Part shown: one piece after another, positions 1-63,067 of the stretch
Numbering within the stretch: position 1 is the first letter of the stretch
Layout of the letters: each line of letters opens with the position of its first letter
Virus record (IMG/VR): IMGVR_UViG_3300017963_000288
Span: 1-63,067 of that record
Length of the DNA stretch: 63,067 nucleotides
Source of the DNA: a virus
Lineage: Duplodnaviria; Caudoviricetes
Reading direction: 5' to 3' (one strand)
Program-made: the position numbers and the translations under genes
Notes under the pieces: generated by a model
Told to the model about the DNA's origin: nothing
Seen by the model: the letters and a program-made list of their open reading frames with translations, nothing else
The model's database searches: none

Positions 1-19
1 GTCAAAGGGGGGTTAGAGG

Positions 20-215
20 GTGGTCAGAGGGTGCCGGAAGGAAGTCGATGGGGGCCAGAGGGAATCGACAGGGTGCCGGAATGGGTCGGGAAGGGAGCCA
101 GAGGGAGCCAGCGGGGAGTCGGAAGGAGCCAGAAGGAGTCACGGGGGAGCCGGGAGGTGCCAGAAGGAAGTCGATGGGTGCCAGAAGGAAGTCGATGGGA
201 GTCACGAGTGGTCGG
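20..215. repeat. G/A-rich degenerate tandem repeat region
   Basis: 21-mer GGTGCCAGAAGGAAGTCGATG in tandem at 156-176 and 177-197; a one-mismatch copy at 30-50; ~10-11 nt GAGCCAGAAG-like units around 95-140. Confidence 0.8.
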
Positions 216-262
216 GAGGGGGTCAACCCCTCGAAACCCCACGGAACCCCTTGAACCTCCGC

Positions 263-1165
263 CTACCCAATTTCGGACGCTCGCCATTGGCAAAGCCGTT
301 CCTTCGCCAGGACATCCGGACGCCAACCAGCCGCCGATAATCCCTCGTTCGCCGAAACGAAATACCGTTGGTCACATGGACGCCATGGGGCATACCCGTG
401 AATCGTCCCCCCTAGCGTCTCTACCGCGTCATGGAACGTCAGGGCATTGGCAATCCCGCCGCCCGTCACGTACTGCCCAGGCGTCAACCTGCCGTCCAGG
501 GCAAGAGAATAGGCCGCCAGGAGGTCGTCAACGTGCAAGAGGTCACGAACCTGATTTCCGTCCCCATAACACGTAATCGACCAGCCGTGGCGGATCGACC
601 GCCAGACGAACCCGATCCACCCCTGGTCAACAGTTCCTTGCTGTTCTTCGCCATAAATGCACGACTGGTGGAAGGCGTATCCACGGTCCGGCAGTAGATC
701 GGTGACATAGAGGGCTCCAGCCGCTTTGGCAATTCCATATGGCGTCCGTGGCGCAATCGGATGCCGATCCGTGATTGGTTCCTCATGTCCGATCAACTCG
801 CCGAATACCTTATTGGTGGACGCGATTAGGAATGGTCCCGAGCAATGATGCTTCGCCCATTCAATCAGCCGAACGGTGCCAACAGCGTTCGTACGGAAAT
901 CGGCCCACGGGGAGGTCATCGACCGGGTAACGGATACCTTGGCGGCGAGATGCAGGACGGCATCAACGGCAGGAAGATCAAAATCGTTGATATGATTGAT
1001 GTCCGCACGAATGAACTCGTGAGGCTCATCGTCGTTGATCGACGGCGGGGTCGCCGTAGGCCGTGACAGGTCATCTATTCCGATCAGTTGCCACCGCTCA
1101 CGATACCGTTCCCACGCAGCCCGCCCGATAAACCCCGCCGCCCCAGTAATCAATAGACGTTCCAT
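263..1165 (-). CDS. NAD-dependent NDP-sugar epimerase/dehydratase (CDP-paratose 2-epimerase-like extended SDR)
   Basis: ITGAAGFIG Rossmann motif, HLAA, STNKVFG, YGIAK (YxxxK), GDGNQVRDLLHVDD. Confidence 0.9.
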   Translation of the reverse strand: MERLLITGAAGFIGRAAWERYRERWQLIGIDDLSRPTATPPSINDDEPHEFIRADINHINDFDLPAVDAVLHLAAKVSVTRSMTSPWADFRTNAVGTVRLIEWAKHHCSGPFLIASTNKVFGELIGHEEPITDRHPIAPRTPYGIAKAAGALYVTDLLPDRGYAFHQSCIYGEEQQGTVDQGWIGFVWRSIRHGWSITCYGDGNQVRDLLHVDDLLAAYSLALDGRLTPGQYVTGGGIANALTFHDAVETLGGTIHGYAPWRPCDQRYFVSANEGLSAAGWRPDVLAKERLCQWRASEIG

Positions 1166-2547
1166 CAGTCAAACTCCACGAGTTGTTTCCCATTACGCAT
1201 GATGATCCTACCACCCATTTCCCGCAGAAGCCATAGCAACCGCACGGGAGGCATGGCTTGGTTGCCAAGGGCGATCCTGCCGTTGACCCGCATCGAGTTC
1301 ACCTTCCGCCGAATCTCGCTGACGGTCAATTCCGGATTCTCTATTGCGATCCTGCGCACACCATCCAACGCTTTTGGGTCTTGGATTACACCGGCCGAGC
1401 GGGGTTGTGATTCGATCAATTCAGCGTAACGCGAAGCCCACAGGTCTTGGTTATAATTCTCACGAACGTGCTCACTCAAGACCCGCCCCCACCTTTCCCG
1501 CTCACCTTGGTCTTTCAAGAGTCGCCGGACCATATCGTATTGCTGATCCTCTGTCTTGAACAGATAGGGGTAAGCGTTCTCCGCCCGCCCGGTGATTTCG
1601 GGAAACGTGATGCCATCCGGCGCCACAAGCGGCTGGCCCAACGCCATGGATTCAATCGCCGAGATGCAAAACGTTTCGTGGATCGAATTGGTTACATTCA
1701 GGTCACATTGCCGCAATCTGTCCAGATATTCGGCGTGGGTCTTGGAAAGGTGGATTTCCACGTATGGGCGGTTCCGGATTGCGGCGGCGTCCTTTGAGGT
1801 ATTCGACATATACCAGACGCGGAAAGGTGTGCCCTCGCCATATAGGCGATCAAACAGGGCGAATGTCTCTCGAAATTTCTTATACGCTTGTAGGCGATGA
1901 TTGTAGGCGACGATGGGGATTGTGTTCCCGGTTGGACGATAGGACAGGCTTCCGTCGAGGCATCCGTAATTGATTTTGACGGCCGTTTTCTCTATTGCCT
2001 TAGTCGCCATTGGCGACAACCAACGGCGGGCGTTGTCGAACAACATCCAGCGGCAATGGTCAGAATTGAACACATTAACATCCGCGCAGATTGAACTCAT
2101 CAATTGCGAAAGCATTAGGTTTGTCTGTCCGGTGTCACCATATTGCAGCGACGGGTGTATTACGTAGTTATGGGCGGCGATGACGCATGGCTTCCCCTGC
2201 GTCGTCGATTCTGACGGCTGGAAATGAGCGGCAATCTCCACGAGATTGCACCACACGACATCGAACGCCATCCTATCAAACAAGGCGTCATACCACACGC
2301 TATCAAACGTAATCGCGTTCCCACGCTTCCGGGGGTTGATACGCTGTGGCACCCGTGTCACAAATGACTGACGGAAGAATCCATCGTCTTGGTACTTGAA
2401 TCCGCTATGGGCATCAGGAAAGATGACGACGAAGTGCCAATCCGGCCTCGCCCGGTGCATGGCTTCAATCCATTGCGTATAGACGATATAGTTCGAGTCA
2501 CCATTCAACGCCTGTTTAGAATACATCGGCTGTACGAGGATAAACAT
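1165..2547 (-). CDS. GT-B fold (GT4-like) glycosyltransferase, possibly DNA-modifying
   Basis: C-terminal ETFCISAIESMALGQP (E-x7-E) motif; coupled to the epimerase and ParB-like genes; start placed at MFILVQ. Confidence 0.75.
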   Translation of the reverse strand: MFILVQPMYSKQALNGDSNYIVYTQWIEAMHRARPDWHFVVIFPDAHSGFKYQDDGFFRQSFVTRVPQRINPRKRGNAITFDSVWYDALFDRMAFDVVWCNLVEIAAHFQPSESTTQGKPCVIAAHNYVIHPSLQYGDTGQTNLMLSQLMSSICADVNVFNSDHCRWMLFDNARRWLSPMATKAIEKTAVKINYGCLDGSLSYRPTGNTIPIVAYNHRLQAYKKFRETFALFDRLYGEGTPFRVWYMSNTSKDAAAIRNRPYVEIHLSKTHAEYLDRLRQCDLNVTNSIHETFCISAIESMALGQPLVAPDGITFPEITGRAENAYPYLFKTEDQQYDMVRRLLKDQGERERWGRVLSEHVRENYNQDLWASRYAELIESQPRSAGVIQDPKALDGVRRIAIENPELTVSEIRRKVNSMRVNGRIALGNQAMPPVRLLWLLREMGGRIIMRNGKQLVEFD

Positions 2548-2548
2548 C

Positions 2549-3142
2549 TTATGACCGTATCTTGTATTCAAGTCCGTGGGATTGGCAGAACGCAGTAAGA
2601 TCGCTTTTGATGGCCTCGTCGTTGGCCTGTTCTGCCGTAATGGGGATGGCGATCAATAATGGCGAATCACTGAACTGTTCGCCCTCGGCGAACCCGGCCG
2701 TCTCACTCAGATAGTCCACGTTCAACGTGTTTTCCGGCATGATCCGATCAAAGACGTGTTGAAGGTTATCCACGTCCGTATGGATGTCGGCAAGTAGGAG
2801 TGACAATGCCTTCTCGTCCATCTTCGCCAAACCAGCGATAGGATCAAGAGCCGCGAGGATTTTCTTTTCCTGTTCTTCGGTCCAGGAACCGACGAGTACC
2901 GGCATCCGACCATCGACCAAATGAGCCGGATCGACCGCCTTTCGTAGGTGGCCGTCGATCAATCTTCCCGTCCGCTCGTTGTAGAGTGCCGCCCCCGCCC
3001 AACCGACCTCCGTCAACAGCCCGTCCAATCCACTCGTCTGCTCCGATGGATGCAGCCGCCAATTCGCTGGGTTGTCGGCCAATTCTTCCGGCGTCCTCCA
3101 TTCCAACCGCAGAGGCAAAGTTGTCTCGCTATCATTGCTCAT
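2549..3142 (-). CDS. ParB/Srx-like N-terminal domain protein
   Basis: NPANWRLHP...VGW...LIDGHLR motif, typical of ParB-like domains fused or adjacent to phage DNA-modification enzymes. Confidence 0.75.
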   Translation of the reverse strand: MSNDSETTLPLRLEWRTPEELADNPANWRLHPSEQTSGLDGLLTEVGWAGAALYNERTGRLIDGHLRKAVDPAHLVDGRMPVLVGSWTEEQEKKILAALDPIAGLAKMDEKALSLLLADIHTDVDNLQHVFDRIMPENTLNVDYLSETAGFAEGEQFSDSPLLIAIPITAEQANDEAIKSDLTAFCQSHGLEYKIRS

Positions 3143-3725
3143 CGGTCGTTTCTCCATTTTTGCTTGGCGGCTTTCCATTGCCGCTACCGGGGGGGTATTG
3201 TGTCGACTCCTCGGCGGCCTGTTCTGCCGCCGCCCTTTCAATTGCCTCGTAAATGCCTTCTCTCGTCATCACGTTTGCCCGCTTCTCTTGCTCGATCTTG
3301 ACGACCATCTGCATGAGGTTCGTCGGTTGCGTCGTCTGTTTGGCGAGGATAGCCAACTCCTGCTTCTTTAGTAGCAGTTCAAGCAACCGAATCTTCTGTG
3401 CTCGCAATTGGACCGCCACCCGCAGCCCTGCCATCCGGATGCGATCTTCGTGCTTGTATGGAGCCCGCTGGCGTTCTTCCTTTGTCATCGCTTCCGTGAC
3501 TTGCTTTTGGGCTGCCGCCTCCATTGCAAGCTGTTCGGCGAATACGGCCGTATCAATCTGTTGCTTGTCTGACCCCCAATCGTTCCGCAAAGCCTGTTCC
3601 AGTAAACGAAGGTCGCCGCGCAACCGATGTAAGTCAGAGCCGAGGTCACTCGATCCAAAAGGTTCCCCTACCCCGGAATGGTCGGCTGCTTCCGGCTGCG
3701 ATTCGTCGTGTGGTTCGGTGGACAT
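3132..3725 (-). CDS. hypothetical helical protein (possible terminase small subunit by position only)
   Basis: Long ORF overlapping the next start; no diagnostic motif. Confidence 0.5.
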   Translation of the reverse strand: MSTEPHDESQPEAADHSGVGEPFGSSDLGSDLHRLRGDLRLLEQALRNDWGSDKQQIDTAVFAEQLAMEAAAQKQVTEAMTKEERQRAPYKHEDRIRMAGLRVAVQLRAQKIRLLELLLKKQELAILAKQTTQPTNLMQMVVKIEQEKRANVMTREGIYEAIERAAAEQAAEESTQYPPGSGNGKPPSKNGETTDEQ

Positions 3726-3786
3726 AGAATTTATGGGGTGGCGGTGTCCAGAACGCACGCCAGAATACGCCGTCAGAACATCGGCG

Positions 3787-4197
3787 TCAATAGCTATCTT
3801 TTTCAGAACAGTACTTTTGGGTGGCAGGCACGATCACGACGTGACCATGAAGTCGCTTTGTTGCGAGGTTTCCATCTTCGGTGGTTGCAATAATCGAGTC
3901 CACCCCGTTCACAAAAAACCGCCCCAATCGCCGGACTGGGCGACCGACCTCACTTAGAACCACTTCAACCCAACCGTTCCGACCAGTAATCGCCCGCAGA
4001 ATCAAGCAGCGTGACACGTCGCGGCCGTCAAGTATGACCCGTGGCTCCATGACTACACCATCCGCTGCCGTTGTCTCACATGGGCATTTCGTCCAATCAT
4101 AGAACTCCGCCATGATGTCATTTCGTGGCCGAGGTATCGCCGTGACTGACACGTCCTCGCCGAAAACGACGCGGCGAATAATTTGTTTAGCCGTCAT
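3787..4197 (-). CDS. hypothetical protein
   Basis: ORF in a co-oriented chain with ATGA overlap. Confidence 0.55.
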   Translation of the reverse strand: MTAKQIIRRVVFGEDVSVTAIPRPRNDIMAEFYDWTKCPCETTAADGVVMEPRVILDGRDVSRCLILRAITGRNGWVEVVLSEVGRPVRRLGRFFVNGVDSIIATTEDGNLATKRLHGHVVIVPATQKYCSEKDSY

Positions 4198-4412
4198 GGC
4201 ATCACTTCCGCTGTCGGGGGGTTTGTCTGTCTATTCTTCCGGTGCATATTGATTGGCGGGCTATCGGGACAAAATACTAGCACATCCGTTCGATCAGCCC
4301 TTTCGCAATCGCCGCAATGCCAGATTGTTCGGCCACCGTCGACGCCGATTGCGTAGTTCCTGGAACCACACTTCGGGCAATTGACTTCAACGGGACACCG
4401 AGTTGTTTCCAT
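4194..4412 (-). CDS. small zinc-ribbon protein
   Basis: CPKC...CGDC; overlaps neighbours. Confidence 0.5.
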   Translation of the reverse strand: METTRCPVEVNCPKCGSRNYAIGVDGGRTIWHCGDCERADRTDVLVFCPDSPPINMHRKNRQTNPPTAEVMP

Positions 4413-4725
4413 CTTCCATAAACCGCAAGAGGCGATCCACATAGACGCCATGGCCACCACCGTTTGCCAATTTCACCAAGGCGGCCCGCGTGTGGCATCG
4501 TTTGATGACTGTTCGAGGTTTTGGGTATCGCCGCCGTGAGGCCATATAACGAGCGCAGAACCGCTGATACCACTCGGCGTTTACAGACACCGTCACTCTG
4601 ACGTAGCCGCCATATCGCCCTCGAACCTTGGCTACCCCCAACCATCCTGCATCCAACTCTTCCAACATTCGTTTTGCGCTCTGGTGAACAAGAGCAGTCG
4701 TGGGTTGATTCATGGTGGCAATCAT
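4387..4725 (-). CDS. hypothetical protein
   Basis: ORF in a coupled minus-strand chain. Confidence 0.5.
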   Translation of the reverse strand: MIATMNQPTTALVHQSAKRMLEELDAGWLGVAKVRGRYGGYVRVTVSVNAEWYQRFCARYMASRRRYPKPRTVIKRCHTRAALVKLANGGGHGVYVDRLLRFMEDGNNSVSR

Positions 4726-4973
4726 CCCCCGCTAAAACCTCGCCGCTCATGCAACTCCCACCCCGCCATAAGGTATTGCTTCAACTCGCGTTCGGCGTCA
4801 GAATGACTGTGCGTTTTGCTAACGGTCGATTCCCACCCACCCCCTGCCGGTTTAGTCCGTCGGCGAAAGACTTGGACGAATCGCGGCGGCGCAACACTCG
4901 GCGAAGCCGCCATATGCAAACGCGCGGCAACCAAGGCGTCGTCGAAATCATCGAGTTGTAGCAATACCGGCAT
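4722..4973 (-). CDS. hypothetical protein
   Basis: ORF downstream of a putative promoter; ATGA overlap with the next gene. Confidence 0.55.
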   Translation of the reverse strand: MPVLLQLDDFDDALVAARLHMAASPSVAPPRFVQVFRRRTKPAGGGWESTVSKTHSHSDAERELKQYLMAGWELHERRGFSGG

Positions 4974-4995
4974 AGTCCAATTCCTATTTTACGAA

Positions 4996-5023
4996 ATTAT
5001 ACCGTATAACATCAACTCAGCAA
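4996..5023 (-). promoter_or_regulatory. putative sigma70 promoter
   Basis: TTGCTG-16nt-TATAAT on the minus strand, just after a terminator. Confidence 0.45.
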
Positions 5024-5033
5024 GTCTCTACAC

Positions 5034-5066
5034 AAAAAAACCCCACTCCCACGAGGGGAATGGGGT
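5034..5066 (-). terminator. rho-independent terminator
   Basis: CCCCATTCCC-loop-GGGAGTGGGG followed by T7 on the minus strand, after the HTH gene. Confidence 0.8.
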
Positions 5067-5083
5067 AAGGCGAGGGATATTAG

Positions 5084-5308
5084 TCATTTCGGTTTGTCGG
5101 GGAGAAGGCGTCGTGGATTCACCCCCAAAAGAGCGGCGTACTCCGCCAGGGTCCAGGTCGGGATGTCCACGAAGCCCCGCTCGCGTCGGCACTGCACGAC
5201 GTTTCCGATACCCATCGCACACGCTAAGTCTACCTGACTCATTCCACGGCGTTCCCGCCATTTGCGGATCGCTCCGCCAACAGACTTCAACCAATCGGAT
5301 CGGTTCAT
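5084..5308 (-). CDS. XRE-family helix-turn-helix regulator
   Basis: IRKWRERRGMSQVDLA...YAALLGVNPRRLL. Confidence 0.8.
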   Translation of the reverse strand: MNRSDWLKSVGGAIRKWRERRGMSQVDLACAMGIGNVVQCRRERGFVDIPTWTLAEYAALLGVNPRRLLPDKPK

Positions 5309-5311
5309 TTG

Positions 5312-5719
5312 TTATACCCTTTCCGGTCGCCGTGGCCGTGGTAGAAACCCACGACGAAGGACGGCCAAACGCACCCACGACAGGTTTGCCCTATCTTGTT
5401 GCCACTTCAACCACAGTACATTCGCCAGCGTCAATCGCCCCCCGTGGGCCTCCCCGTGGCAGCCGGACACGTTGCCCGACCCACAGAGAACGATTAGGTT
5501 CGTTGCTTCATCCGAACGTCCCACCCCACCGATTATGTGATGTCGATTTCCTCCCTTTGCGCCACAACATTGGCAGCGAGAAAACCGCCACCCGATCAAC
5601 TCCAAGGCGTCAGTGTCTCGGATGGTTTTTGCGGGTGGAAAGTCCGCAGTCCGTTTCGGAAGATACAACCGATGGTCGGCAAAACAGATGCCTTGACCAT
5701 CTTCAAACCTCGCCAGCAT
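5312..5719 (-). CDS. HNH endonuclease
   Basis: CQCCG...HHIIG...NLIVLC...CHGEAH. Confidence 0.8.
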   Translation of the reverse strand: MLARFEDGQGICFADHRLYLPKRTADFPPAKTIRDTDALELIGWRFSRCQCCGAKGGNRHHIIGGVGRSDEATNLIVLCGSGNVSGCHGEAHGGRLTLANVLWLKWQQDRANLSWVRLAVLRRGFLPRPRRPERV

Positions 5720-5951
5720 CGCTCGCCTCTTTCGTTCGGGCTTCCCATTCCTTGACGACCGCGACAAGATCGACAATGAACTTGCTCGCCATCTTGATGT
5801 CCGGAAGCACCATAAACCCGGTAGACGCGGGGTGTCCCTCGTGGCAATCTGCCACAAGATCGAATGAGATAAACGAGTCGTCGGGGTTATCCTCGTCCCA
5901 CCGGAGTTCCGGCAGACTCGCGACAATCGTCTGGTGTATGTGAATGTCCAT
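5703..5951 (-). CDS. hypothetical protein
   Basis: AGGAGG RBS upstream of ATG. Confidence 0.6.
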   Translation of the reverse strand: MDIHIHQTIVASLPELRWDEDNPDDSFISFDLVADCHEGHPASTGFMVLPDIKMASKFIVDLVAVVKEWEARTKEASDAGEV

Positions 5952-5965
5952 CTAAAACCTCCTGG

Positions 5966-6012
5966 TAAACAAAAACAAAAGGGGTCGCGCGGGCGTCTTT
6001 TCCCGCGCGACC
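5966..6012 (-). terminator. rho-independent terminator
   Basis: 11-bp perfect stem GGTCGCGCGGG/CCCGCGCGACC followed by CCTTTTGTTTTTGTTT on the minus strand. Confidence 0.8.
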
Positions 6013-6027
6013 AACCACCCGGCTATT

Positions 6028-6483
6028 TCAGGGCCGTTCGTCGATCCGGAATGGTTTGAAAGGAGCAAGGCCGCGAAGCCTTGCGGCGAGCGTGGGACGG
6101 CCCATGACGCCCACTCCAGTATTGCTCGCCGATACTATGGCATGGCGCACGACATGCCTACCATGCGCCACCAGCCAACTGTGTTCATCGGCAATCGCAT
6201 TCTCGCGATCCCCATAACAACCCCATGTCGGGCCGTTGATGATGTTGATCCGCCAATCGCACCGCCAGCGGCGAGTCCATCCTGCAATATGGCTCTCGTC
6301 GGGCACGCATGCTCGCAATAGGCGAAATAGTACACGCAAGAGAAGGGACACCGGCTCGATGTGCGACAAGCGGATGCGAGCGCCGGAGCCGAGGGCGTTC
6401 TCAAGGGAGTCTAGTTCCCTCGACCCCAACCATTCGCACGACCCATCGCGTCGGATCGTAATTGCGATTTCAGTGGTAGACAC
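6028..6483 (-). CDS. hypothetical protein, last gene of the AAA/DUF2997 module
   Basis: ITIRRDG...RLSHIEP...W pattern; overlaps the DUF2997-like gene. Confidence 0.6.
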   Translation of the reverse strand: MSTTEIAITIRRDGSCEWLGSRELDSLENALGSGARIRLSHIEPVSLLLRVLFRLLRACVPDESHIAGWTRRWRCDWRINIINGPTWGCYGDRENAIADEHSWLVAHGRHVVRHAIVSASNTGVGVMGRPTLAARLRGLAPFKPFRIDERP

Positions 6484-6655
6484 GGTGCCCCTCCCCTCGC
6501 TCGTGATACTCGGGCGTCAGGCGATCCCCGTCCACAACACCAAGTGATTGCTCCAGCCCCTTCGTGAGGTCTTTGCATCCCTTTCCCTTGACTCCCTTTA
6601 CCTCGATTTCCGTCGCACCGTCTTGGGTGACTGTGATAATTACCTGCTGGCTCAT
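6470..6655 (-). CDS. DUF2997-like small protein
   Basis: IIITVTQDGATEIEVKGVKGKGCKDLTKGLEQSLG-type pattern (VIITV...GxxCxxxTxxLExxLG). Confidence 0.75.
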   Translation of the reverse strand: MSQQVIITVTQDGATEIEVKGVKGKGCKDLTKGLEQSLGVVDGDRLTPEYHERGEGHRVYH

Positions 6656-6691
6656 ATCGTTTTTCTCCTGATTGTTTGTTGTTTGTGGTCG

Positions 6692-6892
6692 TCAATAATT
6701 ACTGGTTATATCTTCGAGCGTACCAGTAATTTCCTCAAGTTGCATTATGCAATCTTCAATCTGCTCGCCTTGCGCGGAGCAGCGGAAATTATCGGGGAGG
6801 TTTTCGAGGACTTCCAGTTCCTCCGCCAAGACCTCGTTCATGATGTCGAGCGCCTCACCGAGGCGCTTGCGGCGTGCTGCGTTCATTTTCAC
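6692..6892 (-). CDS. hypothetical phage protein
   Basis: MNAARRKRL...ENLPDNFR..QGE pattern, common among small phage proteins. Confidence 0.65.
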   Translation of the reverse strand: MKMNAARRKRLGEALDIMNEVLAEELEVLENLPDNFRCSAQGEQIEDCIMQLEEITGTLEDITSNY

Positions 6893-6898
6893 TCCCCC

Positions 6899-7297
6899 CT
6901 ATTTGTAGGCGACGAGTTGGAGTCGTCCATCGTCAAGCCGTTTCTCGCGGAAGCGAAACCCCTTGCGACTCAGCTTCTTCTTCGCGAGTGCCTTGACGTA
7001 GTTCTCGTTCAAGTGCTGCAACTGTGGGCCCAGCACCTTGTCGATTACGCGACCATAGCTGTCGTAGGCGAGCGTGTAGCCGTTCGTCTCTTTGTTATGG
7101 CTGTCCTTTGCCTGAACGACGCCGATTTCGTAGTTCGTTCCGGGTACTCTGATGACGTGCTCGCATGGCGATTTTCGACCGGACCAATACCGATGCTCTT
7201 TCAATCCGCGAACGAACTCACAGCCAAGCCCCCGAACGACCGACTCCAGCACGTTAAGGTCATTGACCTCCAGTTTGATTGATACTACATGACTCAC
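6899..7297 (-). CDS. DUF1257-like (Ycf35-like) protein
   Basis: GTG start after an AAAGGAG RBS; SHVVSIKLEVNDLNVL...YEIGV...YD; module context. Confidence 0.7.
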   Translation of the reverse strand: MSHVVSIKLEVNDLNVLESVVRGLGCEFVRGLKEHRYWSGRKSPCEHVIRVPGTNYEIGVVQAKDSHNKETNGYTLAYDSYGRVIDKVLGPQLQHLNENYVKALAKKKLSRKGFRFREKRLDDGRLQLVAYK

Positions 7298-7361
7298 GAT
7301 AGGCTCCTTTGTTCTAGTTTCAGTGTTAATTATACCATACCTTGCCCCGTTTGTGCCCGAT

Positions 7362-8261
7362 CTACTCATCATCCTCGAAACTGACGATCCTGCCGGGGCC
7401 ATCGGCCAAAAGCGTGTGCAATTGCTTGACGGCACCGTCCAGCGTTTCTTTGACCGAATCCCTGACGCCTCGGTTCGTTCGCAGGTCGTCCAGACTCTTG
7501 CCGTCCAGGGCCGAACGGATCGTATTGACGACGCTACCGAGGTCCTTGTCGTCCAGAATGTCGCGCTTATCAAATAAGGCTAACCACTCAAGGACTTTCC
7601 GCAATGTTCCCGGTTGCAGCGTTTGTCGGTGTCCGTTATCTTTCACGCCAAGAGCGTGCGCCAATTTCTCCGCGAGTCCGGCGATCCCTTCGCGAAGTGC
7701 AATCTTCGCCTCGTCGGCAAGGGCCGTCAACTCGACCTGTACTCTGTCGCGCTCTTTGGCGTAGAGGTATTCGCCGATCTGTGATGCGCCAGGCGTGGCC
7801 CATTGCGTGACTCGTTTCTCCACCCAGAACGCCCGCCGCAAGGCGCTCACGCTCGGGTAATCCGCCTCGTTGAACTGGTTCGCGAGTGCCGCCCTCGCAA
7901 TTTCCTTCTGGGCGGGATACACAACGAGAAACGCCTCGACGGCCTCTTGGTATTTTTCCTCATCCACCAATACGCGGTCGTATGCCTGTTCGAGCAAACT
8001 GATCGGAATCAAGTGCCGCCCCGTCTTGAATGGCCCATGCAATTCAAGGTCGCGCAGATATGAGCGACATGCGGAGGCGATCTTGCAGATGTACTTGTAC
8101 TCGGGCGACTCGACGATACGCTTGTTCAACCCGAGTTGCGACTTGTCCGCAGAAGTCTCGATTTCTGCCATGTCGCCGCGTCGATGGATTCCCGGCCGAT
8201 GGAAAACGACCTCCAGAATCACGGTGCCTTGTTCGAGTGCGTTGACTGTTGCGCTAGTCAT
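7362..8261 (-). CDS. DUF3150-like protein
   Basis: Helical ~300 aa protein with FNEADYPSVSALRRAF motif, directly after the AAA gene. Confidence 0.65.
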   Translation of the reverse strand: MTSATVNALEQGTVILEVVFHRPGIHRRGDMAEIETSADKSQLGLNKRIVESPEYKYICKIASACRSYLRDLELHGPFKTGRHLIPISLLEQAYDRVLVDEEKYQEAVEAFLVVYPAQKEIARAALANQFNEADYPSVSALRRAFWVEKRVTQWATPGASQIGEYLYAKERDRVQVELTALADEAKIALREGIAGLAEKLAHALGVKDNGHRQTLQPGTLRKVLEWLALFDKRDILDDKDLGSVVNTIRSALDGKSLDDLRTNRGVRDSVKETLDGAVKQLHTLLADGPGRIVSFEDDE

Positions 8262-8302
8262 GATCTAACTCCTTGCAATTGGAAATGTGACGGATTCTCA
8301 GT

Positions 8303-8352
8303 CGATCCGCTCTAGGTAGCCGTGCTCACCCACGGCTACCCTGGCCGGATCG
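8303..8352. other. long intergenic stem-loop
   Basis: CGATCCG(8303-8309)/CGGATCG(8346-8352) and GGTAGCCGTG(8315-8324)/CACGGCTACC(8331-8340). Confidence 0.7.
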
Positions 8353-8356
8353 GCAA

Positions 8357-9895
8357 TCACTCCGGATCGGCAACGCGACGCCCTCGCCCCCGTTTCGGTT
8401 TCTCGTAGACGCCGGGTTTGCTTGCCGATAGGTATTTGCCAGCCGCTTCTTCACGCAGAGCGTTTATGGCTGTCGCCTCAATACGCCCCTGTGGAATCAC
8501 AAGCGGCGCGACCTCATCTAACGGCTTGTCGAACCGCCACGCCTTATCCACGCACCGCTGAATATTCCGCCCGACCCAACCATCGTCCATGCCATTCCTG
8601 ACGGTCCCTTTGACATCCTCGTATTTCTTGAGCCAGACGTCCCATATTGCGGATCGCTCTTTTGCGTCCGGCAGATCGAAAAAGAATGTGTCGGTGAACC
8701 GTGAACGCAACGCCGTATCCAGTCCACGGATACTGTTGCTCGTTGCGATCCATAGAGCGTTATCACTCCCAACGGCACTCACCACTTTCAACGCCGTGCG
8801 AAGATACCCGCCAGACCGTCCGACCAACTCGTGTTTCATCGCACCCATGTTGATCCGTATGACGAGCCGCCCGAACTCTGCGCCGACAGCTTTCGCAAAC
8901 GCCGACTTCCCACTCCCGGCGACGCCCAACAACATCAGACCATAAACGCCGTGGTCCTCCATGTAAGTTAGTGTCTCACCGAGTTGTTCGGCGTTGACTC
9001 CGCTTGTGTCACCCGTGTGACCAAGACCGGACTTTTCGATTTCATCCAACCACACAACAACCTCTGGTGGCTTGCGTCCGGTCATCAGTTGTCTTGCGTA
9101 CTCCTTTACGCTGTCGAGGCCACCCAGACTCTCGAACGTCTCGCCACCACGATAGACGGACAAGCCGCGAGTCTGTTCGATCAACGCCGTTTTCGTTTGC
9201 CACAAGTGAGCGATGTCAATGCCGTCCTTGCGGAGTGCCATCGCCGTGGCCTGTTCGGCCGAAAACGCCGGGAGCCCTCGAACCGCCTCAACGCTACGCA
9301 ACAGCGTATCCCTATCCATGATCGTGCGTTTAGACGTCCCCGTGCCCTTGCATTTTTCGCACTCCAGCCCCAGCGCAAGGCCAGTCCCGCCACACCCTCC
9401 ACACAGACTCGCGGACTGATCGAGTTTTGCGACGATTTCCGTCAGGTGTTCTGTGTCTGGTAACGGCTCGTCGAGAACAACGATGTCGTCCTTGAGCAGC
9501 GCAGGCAGATCAATCGTAGATTGAACGATGATAAGCATCCGGCGATCCAATTTCAGTTGATCGCGCAGATTCCAGACGGCCTGTTGTACGTGTGGGTTCC
9601 GCTCGAAAAACTCGCACCCGTTCAACATACATGCGATTCCACGCTCCGGCAATTCTCGCGAGCACCACATCAGAAATTCCACCGGCTCGGTGCAATCGTG
9701 CAAATCATCCGTGATGATTTCCTCGCCGCCCTCGTTGACGCCCACGACGCCGCGTACACAATCCCACATGACGATGGGGCCATTCTTCAATCCCTTCGCC
9801 AATTGTATCACGCATGCGCCGGGGTCCGGCGTTGTGATGGCGACAATTGGAACGGCCGCTTGGCGAGCAAGACTCAACTCTTTGACGAAATTCAT
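8357..9895 (-). CDS. Ycf46-like AAA+ ATPase with rearranged core and CxxCxGxG zinc-finger insert
   Basis: LGGLDSVK, WLDEIEK (Walker B), GVAGSGKS (Walker A), IATSN (sensor 1), RFTDTFFFDLP. Confidence 0.9.
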   Translation of the reverse strand: MNFVKELSLARQAAVPIVAITTPDPGACVIQLAKGLKNGPIVMWDCVRGVVGVNEGGEEIITDDLHDCTEPVEFLMWCSRELPERGIACMLNGCEFFERNPHVQQAVWNLRDQLKLDRRMLIIVQSTIDLPALLKDDIVVLDEPLPDTEHLTEIVAKLDQSASLCGGCGGTGLALGLECEKCKGTGTSKRTIMDRDTLLRSVEAVRGLPAFSAEQATAMALRKDGIDIAHLWQTKTALIEQTRGLSVYRGGETFESLGGLDSVKEYARQLMTGRKPPEVVVWLDEIEKSGLGHTGDTSGVNAEQLGETLTYMEDHGVYGLMLLGVAGSGKSAFAKAVGAEFGRLVIRINMGAMKHELVGRSGGYLRTALKVVSAVGSDNALWIATSNSIRGLDTALRSRFTDTFFFDLPDAKERSAIWDVWLKKYEDVKGTVRNGMDDGWVGRNIQRCVDKAWRFDKPLDEVAPLVIPQGRIEATAINALREEAAGKYLSASKPGVYEKPKRGRGRRVADPE

Positions 9896-9940
9896 TTCTC
9901 ATCTTCCTTTCGTATCTCGGTTAGGTTGGTTGGGGTTGCG

Positions 9941-10189
9941 TTAATCGACTTCCCAACCATCGTTAACTAGTTCACTAAAACACTCGTACTTGATCGCTTC
10001 TGCCCCTTCCAGTTTGGCGTCGAAAATGTTGCACAATAGAACGTGGGGCTGCATTGCTAGAACGACGCCAATTTCTGCAATCACCCCAGATGGGTCGCGG
10101 CGTATCACGGGACATCGAGGCCAACTCGGCCAGACGTGCGGTGCCAATAGATACGCCAACGACTTCTTCCGGATCGTTGCCTTGTCCAT
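9941..10189 (-). CDS. hypothetical protein
   Basis: GGAG RBS; ends in GWEVD. Confidence 0.6.
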   Translation of the reverse strand: MDKATIRKKSLAYLLAPHVWPSWPRCPVIRRDPSGVIAEIGVVLAMQPHVLLCNIFDAKLEGAEAIKYECFSELVNDGWEVD

Positions 10190-10208
10190 GATTGACTCCC
10201 CTCTGCGT

Positions 10209-10550
10209 TTAGATTCGTCCTTTGGAATGTGGCAACACATAATGCACTCGCCGCGTGACACGCAGGGCAATTACGCCCCAGTCTGGTGGCACCCCATTCG
10301 TATTCACGCGGGCGACACCCACGAACCCATCGTCCCGCTCATAATAGACATCGCGATAGTGGCCGTGTTCCATAACGCCCACCACTACGCCGTGAAAGTG
10401 ATTGACGCGAAATTCTGGTTCGCGGTGGACTTCCATGATAACAATCTCGTCGTCGATCCCAACTTTGGGCTGGTAACTGTCCATCGGCAACAATCCCATT
10501 TCGCGACATTGGCGATTGATGACTTGCCGCCGCACCATTACGGGCAACAT
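10209..10550 (-). CDS. hypothetical protein
   Basis: GGGAG RBS, co-oriented. Confidence 0.55.
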   Translation of the reverse strand: MLPVMVRRQVINRQCREMGLLPMDSYQPKVGIDDEIVIMEVHREPEFRVNHFHGVVVGVMEHGHYRDVYYERDDGFVGVARVNTNGVPPDWGVIALRVTRRVHYVLPHSKGRI

Positions 10551-10568
10551 AGCAGACTCCCTTCTTGT

Positions 10569-10772
10569 TTAGACTTTGTTGATCTTTCCCATATGGGCGA
10601 TGACTCGCCCCCGTTCCGTTTTACTCAAGTCGCGGAGTGGGTAAAGCGCCTCCAGCGCATATCCGCGAACCTCGTCCGCCGTCAATCGCGGGGGCCGTTC
10701 CTTGACCCCACGCCTTCCGAGTTGCCGCTGAACGTCCGGCGGCAGGTCGGCTACCCTAACGCCTTTTGCCAT
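10569..10772 (-). CDS. hypothetical protein
   Basis: AAGGAG RBS. Confidence 0.6.
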   Translation of the reverse strand: MAKGVRVADLPPDVQRQLGRRGVKERPPRLTADEVRGYALEALYPLRDLSKTERGRVIAHMGKINKV

Positions 10773-10956
10773 AATTCACTCCTTCGCTTGTAAAGGTTTC
10801 TGGTTTGTCTATGTCGCGGAAGAACCGCGTCATCCCAACTCGGTCACTTTCGGCTTCGGCTCTACTCTTGTATGGGCCACAGTCAGGCTCGTTATCAGGT
10901 AGGCCGGTCACCCACCACGCACCGCCTCGCCAGATCGTTTCAAGGTCGACCGTCAT
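10756..10956 (-). CDS. hypothetical protein
   Basis: MTVDLE start; WW...CGPYKSRAEA pattern. Confidence 0.55.
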   Translation of the reverse strand: MTVDLETIWRGGAWWVTGLPDNEPDCGPYKSRAEAESDRVGMTRFFRDIDKPETFTSEGVNYGKRR

Positions 10957-11605
10957 CTTGTGTCCCCCCTGTTCCGCATTGTCCTCGTTGTAGGCCCGCA
11001 AGACCCCGACACGGCAACCGCTGCCGACACTGTTCGGCCAGTTCCACCACGAGCGGTTCGCTCGTCGTGGGCAGTTGCCAATCGTGGCTCCTTTCCCAGT
11101 CCACCTCCGGCCGGTTCTGCATCCAATAGAACACCCTGCCGCCACTGGTCTGCAATGTGAACGGTAAATGCCGCACCGGCAGCACCCAATTCGACAACGG
11201 CAAGTCTTTTTCCGGTCGTGAGGCCGCGTCAAGCGATAGATCGGCGAGGTAATAGGCGGTTTGAAGGATTAGGTGTCCGTTATATTTGGACCCGCTCCGC
11301 TCGTCGATCTGTACGATGTACGCCCCAGCGTCAGTCCACCTCGCGGCATCGGCTTCGCTCTTTGGCAGCTCCGCCTCGCGGTCGATCAATCGACACGCTG
11401 CGCCGTTGCAAGCGGCGTAAGCGCAGGGCACCGGCTCAGACCGGATGCCGAACAGGTCGAGAACGTGCATCGCTATCCTCGTCGACGCGATGCACGTCTC
11501 CCGAACCTTTGCACCCATCCCGACAAGCGTAGCCTCCCGCAAGTCGAAAGCCAAAGCCTCTAAGATGATCCGGTGCTTTTGTTTTTCACGCCGTAGGATA
11601 CTCAT
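10940..11605 (-). CDS. hypothetical protein (Cys...His...Asp arrangement suggests a transglutaminase-like fold; weak)
   Basis: GGAGG RBS; TCIASTR...GHLIL...ADLS. Confidence 0.5.
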   Translation of the reverse strand: MSILRREKQKHRIILEALAFDLREATLVGMGAKVRETCIASTRIAMHVLDLFGIRSEPVPCAYAACNGAACRLIDREAELPKSEADAARWTDAGAYIVQIDERSGSKYNGHLILQTAYYLADLSLDAASRPEKDLPLSNWVLPVRHLPFTLQTSGGRVFYWMQNRPEVDWERSHDWQLPTTSEPLVVELAEQCRQRLPCRGLAGLQRGQCGTGGTQDDGRP

Positions 11606-11657
11606 TGGGCCCTCCGTTAGTTCGGGGAATAGAATTCTCATGTGGGCTCTTGCTCGA

Positions 11658-11888
11658 TCAATACAACGACACTCGCCAGTATGCGCCGCAGCGTCGACAC
11701 CCGTGATCCAGATTTCCTGACTCCGGTCCACCGGAACTGCAATCCACGAGGTCGTGACCATGCAACGAGCACATCGCCGTGTTCCAAGCCGACTCCAAGG
11801 TGGCTTGGAACGTGGGAGAGTAGATGTCCCCGTGAAGGCGGAGCGGGTCGTCATCCCGCATTTCGGTGATTGTCAAGTTTGTGTGCAT
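11658..11888 (-). CDS. small Cys/His-rich protein
   Basis: AAGGAGATTAGCGATG leader; CSLHGHD...CRRCG. Confidence 0.6.
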   Translation of the reverse strand: MHTNLTITEMRDDDPLRLHGDIYSPTFQATLESAWNTAMCSLHGHDLVDCSSGGPESGNLDHGCRRCGAYWRVSLY

Positions 11889-11963
11889 CGCTAATCTCCT
11901 TGTGTGTTGTGGTTGGTTGTGGTTGCCCCACTCGCTAACCCTCGCTGTTTCTCGCGTCGCGGA

Positions 11964-12206
11964 TCACTTATGATCGACGACCTCCCGCGTCAAGACCTGG
12001 AGTACGAAGTGGTCTTGCCTCGCAACGAGAACAAGATCGTCAAGTACGCTCTCGATTGCATCGCGGTCATTCCGTCCTGTCACAACGCAGATGCGGTCAG
12101 TTATGGCCGCTATCGGGTTGTGGCTCGACCCTCCGATGTTTCGCCGCCGTTCATCGGCGACGATTTCATCAACGTTAGCCGTGTGGTTAAGGTTCGCGTC
12201 AACCAT
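11964..12206 (-). CDS. hypothetical protein, paralog of the 13181-13564 C-terminal domain
   Basis: AAGGAG RBS; shared GGSSHN motif. Confidence 0.65.
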   Translation of the reverse strand: MVDANLNHTANVDEIVADERRRNIGGSSHNPIAAITDRICVVTGRNDRDAIESVLDDLVLVARQDHFVLQVLTREVVDHK

Positions 12207-12254
12207 CGTTCACTCCTTGCTGGTTGGGGTTCGTTTGATTCATCGGCTCCGAGT

Positions 12255-12707
12255 CTATTTGTCATGCTTGTGCTTCCGACAGATTCGACGCTCGGTTCCT
12301 CGGATCACGGGGCCGTCAATCCCCGCCTCCTTGCAGACGCCGCAGATCATCCCGCTCGCGAACCATCCGCAGCACGCGCAATCGCGGTGCGTCTTGGGTT
12401 CTCGGCAGAGGCACTTGTCGTTCTTTTTCCGCGTCTTCGCTCGCTGCTTGTTTCGTTTGACTTCGGCAACCAGGGCGACCACCGCCTCTTTGCGCGTCAG
12501 AGTGCCGCCACGCCACACTTGACCATTGCGCAATCGCCACTCGTATGTCTCGCCACCGCCGCGCGAGGTCCGAACCGAACCGAGGGTGGCCGTTCGCCAC
12601 GCTCCGACCATCGGGGTCTTGCGTGTCCGAACCATGTAAGTGGTGGCCCCTTTCCAACTGTACCGATCCAGGTAGAGCGTCTTGCCATTTACTTTGATCG
12701 TCGCCAT
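12255..12707 (-). CDS. basic protein with C-terminal Cys cluster
   Basis: AAGGAGATTACGATG leader; CLC..CACCG..CGVC..C. Confidence 0.65.
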   Translation of the reverse strand: MATIKVNGKTLYLDRYSWKGATTYMVRTRKTPMVGAWRTATLGSVRTSRGGGETYEWRLRNGQVWRGGTLTRKEAVVALVAEVKRNKQRAKTRKKNDKCLCREPKTHRDCACCGWFASGMICGVCKEAGIDGPVIRGTERRICRKHKHDK

Positions 12708-12763
12708 CGTAATCTCCTTTTAGTTTTTTGGGGAACAAAAATAATACGAACGAACTCACTCAC

Positions 12764-13126
12764 TCAGAAGCCATAATGCTGCTCAGAGGGAAACGCCTCG
12801 GCAACAATCGCCTCACGCTCGGCAAAGGACAACCCCTCCACCCACTCCATTGCCTCGTCATCCTCCCCGTACATCGCAGGGAAGCCGGTAGCGAACCCGC
12901 AGCTCGTCACGCTATCGGCAACCTCATCCCCGCTCAACGTCACCCGCATCGTCGCCTCGACGCTCGGCTCCTTCGTGGGATACCCGGCTCGGGCCGCTGC
13001 GATTCCCTGCAAGGTATCGTATGCAATCGCGTCCCATGCCATGTGAAGGGCAGTTATCGCCCGCTCCCGCAAAGACCCAGAATGTCTCCGCCCTCTACAA
13101 CCTTTCGCCGCTCGTTTCAATTTCAT
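12764..13126 (-). CDS. hypothetical protein
   Basis: AAGGAG RBS. Confidence 0.6.
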   Translation of the reverse strand: MKLKRAAKGCRGRRHSGSLRERAITALHMAWDAIAYDTLQGIAAARAGYPTKEPSVEATMRVTLSGDEVADSVTSCGFATGFPAMYGEDDEAMEWVEGLSFAEREAIVAEAFPSEQHYGF

Positions 13127-13180
13127 CGCTCAACTCCTTATTGGTTATGGATGATCGTGATTGTCTCGCCAACCCACCCG

Positions 13181-13564
13181 CTAACCCTCGATTTCCGCCC
13201 GCAGCATCTTGTAGGAATCGTCGTCCTCCCGGCACGTCGCGACGAGACATTCGACCGCTTGTTCCAGGGCGATGAAGTCAGTTCGGCCGGAATAAAGGCC
13301 GATCCGATGGGACAATTCAGCCGGGACGTTATGGCTCGACCCACCGACGTAGTTGACCCCATCGGTGGCAACCGCGTCGCCAGCCCAGTCTTCCTCGACG
13401 GTATACGTCTCGTCTGGGTCTTCGTCGTCTTCCTTGAGTTCAATCAGATCACAAACCGCTTCGTCGATTGCTTTCAACATCGGCTTGTACCGTTTCAGCG
13501 TCTCGTCGCTCCAGTTTTGAACCTCGACAAGTTGTGCCAGAATTGAGTCAAAGAACTTTCGCAT
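13181..13564 (-). CDS. acidic hypothetical protein
   Basis: Its RBS lies in the repeat directly 3' of hammerhead 1. Confidence 0.7.
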   Translation of the reverse strand: MRKFFDSILAQLVEVQNWSDETLKRYKPMLKAIDEAVCDLIELKEDDEDPDETYTVEEDWAGDAVATDGVNYVGGSSHNVPAELSHRIGLYSGRTDFIALEQAVECLVATCREDDDSYKMLRAEIEG

Positions 13565-13567
13565 CGC

Positions 13568-13654
13568 TAATCTCCTTTGTGCTTGACTGTTTGGCTGCTC
13601 GTCAGACCTGGCCCGCCACGGCCGGATGATGGGGCGAAACTCGCCCCATTTCGC
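13568..13654. repeat. 87-bp direct repeat, copy 1 (ribozyme + RBS)
   Basis: 81/87 identical to 15120-15206 by manual alignment. Confidence 0.95.
13592..13654 (-). ncRNA. type II hammerhead ribozyme, copy 1
   Basis: GC-GAAA-UGGGGCGA(GUU)UCGCCCCA-UC^AUCCGGCC(GUGGCG)GGCCAGGU-CUGACGA-GC-AGCCA; complete catalytic core; predicted cleavage between 13628 and 13627. Confidence 0.85.
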
Positions 13655-13657
13655 TCT

Positions 13658-14305
13658 CTACCAAAACATGCCGAACCGCTCGACAATTCGGCTGACCCTC
13701 AAGCCCTCATCGTACTCTGCCGCGAGGATGACCTTCGCGATGTTCCGTACCGCTGCCCGTGAGCGGCGAGGGGAAGCGTAGTTGCGGCCGAGAATGATGT
13801 CAATTTCCTCGGCATATTCGCCACGACCGCAATGCTCGTCCTTCGTATAGACCGTGAACAATGGGCCATCGTTGAGTAAGTTTGTGCCCTGCGGCTTGCC
13901 CTGCCCGTCGAAAAACAGGATCGCCAAACAATACCCTCGCGGCGTATCGTGAACCTCAAGCCGTCGCGAACCCCCTCGCCGAAATGTCTTCGGTGCACCG
14001 TAGTCTGCCACTTTGCGGGACTTCCGGTTTGTATGTCGCTTCTGCCGCTTCTTCTGCCGTCTCGCTACGGCAACCTTTCCAACCGTAACGCCTTCCTCGT
14101 GCAGCGTCAGAACGAATCCCCTCGCCCGATACACCGTCCGTTCGGTATCATCCTTCGCTAAACCGAGGGTCCGCAGGATGTCCACGCGGGCTTGACGGGT
14201 GTGGCCATGGTCGTCAAAAGGATATGACAACCACCATGTTCTCGCCGCCGCGTTGTACCGCGTGACTCGGCATCCCAGTTTTCTCAGTCTCGTGATGACA
14301 TTCAC
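13658..14305 (-). CDS. hypothetical basic protein
   Basis: GTG start after an AAGGAG RBS; stop 3 nt before hammerhead 1. Confidence 0.6.
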   Translation of the reverse strand: MNVITRLRKLGCRVTRYNAAARTWWLSYPFDDHGHTRQARVDILRTLGLAKDDTERTVYRARGFVLTLHEEGVTVGKVAVARRQKKRQKRHTNRKSRKVADYGAPKTFRRGGSRRLEVHDTPRGYCLAILFFDGQGKPQGTNLLNDGPLFTVYTKDEHCGRGEYAEEIDIILGRNYASPRRSRAAVRNIAKVILAAEYDEGLRVSRIVERFGMFW

Positions 14306-14334
14306 AGTGAACTCCTTGTAAAGAAATGGATGTT

Positions 14335-14374
14335 GAAGAAATCGCCCAACCCGCCAGCGTTCGGTGGGCTGGGC
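14335..14374 (-). terminator. possible terminator/processing hairpin
   Basis: GCCCAGCCC...GGGTTGGGC stem followed by GATTTCTTC on the minus strand. Confidence 0.45.
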
Positions 14375-14421
14375 ACGGCCGCCGTCGTCGAGGGCATTTC
14401 GCATTAAGCGAGAAGAGGTCA

Positions 14422-15117
14422 TTACCACTCGGTGTCGATCCGCTCACAAACCGCCTTCCATTGCGCCAGGATCGCCAGCGGGCCGTTGTAGTCCGCGTAT
14501 GACAACAACCCGGCGAGCGCCCGAACCTCGCACTCTGTTCGGAAGTTACTCATCACTGACGAACTTCCATGACGGTACGGCCGTTCCTGCAAGGCGGCCG
14601 TCATACGCTGTCGGCAAACCTCGCTCGCCGCTGCCGCTTCCGCCAATGAGCATTCTTCCTGCAAGACTGCCCGCACGGTTTGCAACACGTTGTAGTAAGT
14701 GTAGGCGCGTCGCCGTCCGGCGTTGAGTAAGATGTCGTCCATATGCCACACCAGATAGTCCACGATGCCTTCCGACGGAATCTGCGGCTCTTGCTCTTTG
14801 TCGAAACGCTCCAACCACTTCGCCAATCGCTTCCGGGTGAATTCGCCGTGGTCCTCCATGTCCTCGGTCCGCTTTTGTTCCCGTTGACCCGCCCCCATCG
14901 CAGGCCGCACTTCGCAAGCGGCGACTTTGTAACGCGCTGACCCATCATCGGTCACTCTGACCTCAAGACCGTTTGCGTAGATGTGGTCGATACGCAAGAC
15001 GGCTTGCGCCCGCAGTCCGGGGTTGGCATTGATCTCGTCTGGGGACACGTCCACCAGCATTCCGACCTCCAGCTCCGTTCCCTTCCAACCGTTGATCTTC
15101 TGAATCGTGGTCGCCAT
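14422..15117 (-). CDS. hypothetical protein
   Basis: Its RBS lies in the repeat directly 3' of hammerhead 2. Confidence 0.7.
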   Translation of the reverse strand: MATTIQKINGWKGTELEVGMLVDVSPDEINANPGLRAQAVLRIDHIYANGLEVRVTDDGSARYKVAACEVRPAMGAGQREQKRTEDMEDHGEFTRKRLAKWLERFDKEQEPQIPSEGIVDYLVWHMDDILLNAGRRRAYTYYNVLQTVRAVLQEECSLAEAAAASEVCRQRMTAALQERPYRHGSSSVMSNFRTECEVRALAGLLSYADYNGPLAILAQWKAVCERIDTEW

Positions 15118-15119
15118 CG

Positions 15120-15206
15120 TAATCTCCTTTGTGCTTGACTATTTGGCTGCTCGTCAGACCCGGCCCGCCACGGCCGGATGACGGGGCGAAGCTTGCCCCG
15201 TTTCGC
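15120..15206. repeat. 87-bp direct repeat, copy 2
   Basis: Matches 13568-13654 at an offset of 1552 bp. Confidence 0.95.
15144..15206 (-). ncRNA. type II hammerhead ribozyme, copy 2
   Basis: GC-GAAA-CGGGGC(AAGCUUC)GCCCCG-UC^AUCCGGCC(GUGGCG)GGCCGGGU-CUGACGA-GC-AGCCA; GUC triplet; predicted cleavage between 15180 and 15179. Confidence 0.9.
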
Positions 15207-15212
15207 ACCATA

Positions 15213-15524
15213 TTAGAGTCGGCAACTGCTGATGGCTTCAATCCGTTCCTTTTGTTTCTTCGCTTCCTTCGCGTCTCGAATCGACTTCCTTTCGCTCTCG
15301 ACCAACTCATATAGAATCTCGGACAGGTCGTCGAACCACTCGCTGTCCGTCTCGGCGATTCGCTTCTCGGTTTCCTCTGCCTCCATATAGGCCGAGAAAG
15401 CCATTTCCTCGAACGTCTCGGCCAATTCCGCCATCACGTCAAGTGCTCCGTCCGGCGTGTGCGTGTAATGGGCACCACGGGCGAGAAGACGAGCGAAGCC
15501 TTTTGCGGTGTAGGTTCTAGCCAT
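15213..15524 (-). CDS. hypothetical protein, first gene of the early operon
   Basis: GAAAGGAG RBS before MARTY. Confidence 0.7.
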   Translation of the reverse strand: MARTYTAKGFARLLARGAHYTHTPDGALDVMAELAETFEEMAFSAYMEAEETEKRIAETDSEWFDDLSEILYELVESERKSIRDAKEAKKQKERIEAISSCRL

Positions 15525-15576
15525 GATCGTAGCTCCTTTCAAAATGGTTAAGAAAAATCTGCGTAATCATCCGCAA

Positions 15577-15653
15577 GGTGGGTTATTGGGAATCGAACCC
15601 AACTCGAACGTCGCGGCGTCTCCGCCACGTGTCTTGCACCAGCACCCAACCGA
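15577..15653 (-). ncRNA. tRNA-like structure lacking an anticodon loop
   Basis: T-arm UUGGG-UUCGAUU-CCCAA; acceptor UCGGUUG/UAACCCA (one mismatch); central arm CGUGGCG-GAGA-CGCCGCG; 77 nt. Confidence 0.55.
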
Positions 15654-15655
15654 AG

Positions 15656-15995
15656 AACTCCCATTCCGCCAATCCGGCCTTTCGCTTTCCCGAACGAGAG
15701 TCACTTCGATTCTTGTCGCGTCCCTGAGTCTTATGTCCGGCTCTGTGCCGACGCCTTTCCCCGACTCGCACCGTTATCGACGCTTACCATTACCTTCAAC
15801 GTCCGGTGGAGGGGGGCCAGCTTCGCAACGCACAACTCGGCGTGGGTCGATTTCTCTCCCCCTACCGCTCGTCGATTCGAGTTCGTTCGGACGTCTCGGC
15901 TTGTGGCCGGTTTCTCGACCTCGCTCACTTGGAGGTCATTGGTCGGACGTCCTACTTCGTGCTGTGCTTCGCTCATAAGAAGAATCGAAATGTAG
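15656..15995 (-). ncRNA. putative large structured non-coding/leader RNA
   Basis: 13-bp long-range helix 15992-15980/15714-15702 enclosing nested stems; separate 11-bp helix 15702-15692/15666-15656. Confidence 0.55.
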
Positions 15996-16019
15996 AATGT
16001 GTTATTCCTCATATATTAT

Positions 16020-16048
16020 AGATTAGAAAATCGCCGTAATTCCGTCAA
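16020..16048 (-). promoter_or_regulatory. sigma70-type promoter of the early leftward operon
   Basis: TTGACG-17nt-TAATCT, with an overlapping TATAAT just downstream; overlapped by inverted repeat AAATCGCCG(16028-16036)/CGGCGATTT(16057-16065). Confidence 0.6.
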
Positions 16049-16137
16049 GGGGAATCCGGCGATTTAGTGCGATTATCTGAAATTTTAAGTCATTATAAGC
16101 AAAGAACTTATGGCGACGAGCGGAAAATAATTGGAGA

Positions 16138-16620
16138 CTATGCCGGATTTTCCGGGGGTGACACCATGGCTATGGCGATTTTCCGTCCCAATTCAGGACG
16201 CCCCTGGCACAAGGCGAGCATGGCGACCTTCTTCTTCGTCTCTGGTGGCACCCCGCTGAAATCGCTTGACACGCCATCGACAAAAATCCGCGCCTTTATA
16301 CAACACCCGTCGCCGATCCCCAACAAGAGTTGCAGGGATGGGCAAACTTCCGCGAAGACACAAGTCGCTTCCCCATTTTTGTCGTAATCCAAGAGCGGGC
16401 ATGGCAGATCATAAGGCGAAACGCCAAGTTCTATCGCAATCGGGCAAACGACCGTGATACAACAGAATCCGCAACGTGTGCAATTGTTCGGAAAGGTCAC
16501 GCGACCCGCAGTACCCCCCGCCGAAAGTTTCCATTCCACAGGGGTTGATTGCATCGTTCGTCCAACTGCTGAATCGCCAGTTCCCGTTTCCGTCACCCTG
16601 CCGTTCGTTCCGTTTCCCAT
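16138..16620 (-). CDS. YkgJ-like CxxCxxCC cysteine-cluster protein
   Basis: CTRCGFCC...CP...CPLL...C; AAGGA RBS. Confidence 0.65.
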   Translation of the reverse strand: MGNGTNGRVTETGTGDSAVGRTMQSTPVEWKLSAGGTAGRVTFPNNCTRCGFCCITVVCPIAIELGVSPYDLPCPLLDYDKNGEATCVFAEVCPSLQLLLGIGDGCCIKARIFVDGVSSDFSGVPPETKKKVAMLALCQGRPELGRKIAIAMVSPPENPA

Positions 16621-17151
16621 GATAGATTTCCTTTCGTTGTTTCGCGTTCAGTTCTGTTATAACCTGGCGTTTTGCCGCTCATATCACGCCCCCATCTTTC
16701 CTGTGACTAACAATCCCTAACCCCCGGCCCTTATAATTACGTTGGCGGCCAATTCCTACGGCGACAACCAACGTCGTCGAGGACCTTCCGTGATGGAACA
16801 CAGACTCCTTTTCCAGCGTGTCGGGATCACTCCGACGCTGTGGCGTTTGGGCTGTACGTGTGCCTTGGCCGCTTCCGGTGCCACCACGCCGTTTGCCAAT
16901 CTGGGCTATATTCGCCGAACCTAGTGTCAAGAACGGCTGAATTTCCGAAATTCTTTTGCGATGGGCTTGTATCACGTATGATGCGAGTTATAATTCAAAA
17001 GACGCTCATGGTTCCTCGTGAGGTCGGGGGCGGTTCGGTGCCTACAAGTTTCTGACCGCCCCACTATTATATCGTCACCGAATCACCAAGGAAGGTCATC
17101 ACCTCTACGCGAATTTCTCATTTCCGAAATTCAACGCCTTGGAACCATGAC

Positions 17152-18036
17152 ATGAAAGCAATCATTACCGGCGGCGCAGGATTCATCGGCCACCATTTAG
17201 TGACCTCTTTACTCGCCAGGGGCGATCAAGTCCTGGTTATTGATGACCTATCAACCGGGAGAGCCGATCCGACGATATACGGCCGCCTACTCGTTCACGA
17301 CATTACGATGCCGATCCGCCATGACCTCGAACAGTTCGCCGATGCGAGCGTTATGTTCCATCTTGCCGCCAAAGCGCGTGTACAGCCCAGCATAGCCGAT
17401 CCGATCTACTTCAATCAGACCAATGTCGTCGGCACCCTGCGAATGCTATGGTTGGCAAAAGAACTCGGCATTCGCCGTTTCGTATTCGCATCGAGTTCAT
17501 CCGTCTACGGCAATTGCAATACAATGCCATTGTCTGCCGAACAGACCAAACCTAACCCAATCTCCCCATACGGTCTACAAAAACTTATCGGCGAACAATA
17601 CTGCCGGTTATTCTCATCGCTATACGGCGTCGATACCGTCTGTTTGCGATTTTTCAACGTGTATGGCGATGGGATGTCTCACGGTCAATATGCGATGGTC
17701 ATCCAAAAGTTTCTTGACCAGCGCGAATTGGGAGAATTGTTGACGATCTATGGTGACGGAAGTCATCGGCGAGATTTCACTCATGTTAGTGACATCGTAC
17801 GCGCGGTCATCCTTGCCGGGGATCGCAAACGACCGTTCGAGGGCAAACCACTCAACGTCGGTCGCGGATCGAATGTCTCGGTTGCCGAGTTTGCCGCAAT
17901 GGTTGGCGGTCCAACTAGGTATCTTCCGGCAGTGCCCGAACCAGCCGAGACGCTTGCAGGGATCGCGACAACGAAGACGGAATTGAGTTGGGAGCCGGTG
18001 GTTGATCTTCAAACGTGGCTTGAGTCCACGGGATGA
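17152..18036 (+). CDS. NAD-dependent UDP-glucose 4-epimerase-like SDR
   Basis: ITGGAGFIG, FHLAA, SSSSVYG, PYGLQK, LRFFNVYG, RDFTHVSD. Confidence 0.92.
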   Translation: MKAIITGGAGFIGHHLVTSLLARGDQVLVIDDLSTGRADPTIYGRLLVHDITMPIRHDLEQFADASVMFHLAAKARVQPSIADPIYFNQTNVVGTLRMLWLAKELGIRRFVFASSSSVYGNCNTMPLSAEQTKPNPISPYGLQKLIGEQYCRLFSSLYGVDTVCLRFFNVYGDGMSHGQYAMVIQKFLDQRELGELLTIYGDGSHRRDFTHVSDIVRAVILAGDRKRPFEGKPLNVGRGSNVSVAEFAAMVGGPTRYLPAVPEPAETLAGIATTKTELSWEPVVDLQTWLESTG

Positions 18037-18129
18037 TCTTGTGACAATTCGGGCAGATGTAGGGTCGTGGCTTCCCTTTGCGTCGCGTAACGACGGTTCC
18101 TCGATGTTCGTGACACTCGGCTACCCAGA

Positions 18130-18333
18130 TCATAGTATCGCTTTCAACAGGGCGTGGCGTTGAAAGTCATCGACAGACACCCCAAAAACCCGCGTCCAGT
18201 TTACACCGGACGCGGGCGGCTTTTCTACCCAACCCCGAGTCAACAACAACTGCACAAGTTGTTTGGGCTCCTTGGGTTTAGGTAACGTCGGCCCACTATG
18301 GACCGGCGAGATAATCGGCGGCAAGGAACTCAA
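18130..18333 (-). CDS. hypothetical protein
   Basis: Small ORF in the minus-strand chain. Confidence 0.35.
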   Translation of the reverse strand: MSSLPPIISPVHSGPTLPKPKEPKQLVQLLLTRGWVEKPPASGVNWTRVFGVSVDDFQRHALLKAIL

Positions 18334-18997
18334 CGCATCGCCCCTGGCTTATTTCGGGGCCATCGTCCGCATGCCGCTGCTTCATTCGCTGCAACGCTTG
18401 GTCGAAAATCTCCCGCTGTTCTTTGGTGACGCTAATTGGTCGCCCCATGGTGGGCCGCTCTGAATCGTCCGAGATTGGCCCCTGGACGCCCTGGCTGACC
18501 ATGGGGATGGATTGTCCTATTCGAGGTCTTGCTGCCGTTAGCGTGGACGAGGCGGGCTCTGACGGCAATTCTGGGGGGATTAGGTCGGCAATCAGTCCAT
18601 CTAATTGCCCATCGGTCCATCCAAGTCCAGACAACGACACGCCTTCGCTCTGGAGCCGGTCGAGGATGTCGGACAATTCCGGCATATTCCAGGACGCTAG
18701 TTCTGCCGTTCGATTCAATGTCACAGCTAGAGCATCGGCCTCTATTTCGCTCACTTCCAAGAATACGACGCGGCAGAACGGCCATTTTAGCTCACGCATG
18801 GCCGCGTAGCGACCACAGCCATGAATGATCGTCTTATCGGCTTTGCGTACGAGGATCGGCTCTGGTTGGCCGAACGTCCGCAGGCTCTCTTTGATCGCGG
18901 CGATATTTTCTGCCGAGTGCTTGCGCGGGTTCTGCTCGGGCAGCGACAATTCGCGCAGGGCCACTTGCTCGATCTTTAGGTTCTGACCGCGAGCCAT
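18296..18997 (-). CDS. ParB-like nuclease-domain protein
   Basis: NPRKHS..NIAAIKESLRTFGQPEPILV...IIHGCGRYAA...LNRTAELASW. Confidence 0.85.
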   Translation of the reverse strand: MARGQNLKIEQVALRELSLPEQNPRKHSAENIAAIKESLRTFGQPEPILVRKADKTIIHGCGRYAAMRELKWPFCRVVFLEVSEIEADALAVTLNRTAELASWNMPELSDILDRLQSEGVSLSGLGWTDGQLDGLIADLIPPELPSEPASSTLTAARPRIGQSIPMVSQGVQGPISDDSERPTMGRPISVTKEQREIFDQALQRMKQRHADDGPEISQGRCVEFLAADYLAGP

Positions 18998-18998
18998 A

Positions 18999-19457
18999 TC
19001 ATCCCTTCGAGCCGTTCGACTTCCATGCGCTGACCGATCCGAACAAGCGGACGGCCATCCACATGCACCAGCGGCGCCACAACGGTACGCCGAGGCGGTG
19101 CATCGCATCGCGAAAGATCGCATCAGCCAGCCATCGCGAGCACCACGGAACCGCAATGGAGTAGAGGTAATCGTGAAGCACGGCCGCTCGATTCCATTTG
19201 CCGGAGGGCGGGAAGATCGACCACAGCGGGATACCGAGGTAGTGTGTCCATCGTGGGATACGACGGAGAATCCAATTCGGCAGCGACCCTACGCCGATCC
19301 AACGAGGTACGCTCGCAAAGTCGGTGATGAATCCGGCTGGCACGGTCAGCGTGTGGCCGGGGAAGACTTCGTATTCCAGCGGCTCCAATAATTTCCAACG
19401 CTGCCGACCATCGACAACATCGTATTCTTCAAGTCGCAGCTTTCCGCTGAACTTCAC
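18999..19457 (-). CDS. DUF1353-like protein
   Basis: VPAGFITDFASVP...AAVLHDYLY...ADAIF...AVRLFG. Confidence 0.85.
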   Translation of the reverse strand: MKFSGKLRLEEYDVVDGRQRWKLLEPLEYEVFPGHTLTVPAGFITDFASVPRWIGVGSLPNWILRRIPRWTHYLGIPLWSIFPPSGKWNRAAVLHDYLYSIAVPWCSRWLADAIFRDAMHRLGVPLWRRWCMWMAVRLFGSVSAWKSNGSKG

Positions 19458-19544
19458 GTTGTAGTCTCCGCTTGTGTAGAGCCTTTCGCGAAAGGTTTTT
19501 CTTGCGGCCGGATTGTCGGTGCCCCTTCACTCGCCGTCTGCGTC

Positions 19545-19775
19545 TCATCGCCGCCACCGCCTCCATTGGGAAAAGACCCGGCGACGAGCAGGGGGATAGC
19601 TGCGCCGCCGGGCGTCAAGGGATGCGTCTTGCCTCCGCAGGGAAGCGTCTTCTTTGGTGCCGCTGACTGGGGGATTGCGGTAACAACGGCCACCCGCGCA
19701 TTGCGCCGCTGACCATCGCGGAGACAAGAGGGCAGATAGCCCAACGACAATAAACAGCACGACCGTTCGCATCAC
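19545..19775 (-). CDS. small exported/basic protein
   Basis: Signal-peptide-like N-terminus, QCAGGRC motif, Arg-rich tail. Confidence 0.5.
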   Translation of the reverse strand: MMRTVVLFIVVGLSALLSPRWSAAQCAGGRCYRNPPVSGTKEDASLRRQDASLDARRRSYPPARRRVFSQWRRWRR

Positions 19776-19993
19776 CCACTCCTTGCAATAGGGTCATCTG
19801 GTTCGACGTGGACGCCATTCAGCTTGAGGATAAACACGTCCCTGCCTTGTTCAGGCACTCGCTCGACTCGCAAGCCGTCGCTGCGCAACGCGCCGCGAAG
19901 TTCCGCTAACAACCGGCGAGCATCACAAGCCGCCGCCTTTGCTTCGTTCGCCGCTGCAATCACAGCGGCCCTTGCTGGTCCTACTCGCATCAT
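19772..19993 (-). CDS. hypothetical protein
   Basis: ATGA overlap with the peptidase gene. Confidence 0.5.
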   Translation of the reverse strand: MMRVGPARAAVIAAANEAKAAACDARRLLAELRGALRSDGLRVERVPEQGRDVFILKLNGVHVEPDDPIARSG

Positions 19994-20847
19994 GCCACCG
20001 TAATCAGACTCGGGGGAAGATGGAAACCTTGGAGGTTGGGGTGCCAGATAGAGGTCGCGGCGTAGACGCCATAGCCGAGCAATCTGCTCGACAGGGTATC
20101 ATAGCCGTAGCCGTCATCACCCCAATCGCCCCAACTATTCTGATACATGACGTACCACCGCCCGTTTCGCCAGACGAGGGCAACGGCGCAGATTGCGTGA
20201 CCGCTCCGGCCATAGCTGACCGGAATATCAAGCAACAGACAAGTGGCGAATTGCTCAACGGTGGTCAACTTCACATACTCGGCGATTCGGAATTGCTTGG
20301 CGATCTCCTGCCAACCGTCCGGTCGCGGGTTGCTCCGTTGTGAAAACCCCACATCTTTCAGGACGAGCGAACCGAACCGCGCGCGGTTCGCTGGGGTATC
20401 GCTGGGGATGAATCCCACATCGCGAGCCTTGGTGAGATTGCAAGACAAACTCGATCCGCTCCCGCTCGATGACCCGCAAAGCTGGTAGAGCGACATCGGC
20501 GAAAACGACACCCAAAAGGACCGGCCGAACGTCTTGACGAGGACATACTCGTATCCTCGCGTCTGATCGTTGCTGGTACACGACCCCTCGCCGTCCTGGT
20601 CTTTCGTGGGAAGCTCAAGGCTGCGCAAGCTGTACCCTTGCTTTGCGTCGAAAACCTCCTTCCAGTCGTCCTCGGCGATGACGTTAATGCCCGAGGCGGA
20701 GAATGGGGTTGCGGCGATAATCTCGTCCCTCGCCGCTTCGGTTTCTTCGATGCAACCGAGCATCCGGCCACAGTCTTTGGCCGACTTAACAAAGTCAACG
20801 TCGATCCACTCCGGCTTCAACTCTTGCGGTATTGCGCCAGCTACCAT
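19990..20847 (-). CDS. papain-like (C1) cysteine peptidase
   Basis: DQDGEGSC (Gln/Cys), GHAICAV (His), QNSWGDWGDDGYG (Asn). Confidence 0.9.
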   Translation of the reverse strand: MVAGAIPQELKPEWIDVDFVKSAKDCGRMLGCIEETEAARDEIIAATPFSASGINVIAEDDWKEVFDAKQGYSLRSLELPTKDQDGEGSCTSNDQTRGYEYVLVKTFGRSFWVSFSPMSLYQLCGSSSGSGSSLSCNLTKARDVGFIPSDTPANRARFGSLVLKDVGFSQRSNPRPDGWQEIAKQFRIAEYVKLTTVEQFATCLLLDIPVSYGRSGHAICAVALVWRNGRWYVMYQNSWGDWGDDGYGYDTLSSRLLGYGVYAATSIWHPNLQGFHLPPSLITVA

Positions 20848-20851
20848 CGCA

Positions 20852-21601
20852 TCAGCCTCCGAACTCTGCGACCTTGGCCTTGAGGTCTGGGATTGTCGAC
20901 GGGCTCGGGCCGTGCCACAGGATTCGGTGGGGCGGCTCGTTCTCGATCAGAAACAAGGTCGGGGTGGGGTCGTCGTTTCGTCGCTTCGCCTGATAGGGCG
21001 CATACGCCGACTGCTTCGCATCGTCGTCCGCATCCTTTATCACATGCTCCCTGAATAGCCCCCCCTTCTGCTCGGCTCGCAGCCGAGTGAAAAACGTCGC
21101 CCACCCAGCCGCCACCAAGGGATCGGCCGTCGAGTCCGGCGTCTGCTCCCGCAGGAAAAGGAGGTAGCGGGGGCCCTTCTCTGGAATCGGTGGCACCGGA
21201 GGGTCCGGCTCAGGTACCTCCCCGACCTGGATCGCACGAAACGCCACAGGCAAGACCGCTTTCGTCTTGTCAGTCCGGTCAATCGCAAAGACGAACGTCA
21301 CGCCGGGCTCGGCCGGTGCCGTCACTTCGGCTTCGATTGTCACTTGGAATCCATCGGGCACGATCCGCATACGAAGTTCAACCCCGAGCAATTCGTTTTC
21401 ATGCTGAACCTGAACCTTCCGGACCTCATTCACGATGTCGGCAATCGTGCTCGTCTCGGTCAGGTCGAACGTCGCGCCGTCAATCTCGACCAAAAAGGTT
21501 TCTCGCGGGGCCACCTTATCGGGGCCACGGATCGAAAGGGCCGCGTGAAGTGTGGAGGCAATCGCCAACACAACAAGCACCGCTAAGACAAGGCGTTTCA
21601 T
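20852..21601 (-). CDS. exported protein with Pro-rich linker
   Basis: MKRLVLAVLVVLAIASTLHA signal peptide; PEPDPPVPPIP. Confidence 0.75.
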   Translation of the reverse strand: MKRLVLAVLVVLAIASTLHAALSIRGPDKVAPRETFLVEIDGATFDLTETSTIADIVNEVRKVQVQHENELLGVELRMRIVPDGFQVTIEAEVTAPAEPGVTFVFAIDRTDKTKAVLPVAFRAIQVGEVPEPDPPVPPIPEKGPRYLLFLREQTPDSTADPLVAAGWATFFTRLRAEQKGGLFREHVIKDADDDAKQSAYAPYQAKRRNDDPTPTLFLIENEPPHRILWHGPSPSTIPDLKAKVAEFGG

Positions 21602-21631
21602 GGCTTGCTCCGTTAGTGTGAAACGGTACGA

Positions 21632-22066
21632 TCAAGCGACAAGCACAAACACACCGGGCGGCGCGGCTGCAATAATCGGCGGCTGCGCGGTATCGACGAA
21701 GAGTGGCAAAAACTTGAGGATCAATTCAAGAAGTCGCTCGATGAAATCAAGCAGCGCATCCCAGTTAATTGCCGCCGCTTCTTCTTGAAATGCTTTTGGG
21801 TTCTCGTTAGTCAATACTGTGAGAACCTGCGCGGAGGCGACGGCCGGATCATCCGACAGCTCCCCTTTCTTCTTGAGGTCAATCGCTATGCGTCGCACGT
21901 TCCGAAACGTCACGCCGAGCTTGCGTCGCTGGCGTCTTGTGAGTGACCCTACGTCATCGTCATCGGTTGTCACTACGGGCTTGTCGTCCACCGTGATTGT
22001 ATCGGCCGCATAGAGTGGCGATGTCAAGAACACGAAGCAGAGCAGAAGAATGAGCAGTCGCTTCAT
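21632..22066 (-). CDS. exported/membrane protein
   Basis: MKRLLILLLCFVF signal peptide; amphipathic WDALLDFIERLLELILKFLPLF; AAAGGAG RBS. Confidence 0.75.
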   Translation of the reverse strand: MKRLLILLLCFVFLTSPLYAADTITVDDKPVVTTDDDDVGSLTRRQRRKLGVTFRNVRRIAIDLKKKGELSDDPAVASAQVLTVLTNENPKAFQEEAAAINWDALLDFIERLLELILKFLPLFVDTAQPPIIAAAPPGVFVLVA

Positions 22067-22109
22067 GGCGAGGCTCCTTTCGCTGATTGGAGGGGGTTGC
22101 TTTCTCGTA

Positions 22110-22270
22110 TTTCTACCATGGCTAGCTTGCGTGTCAAGACCAAGCTGATTGACCCCGATAAGCTGGACGGCTCGTAGGGAGAACAGGGGGGCATCGTTAG
22201 GTATTTCGTCGCCGTCAAAATCGTTGGTTTTGTCGCTGGTTATTTGACCAAATCGGTCCAGAGGTATAAT
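22110..22270. promoter_or_regulatory. divergent promoter region
   Basis: Minus strand TTGACA(22137-22132)-16nt-TAGAAA; plus strand TTGACC(22244-22249)-15nt-TATAAT(22265-22270). Confidence 0.45.
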
Positions 22271-22369
22271 TGAGCGCATGGCTATGGCCACAAAATCACC
22301 CCCCCCGTTGGGGCAAACAACGTGATAATTTATCAGGTTGCCCCGCCAATCACGAAGGAGTACGGACGC

Positions 22370-23341
22370 ATGAGTATCAAAAATGTACGGATCGACCGGA
22401 TTGAAGTTGACCTCTCCGTTTTGCCTCGCTGCAACGAGAACGACCCACTGATTACGGAATACGCCAACCTACGCCGAGTCGGTATTGAGTTTCCACCAAT
22501 CGTGATCTTCCGCGACGCCGATGGTGTGCATTGGCTGGCCGATGGTCACAAGCGGCTTATGGCAGAACGGACCTTGGAAAACAACGTAATACGTGCATCC
22601 GTCCGGAAGGGTGACCAGAGTCGTGCCCGCTGGTTCGCGGCTGGAGCCAACAGCGAACACGGGCAGCGAATGACCACCGCCGATTGCAGACAGGCGATTC
22701 AGAATTGTCTCAACGACAAAACGCTTGCCGATAAGAGTGACGCCGTGATTGCCGATCACATCGGTTGTAGTAGATCGACGGTTCAAAAGGTCCGCCACAC
22801 GTTAGAAAAACAAGGTACCATTCAAAAGGTCGAGAAACGCACGGGCAAAGATGGGCGCACGCGAGCATCGAGTTCACCACAACCAACCACGGCCCGCCAG
22901 GGTCGCCCCTCTACTGCCAAAACACAAGTCATAAAGGCGAAAGAATTGAAGGACGAACTCGGGCAGGAGTGTCCCGAGTTTCTTCGGCAAATCATCGCCG
23001 ACACACAAGACATCAAACGGCTGCTGACGGAGCACGCGGCGATCTATCAGCGATGGGAACAATTTGCGAGTTTGAAGAGTGGGGCGGGGCAAGGGTTGCA
23101 TGTTCGGTCCATGATCGACGTTGGGAAGGAAGAACGGCTCGCGGCACAGAATGGCATGTTCTATTGTCGCTGCCCAAATTGTTGGGATAAGGCCACACGA
23201 CCCACGAAATGCCTTTGCGGTGGCAAAGGTAAGGGCGAAAAAAAATACGTCGATCCAAAAGGTGAAAAACACGACAAAGCCCCCGGTTGGTTGACGCGAG
23301 AAGAATACCACGCATACCTGTCACACACACGAGGGGCATGA
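22370..23341 (+). CDS. ParB-like N-terminal domain + HTH protein with C-terminal Cys cluster
   Basis: FPPIVIF...WLADGHKRL...ANSEHG; SDAVIADHIGCSRSTVQKVR; AAGGAG RBS. Confidence 0.85.
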   Translation: MSIKNVRIDRIEVDLSVLPRCNENDPLITEYANLRRVGIEFPPIVIFRDADGVHWLADGHKRLMAERTLENNVIRASVRKGDQSRARWFAAGANSEHGQRMTTADCRQAIQNCLNDKTLADKSDAVIADHIGCSRSTVQKVRHTLEKQGTIQKVEKRTGKDGRTRASSSPQPTTARQGRPSTAKTQVIKAKELKDELGQECPEFLRQIIADTQDIKRLLTEHAAIYQRWEQFASLKSGAGQGLHVRSMIDVGKEERLAAQNGMFYCRCPNCWDKATRPTKCLCGGKGKGEKKYVDPKGEKHDKAPGWLTREEYHAYLSHTRGA

Positions 23342-23404
23342 CGTACAATCCAGATATCGTCTACTCCATTAACTATCTACAACCCGCCAAACAAAGGAAT
23401 TATA

Positions 23405-23695
23405 ATGCCTTGCCCGACCTGTGACCATACAATGCACAAGATCGCAACCGTGAACATCCGAGACTCCCTGTTTTGGTGTCCGCGTTGTGGAACGATCAAA
23501 AACTCCACCATACGAAGCGGTGCCGACCTGAATGTGCCGAAACTGCCGTCCAGAGCATCACAACTGTGTGAATCAGCCGAGGCGGCCCTGGCAATACTCC
23601 GATTCCACCATCACACAACGACAGCGGATAGCCTATCGCGAGACATCCGAACGGTGCTTGAATCCTGCCGCTGCATAACAAGTGGTGAGGCGTAG
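23405..23695 (+). CDS. zinc-ribbon protein
   Basis: CPTC...WCPRCG; AAGGA RBS. Confidence 0.6.
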   Translation: MPCPTCDHTMHKIATVNIRDSLFWCPRCGTIKNSTIRSGADLNVPKLPSRASQLCESAEAALAILRFHHHTTTADSLSRDIRTVLESCRCITSGEA

Positions 23696-23723
23696 AATCA
23701 ACCCCGACAGAGGAGTAGAAATC

Positions 23724-23918
23724 ATGCGGTGCGACAGGTGCGGTGAGGCAAGCGGCGCGTTTACGATGTCGCGTTTTAATACCGAGATGATCTGCCTGCA
23801 ATGCGAAGAAAAGGAGCAGGCGCATCCCGAATACAAGAGAGCCTGCGAAGTCGAGCACGCGCAAGTGATAGCGGGCAACTACAATTATCCGGGTATCGGC
23901 AAGCCGGAGGACTTATGA
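23724..23918 (+). CDS. small zinc-binding phage protein
   Basis: CDRCG...MSRFNTEMICLQC...HPEY...GNYNYPGIG; AGGAG RBS. Confidence 0.75.
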   Translation: MRCDRCGEASGAFTMSRFNTEMICLQCEEKEQAHPEYKRACEVEHAQVIAGNYNYPGIGKPEDL

Positions 23919-25786
23919 CTCTGCGACAATATCAGCGCGACGCAATGATGGCGGTCATTGCAGACATTCAGTCAAAGGAACGTACACTTGTCTCCATGCC
24001 AACCGGCGTAGGCAAGACGGTGTTGGGTGCGGCACTTGCCGACTGGTGGGGCGAGAACGCCCATCGTTTCGGCATGTCGGCTCGCGTCCTTTGGTTGGCA
24101 CACAGGGACGAGCTGGTCTGGCAAGCGGCGAGAGCGCTTGAACTCGCGACCGGCGAGGAAGTTGCGGTGGAGAAATCCGATTCGCGAGCGAGAGCGACAG
24201 CGGCAATGTTCGACCGGCGCATCGTGGTTGGGAGCGTCCAGACATTGTTTCAAGAGGACCGTCGTGATAGCTTTGGACACGACGAGTTCGGCCTGATTGT
24301 AGCGGACGAGGCTCATCACTACGTTGCTCCCGCTTTTCGCGACGTAATTGACTATTTTCACGCAGCCAAGACGGTTGGATTGACGGCGACAACGGATCGA
24401 CACGACCAGATTAGTCTGGGTCAGTTGTTCGAGGGATGCGCGTACCACTATGACGTGATGCAGGCAATCGAGGACGGCTGGCTCTGCCGATTGCGCCAGG
24501 AGTACGTTGAGGTGGAGGGCCTTGATTGGTCTTCGGCCCGCAAGAGCAGCACGGGCGACTTGTCGGCAACGGACATAGACCGGATCATAAACGAAGAAAC
24601 GGTGCTCCACAAGATCGTGGTGCCTTGCGTTCGCTTGGCTGGTGATCGTCCGACTCTCGTCTTTACCCCGAGCGTCGCGACCGCGAAGGCGATAGCCGCG
24701 ATCATCCCACGCTACACAAAGGCGGGAGCGGCTGCGATCTGCGGGGACACCCCGGAGGATGAACGCCGCCGATTGGTCGATCAATACAAAGAGGGGCATT
24801 TCCAGTTTCTTGTCAACTGTATGGTCTTGACCGAGGGGTTCGATGCCCCAGCGACGGCCTGTATCGTGATGGCAAGGCCAACGAACTCTCGGACGCTCTA
24901 TGCACAGGCAATCGGCCGAGGTTTGCGCGGTGGGCACCGCTGCCCGATTCCTGGCAAGAAGGATTGTCTGATAGTCGATCTTGTCGGAGCATCGCTCAAG
25001 CACCAACTCTGCACGTCCTCTGACATACTGACGGGCAACTTTCACGAGGTCGTGCAAGAGGCCGCAAGGGGCATGCTCCGCGAGCCGCGCGAAGATGACG
25101 AGGAATCCCCTGATGTTGTCAATGCGGTCTTGGCAGCGATTGCCAACGAGGAACAGCTACGCCGGGAGCGACGCAAGAAACTGATTGCAGAGGCGAAACT
25201 CAAGCGGACAGCAGTAGACCCGTTCGGCGTCCTCGCGATGCCGGAAGTCGATCTGCCGGAGCCGGGTTTCTGGGGCGATGAATTTGTAACAGAGAAGGCA
25301 AAGGCCACGCTCGAACAAGCAGGAGTGAATACCAAGGGATTGACGCGGCTTGAGGGTGAGCGATTGGTTCGGGAGTTACGAAGGCGGGCCGAGTGTGGTA
25401 TATGCACATTCAAACAGGCGAGGCACTTGCGAGCGTGGGGTTTCGATCCGTCTATGAGTTTGATTCAAGCGAACGTGATTATCAGTAAACAATTTGCTCG
25501 GCGGAGTCGAGCGTACATTCAACCGGAGGACGCAAAGCGAAAGCACTACGCGAAGAAGCGGGGGCAAATGGTCACATACGAGGAATTGGCTTGGACGCCT
25601 ATGTGGTCGCTTGGCGAGGGCATCGAGTGTGTCGTCTGTCGCGATGGGGGCGAGCCGGTCAATCACAGAACAACCAAGCGAACGCATTTCAAGCATGGGC
25701 GAGTGGATGGAAACCTCGTCACGCTAGTAGACGACCGTGGATGGACGATCCAAACAACGGTAGATAAAGTGGACAGACTAAAATGA
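23915..25786 (+). CDS. superfamily 2 DEAH helicase
   Basis: LRQYQ, PTGVGKT, DEAHH, GLTAT, LTEGFDAP, QAIGRGLR. Confidence 0.95.
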   Translation: MTLRQYQRDAMMAVIADIQSKERTLVSMPTGVGKTVLGAALADWWGENAHRFGMSARVLWLAHRDELVWQAARALELATGEEVAVEKSDSRARATAAMFDRRIVVGSVQTLFQEDRRDSFGHDEFGLIVADEAHHYVAPAFRDVIDYFHAAKTVGLTATTDRHDQISLGQLFEGCAYHYDVMQAIEDGWLCRLRQEYVEVEGLDWSSARKSSTGDLSATDIDRIINEETVLHKIVVPCVRLAGDRPTLVFTPSVATAKAIAAIIPRYTKAGAAAICGDTPEDERRRLVDQYKEGHFQFLVNCMVLTEGFDAPATACIVMARPTNSRTLYAQAIGRGLRGGHRCPIPGKKDCLIVDLVGASLKHQLCTSSDILTGNFHEVVQEAARGMLREPREDDEESPDVVNAVLAAIANEEQLRRERRKKLIAEAKLKRTAVDPFGVLAMPEVDLPEPGFWGDEFVTEKAKATLEQAGVNTKGLTRLEGERLVRELRRRAECGICTFKQARHLRAWGFDPSMSLIQANVIISKQFARRSRAYIQPEDAKRKHYAKKRGQMVTYEELAWTPMWSLGEGIECVVCRDGGEPVNHRTTKRTHFKHGRVDGNLVTLVDDRGWTIQTTVDKVDRLK

Positions 25787-26193
25787 GCGCAACAACACAT
25801 ATGCGAAGACGGTTTGAGTTTGTCGGCAACGGCAGCAGCAAGTTTTGGCAGGTTGAGGTTGTCGATCAAACACCGGGCGATTGTCGCCTCGTGATTGGGT
25901 GGGGGCGAATCGGCGCTCGTGGACAGGAGAAGGTATTTGCCTTCCGTTCGCACCGTCAGGCCACATCGGAAGCGGAACGTCGCATTATTGGAAAGCTGCG
26001 GAAGGGCTACCAAGAGGTAACGTCTGGTCGGACGTTTTCGAGCGGCGAACGCACTCGCCATCCTCAGATGGAACAAACAGTAGGTGCGGCAATTAAGCTG
26101 CCAGAAACGACAAGAGCGAAAGTCGCACGCCGGGAGCAAGGCCGCAAACCTACAACCGTCGTGCGTCAAATTGTTTTTGACGAGGATGAGTAA
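25783..26193 (+). CDS. WGR-domain protein
   Basis: SSKFWQV...WGRIGARGQ...KLRKGY. Confidence 0.9.
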   Translation: MSATTHMRRRFEFVGNGSSKFWQVEVVDQTPGDCRLVIGWGRIGARGQEKVFAFRSHRQATSEAERRIIGKLRKGYQEVTSGRTFSSGERTRHPQMEQTVGAAIKLPETTRAKVARREQGRKPTTVVRQIVFDEDE

Positions 26194-26216
26194 TAGAAGC
26201 CGCCGAAGGGGGAGTG

Positions 26217-26366
26217 ATGCGAATAAAAATACGTTTGATATTCGCATGGTACGATCTGTGGGTTGGCGTGTTCATCGACACTCGGAAGCGGCGATTGTAC
26301 GTGTTTCCGCTGCCGTGTTTTGGGCTGGTGATTTCGTTAGCCACTAAAGCGGCAAAGGAGGAGTGA
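26217..26366 (+). CDS. 49-aa small protein (below the ORF-track cutoff)
   Basis: Manual translation MRIKIRLIFAWYDLWVGVFIDTRKRRLYVFPLPCFGLVISLATKAAKEE; GGGAG RBS; TGATG coupling to the next gene. Confidence 0.7.
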   Translation: MRIKIRLIFAWYDLWVGVFIDTRKRRLYVFPLPCFGLVISLATKAAKEE

Positions 26367-26668
26367 TGACGCTAGTTGAGCAGTTGCGGTGGGCATCTAT
26401 TGGTGAGTATGCCATGCCCACGCGAGCGACTTGCAGCAAAGCCGCTGATGCCATTGAGCGGTTGGAAGCCGAGAACGCGAAACTGCGGGAAACCGTGCAA
26501 TTCATTTGCCAACAACTCCAGATGCACTCACCCAAAATGGACGGGTCGCATAGCTGGCGATGGCGAGGTGGATGGCCGATGTCGGCGGTGCGTGCCGCTA
26601 CGGCGAATGAGGCGATAGTGAGGGCCATGTACTTAGTACGTGAAGCCGAACAGGCAAAGGAGGAGTGA
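26366..26668 (+). CDS. hypothetical protein (cassette array)
   Basis: Ends in AEQAKEE; TGATG coupling. Confidence 0.7.
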   Translation: MTLVEQLRWASIGEYAMPTRATCSKAADAIERLEAENAKLRETVQFICQQLQMHSPKMDGSHSWRWRGGWPMSAVRAATANEAIVRAMYLVREAEQAKEE

Positions 26669-27051
26669 TGATGAGCGAACTGGCGGAACGATTGAAAATC
26701 CATAAGGCTCCCGCAGACGCCATTGCTGCCGTCGCCGAACTAGAGGCCGAGGTGAAACGCCGCGCCGCCGAGCTTGCAGCGTGCGAAGCAACACTCGTCG
26801 CCGAAAATGACCATTTTACATTTCGCCTTGCCGCCCTGGAAATCGAGAACGTGAAGTTGCGCGAGATAGCCGACGCCCTTCTCGCGCGACAATATGACCT
26901 CGTTAGACTAAGGGCAGACGGTCGCGCGGCTTTCCTGGAGTGCGTTTTGTGCGGTGCGACACACCCGGACGAGCCGGGCGCATTCTTCGTTTTCCGTCAC
27001 GCGAACGATTGCCCGGTCACACTAGCCGCCGAACAGGCAAAGGAGGAGTGA
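26668..27051 (+). CDS. hypothetical protein (cassette array)
   Basis: Ends in AEQAKEE; CVLC...H..C. Confidence 0.7.
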   Translation: MMSELAERLKIHKAPADAIAAVAELEAEVKRRAAELAACEATLVAENDHFTFRLAALEIENVKLREIADALLARQYDLVRLRADGRAAFLECVLCGATHPDEPGAFFVFRHANDCPVTLAAEQAKEE

Positions 27052-27338
27052 TGAGCGAACGCAGCCTAGACGGCACCCGCTGCCGCCACTGCAACTATTT
27101 TCCATGTCGTTGCAGGGAGATTGTGGATTCTTTGCCTAAGACAAAAGACGGGGTGCCGATTTGGATTGGTGACACTGTCTGGATTCTCGGCGAGGATCGG
27201 CAAATCGACAAGATCGTGATAACCGGCATCCTTATGACGGTGGGCTTAATGCGGCTAGAAAACGCCGAGGACATTGACGCATACCCCGAGTGGGCATACT
27301 CCACCAGCGAAGCCGCCGAACAGGCAAAGGAGGAGTGA
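27051..27338 (+). CDS. hypothetical protein (cassette array)
   Basis: Starts MSERS, ends AEQAKEE. Confidence 0.7.
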   Translation: MSERSLDGTRCRHCNYFPCRCREIVDSLPKTKDGVPIWIGDTVWILGEDRQIDKIVITGILMTVGLMRLENAEDIDAYPEWAYSTSEAAEQAKEE

Positions 27339-27372
27339 GTGGTGGACGAGGGGGGAAGGTATAATAAGAACT

Positions 27373-28188
27373 ATGAGTGACCAAATTGACCATCTATCGA
27401 CAACGCAACTCCTAATGTTGGCACGTTGTCCACATCAATGGAAGCGACGGTACGCGGATGGTGATCGCCGCCCTCCCGGTATTGCACTTCTCGTCGGTGG
27501 TAGTGCCCATCGTGGCTACGAAATAGCCATGGAACACAAGTTGACCCACCATACCGATTTGCGGGCAACTGACGTAGTTGATGCGGCTGTGGCGGCGTTC
27601 GACTCACACCGCACACAAGAGGACATCACATTCACGGCAGACGAGGCGGCTCGCGGGTCACGGATTGTTATTGCGGAAACGCGGGATCGCATTGCGGCAC
27701 TCACGCACTTCTGGTCACTAAACGTCCAGCCAGATTATCAACCAATGTCCGTGGAACAGGAATGGCGGATTTTGCTGCCAAAGCTAGGGACGGCACTTGT
27801 TGGCGTTACCGACATGGTTACGGTCAACCGGGAAGTCGTGGACTGGAAAACTGGCAAGCGGCGAATATCACGCAGAGAATGTGATACCTCCCTGCAATTG
27901 ACCGCCTACGCGTTTGCGTTCCATAAAGCCTATGGTGAGCCACCCGTAAACGTCCGATTTGAGCAATTGGCGGAAGTCGAGGCGGCGACCCAGCGATATA
28001 ACCTTGTGTCGGTAAGATCGTGGCGTGACTATACGTGCCTTCTTGCTCGCTGTGAACAGGCGGTGCGGCTTATCCGAACAGGCATTTTTCCACCGGGCCT
28101 ACCGGGCCAATGGTGGTGTTCCCAAAAATGGTGCGGATACGCATCTACGTGCCCGTACTACAACCCAGAACGAGACAGGGAGACATGA
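27373..28188 (+). CDS. PD-(D/E)XK RecB/Cas4-like exonuclease
   Basis: HLS...CP, GVTDMV...VVDWKTG, QLTAY, C..WCGY...CP. Confidence 0.85.
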   Translation: MSDQIDHLSTTQLLMLARCPHQWKRRYADGDRRPPGIALLVGGSAHRGYEIAMEHKLTHHTDLRATDVVDAAVAAFDSHRTQEDITFTADEAARGSRIVIAETRDRIAALTHFWSLNVQPDYQPMSVEQEWRILLPKLGTALVGVTDMVTVNREVVDWKTGKRRISRRECDTSLQLTAYAFAFHKAYGEPPVNVRFEQLAEVEAATQRYNLVSVRSWRDYTCLLARCEQAVRLIRTGIFPPGLPGQWWCSQKWCGYASTCPYYNPERDRET

Positions 28189-28979
28189 TGAGTAAAGCGC
28201 AAGCCCCACAAGAACGCGAAGTGGAAAAGGTCGGCGTGAGTTCGGATCGTCTACACGCGGCGGTTTCCGAAATCAAAGGGCGGCTGTCAGAGGTCGCACC
28301 ACATGGCTATGACATTCAGCGACTTGAAGATATGACGGTGCAAGTCGTGCGAACGGGTTACAATCTATCAAAATGTTCCATGCGATCACTCCAGGGGGCA
28401 CTATTCCATTGCGCGAGACTCGGACTCTACCCTGGTGACCGACAACAGTGTTTTCTGTTGGCCCGCAACCTCAAAAACGGTGGATACGTTGTTCAATTTC
28501 AAATGGGCTACCAGGGGTATCTCGAATTGGCTCGGCGTTCCGGTGAAATCGAGAAGATCGAGGCTCGCGTCGTTCACGAAAACGACGACTTCGCGTGGGA
28601 ATATGGCACATCTCCATTTATACGGCATGTCGGCAACCTCAACCCAACAGAGGAAAAGTTCAAGGCATGCTATGCCGTCGCTAAACTGTCTGGAGTCGAC
28701 GAGAAGCAATTCGTGGTGATGGTGCCATACGAAATCGCGAAGATTCGTTCGTGCGCCATAATGAATGCGCAATCTCCGTGGATCAAGTGGGAGGCGTCCA
28801 TGTGGCGGAAATCCGCCATCATTCAACTTTGTAAATTGCTCCCGACCAGCACCGAACTGGCTTATGCCATATCTCGTGACCAAGAGGCCGATGCAGGCAT
28901 CACGCAGCCCAACCCGTTGGCGAATCGGGACGATCATCGCGACACACCAGAGGACATACTAAATGACGACTCCGAGTAG
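28185..28979 (+). CDS. recT: RecT-family single-strand annealing protein
   Basis: GLYP...QFQMGYQGYLELARRSGEI...VHENDDF...MWRKSAIIQLCKLLP. Confidence 0.9.
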   Translation: MMSKAQAPQEREVEKVGVSSDRLHAAVSEIKGRLSEVAPHGYDIQRLEDMTVQVVRTGYNLSKCSMRSLQGALFHCARLGLYPGDRQQCFLLARNLKNGGYVVQFQMGYQGYLELARRSGEIEKIEARVVHENDDFAWEYGTSPFIRHVGNLNPTEEKFKACYAVAKLSGVDEKQFVVMVPYEIAKIRSCAIMNAQSPWIKWEASMWRKSAIIQLCKLLPTSTELAYAISRDQEADAGITQPNPLANRDDHRDTPEDILNDDSE

Positions 28980-29235
28980 ACAATTCTCGTCGTGCGGTCC
29001 CGTATTGGTCGCCACATCGTTTGGTATCTTCTCTGGTGAGCGGCTGGGTGGTGCTCTCGACGGACAAGAAGTTTTGGTTTTGCAGTTCGTCGGTGCCGAT
29101 GGGCAGACTGACAGCGAACTTGTGACGGCAGAACAGGCGAAGGGTATTGTAACGCACATTCTGGAGGCTCTTTGTGTATCATCAAACCATAAACAATGGG
29201 CAGCCACTTTGTTGGCAGCCGGAAAGGAAGGGTGA
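28963..29235 (+). CDS. hypothetical protein
   Basis: Fills the gap between co-oriented genes. Confidence 0.45.
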   Translation: MTTPSRQFSSCGPVLVATSFGIFSGERLGGALDGQEVLVLQFVGADGQTDSELVTAEQAKGIVTHILEALCVSSNHKQWAATLLAAGKEG

Positions 29236-29239
29236 TAGT

Positions 29240-29755
29240 ATGGCGATATTACGAGGCGATGGGGAATTGACTCCCGACGAATTTCTGGCGATACAGATTC
29301 TCGGCAGGGAGTCATACAAACACCGCAGTCGCGTGACACCTGGACGAGCGAAACCAATAGACATCCTTTTGCGAATTCAGGGCACACTGACTGTCGGTGA
29401 GCCGGGGGTAACGCACAGCAAAAAGTCGCCAAATGCAGTTAGGGTACTTGCGTACCTACTCGAAACGCTCTCGCCCGATGCAGCGGATGCAATCAACAAT
29501 GCTATCCTCGACTTGCCCGCTGCGGAAGACAGTGACACCCTACCGACCGACATCACCGAGGGGTATGTGGCGAGAGCAAAAACATTGATTTCACGGATCA
29601 CACCAACGACGACCGGCCACCGCAACGGCGCGACGAGCGGCAACTTCAATATCGGCCTCGTCGACCAGGACGCCCTCGAACAATCCGTCAGCGTGGCCGT
29701 CAGAGAATCGACACGGACGATCCGCTTTGACGAAGACGAACAAGTCACGGAGTAA
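29240..29755 (+). CDS. hypothetical protein
   Basis: Co-oriented ORF; C-terminal RTIRFDEDE. Confidence 0.65.
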   Translation: MAILRGDGELTPDEFLAIQILGRESYKHRSRVTPGRAKPIDILLRIQGTLTVGEPGVTHSKKSPNAVRVLAYLLETLSPDAADAINNAILDLPAAEDSDTLPTDITEGYVARAKTLISRITPTTTGHRNGATSGNFNIGLVDQDALEQSVSVAVRESTRTIRFDEDEQVTE

Positions 29756-29763
29756 TCACCAGC

Positions 29764-30156
29764 ATGAAGATACTCAAGATCGTCGTGCCCGGTGTACCGA
29801 TGGCAAAACCACGGATGACTCGCCGCGACAAGTGGCGTTTGCGACCATGCGTGGCGAGGTACCGTGAGTTCGCTGATCGTGTTCGTAAGGCAGTTGGGCC
29901 TCGCATTATCGAGCCAACAAAGGTGTTGCGGCTTGATTGGCTCGCGACATTTACACCACCGAAACGATGGTCCAAAAAAGACCGCGAAGCGGCAATTGGC
30001 ACTATCCATCGCCAAAGGCCGGATCGCGACAACCTCGACAAGGCGGTTCTTGACTGTCTATTTAGTCGTGGTGACGAGGCAATCGGGTACGGCACTATCT
30101 GCAAACGGTGGGCATGGGTCGCTGAATTGGTAATTACAATCTCGCTGGAGGAATAA
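29764..30156 (+). CDS. rusA: RusA-family Holliday junction resolvase
   Basis: PMAKPRMT...HRQRPDRDNLDKAVLDCL...D. Confidence 0.85.
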   Translation: MKILKIVVPGVPMAKPRMTRRDKWRLRPCVARYREFADRVRKAVGPRIIEPTKVLRLDWLATFTPPKRWSKKDREAAIGTIHRQRPDRDNLDKAVLDCLFSRGDEAIGYGTICKRWAWVAELVITISLEE

Positions 30157-30159
30157 CGT

Positions 30160-30900
30160 ATGCAATGGGCCACAGGACTGACGACTGCCCCCCGTGGTAC
30201 ACCGGAGTACCACGCTCGCCTCTTACTGCACACAATCAACAGCGTTCAGAAGGCCGGTTGGTATGACATCACCGTGTTCGCCGAACCGGAAAGTTGTGTA
30301 TCTACTTTGCCGGACGGCGTTGCGTTACACCAGAACACCAAACGCCTTGGGTCATGGCCGAACTTCCTGCATGCGCTCGCAATACTCCAATCGGATTCGC
30401 CGAGTGCTGACTTGTATGTAATCTTTCAAGACGACATCTGGGTCGCCAAAGGATGTCGCGAATGGCTAGATCGCGAACTCAAGGTTGGTCATCCATCACG
30501 ATTGGCCGAAACGAACGATTACATCCTGAGCCTCTACACATCGCATGCAACGCGATTGCCGTCGTTGGTGGGCTGGTTCGCCGCAACGGGGCGATATCGT
30601 GACCCAGTGGCTCGTGAACTCCTGGACCCGAATTGGTTTGGCGTCGGGGCTTGTGCGATTGCTTTGCCGCGTGCGAGGGTAATTGATCTTCTTCGCAACC
30701 CACCAGGGCTTGGCTGTTTGACGAAAACCGATTATCACCTATCTGAGTTTTGCATCGACAACGACGTGTTGTGGCTCCAGCACTTGCCGTCACTCGTGTC
30801 TCACAGAGGCAAGGTATCCACATTGGGTCAAAAATGGTCATTGGCGAGGCAAGAGCGGGCATGGATTTCCGACTTGACAATTAGCGAGGGTGAGCGATAA
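30160..30900 (+). CDS. GT-A fold glycosyltransferase-like protein
   Basis: IFQDD motif, PSLVSHRG. Confidence 0.65.
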   Translation: MQWATGLTTAPRGTPEYHARLLLHTINSVQKAGWYDITVFAEPESCVSTLPDGVALHQNTKRLGSWPNFLHALAILQSDSPSADLYVIFQDDIWVAKGCREWLDRELKVGHPSRLAETNDYILSLYTSHATRLPSLVGWFAATGRYRDPVARELLDPNWFGVGACAIALPRARVIDLLRNPPGLGCLTKTDYHLSEFCIDNDVLWLQHLPSLVSHRGKVSTLGQKWSLARQERAWISDLTISEGER

Positions 30901-31010
30901 TACCCCCCGGTTGTCCTGCCCCAATTGATCCATCGTGAAGGAACCAGTCTCCTTCCTGCCGCGCACGAATAACGGAGGTTCACACTTGACCTCGCCAGCG
31001 GAATGAAACC

Positions 31011-31682
31011 ATGCCCACCGCGAGTGCTATCATCCTGTCATACGCTCGGGTGAACAACCTGTCGTCGATCCTCGACTCGTTGCTCATCCTGCCGTTCCTG
31101 GACGATATCGTCGTCTGGCACAATGGCCCTCGCCGATTAACGCTCGCTGACATTGGTGTGGTGGATTCCGCATCACGAGTCGTGCTTGTGAATTGCCAAG
31201 AGAACAAATATACCTGGGGGAGATTCTGTGCCTGCCAGATTGTGAAACATCGGGCTGTCCTGACACAGGATGACGACGTACTCGTTAAGAATTGGCCCGA
31301 TATTTTCGCGGCATGGAAACCGGAATCGGTGGCCGCCGCATTGCGGATCGGCCATTTGCGACAAGATTCGAGGTATCACTGGGGGCAATCACATGAAGTT
31401 CTGTTGGGTTGGGGCTCGGTCTTTGACAGCCGTATGGTGTCGGCTATATTTCAATCATATATAGATCACTACGGGCGTGACCACGTACTGTACCGCAAGG
31501 CGGATCGACTGTTCACAATCCTACACAACCGCCCCCATTCCATATTGAAGGCGAATTTCGTCGAACTGGAAGGCGCGAACGACGTAGCCGTCGCATTGTA
31601 TGCCCGTGACGATCACGAACGGCTTACTCATATTGCAAGGCGTCGTGCGCTGGCGTTATTGGGGATAACGTATGCAGACTGA
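31011..31682 (+). CDS. GT-A glycosyltransferase-like protein (GT2/GT64-like)
   Basis: IILSYAR..L, IVVWHN, TQDDD. Confidence 0.7.
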   Translation: MPTASAIILSYARVNNLSSILDSLLILPFLDDIVVWHNGPRRLTLADIGVVDSASRVVLVNCQENKYTWGRFCACQIVKHRAVLTQDDDVLVKNWPDIFAAWKPESVAAALRIGHLRQDSRYHWGQSHEVLLGWGSVFDSRMVSAIFQSYIDHYGRDHVLYRKADRLFTILHNRPHSILKANFVELEGANDVAVALYARDDHERLTHIARRRALALLGITYAD

Positions 31683-32328
31683 CCCGAAGGCTTCCGCCGT
31701 CTTGTTGTCGTTTGATCGCTTATGCAATCTGCGTGAGATTGTTGATTCATTGCTCGCACAACCGTTCGTCGGCGAAGTTGTCGTTTGGAATAACAACCCC
31801 AACGAAAACTTGTCATGGCTCATCGCCGACCGCGTGAGCGTATGGTCTGCCGGTTATAACCTGTATACATGGGCACGGTTCGTTGCGGCAATGTATTGTG
31901 CGAAGAATGATTGGATTGTAACGCAAGATGACGACTATGTGCTCGGCAATTGGGAAGACATCTGGCAGTCGCGAGATGCGTCGAGGATCGCCACCGCATT
32001 AGACACAACTCATCGGAACATCCACGACAAACAGAACCGATGGGGTCATCGCCATGAAGTTCTTTTGGGGTGGGGTTCGGTTTTTCATCGGTCGTTAATC
32101 CCGGTCGCCCTACACCCATATATTGCAACCTATGGGATCGACCAACCTTTGTTGCGTAAGGCGGATCGTATTTTTTCTATCATGCTTCGCTGCGAACATG
32201 CAATCATCCCAGCAATGGAACAGCGGCTAGTTGGGTGCGCTGGCAATATGGCATTGTACCGGCGACCGGACCACGCCAACCTAACGCGAATCGCTCGTGA
32301 CAGAGCATTGGATTTGACTGACACATGA
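31672..32328 (+). CDS. GT-A glycosyltransferase-like protein, tandem paralog of 31011-31682
   Basis: Shared TQDDD, HEVLLGWGSVF, RKADR. Confidence 0.7.
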   Translation: MQTDPKASAVLLSFDRLCNLREIVDSLLAQPFVGEVVVWNNNPNENLSWLIADRVSVWSAGYNLYTWARFVAAMYCAKNDWIVTQDDDYVLGNWEDIWQSRDASRIATALDTTHRNIHDKQNRWGHRHEVLLGWGSVFHRSLIPVALHPYIATYGIDQPLLRKADRIFSIMLRCEHAIIPAMEQRLVGCAGNMALYRRPDHANLTRIARDRALDLTDT

Positions 32329-34382
32329 AGGATCGACCTATGCGATTGCTATTCGATTTTGCCGAGTTGGAGCGAGTTCGCCCTCGCGACATTGCCAAGA
32401 TCACCATGTACGCCCTTATTGCCCAAAACCTGGGTCACGAAGTATTTGTACACGACAACGGCGGCGCACTAGCGAGGATGGATCATACACGATCTATGCC
32501 GACACTTGCCGTCTCGTTGCCCACCAAATCGCTCACGCCGTGGCAGAACCAAGAGCCGGACGTGTACCTATCCACTGATGTAGGGTTGCGGGAGCGTGGA
32601 CTGATTGATCGTTCGTGGCGTAGAGACACACCGACAATTATTCTCGGACTCCGACATCAGACCAAAAAGAATGAGGAACGAATACTCGCCTGTGTGGACC
32701 TGCTCGTCACAGTCAAACATTCATTAGATCACCCACGTATATTGAGCGTCAAACATTGCGTGAGTCAGCGGGTATTGGAAACGCTAGTTGAAGACGGACT
32801 ATTCGAGGCTTATATGACGGATGACCTCGACGCGATACGTAAAGCATACCCCGCCGAGGGTGAGCGGCGGCTCGCGGGATTCATCGGCTATGACGATTAC
32901 AACCGTCGTGAGCGCATAGCCAGATTGCCACCATGGGTCGATTGTCGGTGGTTCAAAGATGACAGTGTGGCTGGCGGGTATCTTCCTACCCGTGATTATC
33001 TACGATGGTTGGCGGGGTGTAAGGCAGCCGTGGATATGCCGGGACAGCACCCAAAAACCTACCGTTTTACAGAAGCGGTGATGCTTGGCGTGCCCGTAAT
33101 TTGCGTTCCAGGAGTACAGGCATGTACGGTCCCGGTCACAATTGCCAACGCAATCACCTTGCGATTTTGGGCCGATCTGAATCGCCTCGACCGGCTAATG
33201 GGCAATTGTGAGACAATCCGGACTTGTGCGGATTACGCCTACCGTGAGGCGTGGTCGTTGAGAGCCCAAACGAGACTGATGCTAGAGTGGATTTGTCATA
33301 CCGGGACGCGAACCCCGCCCCCGCGTACCGTTCGTGGTGCAAACCTCAAAGCAGATGACTTGGACGCGGAACTCGGGCCATGTAGCGTGGACTATTCACC
33401 CGTCATGGAACCGACTGTGCGCATATCGCACGAGGCGAGATTCAAGGTGCTCGCAATCATCGACGAATACGGGTGGGCTTATCACAATCGGGCGATTGCG
33501 TTGAAGAAATACGCCCCAAAAGATTGGCTATTCACGATCCAGCCATGGCGCGACGTGCGATGGACAAAAGTTACTCGCGCATACGACTTGATTTACCTAC
33601 TCGACTATGCCCAAACTGAGACGGCACGACATCACATCACGGAGCATCATAGCAAGGTGCCTTTGGTTGTTTCCTACAACGCCGATATTCATCGCCGCCA
33701 AGATTGGTGGCCTCGCGTGTGCCATTGGGCGGATTGGGTAGTATGTGTGAATCGGCAACGATGGCTTCACCGTGGCGGCTGCAACAACTGTTGTGCGATC
33801 AGTAATGGAGTGGACCTCACGACATTTCAGCCCATGGTGCCGATAAACGAAAGGCCACACCGCATATTGTGGTGTGGCTCGATTCACGCAAGCGGTGACA
33901 AGGGACACACGGACATCCTACCCACACTAGAACGTACCGCGAACGCGGCTGGATTTATGACGGACTTTCGTTTGATCGGCAACGAGGGCGTGAAGCGTTT
34001 TTCACCAGCCGAACAAGCGGCATGGTACAATACGGGCTCGTATATCTTATGTGCGAGTGCGAGCGAGGGAACGGCAAACACGATCACGGAAGGCGTCGCA
34101 TGTGGGTGCATTGCGGTCAGTACGCCTGTTGGTAATATCGTCGAGTGGGGAAAGAGTCGCACCGATTGCGTAATCGTTCCACGCTCACCGGGCAAGTTAC
34201 AATGGGGGCTTGGTATCGCACGCGCACAACGCGATGACATGGGGCGTCGCAGCCTACACGCGATTCAACGCTGGAATTGGGAGGATAGGTCGCAGTATTA
34301 CTACGCCGTATTCAAAAAACTGATGAAAGGTGAGCCAGTTCGTCCCTTTGTATACTCCGATTGCCAACCGGGGGACATCTAA
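32325..34382 (+). CDS. two-domain GT-B glycosyltransferase
   Basis: N-half resembles 47013-48008; C-half has NGVDL..F and SASEGTANTITEGVACG. Confidence 0.75.
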   Translation: MKDRPMRLLFDFAELERVRPRDIAKITMYALIAQNLGHEVFVHDNGGALARMDHTRSMPTLAVSLPTKSLTPWQNQEPDVYLSTDVGLRERGLIDRSWRRDTPTIILGLRHQTKKNEERILACVDLLVTVKHSLDHPRILSVKHCVSQRVLETLVEDGLFEAYMTDDLDAIRKAYPAEGERRLAGFIGYDDYNRRERIARLPPWVDCRWFKDDSVAGGYLPTRDYLRWLAGCKAAVDMPGQHPKTYRFTEAVMLGVPVICVPGVQACTVPVTIANAITLRFWADLNRLDRLMGNCETIRTCADYAYREAWSLRAQTRLMLEWICHTGTRTPPPRTVRGANLKADDLDAELGPCSVDYSPVMEPTVRISHEARFKVLAIIDEYGWAYHNRAIALKKYAPKDWLFTIQPWRDVRWTKVTRAYDLIYLLDYAQTETARHHITEHHSKVPLVVSYNADIHRRQDWWPRVCHWADWVVCVNRQRWLHRGGCNNCCAISNGVDLTTFQPMVPINERPHRILWCGSIHASGDKGHTDILPTLERTANAAGFMTDFRLIGNEGVKRFSPAEQAAWYNTGSYILCASASEGTANTITEGVACGCIAVSTPVGNIVEWGKSRTDCVIVPRSPGKLQWGLGIARAQRDDMGRRSLHAIQRWNWEDRSQYYYAVFKKLMKGEPVRPFVYSDCQPGDI

Positions 34383-34993
34383 TGACTCATGCCCTTTATA
34401 TTTGGATACCCCGAAACGGCGGCACATCAATTCACACGCGAATGTCCGAAGCATCCTTTGTCCGGCTCAAGCCGTTCGGCCGCGAATACCATTACGACAA
34501 ATGTCATTTTACAATGATAGGCCACCACACATTGGAGGACGCATTGGCTGCTGGCATACTGAAACAGCAACGAGTTGTAATCGCAACAATACGCAACCCG
34601 TGGAGCCGCATGGTGTCCCTGTATCGGTATTGGCGAGGTCGTCTCGGAGGTCGACTGACATTCAAGGACTTCGTTAACCTTGCAATTGATGACCCACAAG
34701 GCACAACGCCGATCAAAGGCGTCGTGAGCGTTGGTCACGCATCTCCGCAATATGATTGGATAACGATAAACGGCGAAATTCCACGCAACCTATCGTTGAT
34801 CCGCTTTGAAATGATACAGGCAGGTTGGCACACGGTGTCGGAAGCTATCGGGATCACCTGGAAGGGGCTTAGTCGTCAAAACGCTTCTGGGGAACCAGAG
34901 GACTATCGCGTTTATTATGACGACGCAACCCTTGCTGCAATTGCGCAGCGTTATGATCGCGACATCACAATTGGAGGTTATACCTTTGAATGA
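34382..34993 (+). CDS. sulfotransferase family 2 protein
   Basis: IWIPRNGGTSI, IRNPWSRMVSLY, RFE, YYD. Confidence 0.8.
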   Translation: MTHALYIWIPRNGGTSIHTRMSEASFVRLKPFGREYHYDKCHFTMIGHHTLEDALAAGILKQQRVVIATIRNPWSRMVSLYRYWRGRLGGRLTFKDFVNLAIDDPQGTTPIKGVVSVGHASPQYDWITINGEIPRNLSLIRFEMIQAGWHTVSEAIGITWKGLSRQNASGEPEDYRVYYDDATLAAIAQRYDRDITIGGYTFE

Positions 34994-35342
34994 CAGGTCA
35001 TTGTTCTATCGTGCCGCCGCCGCCGCTTGTCGTGAGACGGGACGACCAACCGCTGCGGACGAACTTGCGGCGATGGCAGCTCATGCAGAATCGCCATCAC
35101 AAATGGCCCCAACAGAAGTTACGTTTGACCGCAGCTCTGGAGAATTGACGTTCTCTATATCCTGCCCTGATTGTGGCGAGGATTTTGTCGGTGCTATCAT
35201 TCTTCCCGTTCATGAGTGGCAATCGTTAATCGGCCACCCGCTTTGCACATTTTGGTACAATCATGGGCCAAAGATTTTACTCACCCTCATTCCTTGGTTT
35301 CTCTTACTCATTATGGTGATAATATGTCGACTCCTTCCTTGA
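34986..35342 (+). CDS. hypothetical protein with C-terminal hydrophobic segment
   Basis: Fills a gap; CPDC; start uncertain. Confidence 0.35.
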   Translation: MNDRSLFYRAAAAACRETGRPTAADELAAMAAHAESPSQMAPTEVTFDRSSGELTFSISCPDCGEDFVGAIILPVHEWQSLIGHPLCTFWYNHGPKILLTLIPWFLLLIMVIICRLLP

Positions 35343-36028
35343 AAGCCACCGATGCAGCTTGGCAACGAGAATATGATCGCCTAATGCGTGACCCATATCT
35401 CGCCAGAAAATACGACCGTGAGCGGCGGCTGCGGGAACATTTGCATTATCTCCAGCGATATGCAAAGGAAGTATTCGCCAAACCGCTCCCCAGTACACGC
35501 ATTGTCGATGTGGGGTGTGGTGCTGGGGAAACGCTTGAATGGGCTCGCGTTTTTGGATGGAACGCCGTTGGTGTCGAGGCTCCGAGTGGCGAGGGTGGCA
35601 TGGGCGAGGGTTATTGGCGGCTATCACAACTATTGCATGAGCGACAAAAACTAACCGTGCTCTATTGTGGCTGGAGAAATTACATCAAAAAGGAGTGCCA
35701 CGCGGCCGCCTTCTTCAACTTCCGTGGGTCGTGGGCACAGAGCTACGCGGACTTTCTCGACGGCCCACCACACCACGTCCACCACGATTGCCACCGTCAA
35801 GCGTGGCGATGGGGTGTTGAACTACAAGAGGCATGGCGGTTGGCGTTTGATTACATGGCATCCGTGCTGGTTCCTGGTGGGCATATCTTGATTGCCGCAA
35901 ACGACACCGGGGGTTCCACTTGTCGGGCACGATATAATAAAGAAATGCAAACCTCCGCCACCGCCGCAGGGCTGAAACTGGTGCGGGAGGAAAACAAAGG
36001 GCTATTGTTGAAATGGGTAAAGCCTTGA
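35324..36028 (+). CDS. class I SAM-dependent methyltransferase
   Basis: IVDVGCGAG; LVPGGHILI. Confidence 0.8.
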   Translation: MSTPSLKATDAAWQREYDRLMRDPYLARKYDRERRLREHLHYLQRYAKEVFAKPLPSTRIVDVGCGAGETLEWARVFGWNAVGVEAPSGEGGMGEGYWRLSQLLHERQKLTVLYCGWRNYIKKECHAAAFFNFRGSWAQSYADFLDGPPHHVHHDCHRQAWRWGVELQEAWRLAFDYMASVLVPGGHILIAANDTGGSTCRARYNKEMQTSATAAGLKLVREENKGLLLKWVKP

Positions 36029-36032
36029 AATC

Positions 36033-36638
36033 ATGGTTGTACGACGGAGATTGACGATGGGTAAGCGATCTGAACCAGGACTTGTTGCCAATGGGCGCGG
36101 GATTTTTGTTCACAATCCACGGGCGGCCGGATCATCGCTTGCCGCCGCTCTCGGCTGTTGGGATTCGCACGACACCGCGTGGGAACTCCGCAAGCGATAT
36201 GGCTTTTCACGATGGTCTAAGGCGTTCACGTTCGGCATCGTCCGTCATCCGTGGATTCGTGCCGTTTCCTGGTTTGTCTGGAATCACGGTTGCGCGTCGC
36301 CTCGTGACTTTCGCGAGTGGGTGGCCACAGGATGTCCGGAGTCATGGAACCACTTCAATTGGACGGGGCGGCCGATCAATCCATTGTGTCAGGTTCAACA
36401 CTTCGCCGCCGAGGGGGGCATCATCGTCGATCACATTGCTCGGTTCGAGTCATTAGATGATGAAATTGAAACGATCTGCGGCGTATTAGACATCCCATTG
36501 GTCACGCTGCCCCACATCGGTGCGGCGACATCGACTGTTTGGCAAGAGTTCTACGATGACCGGAGTCGCGATGCAATTGCCAGATTGGACCGTTGGGCGA
36601 TCAAGAAGTTTGGCTACGAGTTCGAGGAACCAAGGTGA
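36033..36638 (+). CDS. sulfotransferase family 2 protein
   Basis: IFVHNPRAAGSS, VRHPWIRAVSW, RFESL, KKFGYEF. Confidence 0.8.
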   Translation: MVVRRRLTMGKRSEPGLVANGRGIFVHNPRAAGSSLAAALGCWDSHDTAWELRKRYGFSRWSKAFTFGIVRHPWIRAVSWFVWNHGCASPRDFREWVATGCPESWNHFNWTGRPINPLCQVQHFAAEGGIIVDHIARFESLDDEIETICGVLDIPLVTLPHIGAATSTVWQEFYDDRSRDAIARLDRWAIKKFGYEFEEPR

Positions 36639-37390
36639 TGAAAGTATCTGTCTTGATGCCAGTATACAATCACACCGCATATCTGCGGCGAGCAATTGAG
36701 TCGATTGCGAATCAAACCTACGAGAATGTCGAACTTCTTATATGGGACGATGGCTCGACTGAGGATGTATATGGGGTAGTTCGTTCCTGTAAATCCGCCC
36801 CAATTGGTTATTGGCGCAGTAATGAGAACTTAGGATTGACGGTCTGTCTCAATAAACTGCTTGACCGTGCGACGGGTGACTTTTTTGCTCGCCAGGATTC
36901 CGATGACTGGAGCGACCCGTCGCGCATTGCAGAACAAGTTAAGTTATGGCAACCTGGAGTCGGGCTAGTTACGACTTATGCTTGGGCGGTTGATTCTCAT
37001 AACCGAAGAATGGCGAACACCTACCTTGATGACATCGCACAACCGAAACACCTGAATGACCTCCACCGGCATAACGTACTTGTGGACGCCACGGCACTTA
37101 TACCCCGTGATGTGTTTGCGAGGATCGGATATTACGACGAACGGTTATACATCGGCCAATCCTACAATTATCACATGAGGATCGCGAGGGCCGGTTATAC
37201 TATTCGCGTTGTCCCTCACGCTTTGTATTGCGTCCGTAAACACCCACTTCAAGTGCGCCACCGCAAGCGCGGCCAATTGACGCTGGACGGTGAACGGTGT
37301 AACGCTGCGTGCCGTAAATGGGCGAAAATGAATACGATCATTACGTTACCTCTACACCGACAATACCGTGCGTCTGAAAGGACCAACTGA
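36638..37390 (+). CDS. GT2 glycosyltransferase
   Basis: VSVLMPVYN, DDGSTE, ARQDSDD. Confidence 0.92.
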   Translation: MKVSVLMPVYNHTAYLRRAIESIANQTYENVELLIWDDGSTEDVYGVVRSCKSAPIGYWRSNENLGLTVCLNKLLDRATGDFFARQDSDDWSDPSRIAEQVKLWQPGVGLVTTYAWAVDSHNRRMANTYLDDIAQPKHLNDLHRHNVLVDATALIPRDVFARIGYYDERLYIGQSYNYHMRIARAGYTIRVVPHALYCVRKHPLQVRHRKRGQLTLDGERCNAACRKWAKMNTIITLPLHRQYRASERTN

Positions 37391-38220
37391 TGCTTACACT
37401 GATTGCGAGGTATTGGAATGAGGTCGATTGGTTGGAAGCCAGTTTACGGCAGGTCGAACTATGGAATGCGGACAAGATTTTTCTTTGTGAGGGGTGTTGG
37501 GATGCGTCCAAACCATGCCACTCGACCGACGACACACTATGGCGTCTATACGAATGGGCGGAGCACTACGAACGCCAACGGCGAGATTCATGGGGTGTTG
37601 CCATCGTCAACGTCTGCCGTGACTTCTCCAACCCGCGCCACAATCAAGCGGCCACATCCCAGTGGTGTATGGACGCAGCCCAATGTCGGCCCGGCGACTG
37701 GATCGTTATCGTGGACGCAGATTTATTCCTGCCGGAAAGCGCAATCAGAATGATGCGCCACGACATCGCAAACAACCCACCATGGGCACGGTACGAAATC
37801 TCAATTCACCATTTCTGCACACCCTCCCTGGAACGGGCACAACTTGGCGTCAATCGCCAGCCACTCGTCCCATACAAGGTTCTGCCGGGAGCGACGTGGA
37901 TTCCGACCAACCATCTGGCGTTGGACGGCAACCAATACGAATTGATACCAGATCGCGTTCCAACGCGACGGCTCCTTGACTGCTGCGCGAATGGTCTTTG
38001 CGCATGCCACTACGAGATGCAACATGATGCGAGCCGCCTGACATCGCGATATAGTATCGGCGACCGCAAAACTCCAGACGAGGCGGGACGGTTGGCTTCT
38101 ATGACTCCTTTTTCATGTACCCACCCAAAATACGTCATAAACGCCACCACGCCACTCGATCACCACCTAGCGAAGGATGTCACCAATGGGCGAACATCGC
38201 CATGCGAAGATTGTTCGTGA
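37390..38220 (+). CDS. GT-A glycosyltransferase-like protein
   Basis: NE..WL, STDDT, GDWIVIVDAD. Confidence 0.7.
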   Translation: MLTLIARYWNEVDWLEASLRQVELWNADKIFLCEGCWDASKPCHSTDDTLWRLYEWAEHYERQRRDSWGVAIVNVCRDFSNPRHNQAATSQWCMDAAQCRPGDWIVIVDADLFLPESAIRMMRHDIANNPPWARYEISIHHFCTPSLERAQLGVNRQPLVPYKVLPGATWIPTNHLALDGNQYELIPDRVPTRRLLDCCANGLCACHYEMQHDASRLTSRYSIGDRKTPDEAGRLASMTPFSCTHPKYVINATTPLDHHLAKDVTNGRTSPCEDCS

Positions 38221-38773
38221 GTTACTGCGTAACCGTCTTGAACGCGGGCGATGCGCCGAAATCGGTGTCTGGTCGGGCCGGACGGCAGACATCCTACTCG
38301 GCAGCCTTCAATCGTTGAAGACATATTACGCAATCGACCCTTATCTCGCATATCCCGATTACTTATCACAGGCACACGATAATCTCGGCGAGTGCCCACA
38401 AGCGTACTTGAATGATATGTATCGCCGAACGTGGTCACGGCTGACTCGCAAATATGGCAAGCGACTTATTTTTCTAAGGCACGAAACGTCTGTCGTGTCT
38501 GGGGCTACCATGATCCCGCGAGAATCGCTAGACCTTGTGTTTATAGACGGCAATCATTCACCGCCTTACGTCGAGTTTGATGTCACCGCCGCCGAGTTAT
38601 GGGTGCGGCAAGGCGGTATAATATGTGGACATGATTGGGGTCGCGTTCATCGCACGGTTCGTTTGGCACTCAAACAATTGGGTTATTCTGACATCGACGA
38701 TCACAAGCACAATACGTGGTGGGTCGAAAAGGTGAGGTCAGCTTCATGCCACGCAACAAGCAATCAATCGTAG
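38177..38773 (+). CDS. Methyltransf_24-like SAM methyltransferase
   Basis: AEIGVWSG, DLVFIDGNHS, GGIICGHDW. Confidence 0.85.
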   Translation: MSPMGEHRHAKIVRELLRNRLERGRCAEIGVWSGRTADILLGSLQSLKTYYAIDPYLAYPDYLSQAHDNLGECPQAYLNDMYRRTWSRLTRKYGKRLIFLRHETSVVSGATMIPRESLDLVFIDGNHSPPYVEFDVTAAELWVRQGGIICGHDWGRVHRTVRLALKQLGYSDIDDHKHNTWWVEKVRSASCHATSNQS

Positions 38774-39477
38774 AACGGGTAACGCAAGGGTTCGGCGACG
38801 TTATCGGTGAGTTTGAATCCCGCGTGTTGCCTATCCCATTTCTACCAAGGGGTATCTTGACGTCCGAGGCGTTTGCCGTCTGTGCTGCCGCTCGGTTGTT
38901 GGGGGTGTCGGCGATAATTGAAACAGGTGTCTACGAGGGGCGATCCTCGTTATTCTGGCGGCGATGGTTCAATCCGGCGTGGAGTATCGACAACTCATGG
39001 CGGGCAGATTGCACGGAGCGCATCAAGAATACACATATCACAATGATAGACGGTTATGCCGAACACGAACTTGTGCCCTTGGTTGCGTCGGTCGGCAACG
39101 TGTGTGTGTTTATTGACGGCCCAAAAGGTCAATCGGCGATTGATCTTGCCCAGCGTTGTCTTTCACACCGAAATGTGGCGTTTGTCGCAATCCACGATAT
39201 GCACCGTGACGAAGTGACCGGCGATACTCTAAATGAGGCTCGCCTCGCTCTTGCGGCGACACCACTTTGGCCCACGTGGTTTACGGATAACCAACAATTC
39301 GTAGATCACTTTGCGTACCTGGACTACGACTATATCGGCAGACTGGATGAACATCAAAACCTACGTTGGTTCCCCGGTTGCTACCGCAATGCCGATGGTT
39401 TGCGAGTCCGGCATCTCGGCAGTTATGGGCCGACAGTTGGTTTTTTGTTTCATGACGAATGGGGAACAGACGAATGA
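38746..39477 (+). CDS. methyltransferase-like protein
   Basis: IETGVYEGRS, FIDGPKG, VAIHD; paralog of 46141-46833. Confidence 0.65.
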   Translation: MPRNKQSIVERVTQGFGDVIGEFESRVLPIPFLPRGILTSEAFAVCAAARLLGVSAIIETGVYEGRSSLFWRRWFNPAWSIDNSWRADCTERIKNTHITMIDGYAEHELVPLVASVGNVCVFIDGPKGQSAIDLAQRCLSHRNVAFVAIHDMHRDEVTGDTLNEARLALAATPLWPTWFTDNQQFVDHFAYLDYDYIGRLDEHQNLRWFPGCYRNADGLRVRHLGSYGPTVGFLFHDEWGTDE

Positions 39478-40676
39478 CTGCGCGAACGGCCAGTATCCTG
39501 AAAGACAACCTGGACCTACTGATGATTTCACAGGGCGAACGTGCGTGGCCACTTGGTTGTGTTGATATAGTCAATTACGCTCGCTGCCTCGGATGGAACG
39601 CACTCGCCGTAAGGATTGAAACTGCGGCGAGCCTATGGCTCCTACAAATATCACCGCCTCGGATAATCGGCTTGAGTCTCGACACGTCGCAAGCGGGCGC
39701 TGCGGAGGATATCGTCAGGGAGATTCGCCAATTATGGCCCGGCGCAAAACTTGTTTTCGGTGGTCGCCACATTCAACGAGAAACGCTGGACGAGCCGCTG
39801 ATGCAACTGGCCGACCATCTCGTCGTCGGCGCTGGTGAATATCCGATCCTCGACCTTTTGATGGGTGAATCCGACGAACGGTGCTTGTATGGCAAACCAT
39901 TCGAGATGGCAGATTACGCGACCTTACCCATGCCGTCTGAAAGACAACATAAAGACGCCTTGGGTGGAACGGCACATGTCATGTTCAGCCGAGGATGTCC
40001 CTTTCGCTGTTTCTTCTGTGAAGATAGTCGCCATTCTGTCGTGCGTAAACACCCATCTGTTGCCGTTGACTACATCCGCCAAGTTGTCGGGTGGTCAAAA
40101 TCACGAAGGGTATTCGTTTATGATGACGTACTCACAGCCGACAAGCCATGGCTTCATTCGTTCGCGGATCGAATGTCTACGTTTTCGGATGGTATTGAAC
40201 TTGAAGTATTCGCGCACGCGGCCACACTAACCGAGGAAAAACTTTCCTGGTTGCGGCAGGCTGGCGTAGTGCGGGTGAATGTCGGCGCGGAGTCCGGCGA
40301 CGATCATGTGTTGGCGACGAACCGCAAAGGCGTTACTGTAGCCAAATTGCGAGAAATCCACAGGCTGTTTAGTGGTGGCGGATCACCACAACTGCATTGC
40401 ACATGGTTGCTTGGGTTAGCTGGAGACACGAGGGATAGCATGCGGGCAACAATTTCGTTGGCGAATGAAATTGGGACAGACGATAATCCATGGTTCGGGT
40501 TTGCTGTTCCATACCCCGGCACGGAGTTTTATCGCAGCGCCGCTGATTATGGTATGATCCGCACAGATGTTCCTTATCACCGCTGGACGAACGAGGAGCC
40601 GGTGTTTATTCCGCACGGACTCGTGGAGCGCGACTTGCGAGAAGCGATGTCACTCGCTAGGTCATCTGTATTCTAA
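39474..40676 (+). CDS. B12-binding radical SAM protein
   Basis: GGRH...VGAGE; SRGCPFRCFFC; GAESG; PYPGT. Confidence 0.9.
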   Translation: MTARTASILKDNLDLLMISQGERAWPLGCVDIVNYARCLGWNALAVRIETAASLWLLQISPPRIIGLSLDTSQAGAAEDIVREIRQLWPGAKLVFGGRHIQRETLDEPLMQLADHLVVGAGEYPILDLLMGESDERCLYGKPFEMADYATLPMPSERQHKDALGGTAHVMFSRGCPFRCFFCEDSRHSVVRKHPSVAVDYIRQVVGWSKSRRVFVYDDVLTADKPWLHSFADRMSTFSDGIELEVFAHAATLTEEKLSWLRQAGVVRVNVGAESGDDHVLATNRKGVTVAKLREIHRLFSGGGSPQLHCTWLLGLAGDTRDSMRATISLANEIGTDDNPWFGFAVPYPGTEFYRSAADYGMIRTDVPYHRWTNEEPVFIPHGLVERDLREAMSLARSSVF

Positions 40677-40690
40677 ACAGGGATGGCAAT

Positions 40691-41566
40691 ATGCCATACA
40701 ACGAAGACCCCAAGTGGCAGAGAGTTACACACAGTTATCCTTGTCCTATCTGTAAGAAGCCCGACTGGTGTTGCGTGCGTGGCGATGGCAAAGCTGCCTA
40801 TTGCATGCGGGTAGAGAGCGGACAACCTGTAACGACTGGTGGTTGGGTACACGATCTCACCACACCACTGGCGGCGTCGGATCGACCACCGCCACAACCA
40901 AAAAAAGAGCGGCTGCCAGACCGGGAACTAAACAAACGATTCGCACCATTAGCTCACAATCTCCACCGCCACAACACGAAAGCCGTCGAGCGATTGGCGG
41001 ATCAATTGGGGGTTGCGCGCTGGGCATTGGATGTTATCGGAGTTGGCTATGGAAATGTGGGCGGTTGGTGTTGGACGTTCCCAGAGCGCAATCACCATGG
41101 TCAAGTTATCGGGATCAATCGGCGGTTTCCCAATGGGAAAAAGTTTGCCGTCAAACATTCCGGGCGAGGACTGACGTACTGTGATGATTGGCAAAGTTAT
41201 GCCGGGCCGATCTTCGTCGTAGAGGGCGGGACGGATGTTGCGGCGTGTCTAACATTAGGACTATGCACAATCGGGCGACTGTCTTGTTCTGGTGGGATAA
41301 AATATCTCACACCGATGCTATCACCAATGCGGGATCGACGCATACTCATTATGGGTGAACGCGACGCCAAAGCGGACGGCAGGTGGCCCGGCAAACAAGG
41401 AGCAAAATCAATATGGGCGTCACTGCGTAAGTCACTTCGTCGCCACATAGAATGGCACTTGCCACCGGACAACGCAAAAGATATGAGGGATTGGTTGAAC
41501 TCGCAGAAACTCGATGTTAATGATCGCGACGCCTGTTTCGCTATCGGCAGACAGTTGTTTAGATAA
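40691..41566 (+). CDS. zinc-finger/TOPRIM DNA primase-like protein
   Basis: CPICKKPDWC...YCMR; VVEGGTD; KDMRDW. Confidence 0.8.
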   Translation: MPYNEDPKWQRVTHSYPCPICKKPDWCCVRGDGKAAYCMRVESGQPVTTGGWVHDLTTPLAASDRPPPQPKKERLPDRELNKRFAPLAHNLHRHNTKAVERLADQLGVARWALDVIGVGYGNVGGWCWTFPERNHHGQVIGINRRFPNGKKFAVKHSGRGLTYCDDWQSYAGPIFVVEGGTDVAACLTLGLCTIGRLSCSGGIKYLTPMLSPMRDRRILIMGERDAKADGRWPGKQGAKSIWASLRKSLRRHIEWHLPPDNAKDMRDWLNSQKLDVNDRDACFAIGRQLFR

Positions 41567-41603
41567 CCACGGGGCATACTCATTTGCATGAAAGGTTTGA
41601 ATT

Positions 41604-41984
41604 ATGTCACGCGACACACTTGTGGTGGAAGCTTTGAGGGACGTGCGAACGACGATTCAAGGTCTGGAGCGACAACTTACAAGTGCGACCGGCACATTGG
41701 CTCGCTGGTTGTACCTTATCAGCGCATTCACTTCCACAAGACGTTCACCGCAGGCGTGGGCGGCGCTGATCGGTATTGAAATTATTGAGCCGGATGGTTG
41801 GCATCAGGATGACAAACAACTGGATATACCAATATCGTTTTCGGAGTTTTTCTTGCGAACCACCAACTCAACAATCAGGATATTGACAGACCAGCGTGGC
41901 GTGTTTGTGTACACGGACGTAGACCCAACAGCATATGACTTCTTCGTGGACGAAGGGGTGACAACGGATTCACCAGCAGTATAA
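41604..41984 (+). CDS. hypothetical protein
   Basis: Co-oriented ORF with AAAGG upstream. Confidence 0.55.
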   Translation: MSRDTLVVEALRDVRTTIQGLERQLTSATGTLARWLYLISAFTSTRRSPQAWAALIGIEIIEPDGWHQDDKQLDIPISFSEFFLRTTNSTIRILTDQRGVFVYTDVDPTAYDFFVDEGVTTDSPAV

Positions 41985-42081
41985 CAGTATGGTGCGACGG
42001 GAAGGATATACCTTCACGATTGGATGTAGGCAATCACCATTTTTAGTCAACGCAAACCTATTGTGTAGAGGATGGCCAATC

Positions 42082-42846
42082 ATGACCGGACGACCGAATA
42101 GTCGATTTTTGTCTACGCGGGACTTTCAGAATCAACACTTCCTGGCGACCGCCAATGCTATCAGTATGTTCTATGCACACAAGATGCGCGGCAAGCGTCA
42201 TACCTCGCATGCCAAACGGCCGGATGATGTGAAGATTCACTGGAGCCGTGAGTGGGAATATCCGTGGGCGTGTGATGTGGCCGATCTTGACAATCTCGAC
42301 GCGGACAGTTCGTTGCTTGACGTTGGGTGCGGCGGTTCCCCACTATTGCCATATATCCAACGCCGTCACCATACAAAACGGTTTCGTGTGTGGGGGCTGG
42401 ACGCAGACCTGTTTTCCGAAACGTGGAACGCACCGGAAGCGCACAAGTATCCGCATGATGAGTATTGTACGCTCCGTCACTTCTGGATTCCGCCGCAATT
42501 ATTTCTTGACGACGTACCCAATTACGTCACCGGCAGCATGCTGGCCCTACCGTTTCGCGACGGGTGGTTTGATCGCGTATTCTGTATATCGGTTCTCGAA
42601 CATCTCGACCAAGAAGAAATGAACCAATCGTTGCGGGAAGTTCGCCGCGTCCTTAGACCTGGAGGGTTGTTTATTGTCACTGTCGATGTGGGCGGCGACC
42701 ATTGCCGCCAGATCGCTCCATTGGAGTTTTTGACAGCCGCCGCCTTGCCGTTATATGGGGAGGCTGATTTTACGCTGCCACCGAGCGGCGACGTGAACGG
42801 CGAGTATAATGTCTTGGGTATCGTCTTTCACAAACCGGAGAAGTGA
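42082..42846 (+). CDS. Methyltransf_11-like SAM methyltransferase
   Basis: REWEYPW, LDVGCGG, LPFRDGWFD..FCISVLEH, RVLRPGG. Confidence 0.9.
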   Translation: MTGRPNSRFLSTRDFQNQHFLATANAISMFYAHKMRGKRHTSHAKRPDDVKIHWSREWEYPWACDVADLDNLDADSSLLDVGCGGSPLLPYIQRRHHTKRFRVWGLDADLFSETWNAPEAHKYPHDEYCTLRHFWIPPQLFLDDVPNYVTGSMLALPFRDGWFDRVFCISVLEHLDQEEMNQSLREVRRVLRPGGLFIVTVDVGGDHCRQIAPLEFLTAAALPLYGEADFTLPPSGDVNGEYNVLGIVFHKPEK

Positions 42847-43661
42847 CTGTGGTACAATTTATAACAGCCGTATCCGGCGAGCGATACGAGCCACTAGCGT
42901 CCGTATTGCTCCAAAGTATTCGTGAACACCACCCATGTGCACCCGTCATTGTTGTCTACAACAACGTGTCGGCAGAGTGGATCGCTGGCGTAGAACAACG
43001 GATGCCACGAGCGATTTTGTTGCGAGACACGATGACATTACCCCGTGACCCAATCGACCGTATCCCACTCAAGTTGCGAGCATGGCGTATCGCATGTTTT
43101 GCCATGCACAAGGAACACGACGCGATCTTCTTGGATGCAGACATGGCACTCGTTCGCAATATACAATGGGATGGCAGCGAGCGTTCATGGGATATTGGGT
43201 TCACCTACAAAACGCATGCCTGTGAAGGACTGAAGTGGCCCCTCAACACAGGCATAATTATTTCACGATTACCCTCCGTCGCCACTCAGCGGTTCCTTCG
43301 CCATTGGCTTACGCGGGTGAACCAGAAATTGTATTCCTTGTCATTACGAAAACAGGCCATAAGTTTGTGGGGCGCAGCGGACCAAGCCGCACTCGGCGAC
43401 ATACTAGGTACGCGGCTGCGATCTAATTATGAGTCAATTATTTCGTATCGTGGAATGAGGTTCCATGGGTTTCCGTGCTATATTTTGAATCAAACAATAT
43501 GTGAACCAATCAACGAAGAAACTCAGATAATCCATTACAAGGGGTCGTGGCATCCAATCCTTTTGAGTGGCGGAGACTGGAGCCCTGGACGACCGAAGGA
43601 AGGTTGTTATGAGCAATATCAACTTTGGTTGAATTATCGTAGCCATTGGCAGGAAGGTTAA
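42843..43661 (+). CDS. nucleotide-diphospho-sugar transferase (GT8/GT77-like)
   Basis: FLDAD, LNTGII, DQAAL, IIHYKG. Confidence 0.8.
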   Translation: MTVVQFITAVSGERYEPLASVLLQSIREHHPCAPVIVVYNNVSAEWIAGVEQRMPRAILLRDTMTLPRDPIDRIPLKLRAWRIACFAMHKEHDAIFLDADMALVRNIQWDGSERSWDIGFTYKTHACEGLKWPLNTGIIISRLPSVATQRFLRHWLTRVNQKLYSLSLRKQAISLWGAADQAALGDILGTRLRSNYESIISYRGMRFHGFPCYILNQTICEPINEETQIIHYKGSWHPILLSGGDWSPGRPKEGCYEQYQLWLNYRSHWQEG

Positions 43662-43663
43662 GT

Positions 43664-44446
43664 ATGACGATCAGTGGAACAAAAGAGTGGAGCGTCAAGA
43701 GTGTCAATTGTCATAACGGATGTAAGTACAAGTGTCGTTATTGCTACGCCCGTGCCGAAGCAATGCGATACAAGCGGATCACCAATCCGGACGAGTGGGG
43801 CAACGAGTATTGTTCGCTCCGCAGTCGTGATGTGCGACGGAGGCACCACAATTACGGGGGCACGGTCATGTTTCCAACCACGCATGACATCTGGCCGGAA
43901 ATCATAGAACCATGCCTTACGGTTATTGGCAATCTGCTCGACGCCGGTAATATGGTTTTGGTTGTTTCTAAGCCCAACCGGCAATGCGTCGAGGCTATGT
44001 GCCAGGAGTTCGACAGTTACCATAACAGTATCCTTTTTCGCTTCACAATTGGAGCGACAGACAATGACCTGTTGCGTTATTGGGAACCTAACGCTCCGAA
44101 CTTCGACGAGCGGCTTGATTGCTTGAAGTACGCGGCCTCGCTGGATTACAGGACGAGCGTGAGTGCCGAGCCGCTTCTTGATGTCGAGAATGTCGCGGCA
44201 TTGTGGGATGCGGTAGCTCCGTTCGCAACCGATTCTATCTGGATCGGCAAGATGAATCGCGTCAGGCAAAGGGTTTTGCCGGGCACGTCCGAGGAAGCGA
44301 TTGAAGCAATCGAGCGGGGGCAGACGGACGAGGCGGTGCAAGCGGTCTACGAGCAGTTTCGCGATCACCCGCTTGCAAGATGGAAGGAGAGCTACAAGGC
44401 GGTCCTTGGGCTTACGTTAGCAATCAAACCGGGGGAGGATAAATAA
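43664..44446 (+). CDS. radical SAM protein (SPL/DUF5131-like)
   Basis: GCKYKCRYCYA (CxxxCxxC); WEPNAP..ERL; TSVSAEP. Confidence 0.8.
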   Translation: MTISGTKEWSVKSVNCHNGCKYKCRYCYARAEAMRYKRITNPDEWGNEYCSLRSRDVRRRHHNYGGTVMFPTTHDIWPEIIEPCLTVIGNLLDAGNMVLVVSKPNRQCVEAMCQEFDSYHNSILFRFTIGATDNDLLRYWEPNAPNFDERLDCLKYAASLDYRTSVSAEPLLDVENVAALWDAVAPFATDSIWIGKMNRVRQRVLPGTSEEAIEAIERGQTDEAVQAVYEQFRDHPLARWKESYKAVLGLTLAIKPGEDK

Positions 44447-44710
44447 ATGAGTTTGCATGAAACTGTTGAGTGCGATGCGCTAGCACCGCTGATTAACGCT
44501 ATCGCGAGCGCACTTGCAAATCACCACGGCGAGAACGCGAAGGACTACTGGGAATGTTTCACAGATGGAATTGTGTTTGGCGATCTTATGCAACGGTCTT
44601 ACGAGCGCGGTGGACTCGTTACTGTGACTGAGTTTGTCGTGCAGACCGTCAAGGACCTCAATTCTGGCACGTCCAGCTTGCCGTCACGAAGACCGTTTCG
44701 CTGCAATTAA
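44447..44710 (+). CDS. hypothetical protein, paralog of 45205-45468
   Basis: HGE...F.DG...SSL.SRRP shared. Confidence 0.65.
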   Translation: MSLHETVECDALAPLINAIASALANHHGENAKDYWECFTDGIVFGDLMQRSYERGGLVTVTEFVVQTVKDLNSGTSSLPSRRPFRCN

Positions 44711-44732
44711 CACAAGCAAAGAGGCATCTAAT

Positions 44733-45023
44733 ATGGTACCGTGTTCGTTCCCAGAATCAAACGGCGTGCTCGACCCACCGGAGGGCGTGACGCTTGATGA
44801 TTGCGGCGTTCTGTCTGTGTGCTTTACGCATTTCGACGATGAGAAGCGAACGCCTGTAACCATCGCGTGCTGGAAGCTGACGGCTGGTGAGCTGGAAACC
44901 TTGAAGAAGACCGGCCGAATCTGGGTGGGCGGTCGCGGTCACACAATGCAGCCGCTTTTCCTTACTGCGGACAATCCCTTTCAGGAGGACGGACAATGCC
45001 AGCAACCCACAGCATCTTCTTGA
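44733..45023 (+). CDS. hypothetical phage protein
   Basis: CWKLTAGELE..KKTGRIW..P pattern. Confidence 0.6.
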   Translation: MVPCSFPESNGVLDPPEGVTLDDCGVLSVCFTHFDDEKRTPVTIACWKLTAGELETLKKTGRIWVGGRGHTMQPLFLTADNPFQEDGQCQQPTASS

Positions 45024-45205
45024 TCGGTTGCGTGAACGGAGGCACGTCCGAAGAAGCTATCGTGGCGATTGAACGAGTGCAGACGGATGAAGTGGTTCAT
45101 CGAGTCTACTCGCAATTCCGTGACCAACCGCTGGTACGATGGAAAGATAGTTACAAACAAGTATTGGGGATACAATTGGCTACACAACCTGGGGGGGATC
45201 AGTAA
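44996..45205 (+). pseudogene. chimeric ORF at a tandem-duplication junction
   Basis: N-terminus matches the 45485 gene start (SIFL.GCVNGGTS); C-terminus matches the end of the 43664-44446 radical SAM. Confidence 0.7.
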
Positions 45206-45468
45206 TGTTGATTCCAAAGAAACACATAAAGTGGTATTCGCGTCTCCTTACGATCTTCGGGACGGCGATGGCGGATTATCATGGCGAGGATCGCGAAACA
45301 TACGGCAAAGCCTTTATGGATGGGGCCGCGACCGCAGAATCTATATTGGCACTCTTAGCTCGTTCGGGCAGCATCGCGACAGTTGAAGCCTTCGTTGCCA
45401 AAAAAATCGAGGAATTACAATCTGGTGTGTCATCCTTGAAGTCACGGCGGCCGTATAAAGAGAACTGA
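45205..45468 (+). CDS. hypothetical protein, paralog of 44447-44710
   Basis: Shared motifs; TAATG coupling. Confidence 0.65.
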   Translation: MLIPKKHIKWYSRLLTIFGTAMADYHGEDRETYGKAFMDGAATAESILALLARSGSIATVEAFVAKKIEELQSGVSSLKSRRPYKEN

Positions 45469-45484
45469 TTGAACGGAGGGCAAT

Positions 45485-46153
45485 ATGCCACAACAACCGA
45501 GTATTTTTCTTATGGGTTGCGTGAATGGAGGCACGTCAATCATCGCCAAACTATATCAGACTCTCGGTTGGCACTACAACGAGAGTCACGAACACCACCG
45601 CAAGTTCATGGAAGTCGAGGCGGCGAATATCGCTACTGTTCGTCTTCGTAACGAAATGGACGGGTTGCCACGACGCCCCCCATCTCCAGCGGCGGCGATC
45701 AAACTCTTTGCCGAGTGGTTCGCATCTACAAACCACCCGACCATCTGCAAGGATCATCGTTTTTCGTTTTGTATGGATCGACTCTCGCGAAGCATCCTAG
45801 ACACCGAACCGAACGCAGCGCTCGTGTGGCTAAAAAAGGACATTACTAGTATTGCGGCGTCGATCCGTCGTCGACGAGGTGATAAGGGCTGGTGGTGGAA
45901 CCGCAGCCCAGAAAAATGGATCGCGGCGGCGGCGGAACAATATCAGCTATGGCCCGGCCAGAAATGGGTTGTGCAATACGAGAGCGTGCGTTCAACCATC
46001 GGGAAACAACCAAGGGATTTTCTACTAGAACTAGGGATTGAACTCTGGGTTGATCCCACACTACAATGCGTCCTTGACGCACAATCGCTATTCGACGTAA
46101 CTCGTGGCAAAAAAGGCAACCCACATCAGGGAAAAGACGGATGGCAGTATTGA
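45485..46153 (+). CDS. sulfotransferase-like P-loop protein
   Basis: IFLMGCVNGGTS (5'-PSB-like), CKDHR, VQYE. Confidence 0.6.
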   Translation: MPQQPSIFLMGCVNGGTSIIAKLYQTLGWHYNESHEHHRKFMEVEAANIATVRLRNEMDGLPRRPPSPAAAIKLFAEWFASTNHPTICKDHRFSFCMDRLSRSILDTEPNAALVWLKKDITSIAASIRRRRGDKGWWWNRSPEKWIAAAAEQYQLWPGQKWVVQYESVRSTIGKQPRDFLLELGIELWVDPTLQCVLDAQSLFDVTRGKKGNPHQGKDGWQY

Positions 46154-46833
46154 GTCCATACGAAGTGGCAGCCAAATGGGTTGACCTCTTTCGTGAGAGA
46201 ACGTCAGACATCATGCCACAACACAGTGGTATCCTTCCGAGTGAAATGCTACTCTTTGTTTCACAGTGTCTTGAGCGCGGCGTGCCACACGTTATTGAGT
46301 CAGGGCGGCTGCGAGGTTATAGCACAGAAGTTCTAGCGAAATTCAAGGATTTCTGGCATGTCACCAGCATCGAAAAGCGGCCGGATCGCCCAACCGATCA
46401 ACGCCTAGCGGCAAGATACAAACACGTCATGCTCTTATGTGGCGACGGCGTTCGTCTTGTGCGGGATTCCTTGACGTCACACCCTCGTTCCGGCATTTTG
46501 CTCGACGGTCCAAAGGGACTTGCCGGGCTCAAGCTGTTTTGGAATATCCGCAGGAACGCAACTGTCGTTGGGATTCACGACTTGTACCCACAAGGGACGC
46601 TGGACGACGACATGCGGATGATCTTGGCAATCTGCGGCGTCCGGGTGGCAGGTGGCAATCTCGCTCGCATTCTCGCAAACCAAATACCGGGAGCATACTT
46701 CTCGGATGCCCTGGTATTTGTGCGGGAGTTCGGTGACCTGGACGCCACAACGCTCACCCATATCGGCCATACGCACAAAACACTCTTGCCTTGTTCTTCC
46801 GTCTTGGGTATGTTTGACGGCCGAGTAAGATAA
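46141..46833 (+). CDS. methyltransferase-like protein
   Basis: IESGRLRGYST, LLDGPKG, VGIHD. Confidence 0.65.
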   Translation: MAVLSPYEVAAKWVDLFRERTSDIMPQHSGILPSEMLLFVSQCLERGVPHVIESGRLRGYSTEVLAKFKDFWHVTSIEKRPDRPTDQRLAARYKHVMLLCGDGVRLVRDSLTSHPRSGILLDGPKGLAGLKLFWNIRRNATVVGIHDLYPQGTLDDDMRMILAICGVRVAGGNLARILANQIPGAYFSDALVFVREFGDLDATTLTHIGHTHKTLLPCSSVLGMFDGRVR

Positions 46834-46852
46834 CCCATTGGAGGAAATTGGC

Positions 46853-47134
46853 ATGCCGAGCTATACATTTGACGTCAAAGGGACTAAACATACAGTCCAC
46901 GGCAACCGGGCACAAATCAACAGCGTCAAAGCCCTTGTTGCCGACCGTGATTCTCTGCAACGGAAACTCACGCAATCAGCGAGGGTCCGGATACCACCAA
47001 AGGGTTCATGTGATGAAATTAGCAATCAACCTCAAGATATTTCGGGGGGGGTATCCGCGACAACGAAAGACGAGGCGACTGGTTTACCTCGCCGCCATCG
47101 CCAAGCGGATGGGCCACGACGTTCGGATACATAG
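46853..47134 (+). CDS. hypothetical protein
   Basis: GGAGG RBS, but 3' part overlaps the next gene by ~120 nt. Confidence 0.35.
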   Translation: MPSYTFDVKGTKHTVHGNRAQINSVKALVADRDSLQRKLTQSARVRIPPKGSCDEISNQPQDISGGVSATTKDEATGLPRRHRQADGPRRSDT

Positions 47135-48008
47135 CCCGAACGGACATTCACGATATGATTTTTCCTCGCTGATTGATGGTATCCCTATTGATCGGGGTAA
47201 AGTGGCCGTCCAACCGGACGTGTATTTCTGTTCGCACCCAACATTGCTCAAGCATTATGGGCAAGTGCCAAAGGGATGCAAGATCGTCGCATGGAAAGAG
47301 ACGCTGCGGATATTGGACGATAAAGTATTGGCGGAGCGTGCCGACCTGATTGTTGGTTACGTCTGGCAACCGAAGGATTGGACTTTCCGCAACGTCAGAG
47401 TATCACCAAACCATCTATCTGAAGTCCAGCACAAGTATCTTCAAGTTCCGTGGCTTTGCCACGACCGCGTGCTTGACACGATCCACAAGGCCAAACTGAC
47501 GCCCGCATATCTCGACGATGACCTGGAGCCAATACGGGCGAAATGGGGATCAACAGAAAAGAAACGCAAGGTTGGGTTCATCGGCCAGTTGATCCCCCAT
47601 CGCAGCCGAGTTATGGCGAAGGTAGAGGCGGCTTTCGGTTGTGAAATCAAACAATGGGCCGGGGGTCATCATCCGTCCCTGCCGCCCGGTCAATATCTCC
47701 GCTGGCTGACCGAGTGTGACTTGAATCTCAACCTAGAGGGTGACACGTGGGGCTGCTCCCGATTGTCTGAATGTGCCATGATGGGGGCGGCGTTCGTTCA
47801 GTGCCGCCCAGAACGCCTCGCCTACGCCCCACCAATCTCGTCCGAGAATGCCATCCTCTGCCGTGATTGGACGGAAAGGGATATAATACTCGCCGGGATC
47901 GAACGTGCGTCAGACGTTGCGGAGGGGGCGACCAGAGCATATCTGGAGGGTTGGTCGCTCCGTGGACAGATTCTCCAGGTTTTCCACCGTTTAGGGGGGG
48001 GCGTATAA
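47013..48008 (+). CDS. GT-B-like glycosyltransferase
   Basis: AKRMGHDV; VGFIG; RLSECAMMG; paralog of the 32325 N-half. Confidence 0.65.
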   Translation: MKLAINLKIFRGGYPRQRKTRRLVYLAAIAKRMGHDVRIHSPNGHSRYDFSSLIDGIPIDRGKVAVQPDVYFCSHPTLLKHYGQVPKGCKIVAWKETLRILDDKVLAERADLIVGYVWQPKDWTFRNVRVSPNHLSEVQHKYLQVPWLCHDRVLDTIHKAKLTPAYLDDDLEPIRAKWGSTEKKRKVGFIGQLIPHRSRVMAKVEAAFGCEIKQWAGGHHPSLPPGQYLRWLTECDLNLNLEGDTWGCSRLSECAMMGAAFVQCRPERLAYAPPISSENAILCRDWTERDIILAGIERASDVAEGATRAYLEGWSLRGQILQVFHRLGGGV

Positions 48009-49012
48009 TGCCGGTTATTCGCGTCGTTTTCGACGTACCGAAGTGGACTTGGCACCACCGAGCGATGGACCTCGCCACCTTCGCGCCCCCAGAGTACACG
48101 GTCCATACGCACAAGGAATCAACGTTCTTGAATCACTTGAAGGACCCGGGTTTCGTATCTGGTGTCGATGCTGTGTTTTTCATGGGTTGGGCCAGTTGTC
48201 CGATCCAACGCATCAGAAAAGCGGGCTGCAAGCGGCTCGTATCTTTAGTGACTTCGGCCGGACCCGCTTACCGCGCCGTGAACGATGGAGATTGGAACAC
48301 CTGGATCGTCACGGGCAGTCGCAATTACGCAAACGCCCACACAAAACTCCCACGATACGATGCTATAATTGTCGTCAATCGCTTCCTTGCCGATGCCTGC
48401 CGAAATCACACAACGCGACCAATTTATTTGATCCCAAGTGGCGTGAATACTGATGCGTATTCGCCATCGCCAAGCGGTCGCGAACAGCACAATGGCTTTC
48501 GCGTCGGCTGGTGCGCCAACATCAACGGCACACACACCGTCAAAGGATACAAGGAAATACTCGAACCACTAATTGCGGAAACGCCGGAATGGAAGTGGTG
48601 CGTCAATACGCGGAACCATCGTCGCGCATGGACGCGAGAACAAATGGTAGACTGGTATCGCACATTGGACGCCTTTGTGTGTACGTCGATTTGTGAAGGG
48701 ACGCCCTCGCCGGTTTTTGAAGCTGCATCCTGTGGTGTGCCGATAGTCTCAACAGACGTTGGGTGCGTGAGGGATTGGCAATTGCCCCATGACCTACACT
48801 TGATTGCGCCCGCCTATCAGAACGCAAAACAAGCGGGCGTCTCCCGCGAACACCTACGAGCGTCCCTGTCCGCCATTGCAAACATGCCACCCGCCGAGCG
48901 AACGCTGTTGGGATTCGAGTTGCGTTCGAGCGTCTGTAAACTGTTTGACTACCGCGTTATATCCCCGCGCACAATGGAGGCGTTATGTCAGACAAACGGA
49001 AGCGAGCGTTGA
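48008..49012 (+). CDS. GT4-like glycosyltransferase
   Basis: SGVNTD, VGWC, TSICEGTPSPVFEAASCGVPIVSTDVG. Confidence 0.88.
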   Translation: MPVIRVVFDVPKWTWHHRAMDLATFAPPEYTVHTHKESTFLNHLKDPGFVSGVDAVFFMGWASCPIQRIRKAGCKRLVSLVTSAGPAYRAVNDGDWNTWIVTGSRNYANAHTKLPRYDAIIVVNRFLADACRNHTTRPIYLIPSGVNTDAYSPSPSGREQHNGFRVGWCANINGTHTVKGYKEILEPLIAETPEWKWCVNTRNHRRAWTREQMVDWYRTLDAFVCTSICEGTPSPVFEAASCGVPIVSTDVGCVRDWQLPHDLHLIAPAYQNAKQAGVSREHLRASLSAIANMPPAERTLLGFELRSSVCKLFDYRVISPRTMEALCQTNGSER

Positions 49013-49995
49013 TCCTGTATGATGTTCCCGGTTGGGCACAGCATCGTTTCGCGTGTGGTATTCGCTCACATGCGCCGGACTGGTGCGAAGTTGACGTCGG
49101 CATCGCTGGTGAATATCTCAACGGTGGCATCGACGCGGACCGTATCGCACAATATGACGGTGTCCTTGCTCCATTATTCGCAATGTATCGGCGTTCGGGA
49201 GTGCGGCGACTCGTCGGTTTGTTAGCCAGCCACGCGTTGATGTTCTCGCGATATGACAAAGACGATTGGCGAACACTCGGCGTCACAAAGGACCGCCATC
49301 GCCGGCACGCCGCGAATGTACTACAAAACGTCGACGGGGCAATCGCCAGAAATCGCGAGTTGCGATTCTCATTGTCGGAATATCACGACCATATCGTAAC
49401 GATCCCTGTCGGTGTTGACCTTTCGGTTTTCAATAACACCGGCCGTCATTATAGCAAATCGGGGGAGCCTTTGCGTATTGGGTGGTGCGGTAATAAGGCA
49501 TGCAAGTTAGATCGAAACTTCAAGGGGTACGAGCGAATCCTCCAGCCGCTAATGCGCAGGACGGGAGGGCGTTACGAATGGCATGTGAACACCAACTCCC
49601 ATAAAGAGGCGATCCCACCAGAGGGAATGGCGAAATGGTATCGGGCGTGTGATGTGTTCATCACGACGGCATCGGCAGAGGGGACGCCAAACCCGGCCTA
49701 CGAGGCGGCCGCTTGTGGCTGTTGCGTTATCTCAACGGACGTCGGTGGCATTACAGACTGGGTTGCCATGCGATCACTCGCACAGATCGTCCCGACGTAC
49801 CGAAATAAAGAGGAAGCGGCCGTTACGATCCGTGCGTTTGAACAATTACTGCATGGCTTTGACAAGAAGCGTGAACTTGTCGAACAAGCGGGGGGTATAC
49901 TTGCTCATGATGTTGGTCGGCGATATTCTTATCGCGTTCTCGCCCCCGGTATACTCCAGTTTGTCACACTGCACGAAGGCAAGCAGCGACCGTGA
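48985..49995 (+). CDS. GT4-like glycosyltransferase
   Basis: GVDLSVF, IGWCG, SAEGTPNPAYEAAACGCCVISTDVG. Confidence 0.88.
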   Translation: MSDKRKRALILYDVPGWAQHRFACGIRSHAPDWCEVDVGIAGEYLNGGIDADRIAQYDGVLAPLFAMYRRSGVRRLVGLLASHALMFSRYDKDDWRTLGVTKDRHRRHAANVLQNVDGAIARNRELRFSLSEYHDHIVTIPVGVDLSVFNNTGRHYSKSGEPLRIGWCGNKACKLDRNFKGYERILQPLMRRTGGRYEWHVNTNSHKEAIPPEGMAKWYRACDVFITTASAEGTPNPAYEAAACGCCVISTDVGGITDWVAMRSLAQIVPTYRNKEEAAVTIRAFEQLLHGFDKKRELVEQAGGILAHDVGRRYSYRVLAPGILQFVTLHEGKQRP

Positions 49996-51011
49996 AAGTC
50001 CTGTTGATTTACGACCTCGACGGATGGGCTTTCCACCATATCGCATGTGGGCTACAAAGCTATGCGCCGGATTGGGTTGACGTTACCATCGCGTCGCACG
50101 AAGAATACTATGCCGACATCAGGGAACACAAACCGCGGGTGACAGCCTACGACGCTATACTTGCGATTTCACTCTGTACGGCACGCCCACGACTCCCTAA
50201 ACCGATCTGGATTGGGTTCGCCTGCCATTGCGGATTCAGTTATGACACGGAAACGCTCTACGATTTCCGGACCCTTGGCGTCAATCCTCGTCGATGCCGC
50301 AAAGCGGCATGGGCTTATGTGACGAATGAAGTGGACTGGATTTTCGCATGCAATTCACAAGTCGCAAACGCCTTTCGTGCATATGCTCCGCAGCGGGTAT
50401 CACTCCTGCCGCAGGGCATAGACACTGATTTGTTTACGCCCCGCCGCTGGCGCGAGCCTAAAACGGTACTTACAGCCGGGTGGTGTGGACAACCGGCACC
50501 GTGCAAGGGTCGCTCTCAAGTTTTGCGACCCCTGATAACCGCCCTCGGCCCCTCGTGGCGATGGCGGATCAATTCGAGAACGCATGGCACGGCTCTTAGT
50601 CCAGCGGAAATGGTAAAATGGTATCGCAATCTGGACTTGTTCGTCTGTACTAGCACGAGTGAAGGTGGCCCACTAACTCCGTTCGAGGCTGCGTCGTGTG
50701 GCGTCCCGGTCTTGTCAACGGACATCGGTAGCGTTCGTGATTGGAATCTCATCCACGATGTCGGCCTCATTCTGCCGGAATACAAGAACCACCGTGACGC
50801 AAAACGTGTCGTCACACTGGCGGTCGGCATCATGAACCATTGGCGACCAACCAGAGAATTATCTGAAACATTCCGGACGGACATCGTAGAATCGCGGTCA
50901 TGGAAAACCTTAGCTGCGCGATGGTTCGACGAAATAAAGAACGTCGTGGAACGTAAGCCGACGCTTCCTTGTGGGTTTGCCAAGGAATTGCGACGATTGA
51001 AAGTCAAATAA
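49992..51011 (+). CDS. GT4-like glycosyltransferase
   Basis: GIDTDLF, AGWCG, TSEGGPLTPFEAASCGVPVLSTDIG. Confidence 0.88.
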   Translation: MKVLLIYDLDGWAFHHIACGLQSYAPDWVDVTIASHEEYYADIREHKPRVTAYDAILAISLCTARPRLPKPIWIGFACHCGFSYDTETLYDFRTLGVNPRRCRKAAWAYVTNEVDWIFACNSQVANAFRAYAPQRVSLLPQGIDTDLFTPRRWREPKTVLTAGWCGQPAPCKGRSQVLRPLITALGPSWRWRINSRTHGTALSPAEMVKWYRNLDLFVCTSTSEGGPLTPFEAASCGVPVLSTDIGSVRDWNLIHDVGLILPEYKNHRDAKRVVTLAVGIMNHWRPTRELSETFRTDIVESRSWKTLAARWFDEIKNVVERKPTLPCGFAKELRRLKVK

Positions 51012-51044
51012 ATAGCAACTGCGGTAAATGTCTTCACGAAAGGG

Positions 51045-52019
51045 TTGATGATGAATCTTTTGGTGCTTTTCCCGCGTCAATTATGGACGCGAAAGCAGAG
51101 TCCAGTTCGCCGCCATGCGATTCTCGCTCTACAAAGGCACGACGATACAACCGTCAAGATCAGTGGGCAGGGGTGGCCCGACTGGCGGCATGACATCGAC
51201 GGGGGCTCGGTTGCGATGATCGAGCAACTGATGCCGGATGCCGATGCTGTTTTCTGGTACAAGCCGCTCGGGACCAGAGGAATCCCACCGCTGGATGATT
51301 CGCGAGCCGTAAGGGATCGGTGGTTGACGGTGGAATCCTTCAACGAGTGCTGGTGGCCGGACAATCGGGCAGAGCGTGAAGCGACGGAAGCGGGCACGTC
51401 GCTGGTGATCTGCCACCACGCAAACGACAAGCCGCAGTTTCGGACCTTACCGACGGTTCACATTCCGCATTGCGCCGAAAAGTCGATCTTCGCCAGGGCC
51501 GCGAAGCCTTGGAAGAAACGCGACATTGACGTTCTGCTTTGCGGAGTTCAGAGCCCAAGCATCTACCCACTTCGGGCTCGATGGTTGGAATTGTACCGCG
51601 CAAACAAACTGCCGGGACACGCAGTCCATTATGAGCGGCCGCCATACCGCGCGAAAGACCTCAATAAGTGCGACGAGTTGGTAGCCGAATACGCAACCAT
51701 GCTCGGCCGATCTAAGATTATCCTCGGTTGCACGTCGCGCTACAAATATCCGCTTGCGAGGTTTCCAGAAGCAGCGATGGCGGGTGCCGTCCATGTCAGC
51801 GATACGCCGGAGCAGGCCCCGGTTGGATACGATAAGATGATCTGCCCGGTCGATCCAGCCATGCCGGAAGCGATGCTCATCGAGACGGTGGTCGCGGCCC
51901 TGGATCAAGCCGCCTCGATGCAACCACAAGAGGTCGCAATGGAGTTGTTTACGCAGGAATGTTACGCGAGCCGTTTCCTCGGAGCAATAGATCGGTCACT
52001 CGCACAAGGGCCGCGATGA
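51045..52019 (+). CDS. Glyco_trans_1_2/CgeB-like glycosyltransferase
   Basis: RDIDVLLCG...YPLR...SKIILG...RFPEAAMAG. Confidence 0.7.
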   Translation: MMMNLLVLFPRQLWTRKQSPVRRHAILALQRHDDTTVKISGQGWPDWRHDIDGGSVAMIEQLMPDADAVFWYKPLGTRGIPPLDDSRAVRDRWLTVESFNECWWPDNRAEREATEAGTSLVICHHANDKPQFRTLPTVHIPHCAEKSIFARAAKPWKKRDIDVLLCGVQSPSIYPLRARWLELYRANKLPGHAVHYERPPYRAKDLNKCDELVAEYATMLGRSKIILGCTSRYKYPLARFPEAAMAGAVHVSDTPEQAPVGYDKMICPVDPAMPEAMLIETVVAALDQAASMQPQEVAMELFTQECYASRFLGAIDRSLAQGPR

Positions 52020-52564
52020 TGGTTACAAGACGCTCTGGCAGGACTGGCGAGATCGCTATTGACGGGCTCGCTGTTGCGCCCATTCACTCATGGCAGATCA
52101 AGCACGATGTCCCGACATTCGACGCGCACGCCCAAGAGAATTGGTCAACATTCTCATTCCAAAGAGGCCGCACGACTATTACCTGCGAGTTTCTTGTGCC
52201 AACTGCCGTCCTGAGTCAGTTCTGTGATGTCTGCGCACCGGGTGTTGTGGTTGACGTGCGATTGTATTGCTCAGACCAGAGTGACTACCATGGGGCATAT
52301 CGGGTCACAGATATTGAGGTTGAGGTTCAGGAACCGCCAGCACATCAGCGCGTGATATTGACTCTCGGTGAATCGCCGTCGATGACTTTGCCGCTCGGTA
52401 CGCCACTTGAGAGTTCCATTGTTTCCGTGCCGTCGAACGTCGCTTCTGTGTTACATGACGCTCTTTCCTCGGCGATGGCATCACAGCCACAACCGAAACC
52501 GAAACCGAAACCGAAACCGAAACCGAAGTTCACTCGGCAGATTGTGTTTGACGATGATGAGTAA
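52016..52564 (+). CDS. tail-tube-like paralog with (PK)n linker and acidic tail
   Basis: N-terminus RSGRTGEIAIDGLAVAPIHSWQI resembles RTGKYGRVKAGANVLAYADKWDM of 58365-58766. Confidence 0.55.
   Translation: MMVTRRSGRTGEIAIDGLAVAPIHSWQIKHDVPTFDAHAQENWSTFSFQRGRTTITCEFLVPTAVLSQFCDVCAPGVVVDVRLYCSDQSDYHGAYRVTDIEVEVQEPPAHQRVILTLGESPSMTLPLGTPLESSIVSVPSNVASVLHDALSSAMASQPQPKPKPKPKPKPKFTRQIVFDDDE
52491..52526 (+). repeat. (AACCGA)6 hexamer microsatellite encoding PKPKPK
   Basis: Six perfect units read directly. Confidence 0.95.
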
Positions 52565-52850
52565 GCCACGCCTCACACCCCGCAGGAAATCGGCCCTTCC
52601 AGCCGACCAAAGCCCAGAACCAGAAGTGGCGAGTTGAGCACCCTCGGTTCATCTTGGCGCAATTGCCGCTGGTGAAATGCTCGCAATCCTGGCAGATCGT
52701 GAACCGCCGCTCAATTTCCGGCATGTCGTAGAGCGTCTTCCCCGCCTCGACGGCTTCGGCTGCGCGGTATAGCGTCACGTCGCTGTACCGCGCTCCGCCG
52801 CTGAGAACCTCCGCCCGGTGACGAAGAAACCGTCGAGTTGAGTCATTCAT
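52530..52850 (-). CDS. Cys-containing hypothetical protein, end of the tail operon
   Basis: ICQDCEHF..C...C; ATGA overlap. Confidence 0.6.
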   Translation of the reverse strand: MNDSTRRFLRHRAEVLSGGARYSDVTLYRAAEAVEAGKTLYDMPEIERRFTICQDCEHFTSGNCAKMNRGCSTRHFWFWALVGWKGRFPAGCEAWLTHHRQTQSAE

Positions 52851-53449
52851 GTCGCTGTAATGGTACAGGTAGCGGAGGAAAAGTCACACGCCGTCATGGT
52901 ATCGGTCAGCGGATCGTATGTCAGTGTTTCGTCGCTCAAACTACAATCGGGCTTACTAGCCCATTCTTTGTAGAAATCGACGGTGGTCGTTGCGCAATGC
53001 TCGCTGTAAAGCGCGGCCTGGACAAAGACGCCATAATTCCCCAGAAGCGTATACCAGAGAACCTGGACCAGATAGCTTTGCGCGCCGCACCCGCCTCCGC
53101 AATCGTGTCCGGGGGTATCATAATCGCCTGCGCCGGGACCGGGGAAGTACATAAGACAGTTATTGACTGGTTCATCTGTACTAGGGATGCAAGGAAAGGT
53201 GTCATTCCAATAGCCGGTGCAATAAGCGGCAGTTCCGCACGTTCCGTTCGCAACACCTGAAAACGTCACATTGTAGCCGTCAGGCATCCCGCCAGTACAG
53301 TAATCACAAGGCGGCCCACCCTCACAACAGCACGGGTAGCCGTAGCCATACTCGCGAAAGATTGGAAGCCGTCGCCGGTCGCGACGTGGCCGGAAATCGA
53401 GCGGATCGCCGGGCTTCCATAATGTCTTGTCTGGCGTCCATAGAGTCAT
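52847..53449 (-). CDS. Cys-rich tail-associated protein
   Basis: PCCC...C..C and further Cys; position after tail-tip genes. Confidence 0.65.
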   Translation of the reverse strand: MTLWTPDKTLWKPGDPLDFRPRRDRRRLPIFREYGYGYPCCCEGGPPCDYCTGGMPDGYNVTFSGVANGTCGTAAYCTGYWNDTFPCIPSTDEPVNNCLMYFPGPGAGDYDTPGHDCGGGCGAQSYLVQVLWYTLLGNYGVFVQAALYSEHCATTTVDFYKEWASKPDCSLSDETLTYDPLTDTMTACDFSSATCTITAT

Positions 53450-54402
53450 GCCGGGCAGGGACCAACGAACGTGTCCCAGTCCTCCTGTTCATCATTCCAG
53501 CCGAGAATCACAACAGCGTTATTGTCAAGTTCGCCGTCGGCCTGATTATTTGCCTCCGTTGGAGCGGTCCCGTCCGAACTCATAAAGAGTGCGGTGTCCA
53601 CCGGCTGCATGATAGTCACATTGTCGATATTGTAGGTCGCATCTGTATCGGCAACCCCACCGGCCTCGTTTACTAGGGCTCGGATCATCGTGGCGTGTGG
53701 TTGCAGTTTTTCAATCTCCCAAAGTTGGGAGTCGCCGAAATACCGAGCGCGGCCTCGCGACCCAGCGCACACCCCAGCGTTCCTCGCACGGCCACGAAAC
53801 TCAGAGTGACGATCATAAACCTCGAACTCGATGTTCGTGTTTGGCGTGAGGGTGCCTGACAAATCTTCAAGTAGGTAGGCCGTCGCTTGCCCCCCTGGCG
53901 CAAGCGTATCCTTCAACTCGAACCGCCACACACTCAAAGGCGGAGCGAGTGATTCCCAGCGGCCCGATTGGCGAGATAAACCGGCAATTATTCGGTCATT
54001 GTTTCCACATCGCGCAATCCCGATGCCGATGCCATCATCGTTGCGAAAACAATTGGGTAGATAGATCGTCGGTGCATGGTCCGTAAATTCTTGGTAGGTA
54101 TATTCCGTTGGGTGGTAGCGGACAACTCGACAATTCTCAACCCATGGGACATCCGGTTCTGACGCACTACCAGCGGTGCGAGTTGGGTCGGGCCATTGCA
54201 CCGCCTCAGTCAACTCGAATGTGGCGACGCGCGAATAACCAGACCCTTTGACTGTAATTCCACCGGGACCGGCGCCGACAGTAATACCGCCCGCCCCCGT
54301 CGCCTTGCTTGCCATTTCGGCTTGCGACATGGCATCATTCATGCCGCTGGCTGATGTTTCGGACCACCGCTGTCCACGGTGGAATCGCGGCAGCTTCTTC
54401 AT
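53446..54402 (-). CDS. putative tail tip/fibre protein
   Basis: Second gene after the tape measure; Gly-rich GAGGITVGAGPGGITV. Confidence 0.6.
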   Translation of the reverse strand: MKKLPRFHRGQRWSETSASGMNDAMSQAEMASKATGAGGITVGAGPGGITVKGSGYSRVATFELTEAVQWPDPTRTAGSASEPDVPWVENCRVVRYHPTEYTYQEFTDHAPTIYLPNCFRNDDGIGIGIARCGNNDRIIAGLSRQSGRWESLAPPLSVWRFELKDTLAPGGQATAYLLEDLSGTLTPNTNIEFEVYDRHSEFRGRARNAGVCAGSRGRARYFGDSQLWEIEKLQPHATMIRALVNEAGGVADTDATYNIDNVTIMQPVDTALFMSSDGTAPTEANNQADGELDNNAVVILGWNDEQEDWDTFVGPCPA

Positions 54403-54404
54403 TG

Positions 54405-55259
54405 TTACTCCGCAATAGCGGCAAAGTTGAACAGTTCCGTCAAGTCCTCGGCGGGATAGACTTGCGTTTCGCCTGTCTCTGCGTTTTCAATTCGCTGCCA
54501 TGGCACGGCCGCGCCGGGACGGTAGAAGTGGTTCCAACCGATCCCACTCGTGAGAACCCCGCCATCTTTATAGGAAATGTTTTTCTCTATAAACTCGTAA
54601 TGAATCGTATAGATCGGCCACCCATCCGTGTCATACACCCTATTTGACCCATACCCGGCGAACATGATCGTCTCCGCCACGCAACCAAAAATGGTGGCGT
54701 TGTTTGTACAACCGATCAGTTTGTGCATTGCAGCGAATGGTGGCTCTACGACGTTATCCCATGTCAGACGATGCGTTGTCGTCGGAATCTTAATACCGAC
54801 TTCCACATTATCCGGTAGCGGGTCTTTCGGCGCGGTCGCCCAAACGAACCCATGACTGGGTATCGTCATCATTTCGACGGACGATTCCATGTCATGCGTT
54901 AGGTAAGTGCCAGCGGGCGTATCAGGGTCGGTGTCGTCCTGGCCATTCGCCTCAAGTAATTTGCCTGTGTATGTTAGGATCGCTTTGCGGAACTCATAAA
55001 CGGTTCCGCTTACGGGTGGTTTTTCCGGTTCCCAATGGTCGAAATTCAGGCCGGTTAGTATCATCCAATTGTGTTCCGGGTGACGAACCTTCTGCGTGAT
55101 ACGGAACCCTTGCCCGGCGACGAAGGTCGCACCAAGTAAATCCTCCATTAAGTTCTGTATGTCACTACCTGCAATCTTGATTTCACGAGTCGCTGTGGCG
55201 GCGCCACCGTTCCATGTTGGGCCAGTTCGCCGCAACTCGTCAAGTATGGTCGCCGTCAT
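54405..55259 (-). CDS. putative distal tail/baseplate protein
   Basis: Immediately downstream of the tape measure. Confidence 0.6.
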   Translation of the reverse strand: MTATILDELRRTGPTWNGGAATATREIKIAGSDIQNLMEDLLGATFVAGQGFRITQKVRHPEHNWMILTGLNFDHWEPEKPPVSGTVYEFRKAILTYTGKLLEANGQDDTDPDTPAGTYLTHDMESSVEMMTIPSHGFVWATAPKDPLPDNVEVGIKIPTTTHRLTWDNVVEPPFAAMHKLIGCTNNATIFGCVAETIMFAGYGSNRVYDTDGWPIYTIHYEFIEKNISYKDGGVLTSGIGWNHFYRPGAAVPWQRIENAETGETQVYPAEDLTELFNFAAIAE

Positions 55260-55265
55260 ATCGTG

Positions 55266-57491
55266 CTACTCCTGCATGCCGCTAGATTCGGTAGCGGTGT
55301 TTTTCGCAATCGCCTTGAGCATATCGAGTTTTCTTGCGTCGGCAGTCTGTGCTTCTTTGGCGAGACGCAACTTCTCTTTGTCACGGGTTTCCGCAGCGGG
55401 AGGAACGAGATTCGTCTGGATCGCACGCGAGAACTCTTGCAGACCGGAAAACCCAACTTGACGAGCGCTGCCTGTTGTTGACTCCATTGCTTGGATAGAT
55501 TTGTCTCGCGTTGCCATGCGTCTCTGAATCGCCGCCATTTCTGCCTTGTCGAACTCGGATAACATAGGTTGTTCGGCGTAATGTTCAGCGAACGCACGAT
55601 CCATAGTTGCACCGAAGCCACCTCGTTTCGCCGCACGACGCCTTTCAATATAGGCGGCTTGTTGACTCGCACGCAACGCCTGTTTCTGGTCTGCGGACAT
55701 CGCCGGGGCTTTGTGGGTTTGACCCGACGTGTAGTTCGTGGCGAACGGATACTCCGGTGTACCTGTACCACCGAATTGCGACCGTAAATCGCGATTCACG
55801 CGACCCAACTCGCGATCAACCATCGTTAATTCTTTGCGAGCTTCCTTTTTCATCGACTCCCTGATATTGCCGCCAATCTTTTCCGGCGTGTTCCAATAGA
55901 ATGCCAGTTGTTCTTTCGCACTCGGCCCTTCTGACTCGTATCGCTTAACTTTAAGTTCAGCGAGCCGCTTGCGTTTGCCGAGTTCCGCACGTAGATTCAT
56001 CATGTTGTTGAATCGTTTTTTCACTTTCTCTGGATCGTCGGGGTCACTTTCCTTTTGTGCTGCCTTGCGTAACCGCTCTAACTTGATCTGTTCTTTCGTC
56101 GCCTTGTTTAGGCCGAGCATTGCGCTGATGTTGTCTTTCAAGACATCGACGAAATCTCGCCCGGTCAGTTTGGCTTCTACCCACGCACCACCCAACGCCG
56201 TCACGGCGGCCGTTAATGCGATGACAGCCACAACCGCCGGGTTAATCGACGCGCCGCCCAAAAGCCCAATCAATACTTTCATTACTGCCGCCACTTTTGG
56301 CATGGCGATCAATAACAGCAATACCTTTCCGGTCAACGCTGCGGTACTTAACGCATTACGGACAGAAGCCTCGTCCCACGCGGCCAGTCCACGAGCCCAC
56401 TCTTGGACCCATTTCACGACACCACGCAACGCTGGAATCATCATTTCGCCGAACGTAATCGCGGCGCTTTCGACCGCTGACTTCATTATGATGAACTGGC
56501 CTTGTAGGGTATTGAGTTGTGTTTCAGCAATCCGCTTCGCCGTCCCACCAGCATCCCGCAGCGATGACTCGAACCGTTTGATTTGTGAGCCACCTTGCTC
56601 CATCAAAGCCATAAAGCCAGATACGGCGCGAATACCGGCAATCTGGCCGATGGCGGCGTTTTTCTCGACCTCACCCATGTTTTCGGTAGCGGCTGTCACC
56701 TCGTCGATAATGTCGCCGAGATGTTTCAGTTTACCCGTTGAATCCTTGACATCCACACCCAGCGCTTTGAGTTGGTCACCGACAGCACCGGGCTGAATCT
56801 GCAATCGCAGGAGCATATTACGCAAGGCCGTTCCGGCCATCTGCCCTTGAATGCCGGCGTTTGACATCACTTGAATCGCTGCCGTCAGTTCTTCAATGTC
56901 TTTTCCGGAAGATTTACCGATTGGCCCAACGTATTTCATCGCATCGCCGAGCATCACGAGGTCTGTGTTCGACGTAGTAAACGCTTTTGTTAACACGTCC
57001 ACTGTATGCGTGAGGTCTTTTGCTTCGATCCCCATTCCGGCCATGATTTTTGCGGTGATGTCGGCCGCTTGTGCGACATCCATCTGTCCGGCTGCGGCGA
57101 GGTCGAGCGTGGCGGGCATCGCCGTCATAATCTTGTCTGACTTGAAACCAGCCAAAGCGAAGAACCCCATCGCCTGTGATGCCTGCCGTGCCGTGTAGAC
57201 GGTTGTTGCCCCAAGTTCCTTCGCTTGCGCCGACATGGCGTCGAACGCCGACCCTGTTTCACCAGTCAGCGCCTTGACCCGCGCCATGCCTTGCTCGAAG
57301 CCAGCGGCCACCTTTGCGATGGCTCCGAAACCGGCCGTACCGAGCAATAGGGCGATCTTCGCCTTGTTCGCCACGACCTGCATCTTCTGGATTCCGGTTG
57401 TGAAATGCGCATGTACCGACGCCATGCCAGCCTTGAATCCTTTTTGGTCGACGAAGATATAAGCGAACGCCTCGCCCAGTTTGATTGGCAT
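55266..57491 (-). CDS. tape measure protein (TP901-family core)
   Basis: FEQGMARVKA...AKELGATTVYTA.QA...MGFFALAGF...LDLAAAG...AGTALRN. Confidence 0.95.
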   Translation of the reverse strand: MPIKLGEAFAYIFVDQKGFKAGMASVHAHFTTGIQKMQVVANKAKIALLLGTAGFGAIAKVAAGFEQGMARVKALTGETGSAFDAMSAQAKELGATTVYTARQASQAMGFFALAGFKSDKIMTAMPATLDLAAAGQMDVAQAADITAKIMAGMGIEAKDLTHTVDVLTKAFTTSNTDLVMLGDAMKYVGPIGKSSGKDIEELTAAIQVMSNAGIQGQMAGTALRNMLLRLQIQPGAVGDQLKALGVDVKDSTGKLKHLGDIIDEVTAATENMGEVEKNAAIGQIAGIRAVSGFMALMEQGGSQIKRFESSLRDAGGTAKRIAETQLNTLQGQFIIMKSAVESAAITFGEMMIPALRGVVKWVQEWARGLAAWDEASVRNALSTAALTGKVLLLLIAMPKVAAVMKVLIGLLGGASINPAVVAVIALTAAVTALGGAWVEAKLTGRDFVDVLKDNISAMLGLNKATKEQIKLERLRKAAQKESDPDDPEKVKKRFNNMMNLRAELGKRKRLAELKVKRYESEGPSAKEQLAFYWNTPEKIGGNIRESMKKEARKELTMVDRELGRVNRDLRSQFGGTGTPEYPFATNYTSGQTHKAPAMSADQKQALRASQQAAYIERRRAAKRGGFGATMDRAFAEHYAEQPMLSEFDKAEMAAIQRRMATRDKSIQAMESTTGSARQVGFSGLQEFSRAIQTNLVPPAAETRDKEKLRLAKEAQTADARKLDMLKAIAKNTATESSGMQE

Positions 57492-57504
57492 GCTTATCCT
57501 CCAG

Positions 57505-57780
57505 TTATGGCTTCTTGCGATTCCCTTTCCGTCGTCGCTTTTTCAACCACTTGCGCTTCAGTTCCGCCCATTCACTACCACCAACAACCCGCACACCAGG
57601 ACCAAGGTCTTTTTCCTCGGCCAAGTACGTGCGTATCTGGTACAGTGTCATCTTGCCGACTTGTGCGGCCGTGAACCCGTAATCTTCGCCCAACCGTCTT
57701 AGGATTCGCCGCCAGGGGAAGGCTCGCTCGTCGTCTGGCCCTCCCCCGCCGTCGAGGGCGGCAAGTTCGGGCCAGTCGAG
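57505..57780 (-). CDS. -1 frame extension of the tail assembly chaperone (gpGT-like)
   Basis: Open from the slippery site: KLDWPELAALD...WRRILRRLGEDYGFTAAQVGKMTLYQI. Confidence 0.75.
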   Translation of the reverse strand, partial: LDWPELAALDGGGGPDDERAFPWRRILRRLGEDYGFTAAQVGKMTLYQIRTYLAEEKDLGPGVRVVGGSEWAELKRKWLKKRRRKGNRKKP

Positions 57781-58319
57781 TTTCCCAAGCCATCCTCACC
57801 GGACGGGCGTCCGAGGTCCGCCTGTATTCGATCAACGAGCAAAGATTCTGCCGCGTCCGCCGCCTCTTGCCCCGTTAACGTCGTGTTTTTCATCACGCTT
57901 TTCAGTACGCCCTCGAACTCGGTCATTATATCGGCCAAGAGCGTTTCCGGCGTAATGGTCTTACATGAACCGAGTGGATTCTCACTGTCATAGTCGGGAT
58001 CGTTGTGCCGCAATTGGACCCACGCCACATAGGCCATCCCTCGCAACGAGTCCATCCAATCGCTCAACTCTTGTCGCGTGATTGACTTCGCATGACACCG
58101 CTGTGCCATTGCGACTTCAAGTATTTGTTTCACGACAACGGGATCATCGCCAACTAAGGCGAGCATTTCCTTTGCCGCAACGAGTGGATTTTCTCGCAAC
58201 GACAATAGATGGTCCTCGAACTCCGCATAATGCTCCGCAATGCGGGGCCGCACCGTGTAATCCTTGCCAGCCAAACCAATCTTTGTTGGCGAGGCAAACG
58301 CGCGGTGTGCACCGTCCAT
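57699..58319 (-). CDS. tail assembly chaperone (gpG-like)
   Basis: Between tail tube and tape measure; slippery site near the 3' end. Confidence 0.8.
   Translation of the reverse strand: MDGAHRAFASPTKIGLAGKDYTVRPRIAEHYAEFEDHLLSLRENPLVAAKEMLALVGDDPVVVKQILEVAMAQRCHAKSITRQELSDWMDSLRGMAYVAWVQLRHNDPDYDSENPLGSCKTITPETLLADIMTEFEGVLKSVMKNTTLTGQEAADAAESLLVDRIQADLGRPSGEDGLGNSTGPNLPPSTAGEGQTTSEPSPGGES
57780..57786 (-). other. programmed -1 ribosomal frameshift heptamer G GGA AAC
   Basis: X XXY YYZ in the chaperone frame (L-G-N); the -1 frame runs open to 57505. Confidence 0.8.
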
Positions 58320-58364
58320 TGTTCCTTCCTCCGGGGTTTAGGTAGTATGGTCGAGGAATCGAAC

Positions 58365-58766
58365 TTACGACGGGTCGGTGATTGTTCCGTGCGATTGCCA
58401 ACTTGCGGTCCAACGCAACGGATCCCCTGATGCGGCATCGACCGAAACCTGGAAGTCGGTGATTTCGGCGTTTAGGGTATAGAACCGTGCATCGCCTCCC
58501 GTGACAGTCGAAAGGTACAGTTCCAGATCGTAATTCGTGCCCACGGCGAGTTCGTCCTCGGCCGGGTCATCAAAATCGTAAGGGCCTTCCATTGTGCCGG
58601 TCGCTCCGATGGCACCAGTAGACGAATACTTGTAACCACCGCTTCCGAACGTGGGAAAATGACCGCTGTCTGCCGCCAGTGTCATATCCCATTTGTCTGC
58701 ATAGGCCAACACGTTCGCGCCAGCCTTGACGCGGCCATATTTGCCGGTCCTATAATCGTTTGACAT
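58365..58766 (-). CDS. major tail tube protein
   Basis: Position; beta-rich 133 aa; GGAGG RBS. Confidence 0.7.
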   Translation of the reverse strand: MSNDYRTGKYGRVKAGANVLAYADKWDMTLAADSGHFPTFGSGGYKYSSTGAIGATGTMEGPYDFDDPAEDELAVGTNYDLELYLSTVTGGDARFYTLNAEITDFQVSVDAASGDPLRWTASWQSHGTITDPS

Positions 58767-58777
58767 TCTCCACCTCC

Positions 58778-58812
58778 AAAAAAAAGGACCTGCTCCGTTT
58801 GGAGTCAGGTCC
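58778..58812 (-). terminator. rho-independent terminator-like hairpin
   Basis: GGACCTG(A)CTCC-AAAC-GGAGCAGGTCC followed by T8, directly abutting the RBS of the tail tube gene. Confidence 0.7.
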
Positions 58813-58856
58813 AGTTGCTCTGGTACCCAAGCACAAGGGTCTGCGGTACTTTGGTG

Positions 58857-59432
58857 TTATGCGACGCCAGCGATTATGATGTCATACTCGATGTCGCCGC
58901 CGCTCGCTACGGAGCCATCCCACAAAATCTGTAGAATGTCCCCGGTTCCAGCCGTCACTTTAACGCCGTCCACGGGGGCCGTCAAGACGAATAACCCACC
59001 CGAACGGAGTCGCACTTCTGCCCCTGCGGTGTCATTCAGCCATTTTTGCCATGCGTTCGACGACGCCCCACCGATGAGTAAATCCTGTCCAGCCGCCGTA
59101 GTCCACGAGTCATCAGTACTACCATCGTTGCCAGCAGCCGGTAGGCCCTTGTTCTCAACGATGAGCGCCTTGACGGTCACGAAGGTAAGCGCGTTGCCAT
59201 AGATGTCCGTCAATCCACCTGACAAATCGAGTTGATCCGTCCCTGTATTGGAAGTCAGTGTGCGGCGATCCCGAAACAGGATGTCGTTTTGGTTCGCCCC
59301 CTTCCCTTGCGCCAGCGCCATTAGATATTGATATTCTCCACTGTCGGACGGTGTGCTTAACCCTGCATCGGTCGTGTCGTCATGGGTCCAATGAAACCTG
59401 AAATTAAGCCGATCCGATAACGTGGTACTCAT
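58857..59432 (-). CDS. virion structural protein
   Basis: Gly/Thr/Asp-rich beta protein in the tail operon. Confidence 0.65.
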   Translation of the reverse strand: MSTTLSDRLNFRFHWTHDDTTDAGLSTPSDSGEYQYLMALAQGKGANQNDILFRDRRTLTSNTGTDQLDLSGGLTDIYGNALTFVTVKALIVENKGLPAAGNDGSTDDSWTTAAGQDLLIGGASSNAWQKWLNDTAGAEVRLRSGGLFVLTAPVDGVKVTAGTGDILQILWDGSVASGGDIEYDIIIAGVA

Positions 59433-59830
59433 GGTCTGGCCTCCGAATATCCGTATTTGTAATCAATCTCGCACCACCACAACCCAACTTCCGTTTCGTC
59501 ATAACGGGTGGCTTGTTCTTCCAATAAATAGACGTTAATATTGTCAACGCTCAAGTCTTTTTCGCAATCCTTGAACACATCCACGATATCGTCGCGTAGG
59601 CTTTTCGCGAGTTCCTGCGTCGTCGTGTCCACAACGAACGTAAACAGCCCCTCGTGAAATCTCACACCGAACGCATCTCGCGTTTTCTCATCCTCTAAGA
59701 CCTTCAAAACACAAAAGGGTTTATCTTCGCCTTTTTTTGCATGTCCCTGGAATAGTTCACTGAACCCATCGGTGCTCAATTGCGAATCGGCATCGAACCG
59801 CGTTTTGATCGTCTCGAAAAATGTAGCCAT
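59429..59830 (-). CDS. tail terminator/completion protein
   Basis: Position after the gp10-like gene; ~130 aa; KPFCV pattern. Confidence 0.65.
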   Translation of the reverse strand: MATFFETIKTRFDADSQLSTDGFSELFQGHAKKGEDKPFCVLKVLEDEKTRDAFGVRFHEGLFTFVVDTTTQELAKSLRDDIVDVFKDCEKDLSVDNINVYLLEEQATRYDETEVGLWWCEIDYKYGYSEARP

Positions 59831-59843
59831 CCATATACCCTCA

Positions 59844-60464
59844 TTAGACGACGCGCATTCTAGTTTGTGCTGGTCGACAAATCAACGCCATAAGTCGCTG
59901 GCGGTTCCGCTGCACGGTACGGAAAATATATGGGCGAGGTTTCGTGCCGGGGTGACGCACTCGCCTTGCAAACACCCAATGTGACCGAGCCACAAAGCGG
60001 CCCGTAACGGCATCCCGGTCACGACGTTGTGTTCTCCCACCACGACGGAATGATGTTTGCCCGCCACGGGCGACACCGAAAACAAGAAACCTTTTTCGTC
60101 GCGGTACAATCGTATGGGCTTTAGTTCCTTTTTCCAGACCGGCACCGTACTTGAGCGTTGTGCCGACCTCACCAAGCATACGTTCCCTGTGTACTTGCCC
60201 ATAGATCGACTGCCGCAACTTGCCTGTGTCCGCTCGCGGTGGCTGGCCCGGCTTGCTGTGCTCAAATCGCATCGGTGGCCCAACGCCAGGTCCAGGACTT
60301 CTCGCACCGCTCCCGACGCGACTACTCTTGCTGATAACTAAGACGATCCGCTTGCGGCAATATGACGTCGCCAAGCGAAGGCCCTTCACGAGGTCCGCTT
60401 GCATTTGCGCAGACACGCGATGGCCATACCACTGAATCCTCGCTCGTCCGGTCTGTGGTAGCAT
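59844..60464 (-). CDS. HK97 gp10-like neck protein
   Basis: PRADTGKLRQSI...VGTTLKYGAGLEKGT...PRPYIF. Confidence 0.8.
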   Translation of the reverse strand: MLPQTGRARIQWYGHRVSAQMQADLVKGLRLATSYCRKRIVLVISKSSRVGSGARSPGPGVGPPMRFEHSKPGQPPRADTGKLRQSIYGQVHRERMLGEVGTTLKYGAGLEKGTKAHTIVPRRKRFLVFGVARGGQTSFRRGGRTQRRDRDAVTGRFVARSHWVFARRVRHPGTKPRPYIFRTVQRNRQRLMALICRPAQTRMRVV

Positions 60465-60465
60465 A

Positions 60466-60801
60466 TTATTGGTCCCGGTCTTTTTCGAGCGCGTAGACTT
60501 TCCATAATCGCCCCGCCTCGTCGGTGTTGATCGCCCTCGCGTCAACCTCGAACGTCCGTGTACCAAATATGACCTCGTCCCCCTGTTCCAACCCCGGATC
60601 GTGGTCATAATACAAAACGTGGCTTATTTCTGTCTCGAATTGAGTCGAGACGAGTCGGTCATTCGTGCTGGCTGGTTGGATAAAACAGGTGTGCGTATTG
60701 CCTTGCGTCTGTGACGGAGATAGGCTGCCAGCCGTGCCAGTCGTTTCGGACTGCGTGTTGTGAACGACGGTGTGGCGAGAACACAGTGACGAAAGGCTCA
60801 T
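60466..60801 (-). CDS. head closure (head-tail adaptor) protein
   Basis: CFIQP...SHVLY..GDEVIFGTRTFEV; position. Confidence 0.7.
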   Translation of the reverse strand: MSLSSLCSRHTVVHNTQSETTGTAGSLSPSQTQGNTHTCFIQPASTNDRLVSTQFETEISHVLYYDHDPGLEQGDEVIFGTRTFEVDARAINTDEAGRLWKVYALEKDRDQ

Positions 60802-61544
60802 TATATAAACCTCGCATATGTGATGAACGGGCGCAGTAACTTCTTGGATCGCTTAGGCAATTCCTGCGCGATGCCACCAGCGTATTTTACGGAATAATCG
60901 CCCAACTTTTCAGACACGATGTCACCCGCATCGACCCCATGTTGTGCGAACACCGCCTGCATCGCATAGAGCGTAGCCAATTTCACATTTGCCGCAATAC
61001 CAGCCTCGCGGTTGGTGGAATCGTAAGTCAATTCCGCTTGAGTGAATCCTGCCGTATAGACCACCTTCACGGTACGTGGGAATGAGGGCCAGAATGACCC
61101 GCGACGTATTAGCTTGCCGGAAATGGACAGGCCGGATTCCAGTTCGTCAATCTGATAATCGGTTCCCGCCACCAGATTGCTACCAGAAAAATCCGTCGAG
61201 CCCTGGCCACCATAGGCTCCTTCGTCCACGTTGACGCTCGTGATACTTCGTACCGGCCGTTCTGGCAACCACAGTGACTCCGATTCAAGCGACCGACCAG
61301 CCGATACAGAAACAGCCTTATCGCCACTAACATCCCATGAACGGACGGACGTCGCCGGATTGCCCCGCCGCCGTTGTGGGAGATAATGCGTGTAGGTTTT
61401 TTGTGGTTCCAGATTGCACCCGCAATACGCCTTGATGCTCCGCTCCACCATCGGCTGAATCATGGCGATCAACGCAGCCTCGGCGTCTGTGAGCGTACTG
61501 CCTTTGCCGAGCCAGACGGCAATCTCGCCGGGATCAAGTATCAT
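60801..61544 (-). CDS. head-tail connector (gp6/gp15-like)
   Basis: LPERPVRSITSV, VKVVYTAGF, SEKLGDYSVKY, KLLRPF. Confidence 0.8.
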   Translation of the reverse strand: MILDPGEIAVWLGKGSTLTDAEAALIAMIQPMVERSIKAYCGCNLEPQKTYTHYLPQRRRGNPATSVRSWDVSGDKAVSVSAGRSLESESLWLPERPVRSITSVNVDEGAYGGQGSTDFSGSNLVAGTDYQIDELESGLSISGKLIRRGSFWPSFPRTVKVVYTAGFTQAELTYDSTNREAGIAANVKLATLYAMQAVFAQHGVDAGDIVSEKLGDYSVKYAGGIAQELPKRSKKLLRPFITYARFI

Positions 61545-61551
61545 GCAGCAC

Positions 61552-61932
61552 CTATGTCTTTCCTACGTCGCCACCAGCACCCGGCAGAAACGTAATTACG
61601 CCTTTTTCAAACGACTTGATCGCATCCGTTGGGTACGTTTCACTTTCGTCAACCAGTAAGACCTCGGCGGAATAAACGCCGTAAAGGTCGGCGGTGTCAT
61701 CTTGGCCGAACCGAATCGTGACTTCGTTTGAACCAACAGAGGCTGTAATGAAACTGCCGCCAGACAACCTAGCTACGCTGTCGATGTCCAGAACAGGTGT
61801 CCCATGATTGCGGGACAGTTTACATCGCACCACATCGCCTGTTGCGACATTCACGGCCGTGGAGCCATCGTCCTCATAAAGGCTTACAGTGAAGTCGATA
61901 GTCCGGCCAGCGACAATTGTTTCTTCAAACAT
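61552..61932 (-). CDS. putative structural protein
   Basis: Acidic beta-rich ORF in the virion operon. Confidence 0.55.
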   Translation of the reverse strand: MFEETIVAGRTIDFTVSLYEDDGSTAVNVATGDVVRCKLSRNHGTPVLDIDSVARLSGGSFITASVGSNEVTIRFGQDDTADLYGVYSAEVLLVDESETYPTDAIKSFEKGVITFLPGAGGDVGKT

Positions 61933-61939
61933 AATTCCC

Positions 61940-62263
61940 TCAGTCGTCGTCATAAGACACGAAAGCGAACCCCTTGAACAGCCCACCAGACGTAGTAAGC
62001 ACTAACCCTTGGCCACTTTCGGTTTTGAGGTTGAATTGTGGGTTGTCCGCTGGCCCAATCTCGAATGGTCCTGCATCGGCAAGCACCTGCATTGGGCCAG
62101 TCAGGTTTGTACCGTCCGATTCTTCAATCATAATACTCCCGTTTGCAGAGAGCGTGCCGAATAGCCGATGCAATGTGCATTTCTTACTGTCCACCGCCGC
62201 CCTTAGTGTCGTAGAACCAGCGGCCTGTTGGTCGATCTGCACCTGTTCGTAAACTCGTCCCAT
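61940..62263 (-). CDS. putative structural protein
   Basis: AGGAG RBS; virion operon. Confidence 0.55.
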   Translation of the reverse strand: MGRVYEQVQIDQQAAGSTTLRAAVDSKKCTLHRLFGTLSANGSIMIEESDGTNLTGPMQVLADAGPFEIGPADNPQFNLKTESGQGLVLTTSGGLFKGFAFVSYDDD

Positions 62264-62274
62264 GATCTGCACTC

Positions 62275-62736
62275 CTATCGTGAAAAGATTACGCCGCCAG
62301 GGCCACCCCTGGCAAGACCGATTTCAGCGGGGCCACCGACTGCCGTAGCAATTCCAGCGGGGCCGATCCGGGTCAAATCAACCCCAGCGGGGCCGATCCG
62401 GGTCAAACCGACCCCACCAGGGCCATTTTGAGCAAGGATTGTGCCACCAGGGCCGGTATATGCCACGGAAATGCCGCCAGGGCCGTCTCTCGTCACGCCT
62501 AAGGCGGCTGGGCCGGCAATTGTGATGGATATACCACCAGGGCCATCTTGCGTCAGGGTGACGCCTCCAGACCCCTCACGACTCACACTGATATTGCCAG
62601 GATCGTCACGTAGCCAGTCGGTGTCGCCTGGGTCACGCCGTTCGCCCACTGGCTCGACCAGCATGGTGGCCCACTCGTCCACCGTCATACTGGCCCATTG
62701 GTCGACCGTCAGCGTTGTCCAATAGAGCTGCGTCAC
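62275..62736 (-). CDS. protein with 10-aa GP(G/A)G repeats
   Basis: About 12 units such as ISVAYTGPGG and VGLTRIGPAG; near-identical 30-bp DNA units around 62355-62415. Confidence 0.7.
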   Translation of the reverse strand: MTQLYWTTLTVDQWASMTVDEWATMLVEPVGERRDPGDTDWLRDDPGNISVSREGSGGVTLTQDGPGGISITIAGPAALGVTRDGPGGISVAYTGPGGTILAQNGPGGVGLTRIGPAGVDLTRIGPAGIATAVGGPAEIGLARGGPGGVIFSR

Positions 62737-63067
62737 TTCTTTTCCGGCTCCGGTTGTTTGGGCTCGTCTTTGGCCTCGACCTCAATCTCCGGTGCGTTGT
62801 AGACACGGTCCATCAAAGGATAGTGGGCACGGCCCAACCCTAGCTCCGGTACGATCTTGTCCAGGGCTTTGGTGATTGTTTCGTAGTCGCGTTTGTCTAC
62901 CAGAACTTCTTGCCCGCTCTTTTCGATTGTGTCTGCCAAGATTCCACTGACAATCAATTCCTTCGGTGACAGTTTGAGTCCAGGATGGGTAATCAGGTTC
63001 GCCAGCGTTTGCCGAACTTTGATCTTTTCGACCGGACCCTCCACACCGGGAGGCACGTAGTCTCGCA
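62733..63067 (-). CDS. hypothetical protein, probably 5'-truncated by the window edge
   Basis: Frame is open to the window end. Confidence 0.55.
   Translation of the reverse strand, partial: RDYVPPGVEGPVEKIKVRQTLANLITHPGLKLSPKELIVSGILADTIEKSGQEVLVDKRDYETITKALDKIVPELGLGRAHYPLMDRVYNAPEIEVEAKDEPKQPEPEKK

Follow-up and report, generated by a model that had tools for sequence, protein, structure and literature searches.

The window analysed here (63,067 nucleotides; positions 1 to 63,067 of IMG/VR virus record IMGVR_UViG_3300017963_000288) contains a gene for a Ycf46-like AAA ATPase, P0001 (positions 8357..9895, minus strand, as are all features given below), whose 512-amino acid product carries its Walker B motif ahead of its Walker A motif. 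We consider it very likely that this protein is an active two-tier ATPase of the Ycf46 lineage, in which the Walker B unit was transposed once to a position before the P-loop unit while the sheet and the active site were retained, and that its gene opens an operon. Motif order along the AAA+ chain is regarded as invariable, and enzymes of this kind are recognized and annotated by the textbook arrangement. The clade described here retains all catalytic residues although its Walker B and Walker A units have changed places, and it has a canonical sister family with common partner genes.

Gene and Domain Organization

The ATPase reading frame is uninterrupted, with the limits given in the first-pass annotation. 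Its translation contains, in chain order, FESLGGLDSVKEYARQLMTGRKPPE, VVVWLDEIEKSGLGHTGDTSGVNAEQLGETLTYMEDHGVY, GLMLLGVAGSGKSAFAKAVGAEFGRLVIRINMGAMKHELVGRSGGYLRTALKVVSAVGSDN and ALWIATSNSIRGLDTALRSRFTDTFFFDLP. Walker B, VVVWLDEIEK (D284/E285; window positions 9041-9046), lies 45 residues ahead of Walker A, GVAGSGKS (K330; P-loop residues 324-331, positions 8903-8926), an exact match to the order that the first-pass annotation had reported.

Residues 1-240 (9176..9895) form a degenerate D1-like AAA domain that has no Walker motifs and whose model aligns with the D1+D2 tiers of p97/Cdc48; no Pfam AAA match was obtained for this part, and no P-loop is present in its translation. The D1-like tier begins at the very start of the model, with no N-terminal adaptor-binding domain ahead of it. 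Its lid holds a zinc-ribbon-like CxxC...CxxC insert (residues 165-186; 9338..9403), CGGCGGTG...CEKCKGTG, which gives a weak, below-cut-off match to Pfam DnaJ_CXXCXGXG (E 0.019) and is found in only part of the ATPase family alignment. A GGLD motif and helix α0 (residues 241-276; 9068..9175; model helix 261-271) lead into the ATPase core. The moved block, B (residues 277-316; 8948..9067), follows, and comprises β3 with Walker B, the pore-loop-2 region, and α3 (modelled as strand 279-283 and helix 300-315). Block A (residues 317-377; 8765..8947) contains β1, the P-loop, α1, β2, pore loop 1 (LVG), and α2; it corresponds to Pfam AAA profile positions 1-53 and was also aligned to spastin and VCP. 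Block C (residues 378-430; 8606..8764) contains β4 with sensor 1 (T385/N387), α4 with R397/R399, and β5, with ATSN (384-387) and R397/R399 aligning to the ATN and R..GRF of spastin and VCP. The remaining residues, 431-512 (8360..8605), make up a helical lid (model helices 442-484) and a basic C-terminal tail (...GRGRRVADPE).

Recurrence of the Permuted Order

Motif counts by regular expression were too crude, because many family members have GxxGxAKS or similar P-loops, and HMMs of the individual blocks were used instead. With these, 260 of 261 proteins were classified as B-A-C, where B holds Walker B, A holds Walker A, and C holds sensor 1; they comprise the window ATPase and 259 of the 260 further homologues retrieved with it, and the sole exception is a truncated sequence of 350 amino acids. 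The relatives of a canonical cyanobacterial Ycf46, analysed in the same way, were A-B-C in 120 of 120 cases. A search for duplication intermediates with the block HMMs revealed no protein, among 381, with a duplicated A or B block.

Viral relatives were found with an alignment as the query, a single-protein query having given none. Besides the window, the permuted order is present at 80 viral loci and at 28 bacterial-genome loci, and also in a cultured phage, Tunturiibacter phage Tunturi_3. In a set of 83 loci, rows with both A and C matches were permuted at 29 loci and canonical at 51, while three loci had no such row. All 150 representatives inspected were permuted; they come from 935 clusters (50% identity) that match at E ≤ 1e-30, a number that may include canonical forms. 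The permuted forms constitute a large and hitherto unreported branch within the Ycf46 family, carried mostly by phages and integrated elements.

Catalytic residues are conserved throughout. In an hmmalign alignment of 340 family sequences, E285 is Glu in all 340, D284 is Asp in 331 and Glu in eight, K330 is Lys in 338, and N387 and R399 are Asn and Arg, respectively, in 336 each; G324, G327, and K330 are invariant in family alignment A1. The claim of the first-pass annotation that the catalytic motifs had stayed intact despite the swap is borne out by this near-invariance.

Homology of the Moved Block to Canonical AAA Domains

When the family profile was compared with PDB sequences, the canonical AAA domains in VCP-like ATPase, Cdc48, and p97 were each matched in three out-of-order pieces, a pattern that the first-pass annotation had anticipated for an alignment to Pfam AAA: the Walker A, Walker B, and sensor 1 blocks, in chain order, correspond to profile positions 303-351, 261-307, and 363-417. 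The best sequence-profile match, to type II classical AAA unfoldases, had an E-value of 2.9e-28. Taken singly, the Walker B stretches are weak matches (i-Evalue 2.9 to 53), and it is their recurrence at the expected place that gives them weight. In each of the 51 canonical relatives, the moved block also matches the Walker B block, which there lies between A and C.

The blocks could be mapped contiguously onto a canonical Manganitrophus plasmid ATPase: N (1-240) onto 4-205, α0 (241-276) onto 213-233, B (277-316) onto 303-341, A (317-377) onto 243-300, C (378-430) onto 345-395, and the lid onto 398-457. Judged by these alignments, two adjacent blocks, β1-P-loop-α1-β2-α2 and β3-Walker B-α3, are cleanly swapped, and the exchange of strand-helix units proposed at first reading is upheld by both the mapping and the out-of-order profile matches. 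The N-block HMM scored 63-87 bits, and the α0-block HMM 7-21 bits, on two canonical Ycf46-type proteins, and the N block is present in most canonical loci.

General-purpose profiles recognize the protein in part. Pfam AAA (PF00004) scored 42.3 bits against a cut-off of 21.2, from split stretches, the best of which spans residues 320-372 only, and the Walker B piece alone (55 residues) has no Pfam match. In PHROGs the ATPase matches only phrog_8638, "unknown function". The sole NCBIfam match was to the model of the anti-phage ATPase IteA (NF042959), over residues 377-454 (sensor 1 to lid); with 23.9 bits against a cut-off of 510, it reflects general AAA similarity only, and an IteA assignment was rejected.

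Predicted Fold and Coevolution

An AlphaFold2 model of the ATPase was obtained with high confidence (pLDDT 94.3, pTM 0.88). The order of its elements is α0, strand 279-283, helix 300-315, strand 318-324, helix 330-340, strand 344-348, helix 358-376, strand 380-386, helix 394-399, and strand 400-406. In the model, α2 (358-376) is followed after just three residues by the sensor 1 strand (380-386), with nothing strand-like between them, and therefore no other strand could fill the β3 position; a normal Walker B located after Walker A, the case that would have undone the initial reading, is absent from the model.

With a sequential aligner, model residues 241-488 were superimposed on p97 D2 (3cf0_A) with Z 17.1 and rmsd 2.5 (204 of 248 residues aligned), and residues 1-488 on p97/Cdc48 D1+D2 (9yrc_A) with Z 17.9 and rmsd 4.7 (395 residues aligned). 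D2-only chains align to residues 241-497 only. The ATPase is thus predicted to have two stacked AAA-fold tiers.

Mean-field direct coupling analysis (DCA; 336 sequences, Meff 251, 17,578 pairs) revealed β3-β4 pairs 286-384 (rank 10), 287-386 (rank 21), and 281-382 (rank 27), as well as β3-β2 pairs 282-347 (rank 32) and 279-344 (rank 51). The constant offsets are what parallel strands arranged β2-β3-β4 would give. The DEIEK strand is thereby placed between β4 and β2, against the refuting case of the first-pass annotation, in which it would lie outside the active site. There were two oddities: an unexpected β1-β2 pair, 321-346, had rank 55, and the expected β1-β4 pairing was weak (rank 330). The sheet order 5-1-4-3-2 appears to be preserved, as judged from DCA, the strand assignment, and a superposition given as residue ranges.

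Taken together, the N-terminal domain of the protein would be D1-like and degenerate, and a single catalytic AAA domain of the classical clade would come after it, with β3(Walker B)-α3 transposed before β1-P-loop-α1-β2-α2, giving the unit order 3-1-2-4-5 instead of 1-2-3-4-5. No strand would be parted from the helix that follows it, and the re-routing would be confined to three loops, α0 to β3, α3 to β1, and α2 to β4, which would leave the sheet order and the active site in place.

A Conserved Operon

The gene immediately downstream of the ATPase gene, at a distance of 96 nucleotides, codes for a DUF3150-like protein of 299 amino acids (7362..8261). Of 81 loci, 76 have such a gene, in every case in the same orientation as the ATPase gene. 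Pfam PF11348 was matched by 19 of 49 members of the DUF3150-like family (best E 2.7e-9) but not by the window copy. Foldseek returned no PDB fold match for the DUF3150-like model at E ≤ 0.001, and a wide VIA-align search gave generic helical-bundle matches only (Z ≤ 9.5). The ATPase and the DUF3150-like protein (C-terminus ...PGRIVSFEDDE in the window) have in common a C-terminal R-x-I/V-x-F/L tail. A complex prediction for the two proteins gave a score of 0.00 and a mark of 0.32, and speaks neither way on binding.

Further downstream are a DUF1257-like (Ycf35-like) gene (6899..7318), whose start codon is uncertain (the frame is open up to 7573), a DUF2997-like gene for 61 amino acids (6470..6655), and a fifth conserved gene, cl3, coding for 151 amino acids (6028..6483). 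The cluster 2 HMM matched residues 86-223 of ORF 6899-7573 with an E-value of 5.9e-31, and a representative of this cluster matches Pfam DUF1257; the DUF2997-like gene was recognized by the cluster 5 HMM (E 6.8e-17), and a representative of cluster 5 matches Pfam DUF2997 (2.3e-17); and cl3 was recognized by the cluster 3 HMM (E 5.4e-25). The cl3 gene occurs at 40 of 81 loci, and its protein has no Pfam or PHROG match. For the partner proteins, nothing was found in PHROGs. Directly after the last module gene, a consensus scan, by pattern match only, identified a terminator-like hairpin (5983..6012) with an 11-bp stem, including 10 G-C pairs, followed by a T run. The ATPase gene is probably the first of a terminator-ended operon that also includes the DUF3150-like, DUF1257-like, DUF2997-like, and cl3 genes.

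DUF1257-like and DUF2997-like genes adjoin both permuted and canonical ATPase genes, while the DUF3150-like gene is linked at 28 of 29 permuted versus five of 51 canonical loci. The permutation sets apart, within the orphan Ycf46/Ycf35/DUF2997 system, a phage-borne branch with DUF3150 linkage. The whole module is carried by the cultured pair Tunturi_3 and Tunturiibacter psychrotolerans; since both phage and host can be cultured, the system is open to bench tests.

Origin of the Permutation

In a FastTree phylogeny of 105 rows, all 57 permuted sequences were separated from the 48 canonical ones with a support of 1.0. A quick IQ-TREE run on 77 rows, which left out 28 of the 57 permuted ones, required one change (SH-aLRT 100). 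The block HMMs used for the trees were built from the permuted family only. Because the permuted forms make up one clan, one change is implied. The permutation probably arose once, on the way from a canonical Ycf46-type ancestor to the permuted clade: its occurrence is single on an unrooted tree, and its derivation from the canonical order rests on all other AAA domains considered here being canonical. The segment A+B may have been duplicated, with subsequent loss of the outer copies.

Alternative Explanations

The window comes from a single metagenome-derived virus record that is estimated to be 69% complete, so that an assembly or frameshift artefact would be a natural suspicion. Misassembly is, however, untenable, as the same order recurs in homologues at independent viral and bacterial-genome loci and in an isolated phage; with an uninterrupted reading frame in addition, we assign almost no probability to this explanation. 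It is also very unlikely that DEIEK is a part of a linker or of the N-terminal domain and not a working Walker B, in which case the catalytic domain would have none and the protein would be a pseudo-ATPase or would bind nucleotide but not hydrolyse it. The omission of this segment from the best Pfam AAA stretch, and its failure to match Pfam by itself, would agree with such a reading, but the block is recognizable as Walker B in the canonical relatives and in VCP/Cdc48, has D284/E285 invariant or nearly so, and coevolves with β4 and β2, and the model leaves no space between α2 and β4 for a substitute strand. A domain swap, with the moved block completing the sheet of a neighbouring subunit, would produce the same couplings, since coevolution is blind to the difference between within-chain and between-chain contacts. 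In the model, however, only about two residues connect α3, which ends at 315, to β1, which starts at 318, and the monomer is predicted confidently through the block (pLDDT block means of 81-96), so a swap is extremely unlikely.

A somewhat larger, yet still small, probability has to be given to several origins of the permutation, or to the canonical order in the module family being secondarily derived from the permuted one. The tree is unrooted, and long branches were flagged for several rows, among them L084, L083, and L132. Against this, both trees need no more than a single change and support it fully, the close cyanobacterial Ycf46 relatives are uniformly canonical, and so are all other AAA domains, including every solved chain for which an alignment was shown. 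A single transposition in an active Ycf46-type ATPase remains the reading that we favour. The permuted protein would hydrolyse ATP, and may act as a hexamer in Cdc48-like protein unfolding or remodelling on, or together with, its operon partners.

A much bolder proposal is that this is the first natural permutation of an AAA+ catalytic core to be non-circular, ancient, and of single origin, and that the rearrangement is not neutral, having produced a partner-gated unfoldase without a counterpart in canonical Ycf46. In the permuted core, α0 would lead straight into the strand of Walker B instead of that of the P-loop, and motion in the D1-like tier, or in a partner bound to it, would through this connection be passed mechanically to the catalytic glutamate and to pore loop 2. 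The DUF3150-like protein is a possible partner bound to the D1-like tier. We consider this proposal unlikely as a whole; if it were true, the phage clade would possess a partner-gated unfoldase that canonical Ycf46 lacks. Apart from this proposal, the permuted and canonical forms constitute a natural experiment on how permutations originate and how much rewiring the P-loop fold tolerates. There is also a consequence for annotation: domain models split the permuted ATPases and miss Walker B, which invites the wrong label "inactive".

Relation to Known Systems

A full-text literature search revealed no description of a permuted AAA core. In the sources found, "permuted" concerned methyltransferases (PMC7824862) and flavodoxin-like folds (PMC6957218), the Ycf46 literature dealt with plastid and cyanobacterial genomics or mentioned the name in passing annotation (PMC10954446, PMC12870095), and DUF3150 was found in one preprint only. 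The main text of the Tunturi virus paper is silent on the ATPase, though its supplementary ORF table may annotate gp96 to gp103 (PMC11924767).

The closest known proteins are those of the Ycf46 type; Ycf46 is an AAA ATPase of cyanobacteria and plastids that automatic annotation places in a "SpoVK/Ycf46/Vps4 family". The permuted clade shares with them an N-terminal domain of about 240 amino acids, a GGL[DE]xxK motif, one catalytic AAA domain, a lid, and DUF1257 (Ycf35) and DUF2997 neighbours, and all six blocks are recognizably homologous. UniRef names one permuted member "...protein ycf46", and a canonical relative that is 79% identical to a Geminocystis protein is called YCF46 by its source. 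In Ycf46 proper, however, Walker A precedes Walker B, while the reverse is true of the permuted clade, which is only ca. 24% identical to canonical forms in tblastn and forms a separate clan on the tree.

Over both tiers, the best structural matches (Z 17-18 over ca. 395 residues; Foldseek E ca. 1e-13) are to the type II classical AAA unfoldases Cdc48/p97/VCP-like, Rix7/NVL, and Afg2/Drg1, whose Walker A, Walker B, and sensor 1 motifs, together with the Arg pair, align with those of the phage ATPase. Unlike Cdc48, the phage ATPase has a D1-like tier without nucleotide motifs, lacks a Cdc48-type N-terminal substrate/adaptor domain, and has permuted connectivity in the core of its active tier. 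Pore loop 1 of Cdc48-type proteins has an aromatic residue; in the L-V-G of the phage ATPase, this position is occupied by Leu.

The rarity of permuted P-loop cores, put forward in the first-pass annotation, is plausible. The known precedent is provided by circularly permuted GTPases of the YlqF/YawG type, in which the motif order is G4-G5-G1-G2-G3. They are P-loop NTPases with a rearranged order of motifs and a retained fold and catalysis, as would also hold for the phage ATPase. The permutation in these GTPases is, however, a true circular one, whereas in the phage ATPase, two adjacent internal blocks of an AAA (ASCE) domain are swapped, and the ends of the domain stay in place.

Motif order and block exchange

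The interval 8357-9895 (-) is exactly one ORF, whose 512-aa translation bears out the reading of the first-pass annotation that Walker B stands ahead of Walker A. A lead-in, FESLGGLDSVK, and helix alpha0 are followed by Walker B (PPEVVVWLDEIEK; D284/E285) and the segment GDTSGV...LTYMED, and then by Walker A (GLMLLGVAGSGKS; K330), pore loop 1 (...ELVGRS...), the segment ALKVVSAV, sensor 1 (ALWIATSN; T385/N387), the arginine segment ALRSRF (R397/R399), and, last, FFFDLP.

As anticipated, the Pfam AAA profile was fragmented: the cut-off was passed only via split stretches, the best of which was residues 320-372 against profile positions 1-53. A single-sequence alignment with spastin paired residues 318-370 and 378-427 with chain residues 55-106 and 158-207, skipping ca. 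50 chain residues that correspond to the canonical Walker B region. A profile built from 59 family members was searched against PDB sequences, and in both VCP-like ATPase and Cdc48 each AAA domain was matched in three out-of-order pieces. In 5vc7_A, chain residues 45-93, 102-148, and 145-201 matched profile positions 303-351, 261-307, and 363-417, respectively, the Walker B piece aligning as avvwlDEiek...sgv...lLsymeD (profile) and iifiDEids...v..rvvaqLLtlmdg (chain); the second AAA domain showed the identical pattern. HMMs of individual blocks tiled the canonical Manganitrophus plasmid ATPase contiguously: block N (residues 1-240) matched its residues 4-205, alpha0 213-233, block A (317-377) 243-300, block B (277-316) 303-341, block C, with sensor 1 (378-430), 345-395, and the lid 398-457. 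Block A (ca. 60 aa) contains beta1, the P-loop, alpha1, beta2, pore loop 1, and alpha2; block B (ca. 40 aa) contains beta3 with Walker B, the pore-loop-2 region, and alpha3. Because of the out-of-order PDB matches and the contiguous tiling, we conclude from sequence comparison that adjacent blocks A and B have exchanged places, the remainder being colinear, which upholds the proposed swap of the two Walker units.

Predicted fold and strand pairing

An AlphaFold2 model from a 59-row alignment (pLDDT 94.3, pTM 0.88) has five strands, each followed by one helix, with the elements alpha0 261-271, E279-283, H300-315, E318-324, H330-340, E344-348, H358-376, E380-386, H394-399, and E400-406. Only three residues separate alpha2 from the sensor 1 strand, and the model contains no second, "normal" Walker B strand after Walker A, the feature that would have spoken against a swap. 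Of the 248 residues in the stretch 241-488, 204 could be superposed on p97 D2 (3cf0_A; Z 17.1, rmsd 2.5 Å); the ca. 44 residues left unaligned by the sequential aligner equal the moved block in number.

Mean-field DCA was run on residues 241-432 (336 sequences, Meff 251, 17,578 pairs). The moved strand was coupled to beta4 (pairs 286-384, 287-386, and 281-382, ranked 10, 21, and 27) and to beta2 (282-347 and 279-344, ranked 32 and 51), both sets at constant offset, as for parallel neighbours; alpha3 was coupled to alpha2, pore loop 1, and alpha4. As far as covariation can indicate, the couplings give the Walker B strand beta4 and beta2 as its neighbours, which is its position in a canonical 5-1-4-3-2 sheet. 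Two counter-signals are a beta1-beta2 pair at rank 55 and the weakness of the beta1-beta4 coupling, which was expected but ranks only 330. In topology, each strand retains its own helix and three loops take a new route, shifted by one or two strands; right-handedness could then hold for all crossovers.

Recurrence and relation to canonical ATPases

A word-index search with the ATPase gave 514 relatives (the best 120 listed), and an exhaustive search of representative clusters gave 3,912 at E <= 1e-3, of which 1,771 also passed 1e-10 and 935 passed 1e-30; each of the top 150 had E <= 1.5e-80. Scans of IMG/VR and of one genome per species yielded 371 and 150 relatives, respectively, with 80 loci kept from each. 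A search for homologues with the same order was rewarded: block HMMs found B-A-C in 260 of 261 retrieved proteins, the exception being a truncated 350-aa sequence that lacks block C. An assembly artefact as the source of the block order is excluded by this recurrence across homologues and loci. Across 340 sequences aligned with hmmalign, E285 never varies, position 284 holds D in 331 and E in 8, K330 is conserved in 338, and N387 and R399 are conserved in 336 each; the catalytic residues are under strong selection. Among the homologues, P0028, P0030, P0105, P0124, and P0140 are 690-900 aa long and contain Pfam domains of intein or homing-endonuclease type (PF14890, PF05203); P0030 has a 165-residue insert within the P-loop, after the equivalent of residue 328.

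The whole model resembles the two-tier AAA unfoldases p97, Cdc48, Rix7, NVL, and Drg1 (Foldseek E ca. 1e-13; VIA-align Z 17-18, ca. 395 residues aligned), and because of this match the N-terminal 240 residues are predicted to be a D1-like tier; no Walker motifs were found in them. A CxxC...CxxC zinc-ribbon-like insert at 9338-9403 (-), within the lid of this tier, occurs in part of the family only, and its DnaJ central-domain match is weak and below cut-off.

A tblastn search against plasmids found "AAA family ATPase" genes at ca. 24% identity. The Geminocystis and Manganitrophus plasmid ATPases have Walker A and then Walker B; annotated DUF1257 and DUF2997 genes adjoin both, and a DUF3150 gene adjoins that of Manganitrophus (in plasmid CP114562 it matched as two overlapping frames, L083:5815-6737, which may point to a frameshift or a split gene). 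Conservation is tight in the family of the Geminocystis protein, which includes a Synechocystis sp. PCC 7338 chromosomal protein (77% identity) and a member source-named YCF46; all 120 family members among the matches listed had A-B-C order by block HMMs.

Block HMMs applied to 83 loci gave 29 permuted (B-A-C) and 51 canonical rows with A and C matches; the permuted rows are 28 genome loci and the cultured phage Tunturi_3, while L122, L152, and L159 had no such row. A FastTree phylogeny of the concatenated block alignment separated 57/57 permuted from 48 canonical rows by one branch (support 1.0, length 0.61), and a quick IQ-TREE run on 77 rows, in which the 48 canonical rows were all kept and the permuted ones reduced to 29, needed one order change (SH-aLRT 100). 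These trees have no root, show flagged long branches, and rely on block HMMs built with permuted members. The canonical rows nearest to the permuted group are the Manganitrophus plasmid and a group of sequences from Planctomycetota MAGs.

Operon partners and genomic setting

Gene-cluster HMMs were used to count partners in the window and 80 viral loci (81 in all), each translated in six frames, and all matches lay on the ATPase strand. DUF3150-like genes matched in 76 of 81 loci, two DUF1257-like sub-clusters in 39 and 33 (3 loci matched by both), two DUF2997-like sub-clusters in 44 and 30, and a further small protein, cl3, in 40. The window carries the full set, all (-): ATPase (9895-8357), DUF3150-like (8261-7362), DUF1257-like (about 7318-6899), DUF2997-like (6655-6470), cl3 (6483-6028), and a terminator-like hairpin (6012-5983). 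A 66-aa acidic ORF, 6692-6892 (-), separates the DUF1257-like gene from the DUF2997-like one. The DUF2997-like sub-cluster found in 30 viral loci (e.g., L002:8871-9107) has histidine-rich tails (HEHGH... or HHHSHDH...); the other, which includes the window copy, has none. A DUF3150-like gene stands beside 28/29 permuted versus 5/51 canonical loci, while DUF1257-like and DUF2997-like genes adjoin both forms (lower bounds, the HMMs being phage-derived).

A C-terminal R-x-hydrophobic-x-hydrophobic motif within the last ten residues was found in 58/76 DUF3150-like proteins, 40/81 ATPases, and 73/1,444 other ORFs; the peptide that ATPase and DUF3150-like partner tend to share is R-x-I/V-x-F/L-acidic. 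The tail sites in the window are 8360-8383 (-) for the ATPase, whose GRRVADPE fits only loosely, and 7365-7394 (-) for the DUF3150-like protein.

Because Tunturi_3 gp96 (L084:8696-9655), gp102, gp101, and gp99 match the DUF3150-like (E 1.3e-88), DUF1257-like, DUF2997-like, and cl3 HMMs, respectively, the whole module is present in this cultured Tunturiibacter phage, and the annotation of gp96 as "HNH endonuclease" is probably wrong. The main text of the Tunturi virus paper (PMC11924767) does not discuss the ATPase.

The window, a 63,067-base virus record from IMG/VR with a completeness estimate of 69%, also has tape-measure, head-tail adaptor, helicase, PD-(D/E)XK nuclease, and ParB-like genes. 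Three separate ParB-N-like genes of the ParB/nuclease/methyltransferase-associated type lie at 2549-3241 (-), 18296-19156 (-), and 22322-23341 (+); at 23801-26193 (+), the next gene after a ResIII/SNF2-type helicase encodes a small WGR-domain protein. A ca. 20-kb region, 31011-52019 (+), with glycosyltransferases, methyltransferases, a sulfotransferase-like gene, and two radical SAM proteins, one of which has a B12-binding domain, could represent either an island for glycan modification carried by the phage or prophage-edge host DNA.

Comparison with known systems

Family resemblance together with gene linkage tips the balance slightly towards a Cdc48-like remodelling or unfolding enzyme that would work with, or on, its operon partners. 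Full-text literature searches returned nothing relevant on permuted AAA or P-loop cores, and only a preprint for DUF3150. The swapped core is of real interest for studies of AAA+ mechanism and fold evolution. Its likeness to Ycf46 extends to nomenclature, a permuted Lignipirellula cremea member being auto-named "...protein ycf46" in UniRef, and motif permutation among P-loop NTPases has a precedent in the circularly permuted GTPases.

Follow-up and report, generated by a model that had tools for sequence, protein, structure and literature searches.

Paired type II hammerhead ribozymes between the genes of an uncultured tailed phage and their predicted role in dividing an mRNA

Both members of a pair of direct repeats in an uncultured tailed phage carry genuine type II hammerhead ribozyme motifs, whose self-cleavage is predicted from sequence. 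The stretch analyzed here (the window) is a 63,067-nt contig that encodes a tape measure protein, a helicase, and an exonuclease. The two ribozymes, termed HH2 (upstream) and HH1 (downstream), flank the small genes gA and gB. Most likely, this layout divides a long transcript into separate, stable mRNAs rather than producing RNA circles, the cleavage itself being a prediction.

Why phages place ribozymes between genes is a question that has stood since 2011, and the window provides a clean, typical example of it. In the accessible text of Perreault et al. 2011 (PMC3088659), several hammerheads flank genes in prophages, the proposed role is the processing of long transcripts into gene-length mRNAs, in vitro cleavage is described for tandem prophage hammerheads, and the Agrobacterium arrangement also cleaves in E. 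coli. Going by the same text, the flanking layout and its interpretations are already published (PMC3088659). Three type II hammerheads of Desulfovibrio vulgaris near phage-like genes are described as cleaving both in vivo and in vitro in the available portion of a further study (PMC8782182). What is new here are recombinant ribozyme copies in close relatives, in which small uncharacterized genes have changed places.

Results

The first-pass annotation had described two 87-bp repeats with 6 mismatches, 1552 bp apart, and a repeat search returned the same coordinates (93% identity, 1552 nt from start to start; Table 1). Its claim of a complete hammerhead core on the minus strand was borne out by Infernal with Rfam 15. 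HH2 matched RF02276 (Hammerhead_II) at 67.2 bits (E 8e-12) and HH1 at 56.2 bits (E 6e-9), each across model positions 1-66 of 66 and against a gathering score of 37 bits; the model matched 0/14 control genomes. Our own model of the ribozyme subfamily, R1, used alongside RF02276, gave 71.9 bits for HH2 and 65.8 bits for HH1. Besides the two hammerheads, no Rfam family was found in the window at E<=1, and a tRNA search of the window found none. R1, with filters off, was also run across 10800-22400 to look for a third hammerhead, intact or decayed. Only HH1 and HH2 exceeded 10 bits, so GCGAAAUG, which occurs between gA and gB, is not a hammerhead remnant.

Table 1. Features in and around the ribozyme region of the window
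Feature	Position	Strand	Description
gU, 109-aa ORF	15213..15542	(-)	stop codon 4 nt upstream of HH2; matches no known family
HH2, hammerhead ribozyme type II, upstream copy	15141..15208	(-)	RF02276, full length
Direct repeat copy 2	15120..15206	(-)	ribozyme and 21-nt spacer; RBS module AAGGAGATTA at end (15129-15120)
gA, 231 aa, first cargo gene	14422..15117	(-)	from ORF list; homolog P0002
Strong hairpin (9+3 bp), then GAUUUCUU	14344..14374	(-)	in gA-gB spacer; from fold
gB, 215 aa, GTG start, second cargo gene	13658..14305	(-)	stop ends 1 nt before HH1; homolog P0004
HH1, hammerhead ribozyme type II, downstream copy	13589..13656	(-)	RF02276, full length
Direct repeat copy 1	13568..13654	(-)	ribozyme and spacer; RBS module AAGGAGATTA at end (13577-13568)
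gC, 127-aa ORF	13181..13564	(-)	begins 24 nt past HH1; weak phrog_14226 match

Both copies contain GAAA, CUGACGA, a 2-bp GC/GC stem II, and the A15.1-U16.1 pair. The core-adjacent pairs (A-U in stem I, G-C in stem II, and A-U in stem III) are intact in both, and the topology is that of type II, with stems I and III capped and stem II open. The cleavage triplet is GUC in HH2 (15182-15180) and AUC in HH1 (13630-13628), its U pairing with the A of GAAA. From the alignment, the predicted cuts fall at 15180|15179 in HH2 and 13628|13627 in HH1, in agreement with the sites proposed earlier, 15179 and 13627. The predicted 5'-OH ends lie 62 and 63 nt ahead of the start codons, where about 60 nt had been estimated. 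The UGGC of loop I, which had been thought able to pair with GCCA, and the GCCA of the tail are present in HH1 and HH2 and form a potential 4-bp pseudoknot.

The differences between the copies had been said to respect the structure, with a U-A/C-G swap next to the core as the example. The swap is indeed compensated, C-G in one copy and U-A in the other, but it is located at the second stem III pair (15.2-16.2) rather than beside the core, A15.1-U16.1 being invariant. Stem I departs from the rule: a C-G at its fourth pair becomes a C.A mismatch in HH1, flagged in the Infernal alignment. The minimum-energy fold of HH2 is the hammerhead fold. The isolated HH1 sequence folds without the outer stem I, that is, not as the full hammerhead; folded in a 150-nt context, it retains stem III and the inner stem I. 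The C.A mismatch and the incomplete isolated fold count against processing.

Each repeat had been described as squeezed between a stop codon and the next RBS, and the gene boundaries agree. The TAA at 15215-15213 ends 4 nt before the Rfam match of HH2 and the TAG at 13660-13658 ends 1 nt before that of HH1, while the next ATG follows 23 nt (HH2) and 24 nt (HH1) past the match. The 87-nt repeat extends 21 nt beyond the ribozyme, into the RBS. The RBS module AAGGAGATTA has 4 occurrences in the window versus 0.06 expected, all of them in the ribozyme region. No promoter-like site was reported at either 87-nt repeat in the promoter/terminator scan. The same scan gave a second hairpin with a U-run at 15576-15559, just upstream of gU. 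The hairpin at 14374-14344, with a short U-run after it, is absent from the consensus terminator scan list; as modeled, it may terminate transcripts or stabilize a 3' end.

Cleavage at both sites would release a 1552-nt RNA with two complete genes, as had been claimed, and both genes have protein homologs. The gA homolog (P0002) shows 77% identity and the gB homolog (P0004) 77-79%, and two shorter proteins share the C-terminal ~70 aa of gB. Pfam and PHROG searches gave no match for gA or gB and no known family for gU, and the cargo had no usable Atlas match. The 150-aa ORF at 12255-12707 was considered as a paralog of gA. The two have 21 nt in common across the RBS and start codon, and their proteins are unrelated.

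Base pairing was examined in 103 subfamily copies (98 distinct) from 99 phage loci and the window, a sample selected by a motif that fixes the ribozyme tail. Standard pairs occupy 95.7% of cells, compared with 76.6% after shuffling and 29-43% with the partner columns shifted out of register. Among the 98 distinct copies, two-sided changes occur at 16/20 pairs, and covariation is seen in stems I and III. Standard pairing amounts to 90-100% at the four pseudoknot pairs in these 98 copies, with one-sided changes only, bar one copy, in a sample whose motif fixes the tail. The exception, L028:4695-4759, has UAAG in the loop and CUUA in the tail.

Placement between a stop codon and an RBS is a general rule, confirmed in about a hundred phage copies. 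It was quantified in the 91 copies from other phage loci that have enough flank, with 1820 random positions as controls. An ORF stop lies within 15 nt upstream (<=15 nt) in 84/91 copies (median gap 0.5 nt), and a Shine-Dalgarno (SD) sequence with a start codon lies <=80 nt downstream in 71/91 (median 11 nt). Both are found together in 66/91 copies, versus 9% of the controls. Twin or triple same-strand copies are frequent, occurring at 20/99 loci, with spacings of 92-5520 nt, and in 11/49 whole records.

Close relatives of the window were found as three metagenome contigs, L122, L123, and L124, all from a single metagenome scan. The GenBank phage collection contained no close relative by DNA or with gA or gB as protein query. 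IMG/VR gave none with the gA or ATPase query and one 24%-identical locus only with the helicase query, and a 25-nt stem I pattern found none in viral and genome contigs. Nucleotide identity between the window and the relatives is 61% for gU and about 81% for gA, gB, and gC. The relatives have five ribozyme copies (62-68 bits). Stem I is the same as in HH2 in four of the five, and the fifth has a one-base change with the pair kept as G-U. The CUGACGA/GAAA core nucleotides are invariant in 7/7 copies of the clade (window and relatives).

The comparison of cargo genes suggested in the first-pass annotation shows that the ribozymes are kept and the cargo genes are ordered differently. The gene order in the window differs from that in L122/L123, and both differ from that in L124. 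A counterpart of gU (34% identical) lies directly 5' of a hammerhead in all three relatives, gB does so in L122 and L124, and gC lies 3' of a hammerhead in L122 and L124. The genes gU and gB are always directly 5' of a hammerhead, and gA or gC follows it, with a small extra ORF, gX, ahead of gA in L122/L123. The content between paired ribozymes varies in the relatives, with two, three, or five genes.

The repeats had also been suggested as recombination points, and chimeric ribozyme copies in these three contigs support this. With 5' types defined by the stem III loop and 3' types by the tail plus spacer, the four copies of L122 and L124 represent all four combinations of two 5' types and two 3' types. 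This points to a crossover inside the shared ribozyme core, and the motif would therefore also serve, at least occasionally, as a crossover point. Judging from these sequences, we put slightly better than even chances on the invariant ribozyme core of ~45 nt (and also the RBS module AAGGAGATTA) being a homologous crossover site that exchanges small-gene cassettes. The three contigs differ by 0.3-4.5% per gene, and their longest exact common stretch is only 44 nt. The alternative order is that of one 12.3-kb contig (L124) versus two of the other type and might thus have arisen by chimeric assembly at the repeat.

The idea that hammerheads are generally preferred as mosaic joints was considered and rejected. 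A mosaic joint was defined as a related pair sharing only one flank at the junction. Such joints were seen in 85/102 related pairs at hammerheads and in 24/33 at the next hammerhead-free junction, the pairs not being independent. Counted by flank family, the values are 10/14 and 7/14 at hammerheads versus 6/9 and 4/7 in the controls. The fractions are similar, and there is thus no mosaic excess specific to hammerheads.

Discussion

The two ribozymes belong to the type II family, are correctly placed, and are conserved. We propose that they are functional, are transcribed with the minus-strand operon, and cut its mRNA into separate segments, a reading that we consider probable. Each transcript copy would fold into hairpins of stem III and stem I, the 2-bp stem II, and the 4-bp UGGC/GCCA pseudoknot, and would cut itself after C15180 and after C13628. 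The cuts would separate gU, gA-gB, and gC into different RNAs. Each upstream product would terminate with the GC-rich stem III hairpin and carry a 2',3'-cyclic phosphate. The downstream product would begin with its 5'-OH directly on the stem I hairpin, placing the RBS in a defined, insulated leader. Such hairpin-capped ends and insulated leaders would let each segment be stabilized and translated separately from its neighbors. What we infer is that transcription crosses both sites, that cleavage takes place in vivo, and that stability and translation are affected. The modeled hairpins at 14374-14344 and 15576-15559 may end the transcript before one or both ribozymes.

It is unlikely, in our estimation, that the motifs persist mainly as DNA, that is, as portable homology blocks or selfish intergenic repeats whose RNA cleavage is incidental and without benefit. 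The chimeric copies in the relatives fit this explanation, as does the local clustering of all four AAGGAGATTA modules. The 21-nt spacer and RBS, otherwise unrelated, are likewise common to HH1 and HH2, suggesting conversion between the copies. However, the core positions that only catalysis requires do not vary among the copies of the clade while the stems change in a compensated way, which argues for selection on the RNA rather than on DNA homology. The ribozymes are also positioned far from randomly, between stop codon and RBS, and hammerhead junctions have no excess of mosaic joints over neighboring junctions.

A conditional switch, in which slow or regulated cleavage, in place of constitutive processing, toggles the translation or decay of gA-gB and gC, appears to us quite improbable. 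The C.A mismatch weakens stem I of HH1, whose isolated fold competes with the hammerhead fold, and regulated cleavage is raised for phage hammerheads in the accessible text of Perreault et al. 2011 (PMC3088659). Conversely, the copy that follows gB in the relatives has an intact stem I, so the mismatch in HH1 looks like a lineage-specific blemish. Both copies also fit the 66-position consensus end to end, without a ligand-binding or sensor extension.

The ends of hammerhead products (5'-OH and 2',3'-cyclic phosphate) suit ligation by RtcB. It had accordingly been suggested that a protein-coding circle is possible. On this reading, a host ligase of the RtcB type would close the 1552-nt gA-gB RNA into a two-gene circle open to translation, a bacterial-virus equivalent of the circular RNAs that ribozymes produce. 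The end chemistry matches, RtcB is common in prokaryotes (PF01139 in 10/14 control genomes), and the excised piece has two complete genes with their own RBSs. Nevertheless, the protein-coding circle is highly improbable: the 63-kb record (estimated 69% complete) encodes no RtcB, the ends are no more complementary than shuffled sequence (for the terminal 80 nt, pairing is equaled or exceeded in 87% of 300 shuffles) and, in the type II topology, are bridged by the 2-bp stem II only, the junction would join the 5' half of HH1 to the 3' half of HH2 into a complete hammerhead and so re-cleave, and, as the content between the ribozymes of the relatives varies, conservation of a fixed unit is not seen. 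A search by Perreault et al. 2011 for circular or spliced products of comparable arrangements detected none, according to the accessible text (PMC3088659).

Processing of the mRNA into segments remains our preferred reading, and the arrangement can be set beside known systems. As far as the available text of Perreault et al. (PMC3088659) describes the prophage clusters, they share with the present case the type II form, same-strand copies, and changing flanked genes; their pseudoknot between loop I and the 3' tail has a predicted counterpart in HH1 and HH2. That text recognizes a cluster by two or more neighboring same-strand copies around single genes or short gene blocks, and the window has two such copies, 1552 nt apart around gA and gB. 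Unlike those clusters (PMC3088659), the present pair belongs to a further, uncultured phage and flanks new cargo genes. That available text does not describe crossovers within the ribozyme such as the relatives indicate here (PMC3088659).

In the accessible part of their description (PMC8782182), the D. vulgaris RF02276 copies are similar in their full-length match and phage-like neighbors, and two of them are about 310 nt apart. In contrast to those active copies (PMC8782182), activity is predicted here, and HH1 has a stem I mismatch.

A further parallel is provided by the PeSL cassettes of T4-type phages, which, in the available portions of Arbiol et al. 2010 (PMC2839356) and Comeau et al. 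2014 (PMC4122927), are likewise short repeated intergenic regulatory elements among unknown small genes. Recombination between PeSL copies shuffles the flanked genes (PMC2839356, PMC4122927) and, as judged from metagenome contigs, recombination between ribozyme copies appears to do so here. As those sources present it, PeSL consists of a promoter and a terminator stem-loop, whereas the present element is a self-cleaving RNA with an RBS module; DNA mini-circles are a PeSL feature (PMC2839356, PMC4122927). The 87-nt repeat lacks the sigma-70 early promoter and terminator stem-loop by which PeSL is recognized. On what these sources offer, the parallel is a resemblance in working, not membership (PMC2839356, PMC4122927).

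The holding of ends, by the open helix of the ribozyme or a rod-like fold, that characterizes viroid-like RNAs and retrozymes was not found here, with only a 2-bp stem II and end complementarity no greater than that of shuffles. In RiboJ, attributed to Lou et al. in 2012, a hammerhead just 5' of the RBS reportedly trims the upstream RNA and leaves a constant leader. RiboJ is engineered, from a plant satellite RNA, whereas HH1 and HH2 are natural.

The hammerhead pair and its setting

Two type II hammerhead ribozymes lie on the minus strand of the window, and the pair is real, well-formed and in a textbook phage context. An Infernal search against all 4227 Rfam families gave two full-length matches to Hammerhead_II (RF02276, cut-off 37 bits; Table), with no match to any other family in the window, either at the gathering threshold or at E ≤ 1, while RF02276 matched none of 14 control genomes. 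The search confirms the type II assignment of the first-pass annotation, and the 87-nt direct repeats that it described are present with 93% identity, 1552 nt apart. Both copies contain the core, with GAAA and CUGACGA, an A15.1-U16.1 pair and a cleavage triplet that reads GUC or AUC. Stem II is a 2-bp GC/GC helix, stem III forms a GC-rich hairpin, and the eight pairs of stem I are capped by the 6-nt loop GUGGCG. Since each copy is followed by the tail AGCCAAA, UGGC of loop I can pair with GCCA, and the pseudoknot proposed earlier could form in both.

The six differences between the copies had been described as respecting the structure. This is true of two, which form a compensated pair at 15.2-16.2 (C-G versus U-A); two more fall in the loop or the distal part of stem III and one in the spacer after the tail. 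The sixth does not fit, as it leaves the 13656 copy with a C.A mismatch in stem I, which cmscan flags. When this copy is folded alone, its minimum-energy structure lacks the outer stem I; folded in a 150-nt context, it keeps stem III and the inner stem I. No third hammerhead or remnant was found between 10.8 and 22.4 kb.

The record is classed as linear in IMG/VR (63,067 bases), with an estimated completeness of 69%, and contains tailed-phage genes, including genes for ParB-like proteins. A minus-strand gene run extends from about 22.3 kb to position 1, with concordant GC skew. The stop codon of gU, the gene preceding the upstream ribozyme (HH2), ends 4 nt ahead of it, and that of gB 1 nt ahead of the downstream ribozyme (HH1). 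The ATG codons of gA and gC begin 23 and 24 nt past HH2 and HH1, respectively, each preceded by AAGGAG. None of the ten ORFs around the site matched Pfam, and among them only gC had a PHROG match, a weak one to a group of unknown function. The cargo genes gA and gB look like real genes: each has a protein homolog at about 77-79% identity, and the C-terminal ~70 residues of gB are conserved and common to two shorter proteins. A strong hairpin predicted by folding in the gA-gB spacer, followed by GAUUUCUU, is absent from the terminator list of the consensus scan; it could end the transcript or stabilise it.

A long run of sugar-modifying genes, unusual for a phage contig, occupies about 30000-52000 (plus) and 1165-2571 (minus) and includes at least four glycosyltransferase-like proteins.

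Table. Positions of the ribozymes, neighbouring genes and other features of the window
Feature	Position	Strand	Remark
Tape measure protein	55266-57491		
B12-binding radical SAM protein	39459-40676	plus	sugar-gene run
Sulfotransferase-like protein	34361-34993	plus	sugar-gene run
Exonuclease	27274-28188		
DNA helicase	23801-25786		
Promoter-like site	16010-16048	minus	ends in ATG of g15731
g15731	15731-16012	minus	first in transcription order of listed region
Cloverleaf-like element	15577-15650	minus	between g15731 and gU
Terminator-like hairpin	15559-15576	minus	16 nt before gU start
gU	15213-15542	minus	after g15731, before HH2
HH2	15208-15141	minus	67.2 bits, E 8e-12; predicted cut 15180/15179
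Direct repeat, HH2	15120-15206		
gA	14422-15117	minus	after HH2
gA-gB spacer		minus	116 nt
Spacer hairpin	14374-14344	minus	
gB	13658-14305	minus	GTG start; before HH1
HH1	13656-13589	minus	56.2 bits, E 6e-9; predicted cut 13628/13627
Direct repeat, HH1	13568-13654		
gC	13181-13564	minus	after HH1
ORFs after gC, transcription order	12764-13126, 12255-12707, 11964-12206, 10940-11854	minus	
AAGGAGATTA module	11892-11901, 12710-12719, 13568-13577, 15120-15129	minus	only in small-gene block, 11.9-15.1 kb

Structure and placement across the family

More than 118 IMG/VR contigs contain a 16-nt motif that spans core and tail. Among the complete records of 49 of these contigs, searched with RF02276, 35 scored above the cut-off and 11 had two or three same-strand copies. 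A covariance model of this subfamily (R1) was built from 36 sequences; at E ≤ 0.001 it detects 103 copies over the window and 99 further loci. Of the 99 loci, 77 carry at least one copy and 20 carry two or three, always on one strand and spaced 92-5520 nt apart. Over 98 distinct rows of an alignment that was fitted to the model and thereby favours the nested stems, 95.7% of pairing cells are paired, against 76.6% in shuffled rows and 29-43% with slid partners, and 16 of the 20 pairs show changes on both sides. The pseudoknot columns, which lie outside the model, are 90-100% paired with variation on one side, except in one copy; this signal is conservation, not covariation, because the sampling motif fixed the tail. 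The exception (L028:4695-4759, minus) is a weak type II hammerhead (R1, 27.7 bits; the same record has an RF02276 match at 37 bits) with UAAG/CUUA in place of UGGC/GCCA in loop I and tail, the sole compensated pseudoknot variant in the sample.

Placement was compared between 91 copies with enough flank and 1820 random positions in the same loci. An ORF stop lies within 15 nt upstream of 84 copies (median gap 0.5 nt; 31% of random positions), and a Shine-Dalgarno sequence with a start codon within 80 nt downstream of 71 (median 11 nt; 32%); both are found at 66 of the 91 copies versus 9% of random positions. The window's copies are ordinary family members in an ordinary position. Two other loci (L004:938-1094 and L043:5516-5672) have two type II hammerheads in tandem whose starts are just 92-95 nt apart, leaving no gene in between.

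Differing order of cargo genes in close relatives

A metagenome scan yielded three contigs encoding gA at 77% identity (L122, L123 and L124), which together contain five hammerheads, scoring 62-68 bits. Four of the five have the same stem I as the window's intact copy; in the fifth (L122, 4111-4177) a one-base substitution leaves a G-U pair. With unnamed ORFs given by their lower coordinate in the window, the gene order is gU-HH-gA-gB-HH-gC-12764-12255-11964-10940 in the window, gU-HH-gX-gA-12764-12255-gB-HH-gC-10940 in L122 (and in L123 as far as it reaches), and gU-HH-gC-12255-gB-HH-gA-12764-10940 in L124. Therefore, the cargo between the ribozymes, for which the first-pass annotation raised the possibility of exchange, does differ, comprising two, five and three genes, respectively. 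gU and gB always stand directly 5' of a ribozyme; the next gene 3' varies. The small extra ORF gX (L122:1521-1797, L123:5724-6000) has its own RBS module and is missing from the window and L124, with the deletion joint in that module. In L122 (~1080-1120), and also in L123 and L124, about six CGTTT pentamers in tandem immediately precede the gU RBS; the window lacks them.

When seven ribozyme copies were aligned with their flanks, two 5' types were seen, one following gU (starting CG, stem III loop GAGCTTC) and one following gB (starting GTG, loop AACGCTT), and two 3' types, leading to gX or gA (tail CCACAG followed by TTACAACC) and to gC (CCAACC followed by AATCACA). Each of the four possible combinations is found among the copies of L122 and L124, so at least one crossover falls in the shared stretch from stem III loop to tail, which is identical over 44 nt within L124. 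The other rearrangement joints lie on the RBS module AAGGAGATTA(G)CGATG, which precedes most genes here; the window has four occurrences of the translation-start module AAGGAGATTA, where 0.06 would be expected. Both window ribozymes are followed by the same third spacer type, a hint of conversion that ran from the ribozyme to the RBS. The contigs of the relatives are metagenomic, and the gene order of L124 is the alternative path through a graph containing these two repeats; however, the 0.3-4.5% difference per gene between L122 and L124, the lack of gX in L124 and its different joint before 10940 argue against simple misassembly.

In general, hammerheads showed no preference as mosaic joints. 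Only one flank is shared at the hammerhead in 85 of 102 related locus pairs and at the next hammerhead-free junction in 24 of 33, and family-level counts are alike at the two. These regions are mosaic at every junction, and hence no special role can be claimed for the ribozyme. The suggestion that the repeats could serve as recombination points agrees with the crossover mapped inside the ribozyme from L122 and L124. In mechanism, the PeSL cassettes of T4-type phages come closest; they are described as repeated promoter-terminator elements between which recombination shuffles genes and makes mini-circles (PMC2839356). Literature searches on hammerheads and phage recombination or mosaicism brought up no account of such a crossover at a hammerhead, which does not prove its absence. 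This crossover, mapped in close relatives, is the only addition of some interest.

Proposed consequences for the transcript

Constitutive punctuation of the transcript is the best reading of the arrangement. In the cleaved gU and gB messages, the 3' end would be a stable stem III hairpin bearing a cyclic phosphate; the cleaved gA and gC messages would have a 5'-OH at the stem I hairpin and carry a constant 62-63-nt leader. In bacterial mRNA decay, such ends hinder 5'-end-dependent attack by RNase E and RNase J, and also 3' exonucleases, so that neighbouring cassettes would become independent of each other in stability and translation. Engineered ribozyme insulators work on this principle. We infer transcription, cleavage and the effects on stability and translation.

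It had also been proposed that double cleavage would release a 1552-nt gA-gB RNA that an RtcB-type enzyme could join into a protein-coding circle. Nothing in the analysis speaks for such a circle, which we consider very improbable. Although RtcB is frequent in hosts, it was not found in the record, the end-to-end complementarity of the excised RNA is not above that of shuffles, the ends would, in a type II topology, be bridged by just two base pairs, and the circle junction would itself be a complete hammerhead. Moreover, the flanked unit is not conserved among the relatives, and the 2011 study of Perreault et al. (PMC3088659) reports that such products were looked for and not found.

Such arrangements have been described before. 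Type II hammerheads are described as common in bacteria, many with loop I/post-stem II pseudoknots of four or more pairs, and their arrangement in phages was taken to imply long transcripts processed to operon- or gene-length mRNAs (Perreault et al. 2011, PMC3088659). According to Olzog et al. 2021 (PMC8782182), three type II hammerheads beside phage-like genes in Desulfovibrio vulgaris, two of them close together, cleave both in vitro and in vivo. The structure and every interpretation in the first-pass annotation are already published.

Several elements lie upstream of the ribozymes. A cloverleaf-like element of about 74 nt, with counterparts at L122:455-575 and L124:3259-3379, combines an acceptor-like stem of 7 bp, a long arm that carries a 4-nt loop where the anticodon loop is expected, and a 6-bp T-arm with the 7-nt loop TTCGATT/TCCGAAT. 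RNAalifold on the three sequences gave 34 pairs, nine with changes on both sides; neither ARAGORN nor Rfam called the element. Within the ribozyme operon it may serve as a tRNA-like processing signal or represent a small RNA. The terminator-like hairpin directly after it, followed by ATTTTTCTT, could stop transcripts ahead of the first hammerhead. The promoter-like site (TTGACG, 17-nt spacer, TAATCT, 7 nt, ATG of g15731) is not reported by the consensus scan; it could start a leaderless transcript about 830 nt upstream of the first hammerhead, and its layout is conserved in L123 and L124.

What the first reader, a model, noticed from the sequence alone, without database searches (positions are those of the whole stretch)
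15656..16012. Large multi-domain structured RNA at the 5' end of the ribozyme-containing operon
Seen: ~490 nt between a sigma70-like promoter and the first convincing gene, with nested helices on the minus strand. CAUUUCGAUUCUU (15992-15980) pairs with AAGAAUCGAAGUG (15714-15702), followed by CUUAUG/CAUAAG. A three-way junction is formed by GGACGUC/GACGUCC enclosing GACCUC/GAGGUC and CGGC-CACAA-GCCG. Further stems are CGGU-AGGGGG/CCCCCU-CC-ACCG and a second similar hairpin CGGC-ACAGA-GCCG. An 11-bp helix GACUCUCGUUC/GAAUGGGAGUU follows, with purine-rich linkers (GAGAAA twice, GGAAAG twice). I do not recognise it as a known family. Inference: a novel phage ncRNA or an antitermination/processing leader that, with the tRNA mimic and the hammerheads, forms an RNA-based control system for early genes.
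Basis: partly seen in the sequence, partly recalled or inferred. Interest (0 to 1): 0.8.

Follow-up and report, generated by a model that had tools for sequence, protein, structure and literature searches.

The report
Orphan structured RNA candidate in phage
A roughly 360-base stretch at the head of a phage gene cluster folds unusually well as RNA and ends at a tRNA-like element, but it has no relatives anywhere searched, so whether it is a working RNA remains unproven.

Summary
The window is a 63-kb uncultivated tailed-phage contig. In a thermodynamic model, 6 of the 8 proposed helices have pairing probability of 0.64 or more; two have about 0.

The minus strand folds better than shuffles. 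The 238-nt core has z -3.2, against +0.3 for its reverse complement. Its fold is better defined than all 35 coding controls and ranks 5th of 628 windows genome-wide. This signal is real but not unique: the energy residual ranks 52 of 1256, and the AU-rich closing helix is unremarkable by energy.

No Rfam family matches even at E<=10. A 76-nt tRNA-like element follows directly. Two type II hammerheads punctuate the operon downstream.

No homolog was found by DNA, protein or covariance-model searches, so covariation could not be tested. Related strains in the same metagenomes share the downstream genes but not this module. No RNA data were available.

The overlapping 93-aa ORF has no homologs, no ribosome-binding site and a very poor predicted fold. 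Its codon statistics are borderline.

Verdict: plausible new structured leader or ncRNA (about 0.45). Rivals are an orphan gene or a chance-folding spacer.

The parts
16028..16065 (-). Terminator-like hairpin (15 pairs with one bulge) followed by a U-rich tail. Its loop carries the -35-like TTGACG (16048-16043), and the -10-like TAATCT/TATAAT (16025-16015) follows it.
   Evidence: RNAfold of 16140-16005; inverted repeat I4; read by eye. The promoter scanner did not call it.
15652..16012 (-). Candidate structured RNA as a whole. The 5' end is set by the predicted transcription start near 16012-16009 and the 3' end by the start of the tRNA-like element.
   Evidence: MFE -133.7 kcal/mol, z -2.76, 1 of 100 shuffles. 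No Rfam match at E<=10.
15974..16010 (-). 5' strand of an interrupted terminal rod: P1 16010-16004, P1b 15999-15994, P2 15992-15980, P3 15980-15974.
   Evidence: P 0.997 (P1), 0.98 (P1b), 0.94 (P2), 0.64 (P3).
15652..15735 (-). 3' strand of the rod: P3 15735-15729, a 15-nt bulge, P2 15714-15702, two small hairpins at 15700-15668, P1b 15667-15662, P1 15658-15652.
15825..15972 (-). Domain A. The stem 15972-15961/15836-15825 encloses a three-way junction (GGACGUC/GACGUCC 15952-15946/15895-15889, with hairpins 15937-15917 and 15909-15897) and two further hairpins (15881-15868, 15867-15838). AGUA (15956-53) and GAA (15888-86) flank the junction helix.
   Evidence: Reading AGUA/GAA as a loop-E-like motif is recalled, not tested.
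15737..15821 (-). Domain B (a stack of five short helices, 15821-15753, ending in a 13-nt loop) and hairpin C (UCGGC-ACAGA-GCCGG, 15751-15737).
   Evidence: hairpin C P 0.88.
15577..15651 (-). tRNA-like element: a 7-bp acceptor-like stem with one bulged U, a 2-bp D-like hairpin, a 10-bp arm with a 5-nt loop, and a T arm with GGUUCGAUUCC. It is not a callable tRNA.
   Evidence: Folds alone at -31 kcal/mol, z -2.11, 5 of 200 shuffles. ARAGORN found 0 tRNAs. Rfam gave mascRNA 16.5 bits (cut-off 42.5) and tRNA-Sec 14.4 bits (cut-off 47). The T-loop motif occurs once in the window.
15550..15576 (-). Weak hairpin (5 pairs) followed by AUUUUUCUUA, a possible leaky terminator.
15213..15524 (-). First gene with a strong ribosome-binding site (103 aa, acidic, orphan).
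   Evidence: The only database match is itself plus one variant with a single amino-acid change. No Pfam or PHROG match.
15141..15208 (-). Type II hammerhead ribozyme directly upstream of the conserved ribosome-binding-site cassette of the 231-aa gene.
   Evidence: Rfam RF02276, 67.2 bits against a cut-off of 37; alignment A1.
13589..13656 (-). Second type II hammerhead, upstream of the 127-aa gene.
   Evidence: Rfam RF02276, 56.2 bits; shows one compensatory C-G to U-A change relative to the first copy.
15731..16012 (-). 93-aa ORF overlapping the 5' three quarters of the RNA (the rival reading).

Best explanation
The minus strand from about 16012 to 15652 is transcribed as a non-coding, multi-domain structured RNA of about 360 nt at the head of an accessory early-gene module.

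An interrupted terminal rod pairs the first ~37 nt with the last ~85 nt. It encloses two compact domains, one built on a three-way junction.

Immediately 3' lies a tRNA-like element (15651-15577). The inferred mechanism is that host RNase P cuts at the 5' edge of this element. That cut would give the structured RNA a defined 3' end base-paired to its own 5' end, a form protected from exonucleases. It would also separate the RNA from the downstream mRNA, whose later cistrons are separated by two hammerhead ribozymes.

I rate a released, stable, trans-acting RNA (for example a decoy or scaffold used early in infection) somewhat more likely than a purely cis-acting leader.

Shown: the sequence features, the strand-specific and well-defined fold, and the absence of any known family.
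Inferred: transcription, the start site, RNase P processing, stability and any function.
For: Structure:
- The 238-nt interior has z -3.20 (0 of 200 shuffles), and its MFE and centroid structures are almost identical.
- The reverse complement has z +0.32. This points to an RNA-level, G-U-dependent fold on the transcribed strand.
- Ensemble diversity (0.078 per nt) and positional entropy (0.30) are lower than in all 35 coding controls. The window ranks 5th of 628 on that strand.
- The helix-bounded 291 nt has z -4.22, beyond all 22 coding controls and beyond all 13 helix-bounded controls of 250 nt or more.

Boundaries:
- The outermost helix begins 2-3 nt from the start site predicted from TTGACG-17-TAATCT.
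- Its 3' strand ends at 15652, one base before the tRNA-like element.

Non-coding character:
- The 93-aa ORF has no relative among 5.8 billion clusters.
- It has no Pfam or PHROG match.
- It has no Shine-Dalgarno sequence, whereas 5 of the 6 neighbouring operon genes have one.
- Its Atlas model has pLDDT 0.34 and pTM 0.13.
- Its 3-periodic Markov score is -0.016, against 0.096 +/- 0.057 for genes.
- The antisense 151-aa ORF scores -0.17 and has only 2 matches at E<=0.001, which I read as low-complexity and not homologs (one aligns in 13 separate stretches).

Context:
- Terminator-like hairpins lie on both sides.
- Hammerheads punctuate the operon.
- Tandem hammerheads in prophage polycistronic RNAs are documented (PMC3088659, passages read).
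- Large phage RNAs near tRNAs (GOLLD, ROOL) are a precedent (bioRxiv 10.1101/2024.12.08.627333, passages read).
Against: - There is no comparative support at all. Every copy seen is 100% identical (records 7, 15, 23 and 31), and no homolog was found.
- The fold signal is not unique in this genome. The energy residual ranks 52 of 1256, four other windows have lower entropy, and 4 of 21 helix-bounded controls have an equal or better z.
- The closing rod is ordinary by duplex energy; 31% of genomic segment pairs are as good.
- The region was chosen by a reader who was looking for helices, which is a selection effect.
- GC content by codon position in the 93-aa ORF (0.57/0.47/0.64) resembles that of genes (0.59/0.46/0.60). 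Its reading frame is also the best of the three.
- The codon log-odds score of 0.084 lies within 1 sd of genes.
- A leaderless mRNA starting at that ATG is compatible with the predicted promoter.
- The promoter is weak and was not called by the scanner.
- The tRNA-like fold is not the MFE in a 171-nt context that lacks the 5' strand of P1.
- Related, more abundant strains lack the module, so it is dispensable.
Confidence: 0.45

Rival explanations
1. The 93-aa ORF (15731-16012, minus strand) is a real orphan early protein, possibly translated from a leaderless mRNA that starts at its ATG. The RNA structure is then incidental or only modulates its translation.
For: - The ORF is open for 93 codons and was called by gene finders on 4 contigs.
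- Its GC1/2/3 profile is gene-like and its frame is the best of the three.
- Its codon log-odds score of 0.084 compares with 0.134 +/- 0.069 for training ORFs.
- The upstream 160-aa gene scores equally low (-0.01).
- The ATG lies where TTGACG-17-TAATCT would start transcription.
- Only 29 of 58 putative genes in the window have an SD-like motif.
- Neighbouring early genes are orphans too.
Against: - It has no homolog in 5.8 billion clusters.
- It matches no family.
- Its Atlas model has pLDDT 0.34 and pTM 0.13, and its best feature score is 0.77, which the tool says is within the range of shuffled proteins.
- It has no SD, although 5 of 6 neighbouring genes in the operon have a strong one.
- The ORF ends at 15731, inside the rod. 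It therefore does not explain the remaining ~200 nt, the tRNA-like element, or the strand-specific low-entropy fold.
- A 93-codon open frame has a chance probability of roughly 0.03 per frame at this composition (my own estimate), which is not rare across 6 frames.
Confidence: 0.2
2. The stretch is a functionless spacer or recombination scar in a mosaic early region, for example a decayed gene or junction DNA. It happens to fall in the top few percent of fold scores and was noticed for that reason.
For: - The module is absent from related strains at 82-89% identity in the same samples. Those strains diverge exactly at the hammerhead (loose ends at 15158, 15194 and 15206).
- Contigs break at 16354-16383, where the variant protein P0002 also diverges.
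- Fold statistics are in the top 1-4% but not unique.
- The closing helix is ordinary by energy.
- There is no homolog, no covariation and no expression evidence.
Against: - Phage genomes are compact. This gap, together with the adjacent 531-nt intergenic region, is the largest gap in the minus-strand block.
- The fold is strand-specific on the transcribed strand.
- The predicted 5' start, the rod and the tRNA-like element abut precisely.
- A canonical T-loop motif closed by an acceptor-like stem is unlikely in junk.
- The sequence is kept identical in samples from 5 studies.
Confidence: 0.25
3. It is a DNA-level element, such as a replication origin, a packaging site, or an attachment site carrying a tRNA-gene fragment, rather than an RNA.
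For: - An AT-rich stretch (16020-16135) lies next to GC-rich inverted repeats.
- tRNA-like 3' halves are typical of phage attachment sites (general knowledge).
- ParB-like genes lie nearby.
Against: - A 21-nt string spanning the T arm and acceptor has 0 exact matches in 185,579 species' genomes. A 24-nt string has 0 in viral contigs.
- No integrase appeared among the 40 ORFs put to family libraries.
- There are no iterons.
- The fold advantage exists on one strand only, which a double-stranded DNA cruciform would not show.
Confidence: 0.07

Closest known systems
GOLLD and ROOL large ornate RNAs of phages and prophages
   Same: Both are phage-encoded, several hundred nucleotides long, multi-domain, of unknown function, and often sit next to tRNAs. 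tRNAs are sometimes embedded in the GOLLD linker (bioRxiv 10.1101/2024.12.08.627333, passages read).
   Different: There is no match to any Rfam model at E<=10. The candidate is smaller (about 290-360 nt). Its neighbour is a tRNA-like element, not a real tRNA. No family and no covariation exist, and oligomer formation is untested.
MALAT1 / MEN-beta with mascRNA (3'-end formation by RNase P at a tRNA-like element)
   Same: The architecture matches: a long structured RNA immediately followed by a tRNA-like element that could define its 3' end. The best, though sub-threshold, Rfam match of the element is mascRNA-menRNA.
   Different: The score is 16.5 bits against a cut-off of 42.5, so it is not a member. 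MALAT1 is a eukaryotic nuclear RNA with a triple-helix end. Cleavage here is only inferred. The comparison itself rests on recalled knowledge.
Tandem type II hammerhead arrangements in prophage polycistronic transcripts (Perreault et al. 2011, PMC3088659)
   Same: Two type II hammerheads lie between genes of one operon. That paper showed such arrays cleave about 2-kb polycistronic RNAs, and that one archaeal virus's transcript 5' end maps to a hammerhead site (passages read).
   Different: The paper describes no long structured leader or tRNA-like element ahead of the array. Here the strains that share the hammerheads lack the leader.
Promoter-proximal phage leader RNAs (lambda nut, HK022 put) and RNase III processing stems of rRNA precursors
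   Same: The candidate sits at the start of an early operon, and long-range pairing of sequences flanks a structured core (recalled knowledge).
   Different: Those elements are short (tens of nucleotides) or flank rRNA. No sequence or model match was obtained, and nothing was tested here.
Candidate structured RNAs mined from IMG/VR (Fremin et al. 2023, PMC10690425)
   Same: Same data source and the same kinds of element (tRNA-like and upstream cis-regulatory candidates).
   Different: That catalogue required covariation and at least 3 distinct regions, and its motifs average 67 nt (passages read). A single-lineage 360-nt RNA would not qualify. Its supplementary tables could not be consulted.

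Membership tests
Any Rfam 15 family (4227 models; from memory these include GOLLD, ROOL, RNase P RNA, tmRNA, 6S, group I/II introns and riboswitches) | Covariance-model match at or near the family's gathering score | tested here: not met
   0 matches at E<=10 on 15650-16020, both strands, with the laxest filters. There was also nothing in this stretch.
tRNA (for the 15577-15651 element) | Cloverleaf with a 7-nt anticodon loop, callable by ARAGORN or the Rfam tRNA models | tested here: not met
   ARAGORN called 0 genes. The best tRNA-clan match is tRNA-Sec at 14.4 bits against a cut-off of 47. The middle arm has 10 bp and a 5-nt loop.
tRNA-like element (loose class) | T arm with the GGUUCGAUUCC loop motif, stacked on an acceptor-like stem formed by the two ends | tested here: met
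   The motif occurs once in the window, at 15589-15599. An acceptor-like 7-bp stem and the T arm appear in the MFE of the element alone (z -2.11) and in the full-length fold. They are not kept in a 171-nt context.
mascRNA-menRNA | Rfam gathering score of 42.5 bits | tested here: not met
   16.5 bits, E 0.31.
Hammerhead type II (the neighbouring elements) | Rfam RF02276 gathering score of 37 bits | tested here: met
   67.2 and 56.2 bits, both full length 1-66 of 66.
Evolutionarily conserved structured RNA (generic criterion) | Compensatory base changes across homologs | not testable with these tools
   No homolog was retrieved. All metagenomic copies are identical.
Thermodynamically exceptional RNA (generic criterion) | MFE well below dinucleotide shuffles and below same-genome controls, with a well-defined ensemble | tested here: met
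   z -3.2 to -4.2. Entropy is lower than in all 35 controls and ranks 5 of 628. The qualification is that the energy residual ranks 52 of 1256 and 4 of 21 helix-bounded controls are as extreme.
Protein-coding gene (the 93-aa ORF) | Homologs, a ribosome-binding site, coding statistics and a foldable product | tested here: inconclusive
   Homologs: none. SD: none. Markov score -0.016 against 0.096 +/- 0.057 for genes, but the frame is the best of three and the GC1/2/3 profile is gene-like. pLDDT 0.34.
Sigma-70 promoter | Two hexamers with at least 9 of 12 matches at 16-18 nt spacing | tested here: not met
   0 sites in 13000-17500. TTGACG-17-TAATCT has 8 of 12 matches by eye. The host's promoter consensus is unknown.

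The most novel reading that the evidence does not exclude
This is the founding example of a new class of large phage non-coding RNA whose 3' end is made by RNase P at a covalently attached tRNA mimic. That would be a bacterial-virus counterpart of MALAT1/mascRNA and a smaller cousin of GOLLD/ROOL. It would sit in an accessory early module of a phage, possibly of Planctomycetes, whose operon is cut into single-gene mRNAs by tRNA-like and hammerhead 'punctuation'. The released RNA, with its paired termini, would act in trans early in infection, for example as a decoy for a host nuclease or defence sensor.
Probability: 0.15. Interest if true: 0.75.

Novelty: new variant of a known kind. Interest (0 to 1): 0.4.

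Why it matters
If real, this would add a large structured RNA with no known family to the short list of ornate phage RNAs (GOLLD, ROOL).

It would also be a bacterial-virus case of 3'-end formation at a tRNA mimic. And it would show a phage operon in which both tRNA-like and ribozyme elements cut the transcript into units.

It also marks a limit of comparative RNA discovery. The element occurs in one clonal lineage, so covariation-based pipelines cannot see it. The IMG/VR catalogue required at least 3 distinct regions (PMC10690425, passages read).

If it is an orphan gene or a spacer, the finding is ordinary.

Tried and rejected
Homolog searches that found nothing usable:
- blastn against GenBank phages.
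- Neighbour proteins of 103, 231 and 160 aa in viral contigs.
- The 103-aa protein and P0002 in metagenome contigs.
- A search of 5.8 billion protein clusters with the 103-aa, 160-aa and 93-aa products returned only themselves or near-identical variants.
- A 1.84-billion-representative HMMER search with the antisense 151-aa ORF gave only 2 matches at E<=0.001; I read them as low-complexity and not homologs (one aligns in 13 separate stretches).
- Exact-pattern scans of the tRNA-like 3' half gave 0 in genome contigs and 0 in viral contigs.
- A hammerhead-3' pattern brought 8 viral loci. Six of the eight carry type II hammerheads and none a tRNA. None has similarity to the region: blastn best E 0.15 over the 8 HH loci plus L002; covariance model R1 hit 0 of the 5 whole records searched and gave only noise (12 bits or less) on the fetched loci.

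Host lead:
- The tape-measure protein's closest relative (47% identity) lies on a contig of a Planctomycetales MAG.
- That genome has no match to the region.
- 401 genomes of the phylum gave only short matches of up to 52 nt (about 20-50 nt). Of the 5 fetched loci checked, all with hits in the tRNA-like region, the matches were 16-27 nt and none lies in a tRNA gene.
- 151 genomes of the order, searched with R1, gave one 22.8-bit hit at per-genome E 0.034. That is about what chance gives over 151 genomes, and long ORFs overlap the site.

Other dead ends:
- No paralog of the region exists in the window.
- Sequencing runs: 7 DNA holders from 5 studies (sediment, seawater), and no RNA holder listed. 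Expression is therefore unknown.
- Contigs over the region show no variants.
- The Atlas look-alikes of the 93-aa ORF are at chance level.
- Relatives cannot be drawn for a virus record.

Ideas considered from memory and dropped for lack of the required neighbouring gene or model match: retron msr-msd, tmRNA, RNase P RNA, Y-RNA-like RNA, omega/bridge RNAs, and type III antitoxin repeats.
Full report
**What the window is.** The window is one IMG/VR virus record of 63,067 bp, rated 69% complete. It has a tape-measure protein, head-tail adaptor, helicase, RecT, an exonuclease, ParB-like proteins and sugar-modifying enzymes. The minus-strand gene block from about 260 to 16620 is tightly packed. 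The finding lies in a gap of that block, between a 160-aa gene (16138-16620) and a 103-aa gene (15213-15524). The tape-measure protein's nearest relative found in 185,579 species' genomes is 47% identical and sits on a contig of an uncultured Planctomycetales MAG. That is only a weak host hint.

**The observation.** I folded 16012-15560 and read pair probabilities for each claimed helix. Six of eight helices are favoured:
- the 13-bp closing helix (0.94)
- CUUAUG/CAUAAG (0.64)
- the three helices of the three-way junction (1.00, 0.94, 0.99)
- the CGGC-ACAGA-GCCG hairpin (0.88)

Two are not favoured:
- The CGGU-AGGGGG/CCCCCU-CC-ACCG pairing has P about 0 and costs 15.7 kcal/mol to force.
- The 11-bp GACUCUCGUUC/GAAUGGGAGUU helix has P about 0.001 and costs 7.4 kcal/mol to force.

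The model instead pairs the extreme 5' end with the same 3' segment (16010-16004/15658-15652 and 15999-15994/15667-15662, P 0.98-1.0). This gives an interrupted terminal rod of about 33 bp. Which alternative forms depends on where transcription starts, and that is unknown.

**Is it more than chance?**

Against dinucleotide shuffles the answer is yes:

| Segment | z | Shuffles as good |
|---|---|---|
| 461 nt | -3.19 | 0 of 100 |
| 361 nt | -2.76 | 1 of 100 |
| 238-nt interior, closing helices excluded | -3.20 | 0 of 200 |
| Reverse complement of the interior | +0.32 | 122 of 200 |

So the signal is strand-specific.

Twenty-two sense-strand coding controls of 291 nt gave mean z -0.66, sd 0.89, minimum -2.13. 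The helix-bounded 291 nt gave -4.22.

Choosing boundaries at a long helix inflates z, so I also folded 21 other segments of this genome bounded by helices of 12 bp or more. They average -2.55 (sd 1.35), and 4 of the 21, all 203 nt or shorter, reach -4.22. None of the 13 that are 250 nt or longer does; their minimum is -3.78.

The fold is also unusually well defined. Ensemble diversity is 0.078 per nt and mean positional entropy 0.30. Both are lower than in all 35 coding controls, and far lower than the reverse complement's 0.35 and 1.39. In a grid scan of the whole minus strand the window ranks 5th of 628 by entropy. The grid was aligned to the window, which favours it.

Results that temper this:
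- A composition-adjusted MFE residual for 15701-16000 ranks only 52 of 1256.
- Helices of 12 bp or more with loops of 30-400 nt occur 9 and 14 times on the two strands of the window.
- The closing rod is AU-rich and ordinary by duplex energy: -26.5 kcal/mol, against a genomic mean of -23.7 (sd 5.7). 986 of 3136 segment pairs are as good.

Taken together, the region is in the top 1-4% of this genome for structure, on the transcribed strand only, and it coincides with the largest gap in the operon. That is suggestive, not decisive.

**Known families.** Rfam 15 at gathering score finds only two type II hammerheads, at 15141-15208 and 13589-13656 on the minus strand. With E<=10 and the laxest filters there is no match of any of the 4227 families to 15650-16020.

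The 76 nt that follow (15651-15577) fold into an acceptor-like stem, a tiny D-like hairpin, a 10-bp arm with a 5-nt loop, and a T arm with GGUUCGAUUCC. The element alone folds at -31 kcal/mol with z -2.11. ARAGORN calls no tRNA. The best Rfam matches are far below threshold: mascRNA-menRNA at 16.5 of 42.5 bits and tRNA-Sec at 14.4 of 47 bits. The T-loop motif occurs only here in the window. A 21-nt string across the T arm and acceptor has no exact match in genome contigs, so this is not a copied host tRNA end of the kind found at attachment sites.

**Coding or not.** The 93-aa ORF (15731-16012):
- has no relative among 5.8 billion clusters; only its own sequence appears, on 4 contigs
- has no Pfam or PHROG match
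- has no Shine-Dalgarno sequence, although 5 of the 6 neighbouring genes of the operon have a strong one. Window-wide only 29 of 58 putative starts have one.
- has an Atlas model with pLDDT 0.34 and pTM 0.13

Its 3-periodic Markov score is -0.016, against 0.096 +/- 0.057 for 56 genes (minimum -0.051). However, its own frame is the best of the three, and its GC1/2/3 profile (0.57/0.47/0.64) looks like that of genes (0.59/0.46/0.60). A simpler codon log-odds score is within 1 sd of genes.

The ATG lies where the putative promoter would start transcription, so a leaderless mRNA cannot be excluded. The antisense 151-aa ORF scores poorly and has only 2 matches at E<=0.001 among 1.84 billion representatives, which I read as low-complexity and not homologs (one aligns in 13 separate stretches). 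I keep 'orphan protein gene' as a rival at 0.2.

**Relatives and variation.** Nothing comparable was found:
- GenBank phages
- viral contigs through three neighbouring proteins
- metagenome contigs
- eight hammerhead-bearing viral records and one helicase relative
- the Planctomycetales MAG
- 401 genomes of that phylum by BLAST: only short matches of up to 52 nt. In the 5 fetched loci checked, the matches were 16-27 nt and none lay in a tRNA gene.
- 151 genomes of the order with a single-sequence covariance model: one 22.8-bit hit at chance level

Seven DNA runs from five studies (sediment, seawater) hold the stretch, and no RNA run was listed.

I laid contigs of four runs on 13000-17500. The region 15164-16383 is covered only by 100%-identical contigs of low depth (5-8x). 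Contigs of higher depth (20-38x) at 82-89% identity cover 13178-13717, 13688-14027 and 14410-15000. They run on unlike at the hammerhead (loose ends at 15158, 15194 and 15206). On the other side, contigs break at 16354-16383. That is where a variant of the 160-aa protein (P0002) stops being identical, after residue 89.

So the segment from about 16353 to about 15206 is an accessory, mosaic module of one clonal lineage. It comprises the end of the 160-aa gene, the structured stretch, the tRNA-like element and the 103-aa gene. Related strains keep the hammerhead-punctuated genes without it. Covariation, the decisive test, is therefore impossible with present data.

**Anatomy and most likely mechanism.**

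Upstream, a 15-pair hairpin (16065-16028) with a U-rich tail looks like the terminator of the 160-aa gene. Its loop holds TTGACG. Seventeen nucleotides later come TAATCT and the overlapping TATAAT. The scanner does not call this a promoter, and the host's consensus is unknown.

A start near 16012-16009 would place the 5' end at the foot of helix P1. The 3' strand of P1 ends at 15652, one base before the tRNA-like element.

I infer the following sequence of events:
1. The stretch is transcribed as a leader of about 360 nt.
2. RNase P cleaves at the tRNA-like element, as it does 5' of tRNAs.
3. This releases an RNA whose two ends are paired.
4. The downstream cistrons are separated by the hammerheads. 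Each hammerhead sits directly before a conserved ribosome-binding cassette.

A weak hairpin plus a U run at 15576-15550 could also end some transcripts.

Precedents:
- Tandem hammerheads in prophage polycistronic RNAs are documented (PMC3088659, passages read).
- Large phage RNAs beside tRNAs, GOLLD and ROOL, are documented (bioRxiv 10.1101/2024.12.08.627333, passages read).
- The MALAT1/mascRNA analogy and the loop-E reading of AGUA/GAA flanking the junction helix are recalled, not tested.

Transcription, the start site, cleavage, stability and function are all inferred.

**Novelty and verdict.** No known family fits. The kind of element is known: a phage structured leader or ncRNA beside a tRNA-like processing signal. 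The IMG/VR catalogue of candidate structured RNAs required at least 3 distinct regions plus covariation, and its motifs average 67 nt (PMC10690425, passages read). Its supplementary tables were not available, so I cannot exclude that a sub-motif is listed there.

My probabilities:
- about 0.45 that this is a selected RNA structure, with a released stable RNA somewhat more likely than a purely cis-acting leader
- 0.2 an orphan protein gene
- 0.25 a functionless mosaic spacer
- 0.07 a DNA-level site

Interest is moderate (0.4). The architecture is attractive, but the evidence comes from a single sequence and the fold signal is not unique in the genome.

Noticed in passing
window 13000-15210, minus strand: The hammerheads and the 21-nt cassette that follows each (AGUCAAGCACAAAGGAGAUUA) coincide with strain-to-strain rearrangement points. 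Related contigs join 13091 to 14410 and 13585 to 15114, and diverge at 15158-15206. The ribozyme-plus-RBS cassette may therefore act as a module boundary for recombination.
   Followed up: partly
window 16938-16953 and 17120-17133: A perfect 13-nt palindromic repeat, ATTTCCGAAATTC (within TGAATTTCCGAAATTCA), occurs twice, 179 bp apart. It lies in the 531-nt divergent intergenic region between the minus-strand operon and the plus-strand epimerase gene. It looks like a pair of operator sites.
   Followed up: no
window 16171-16183 and 16026-16038: A 13-bp complementarity links the end of the 160-aa ORF and the 3' strand of the terminator-like hairpin. It could compete with hairpin formation, giving a possible translation-coupled attenuator.
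   Followed up: no
window 6101-6400 (-), 62301-62600 (-), 24536-24773 (-): These windows fold as well as or better than the finding. Energy residual z is -3.26 and -3.21 for the first two, and entropy ranks are 4, 2 and 1 of 628. The first two overlap ORFs of 151 and 153 aa with no family assignment checked or found.
   Followed up: no
window 16419-16672 (-): A 12-bp long-range helix bounds a 254-nt segment with z -3.78. The segment spans the start of the 160-aa gene and its upstream region.
   Followed up: no
window 16353 (variant breakpoint): A 99-aa variant (P0002) of the 160-aa Cys-rich protein is identical for 89 residues and then diverges. It lies on a separate 6119-nt contig. Assembly contigs break at the same place.
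   Followed up: partly
L019 (contig of a Planctomycetales MAG): This is the closest tape-measure relative (47% identity over residues 3-364), and the only hint of host. The other relatives are Bacillaceae prophages at 34-40%.
   Followed up: partly
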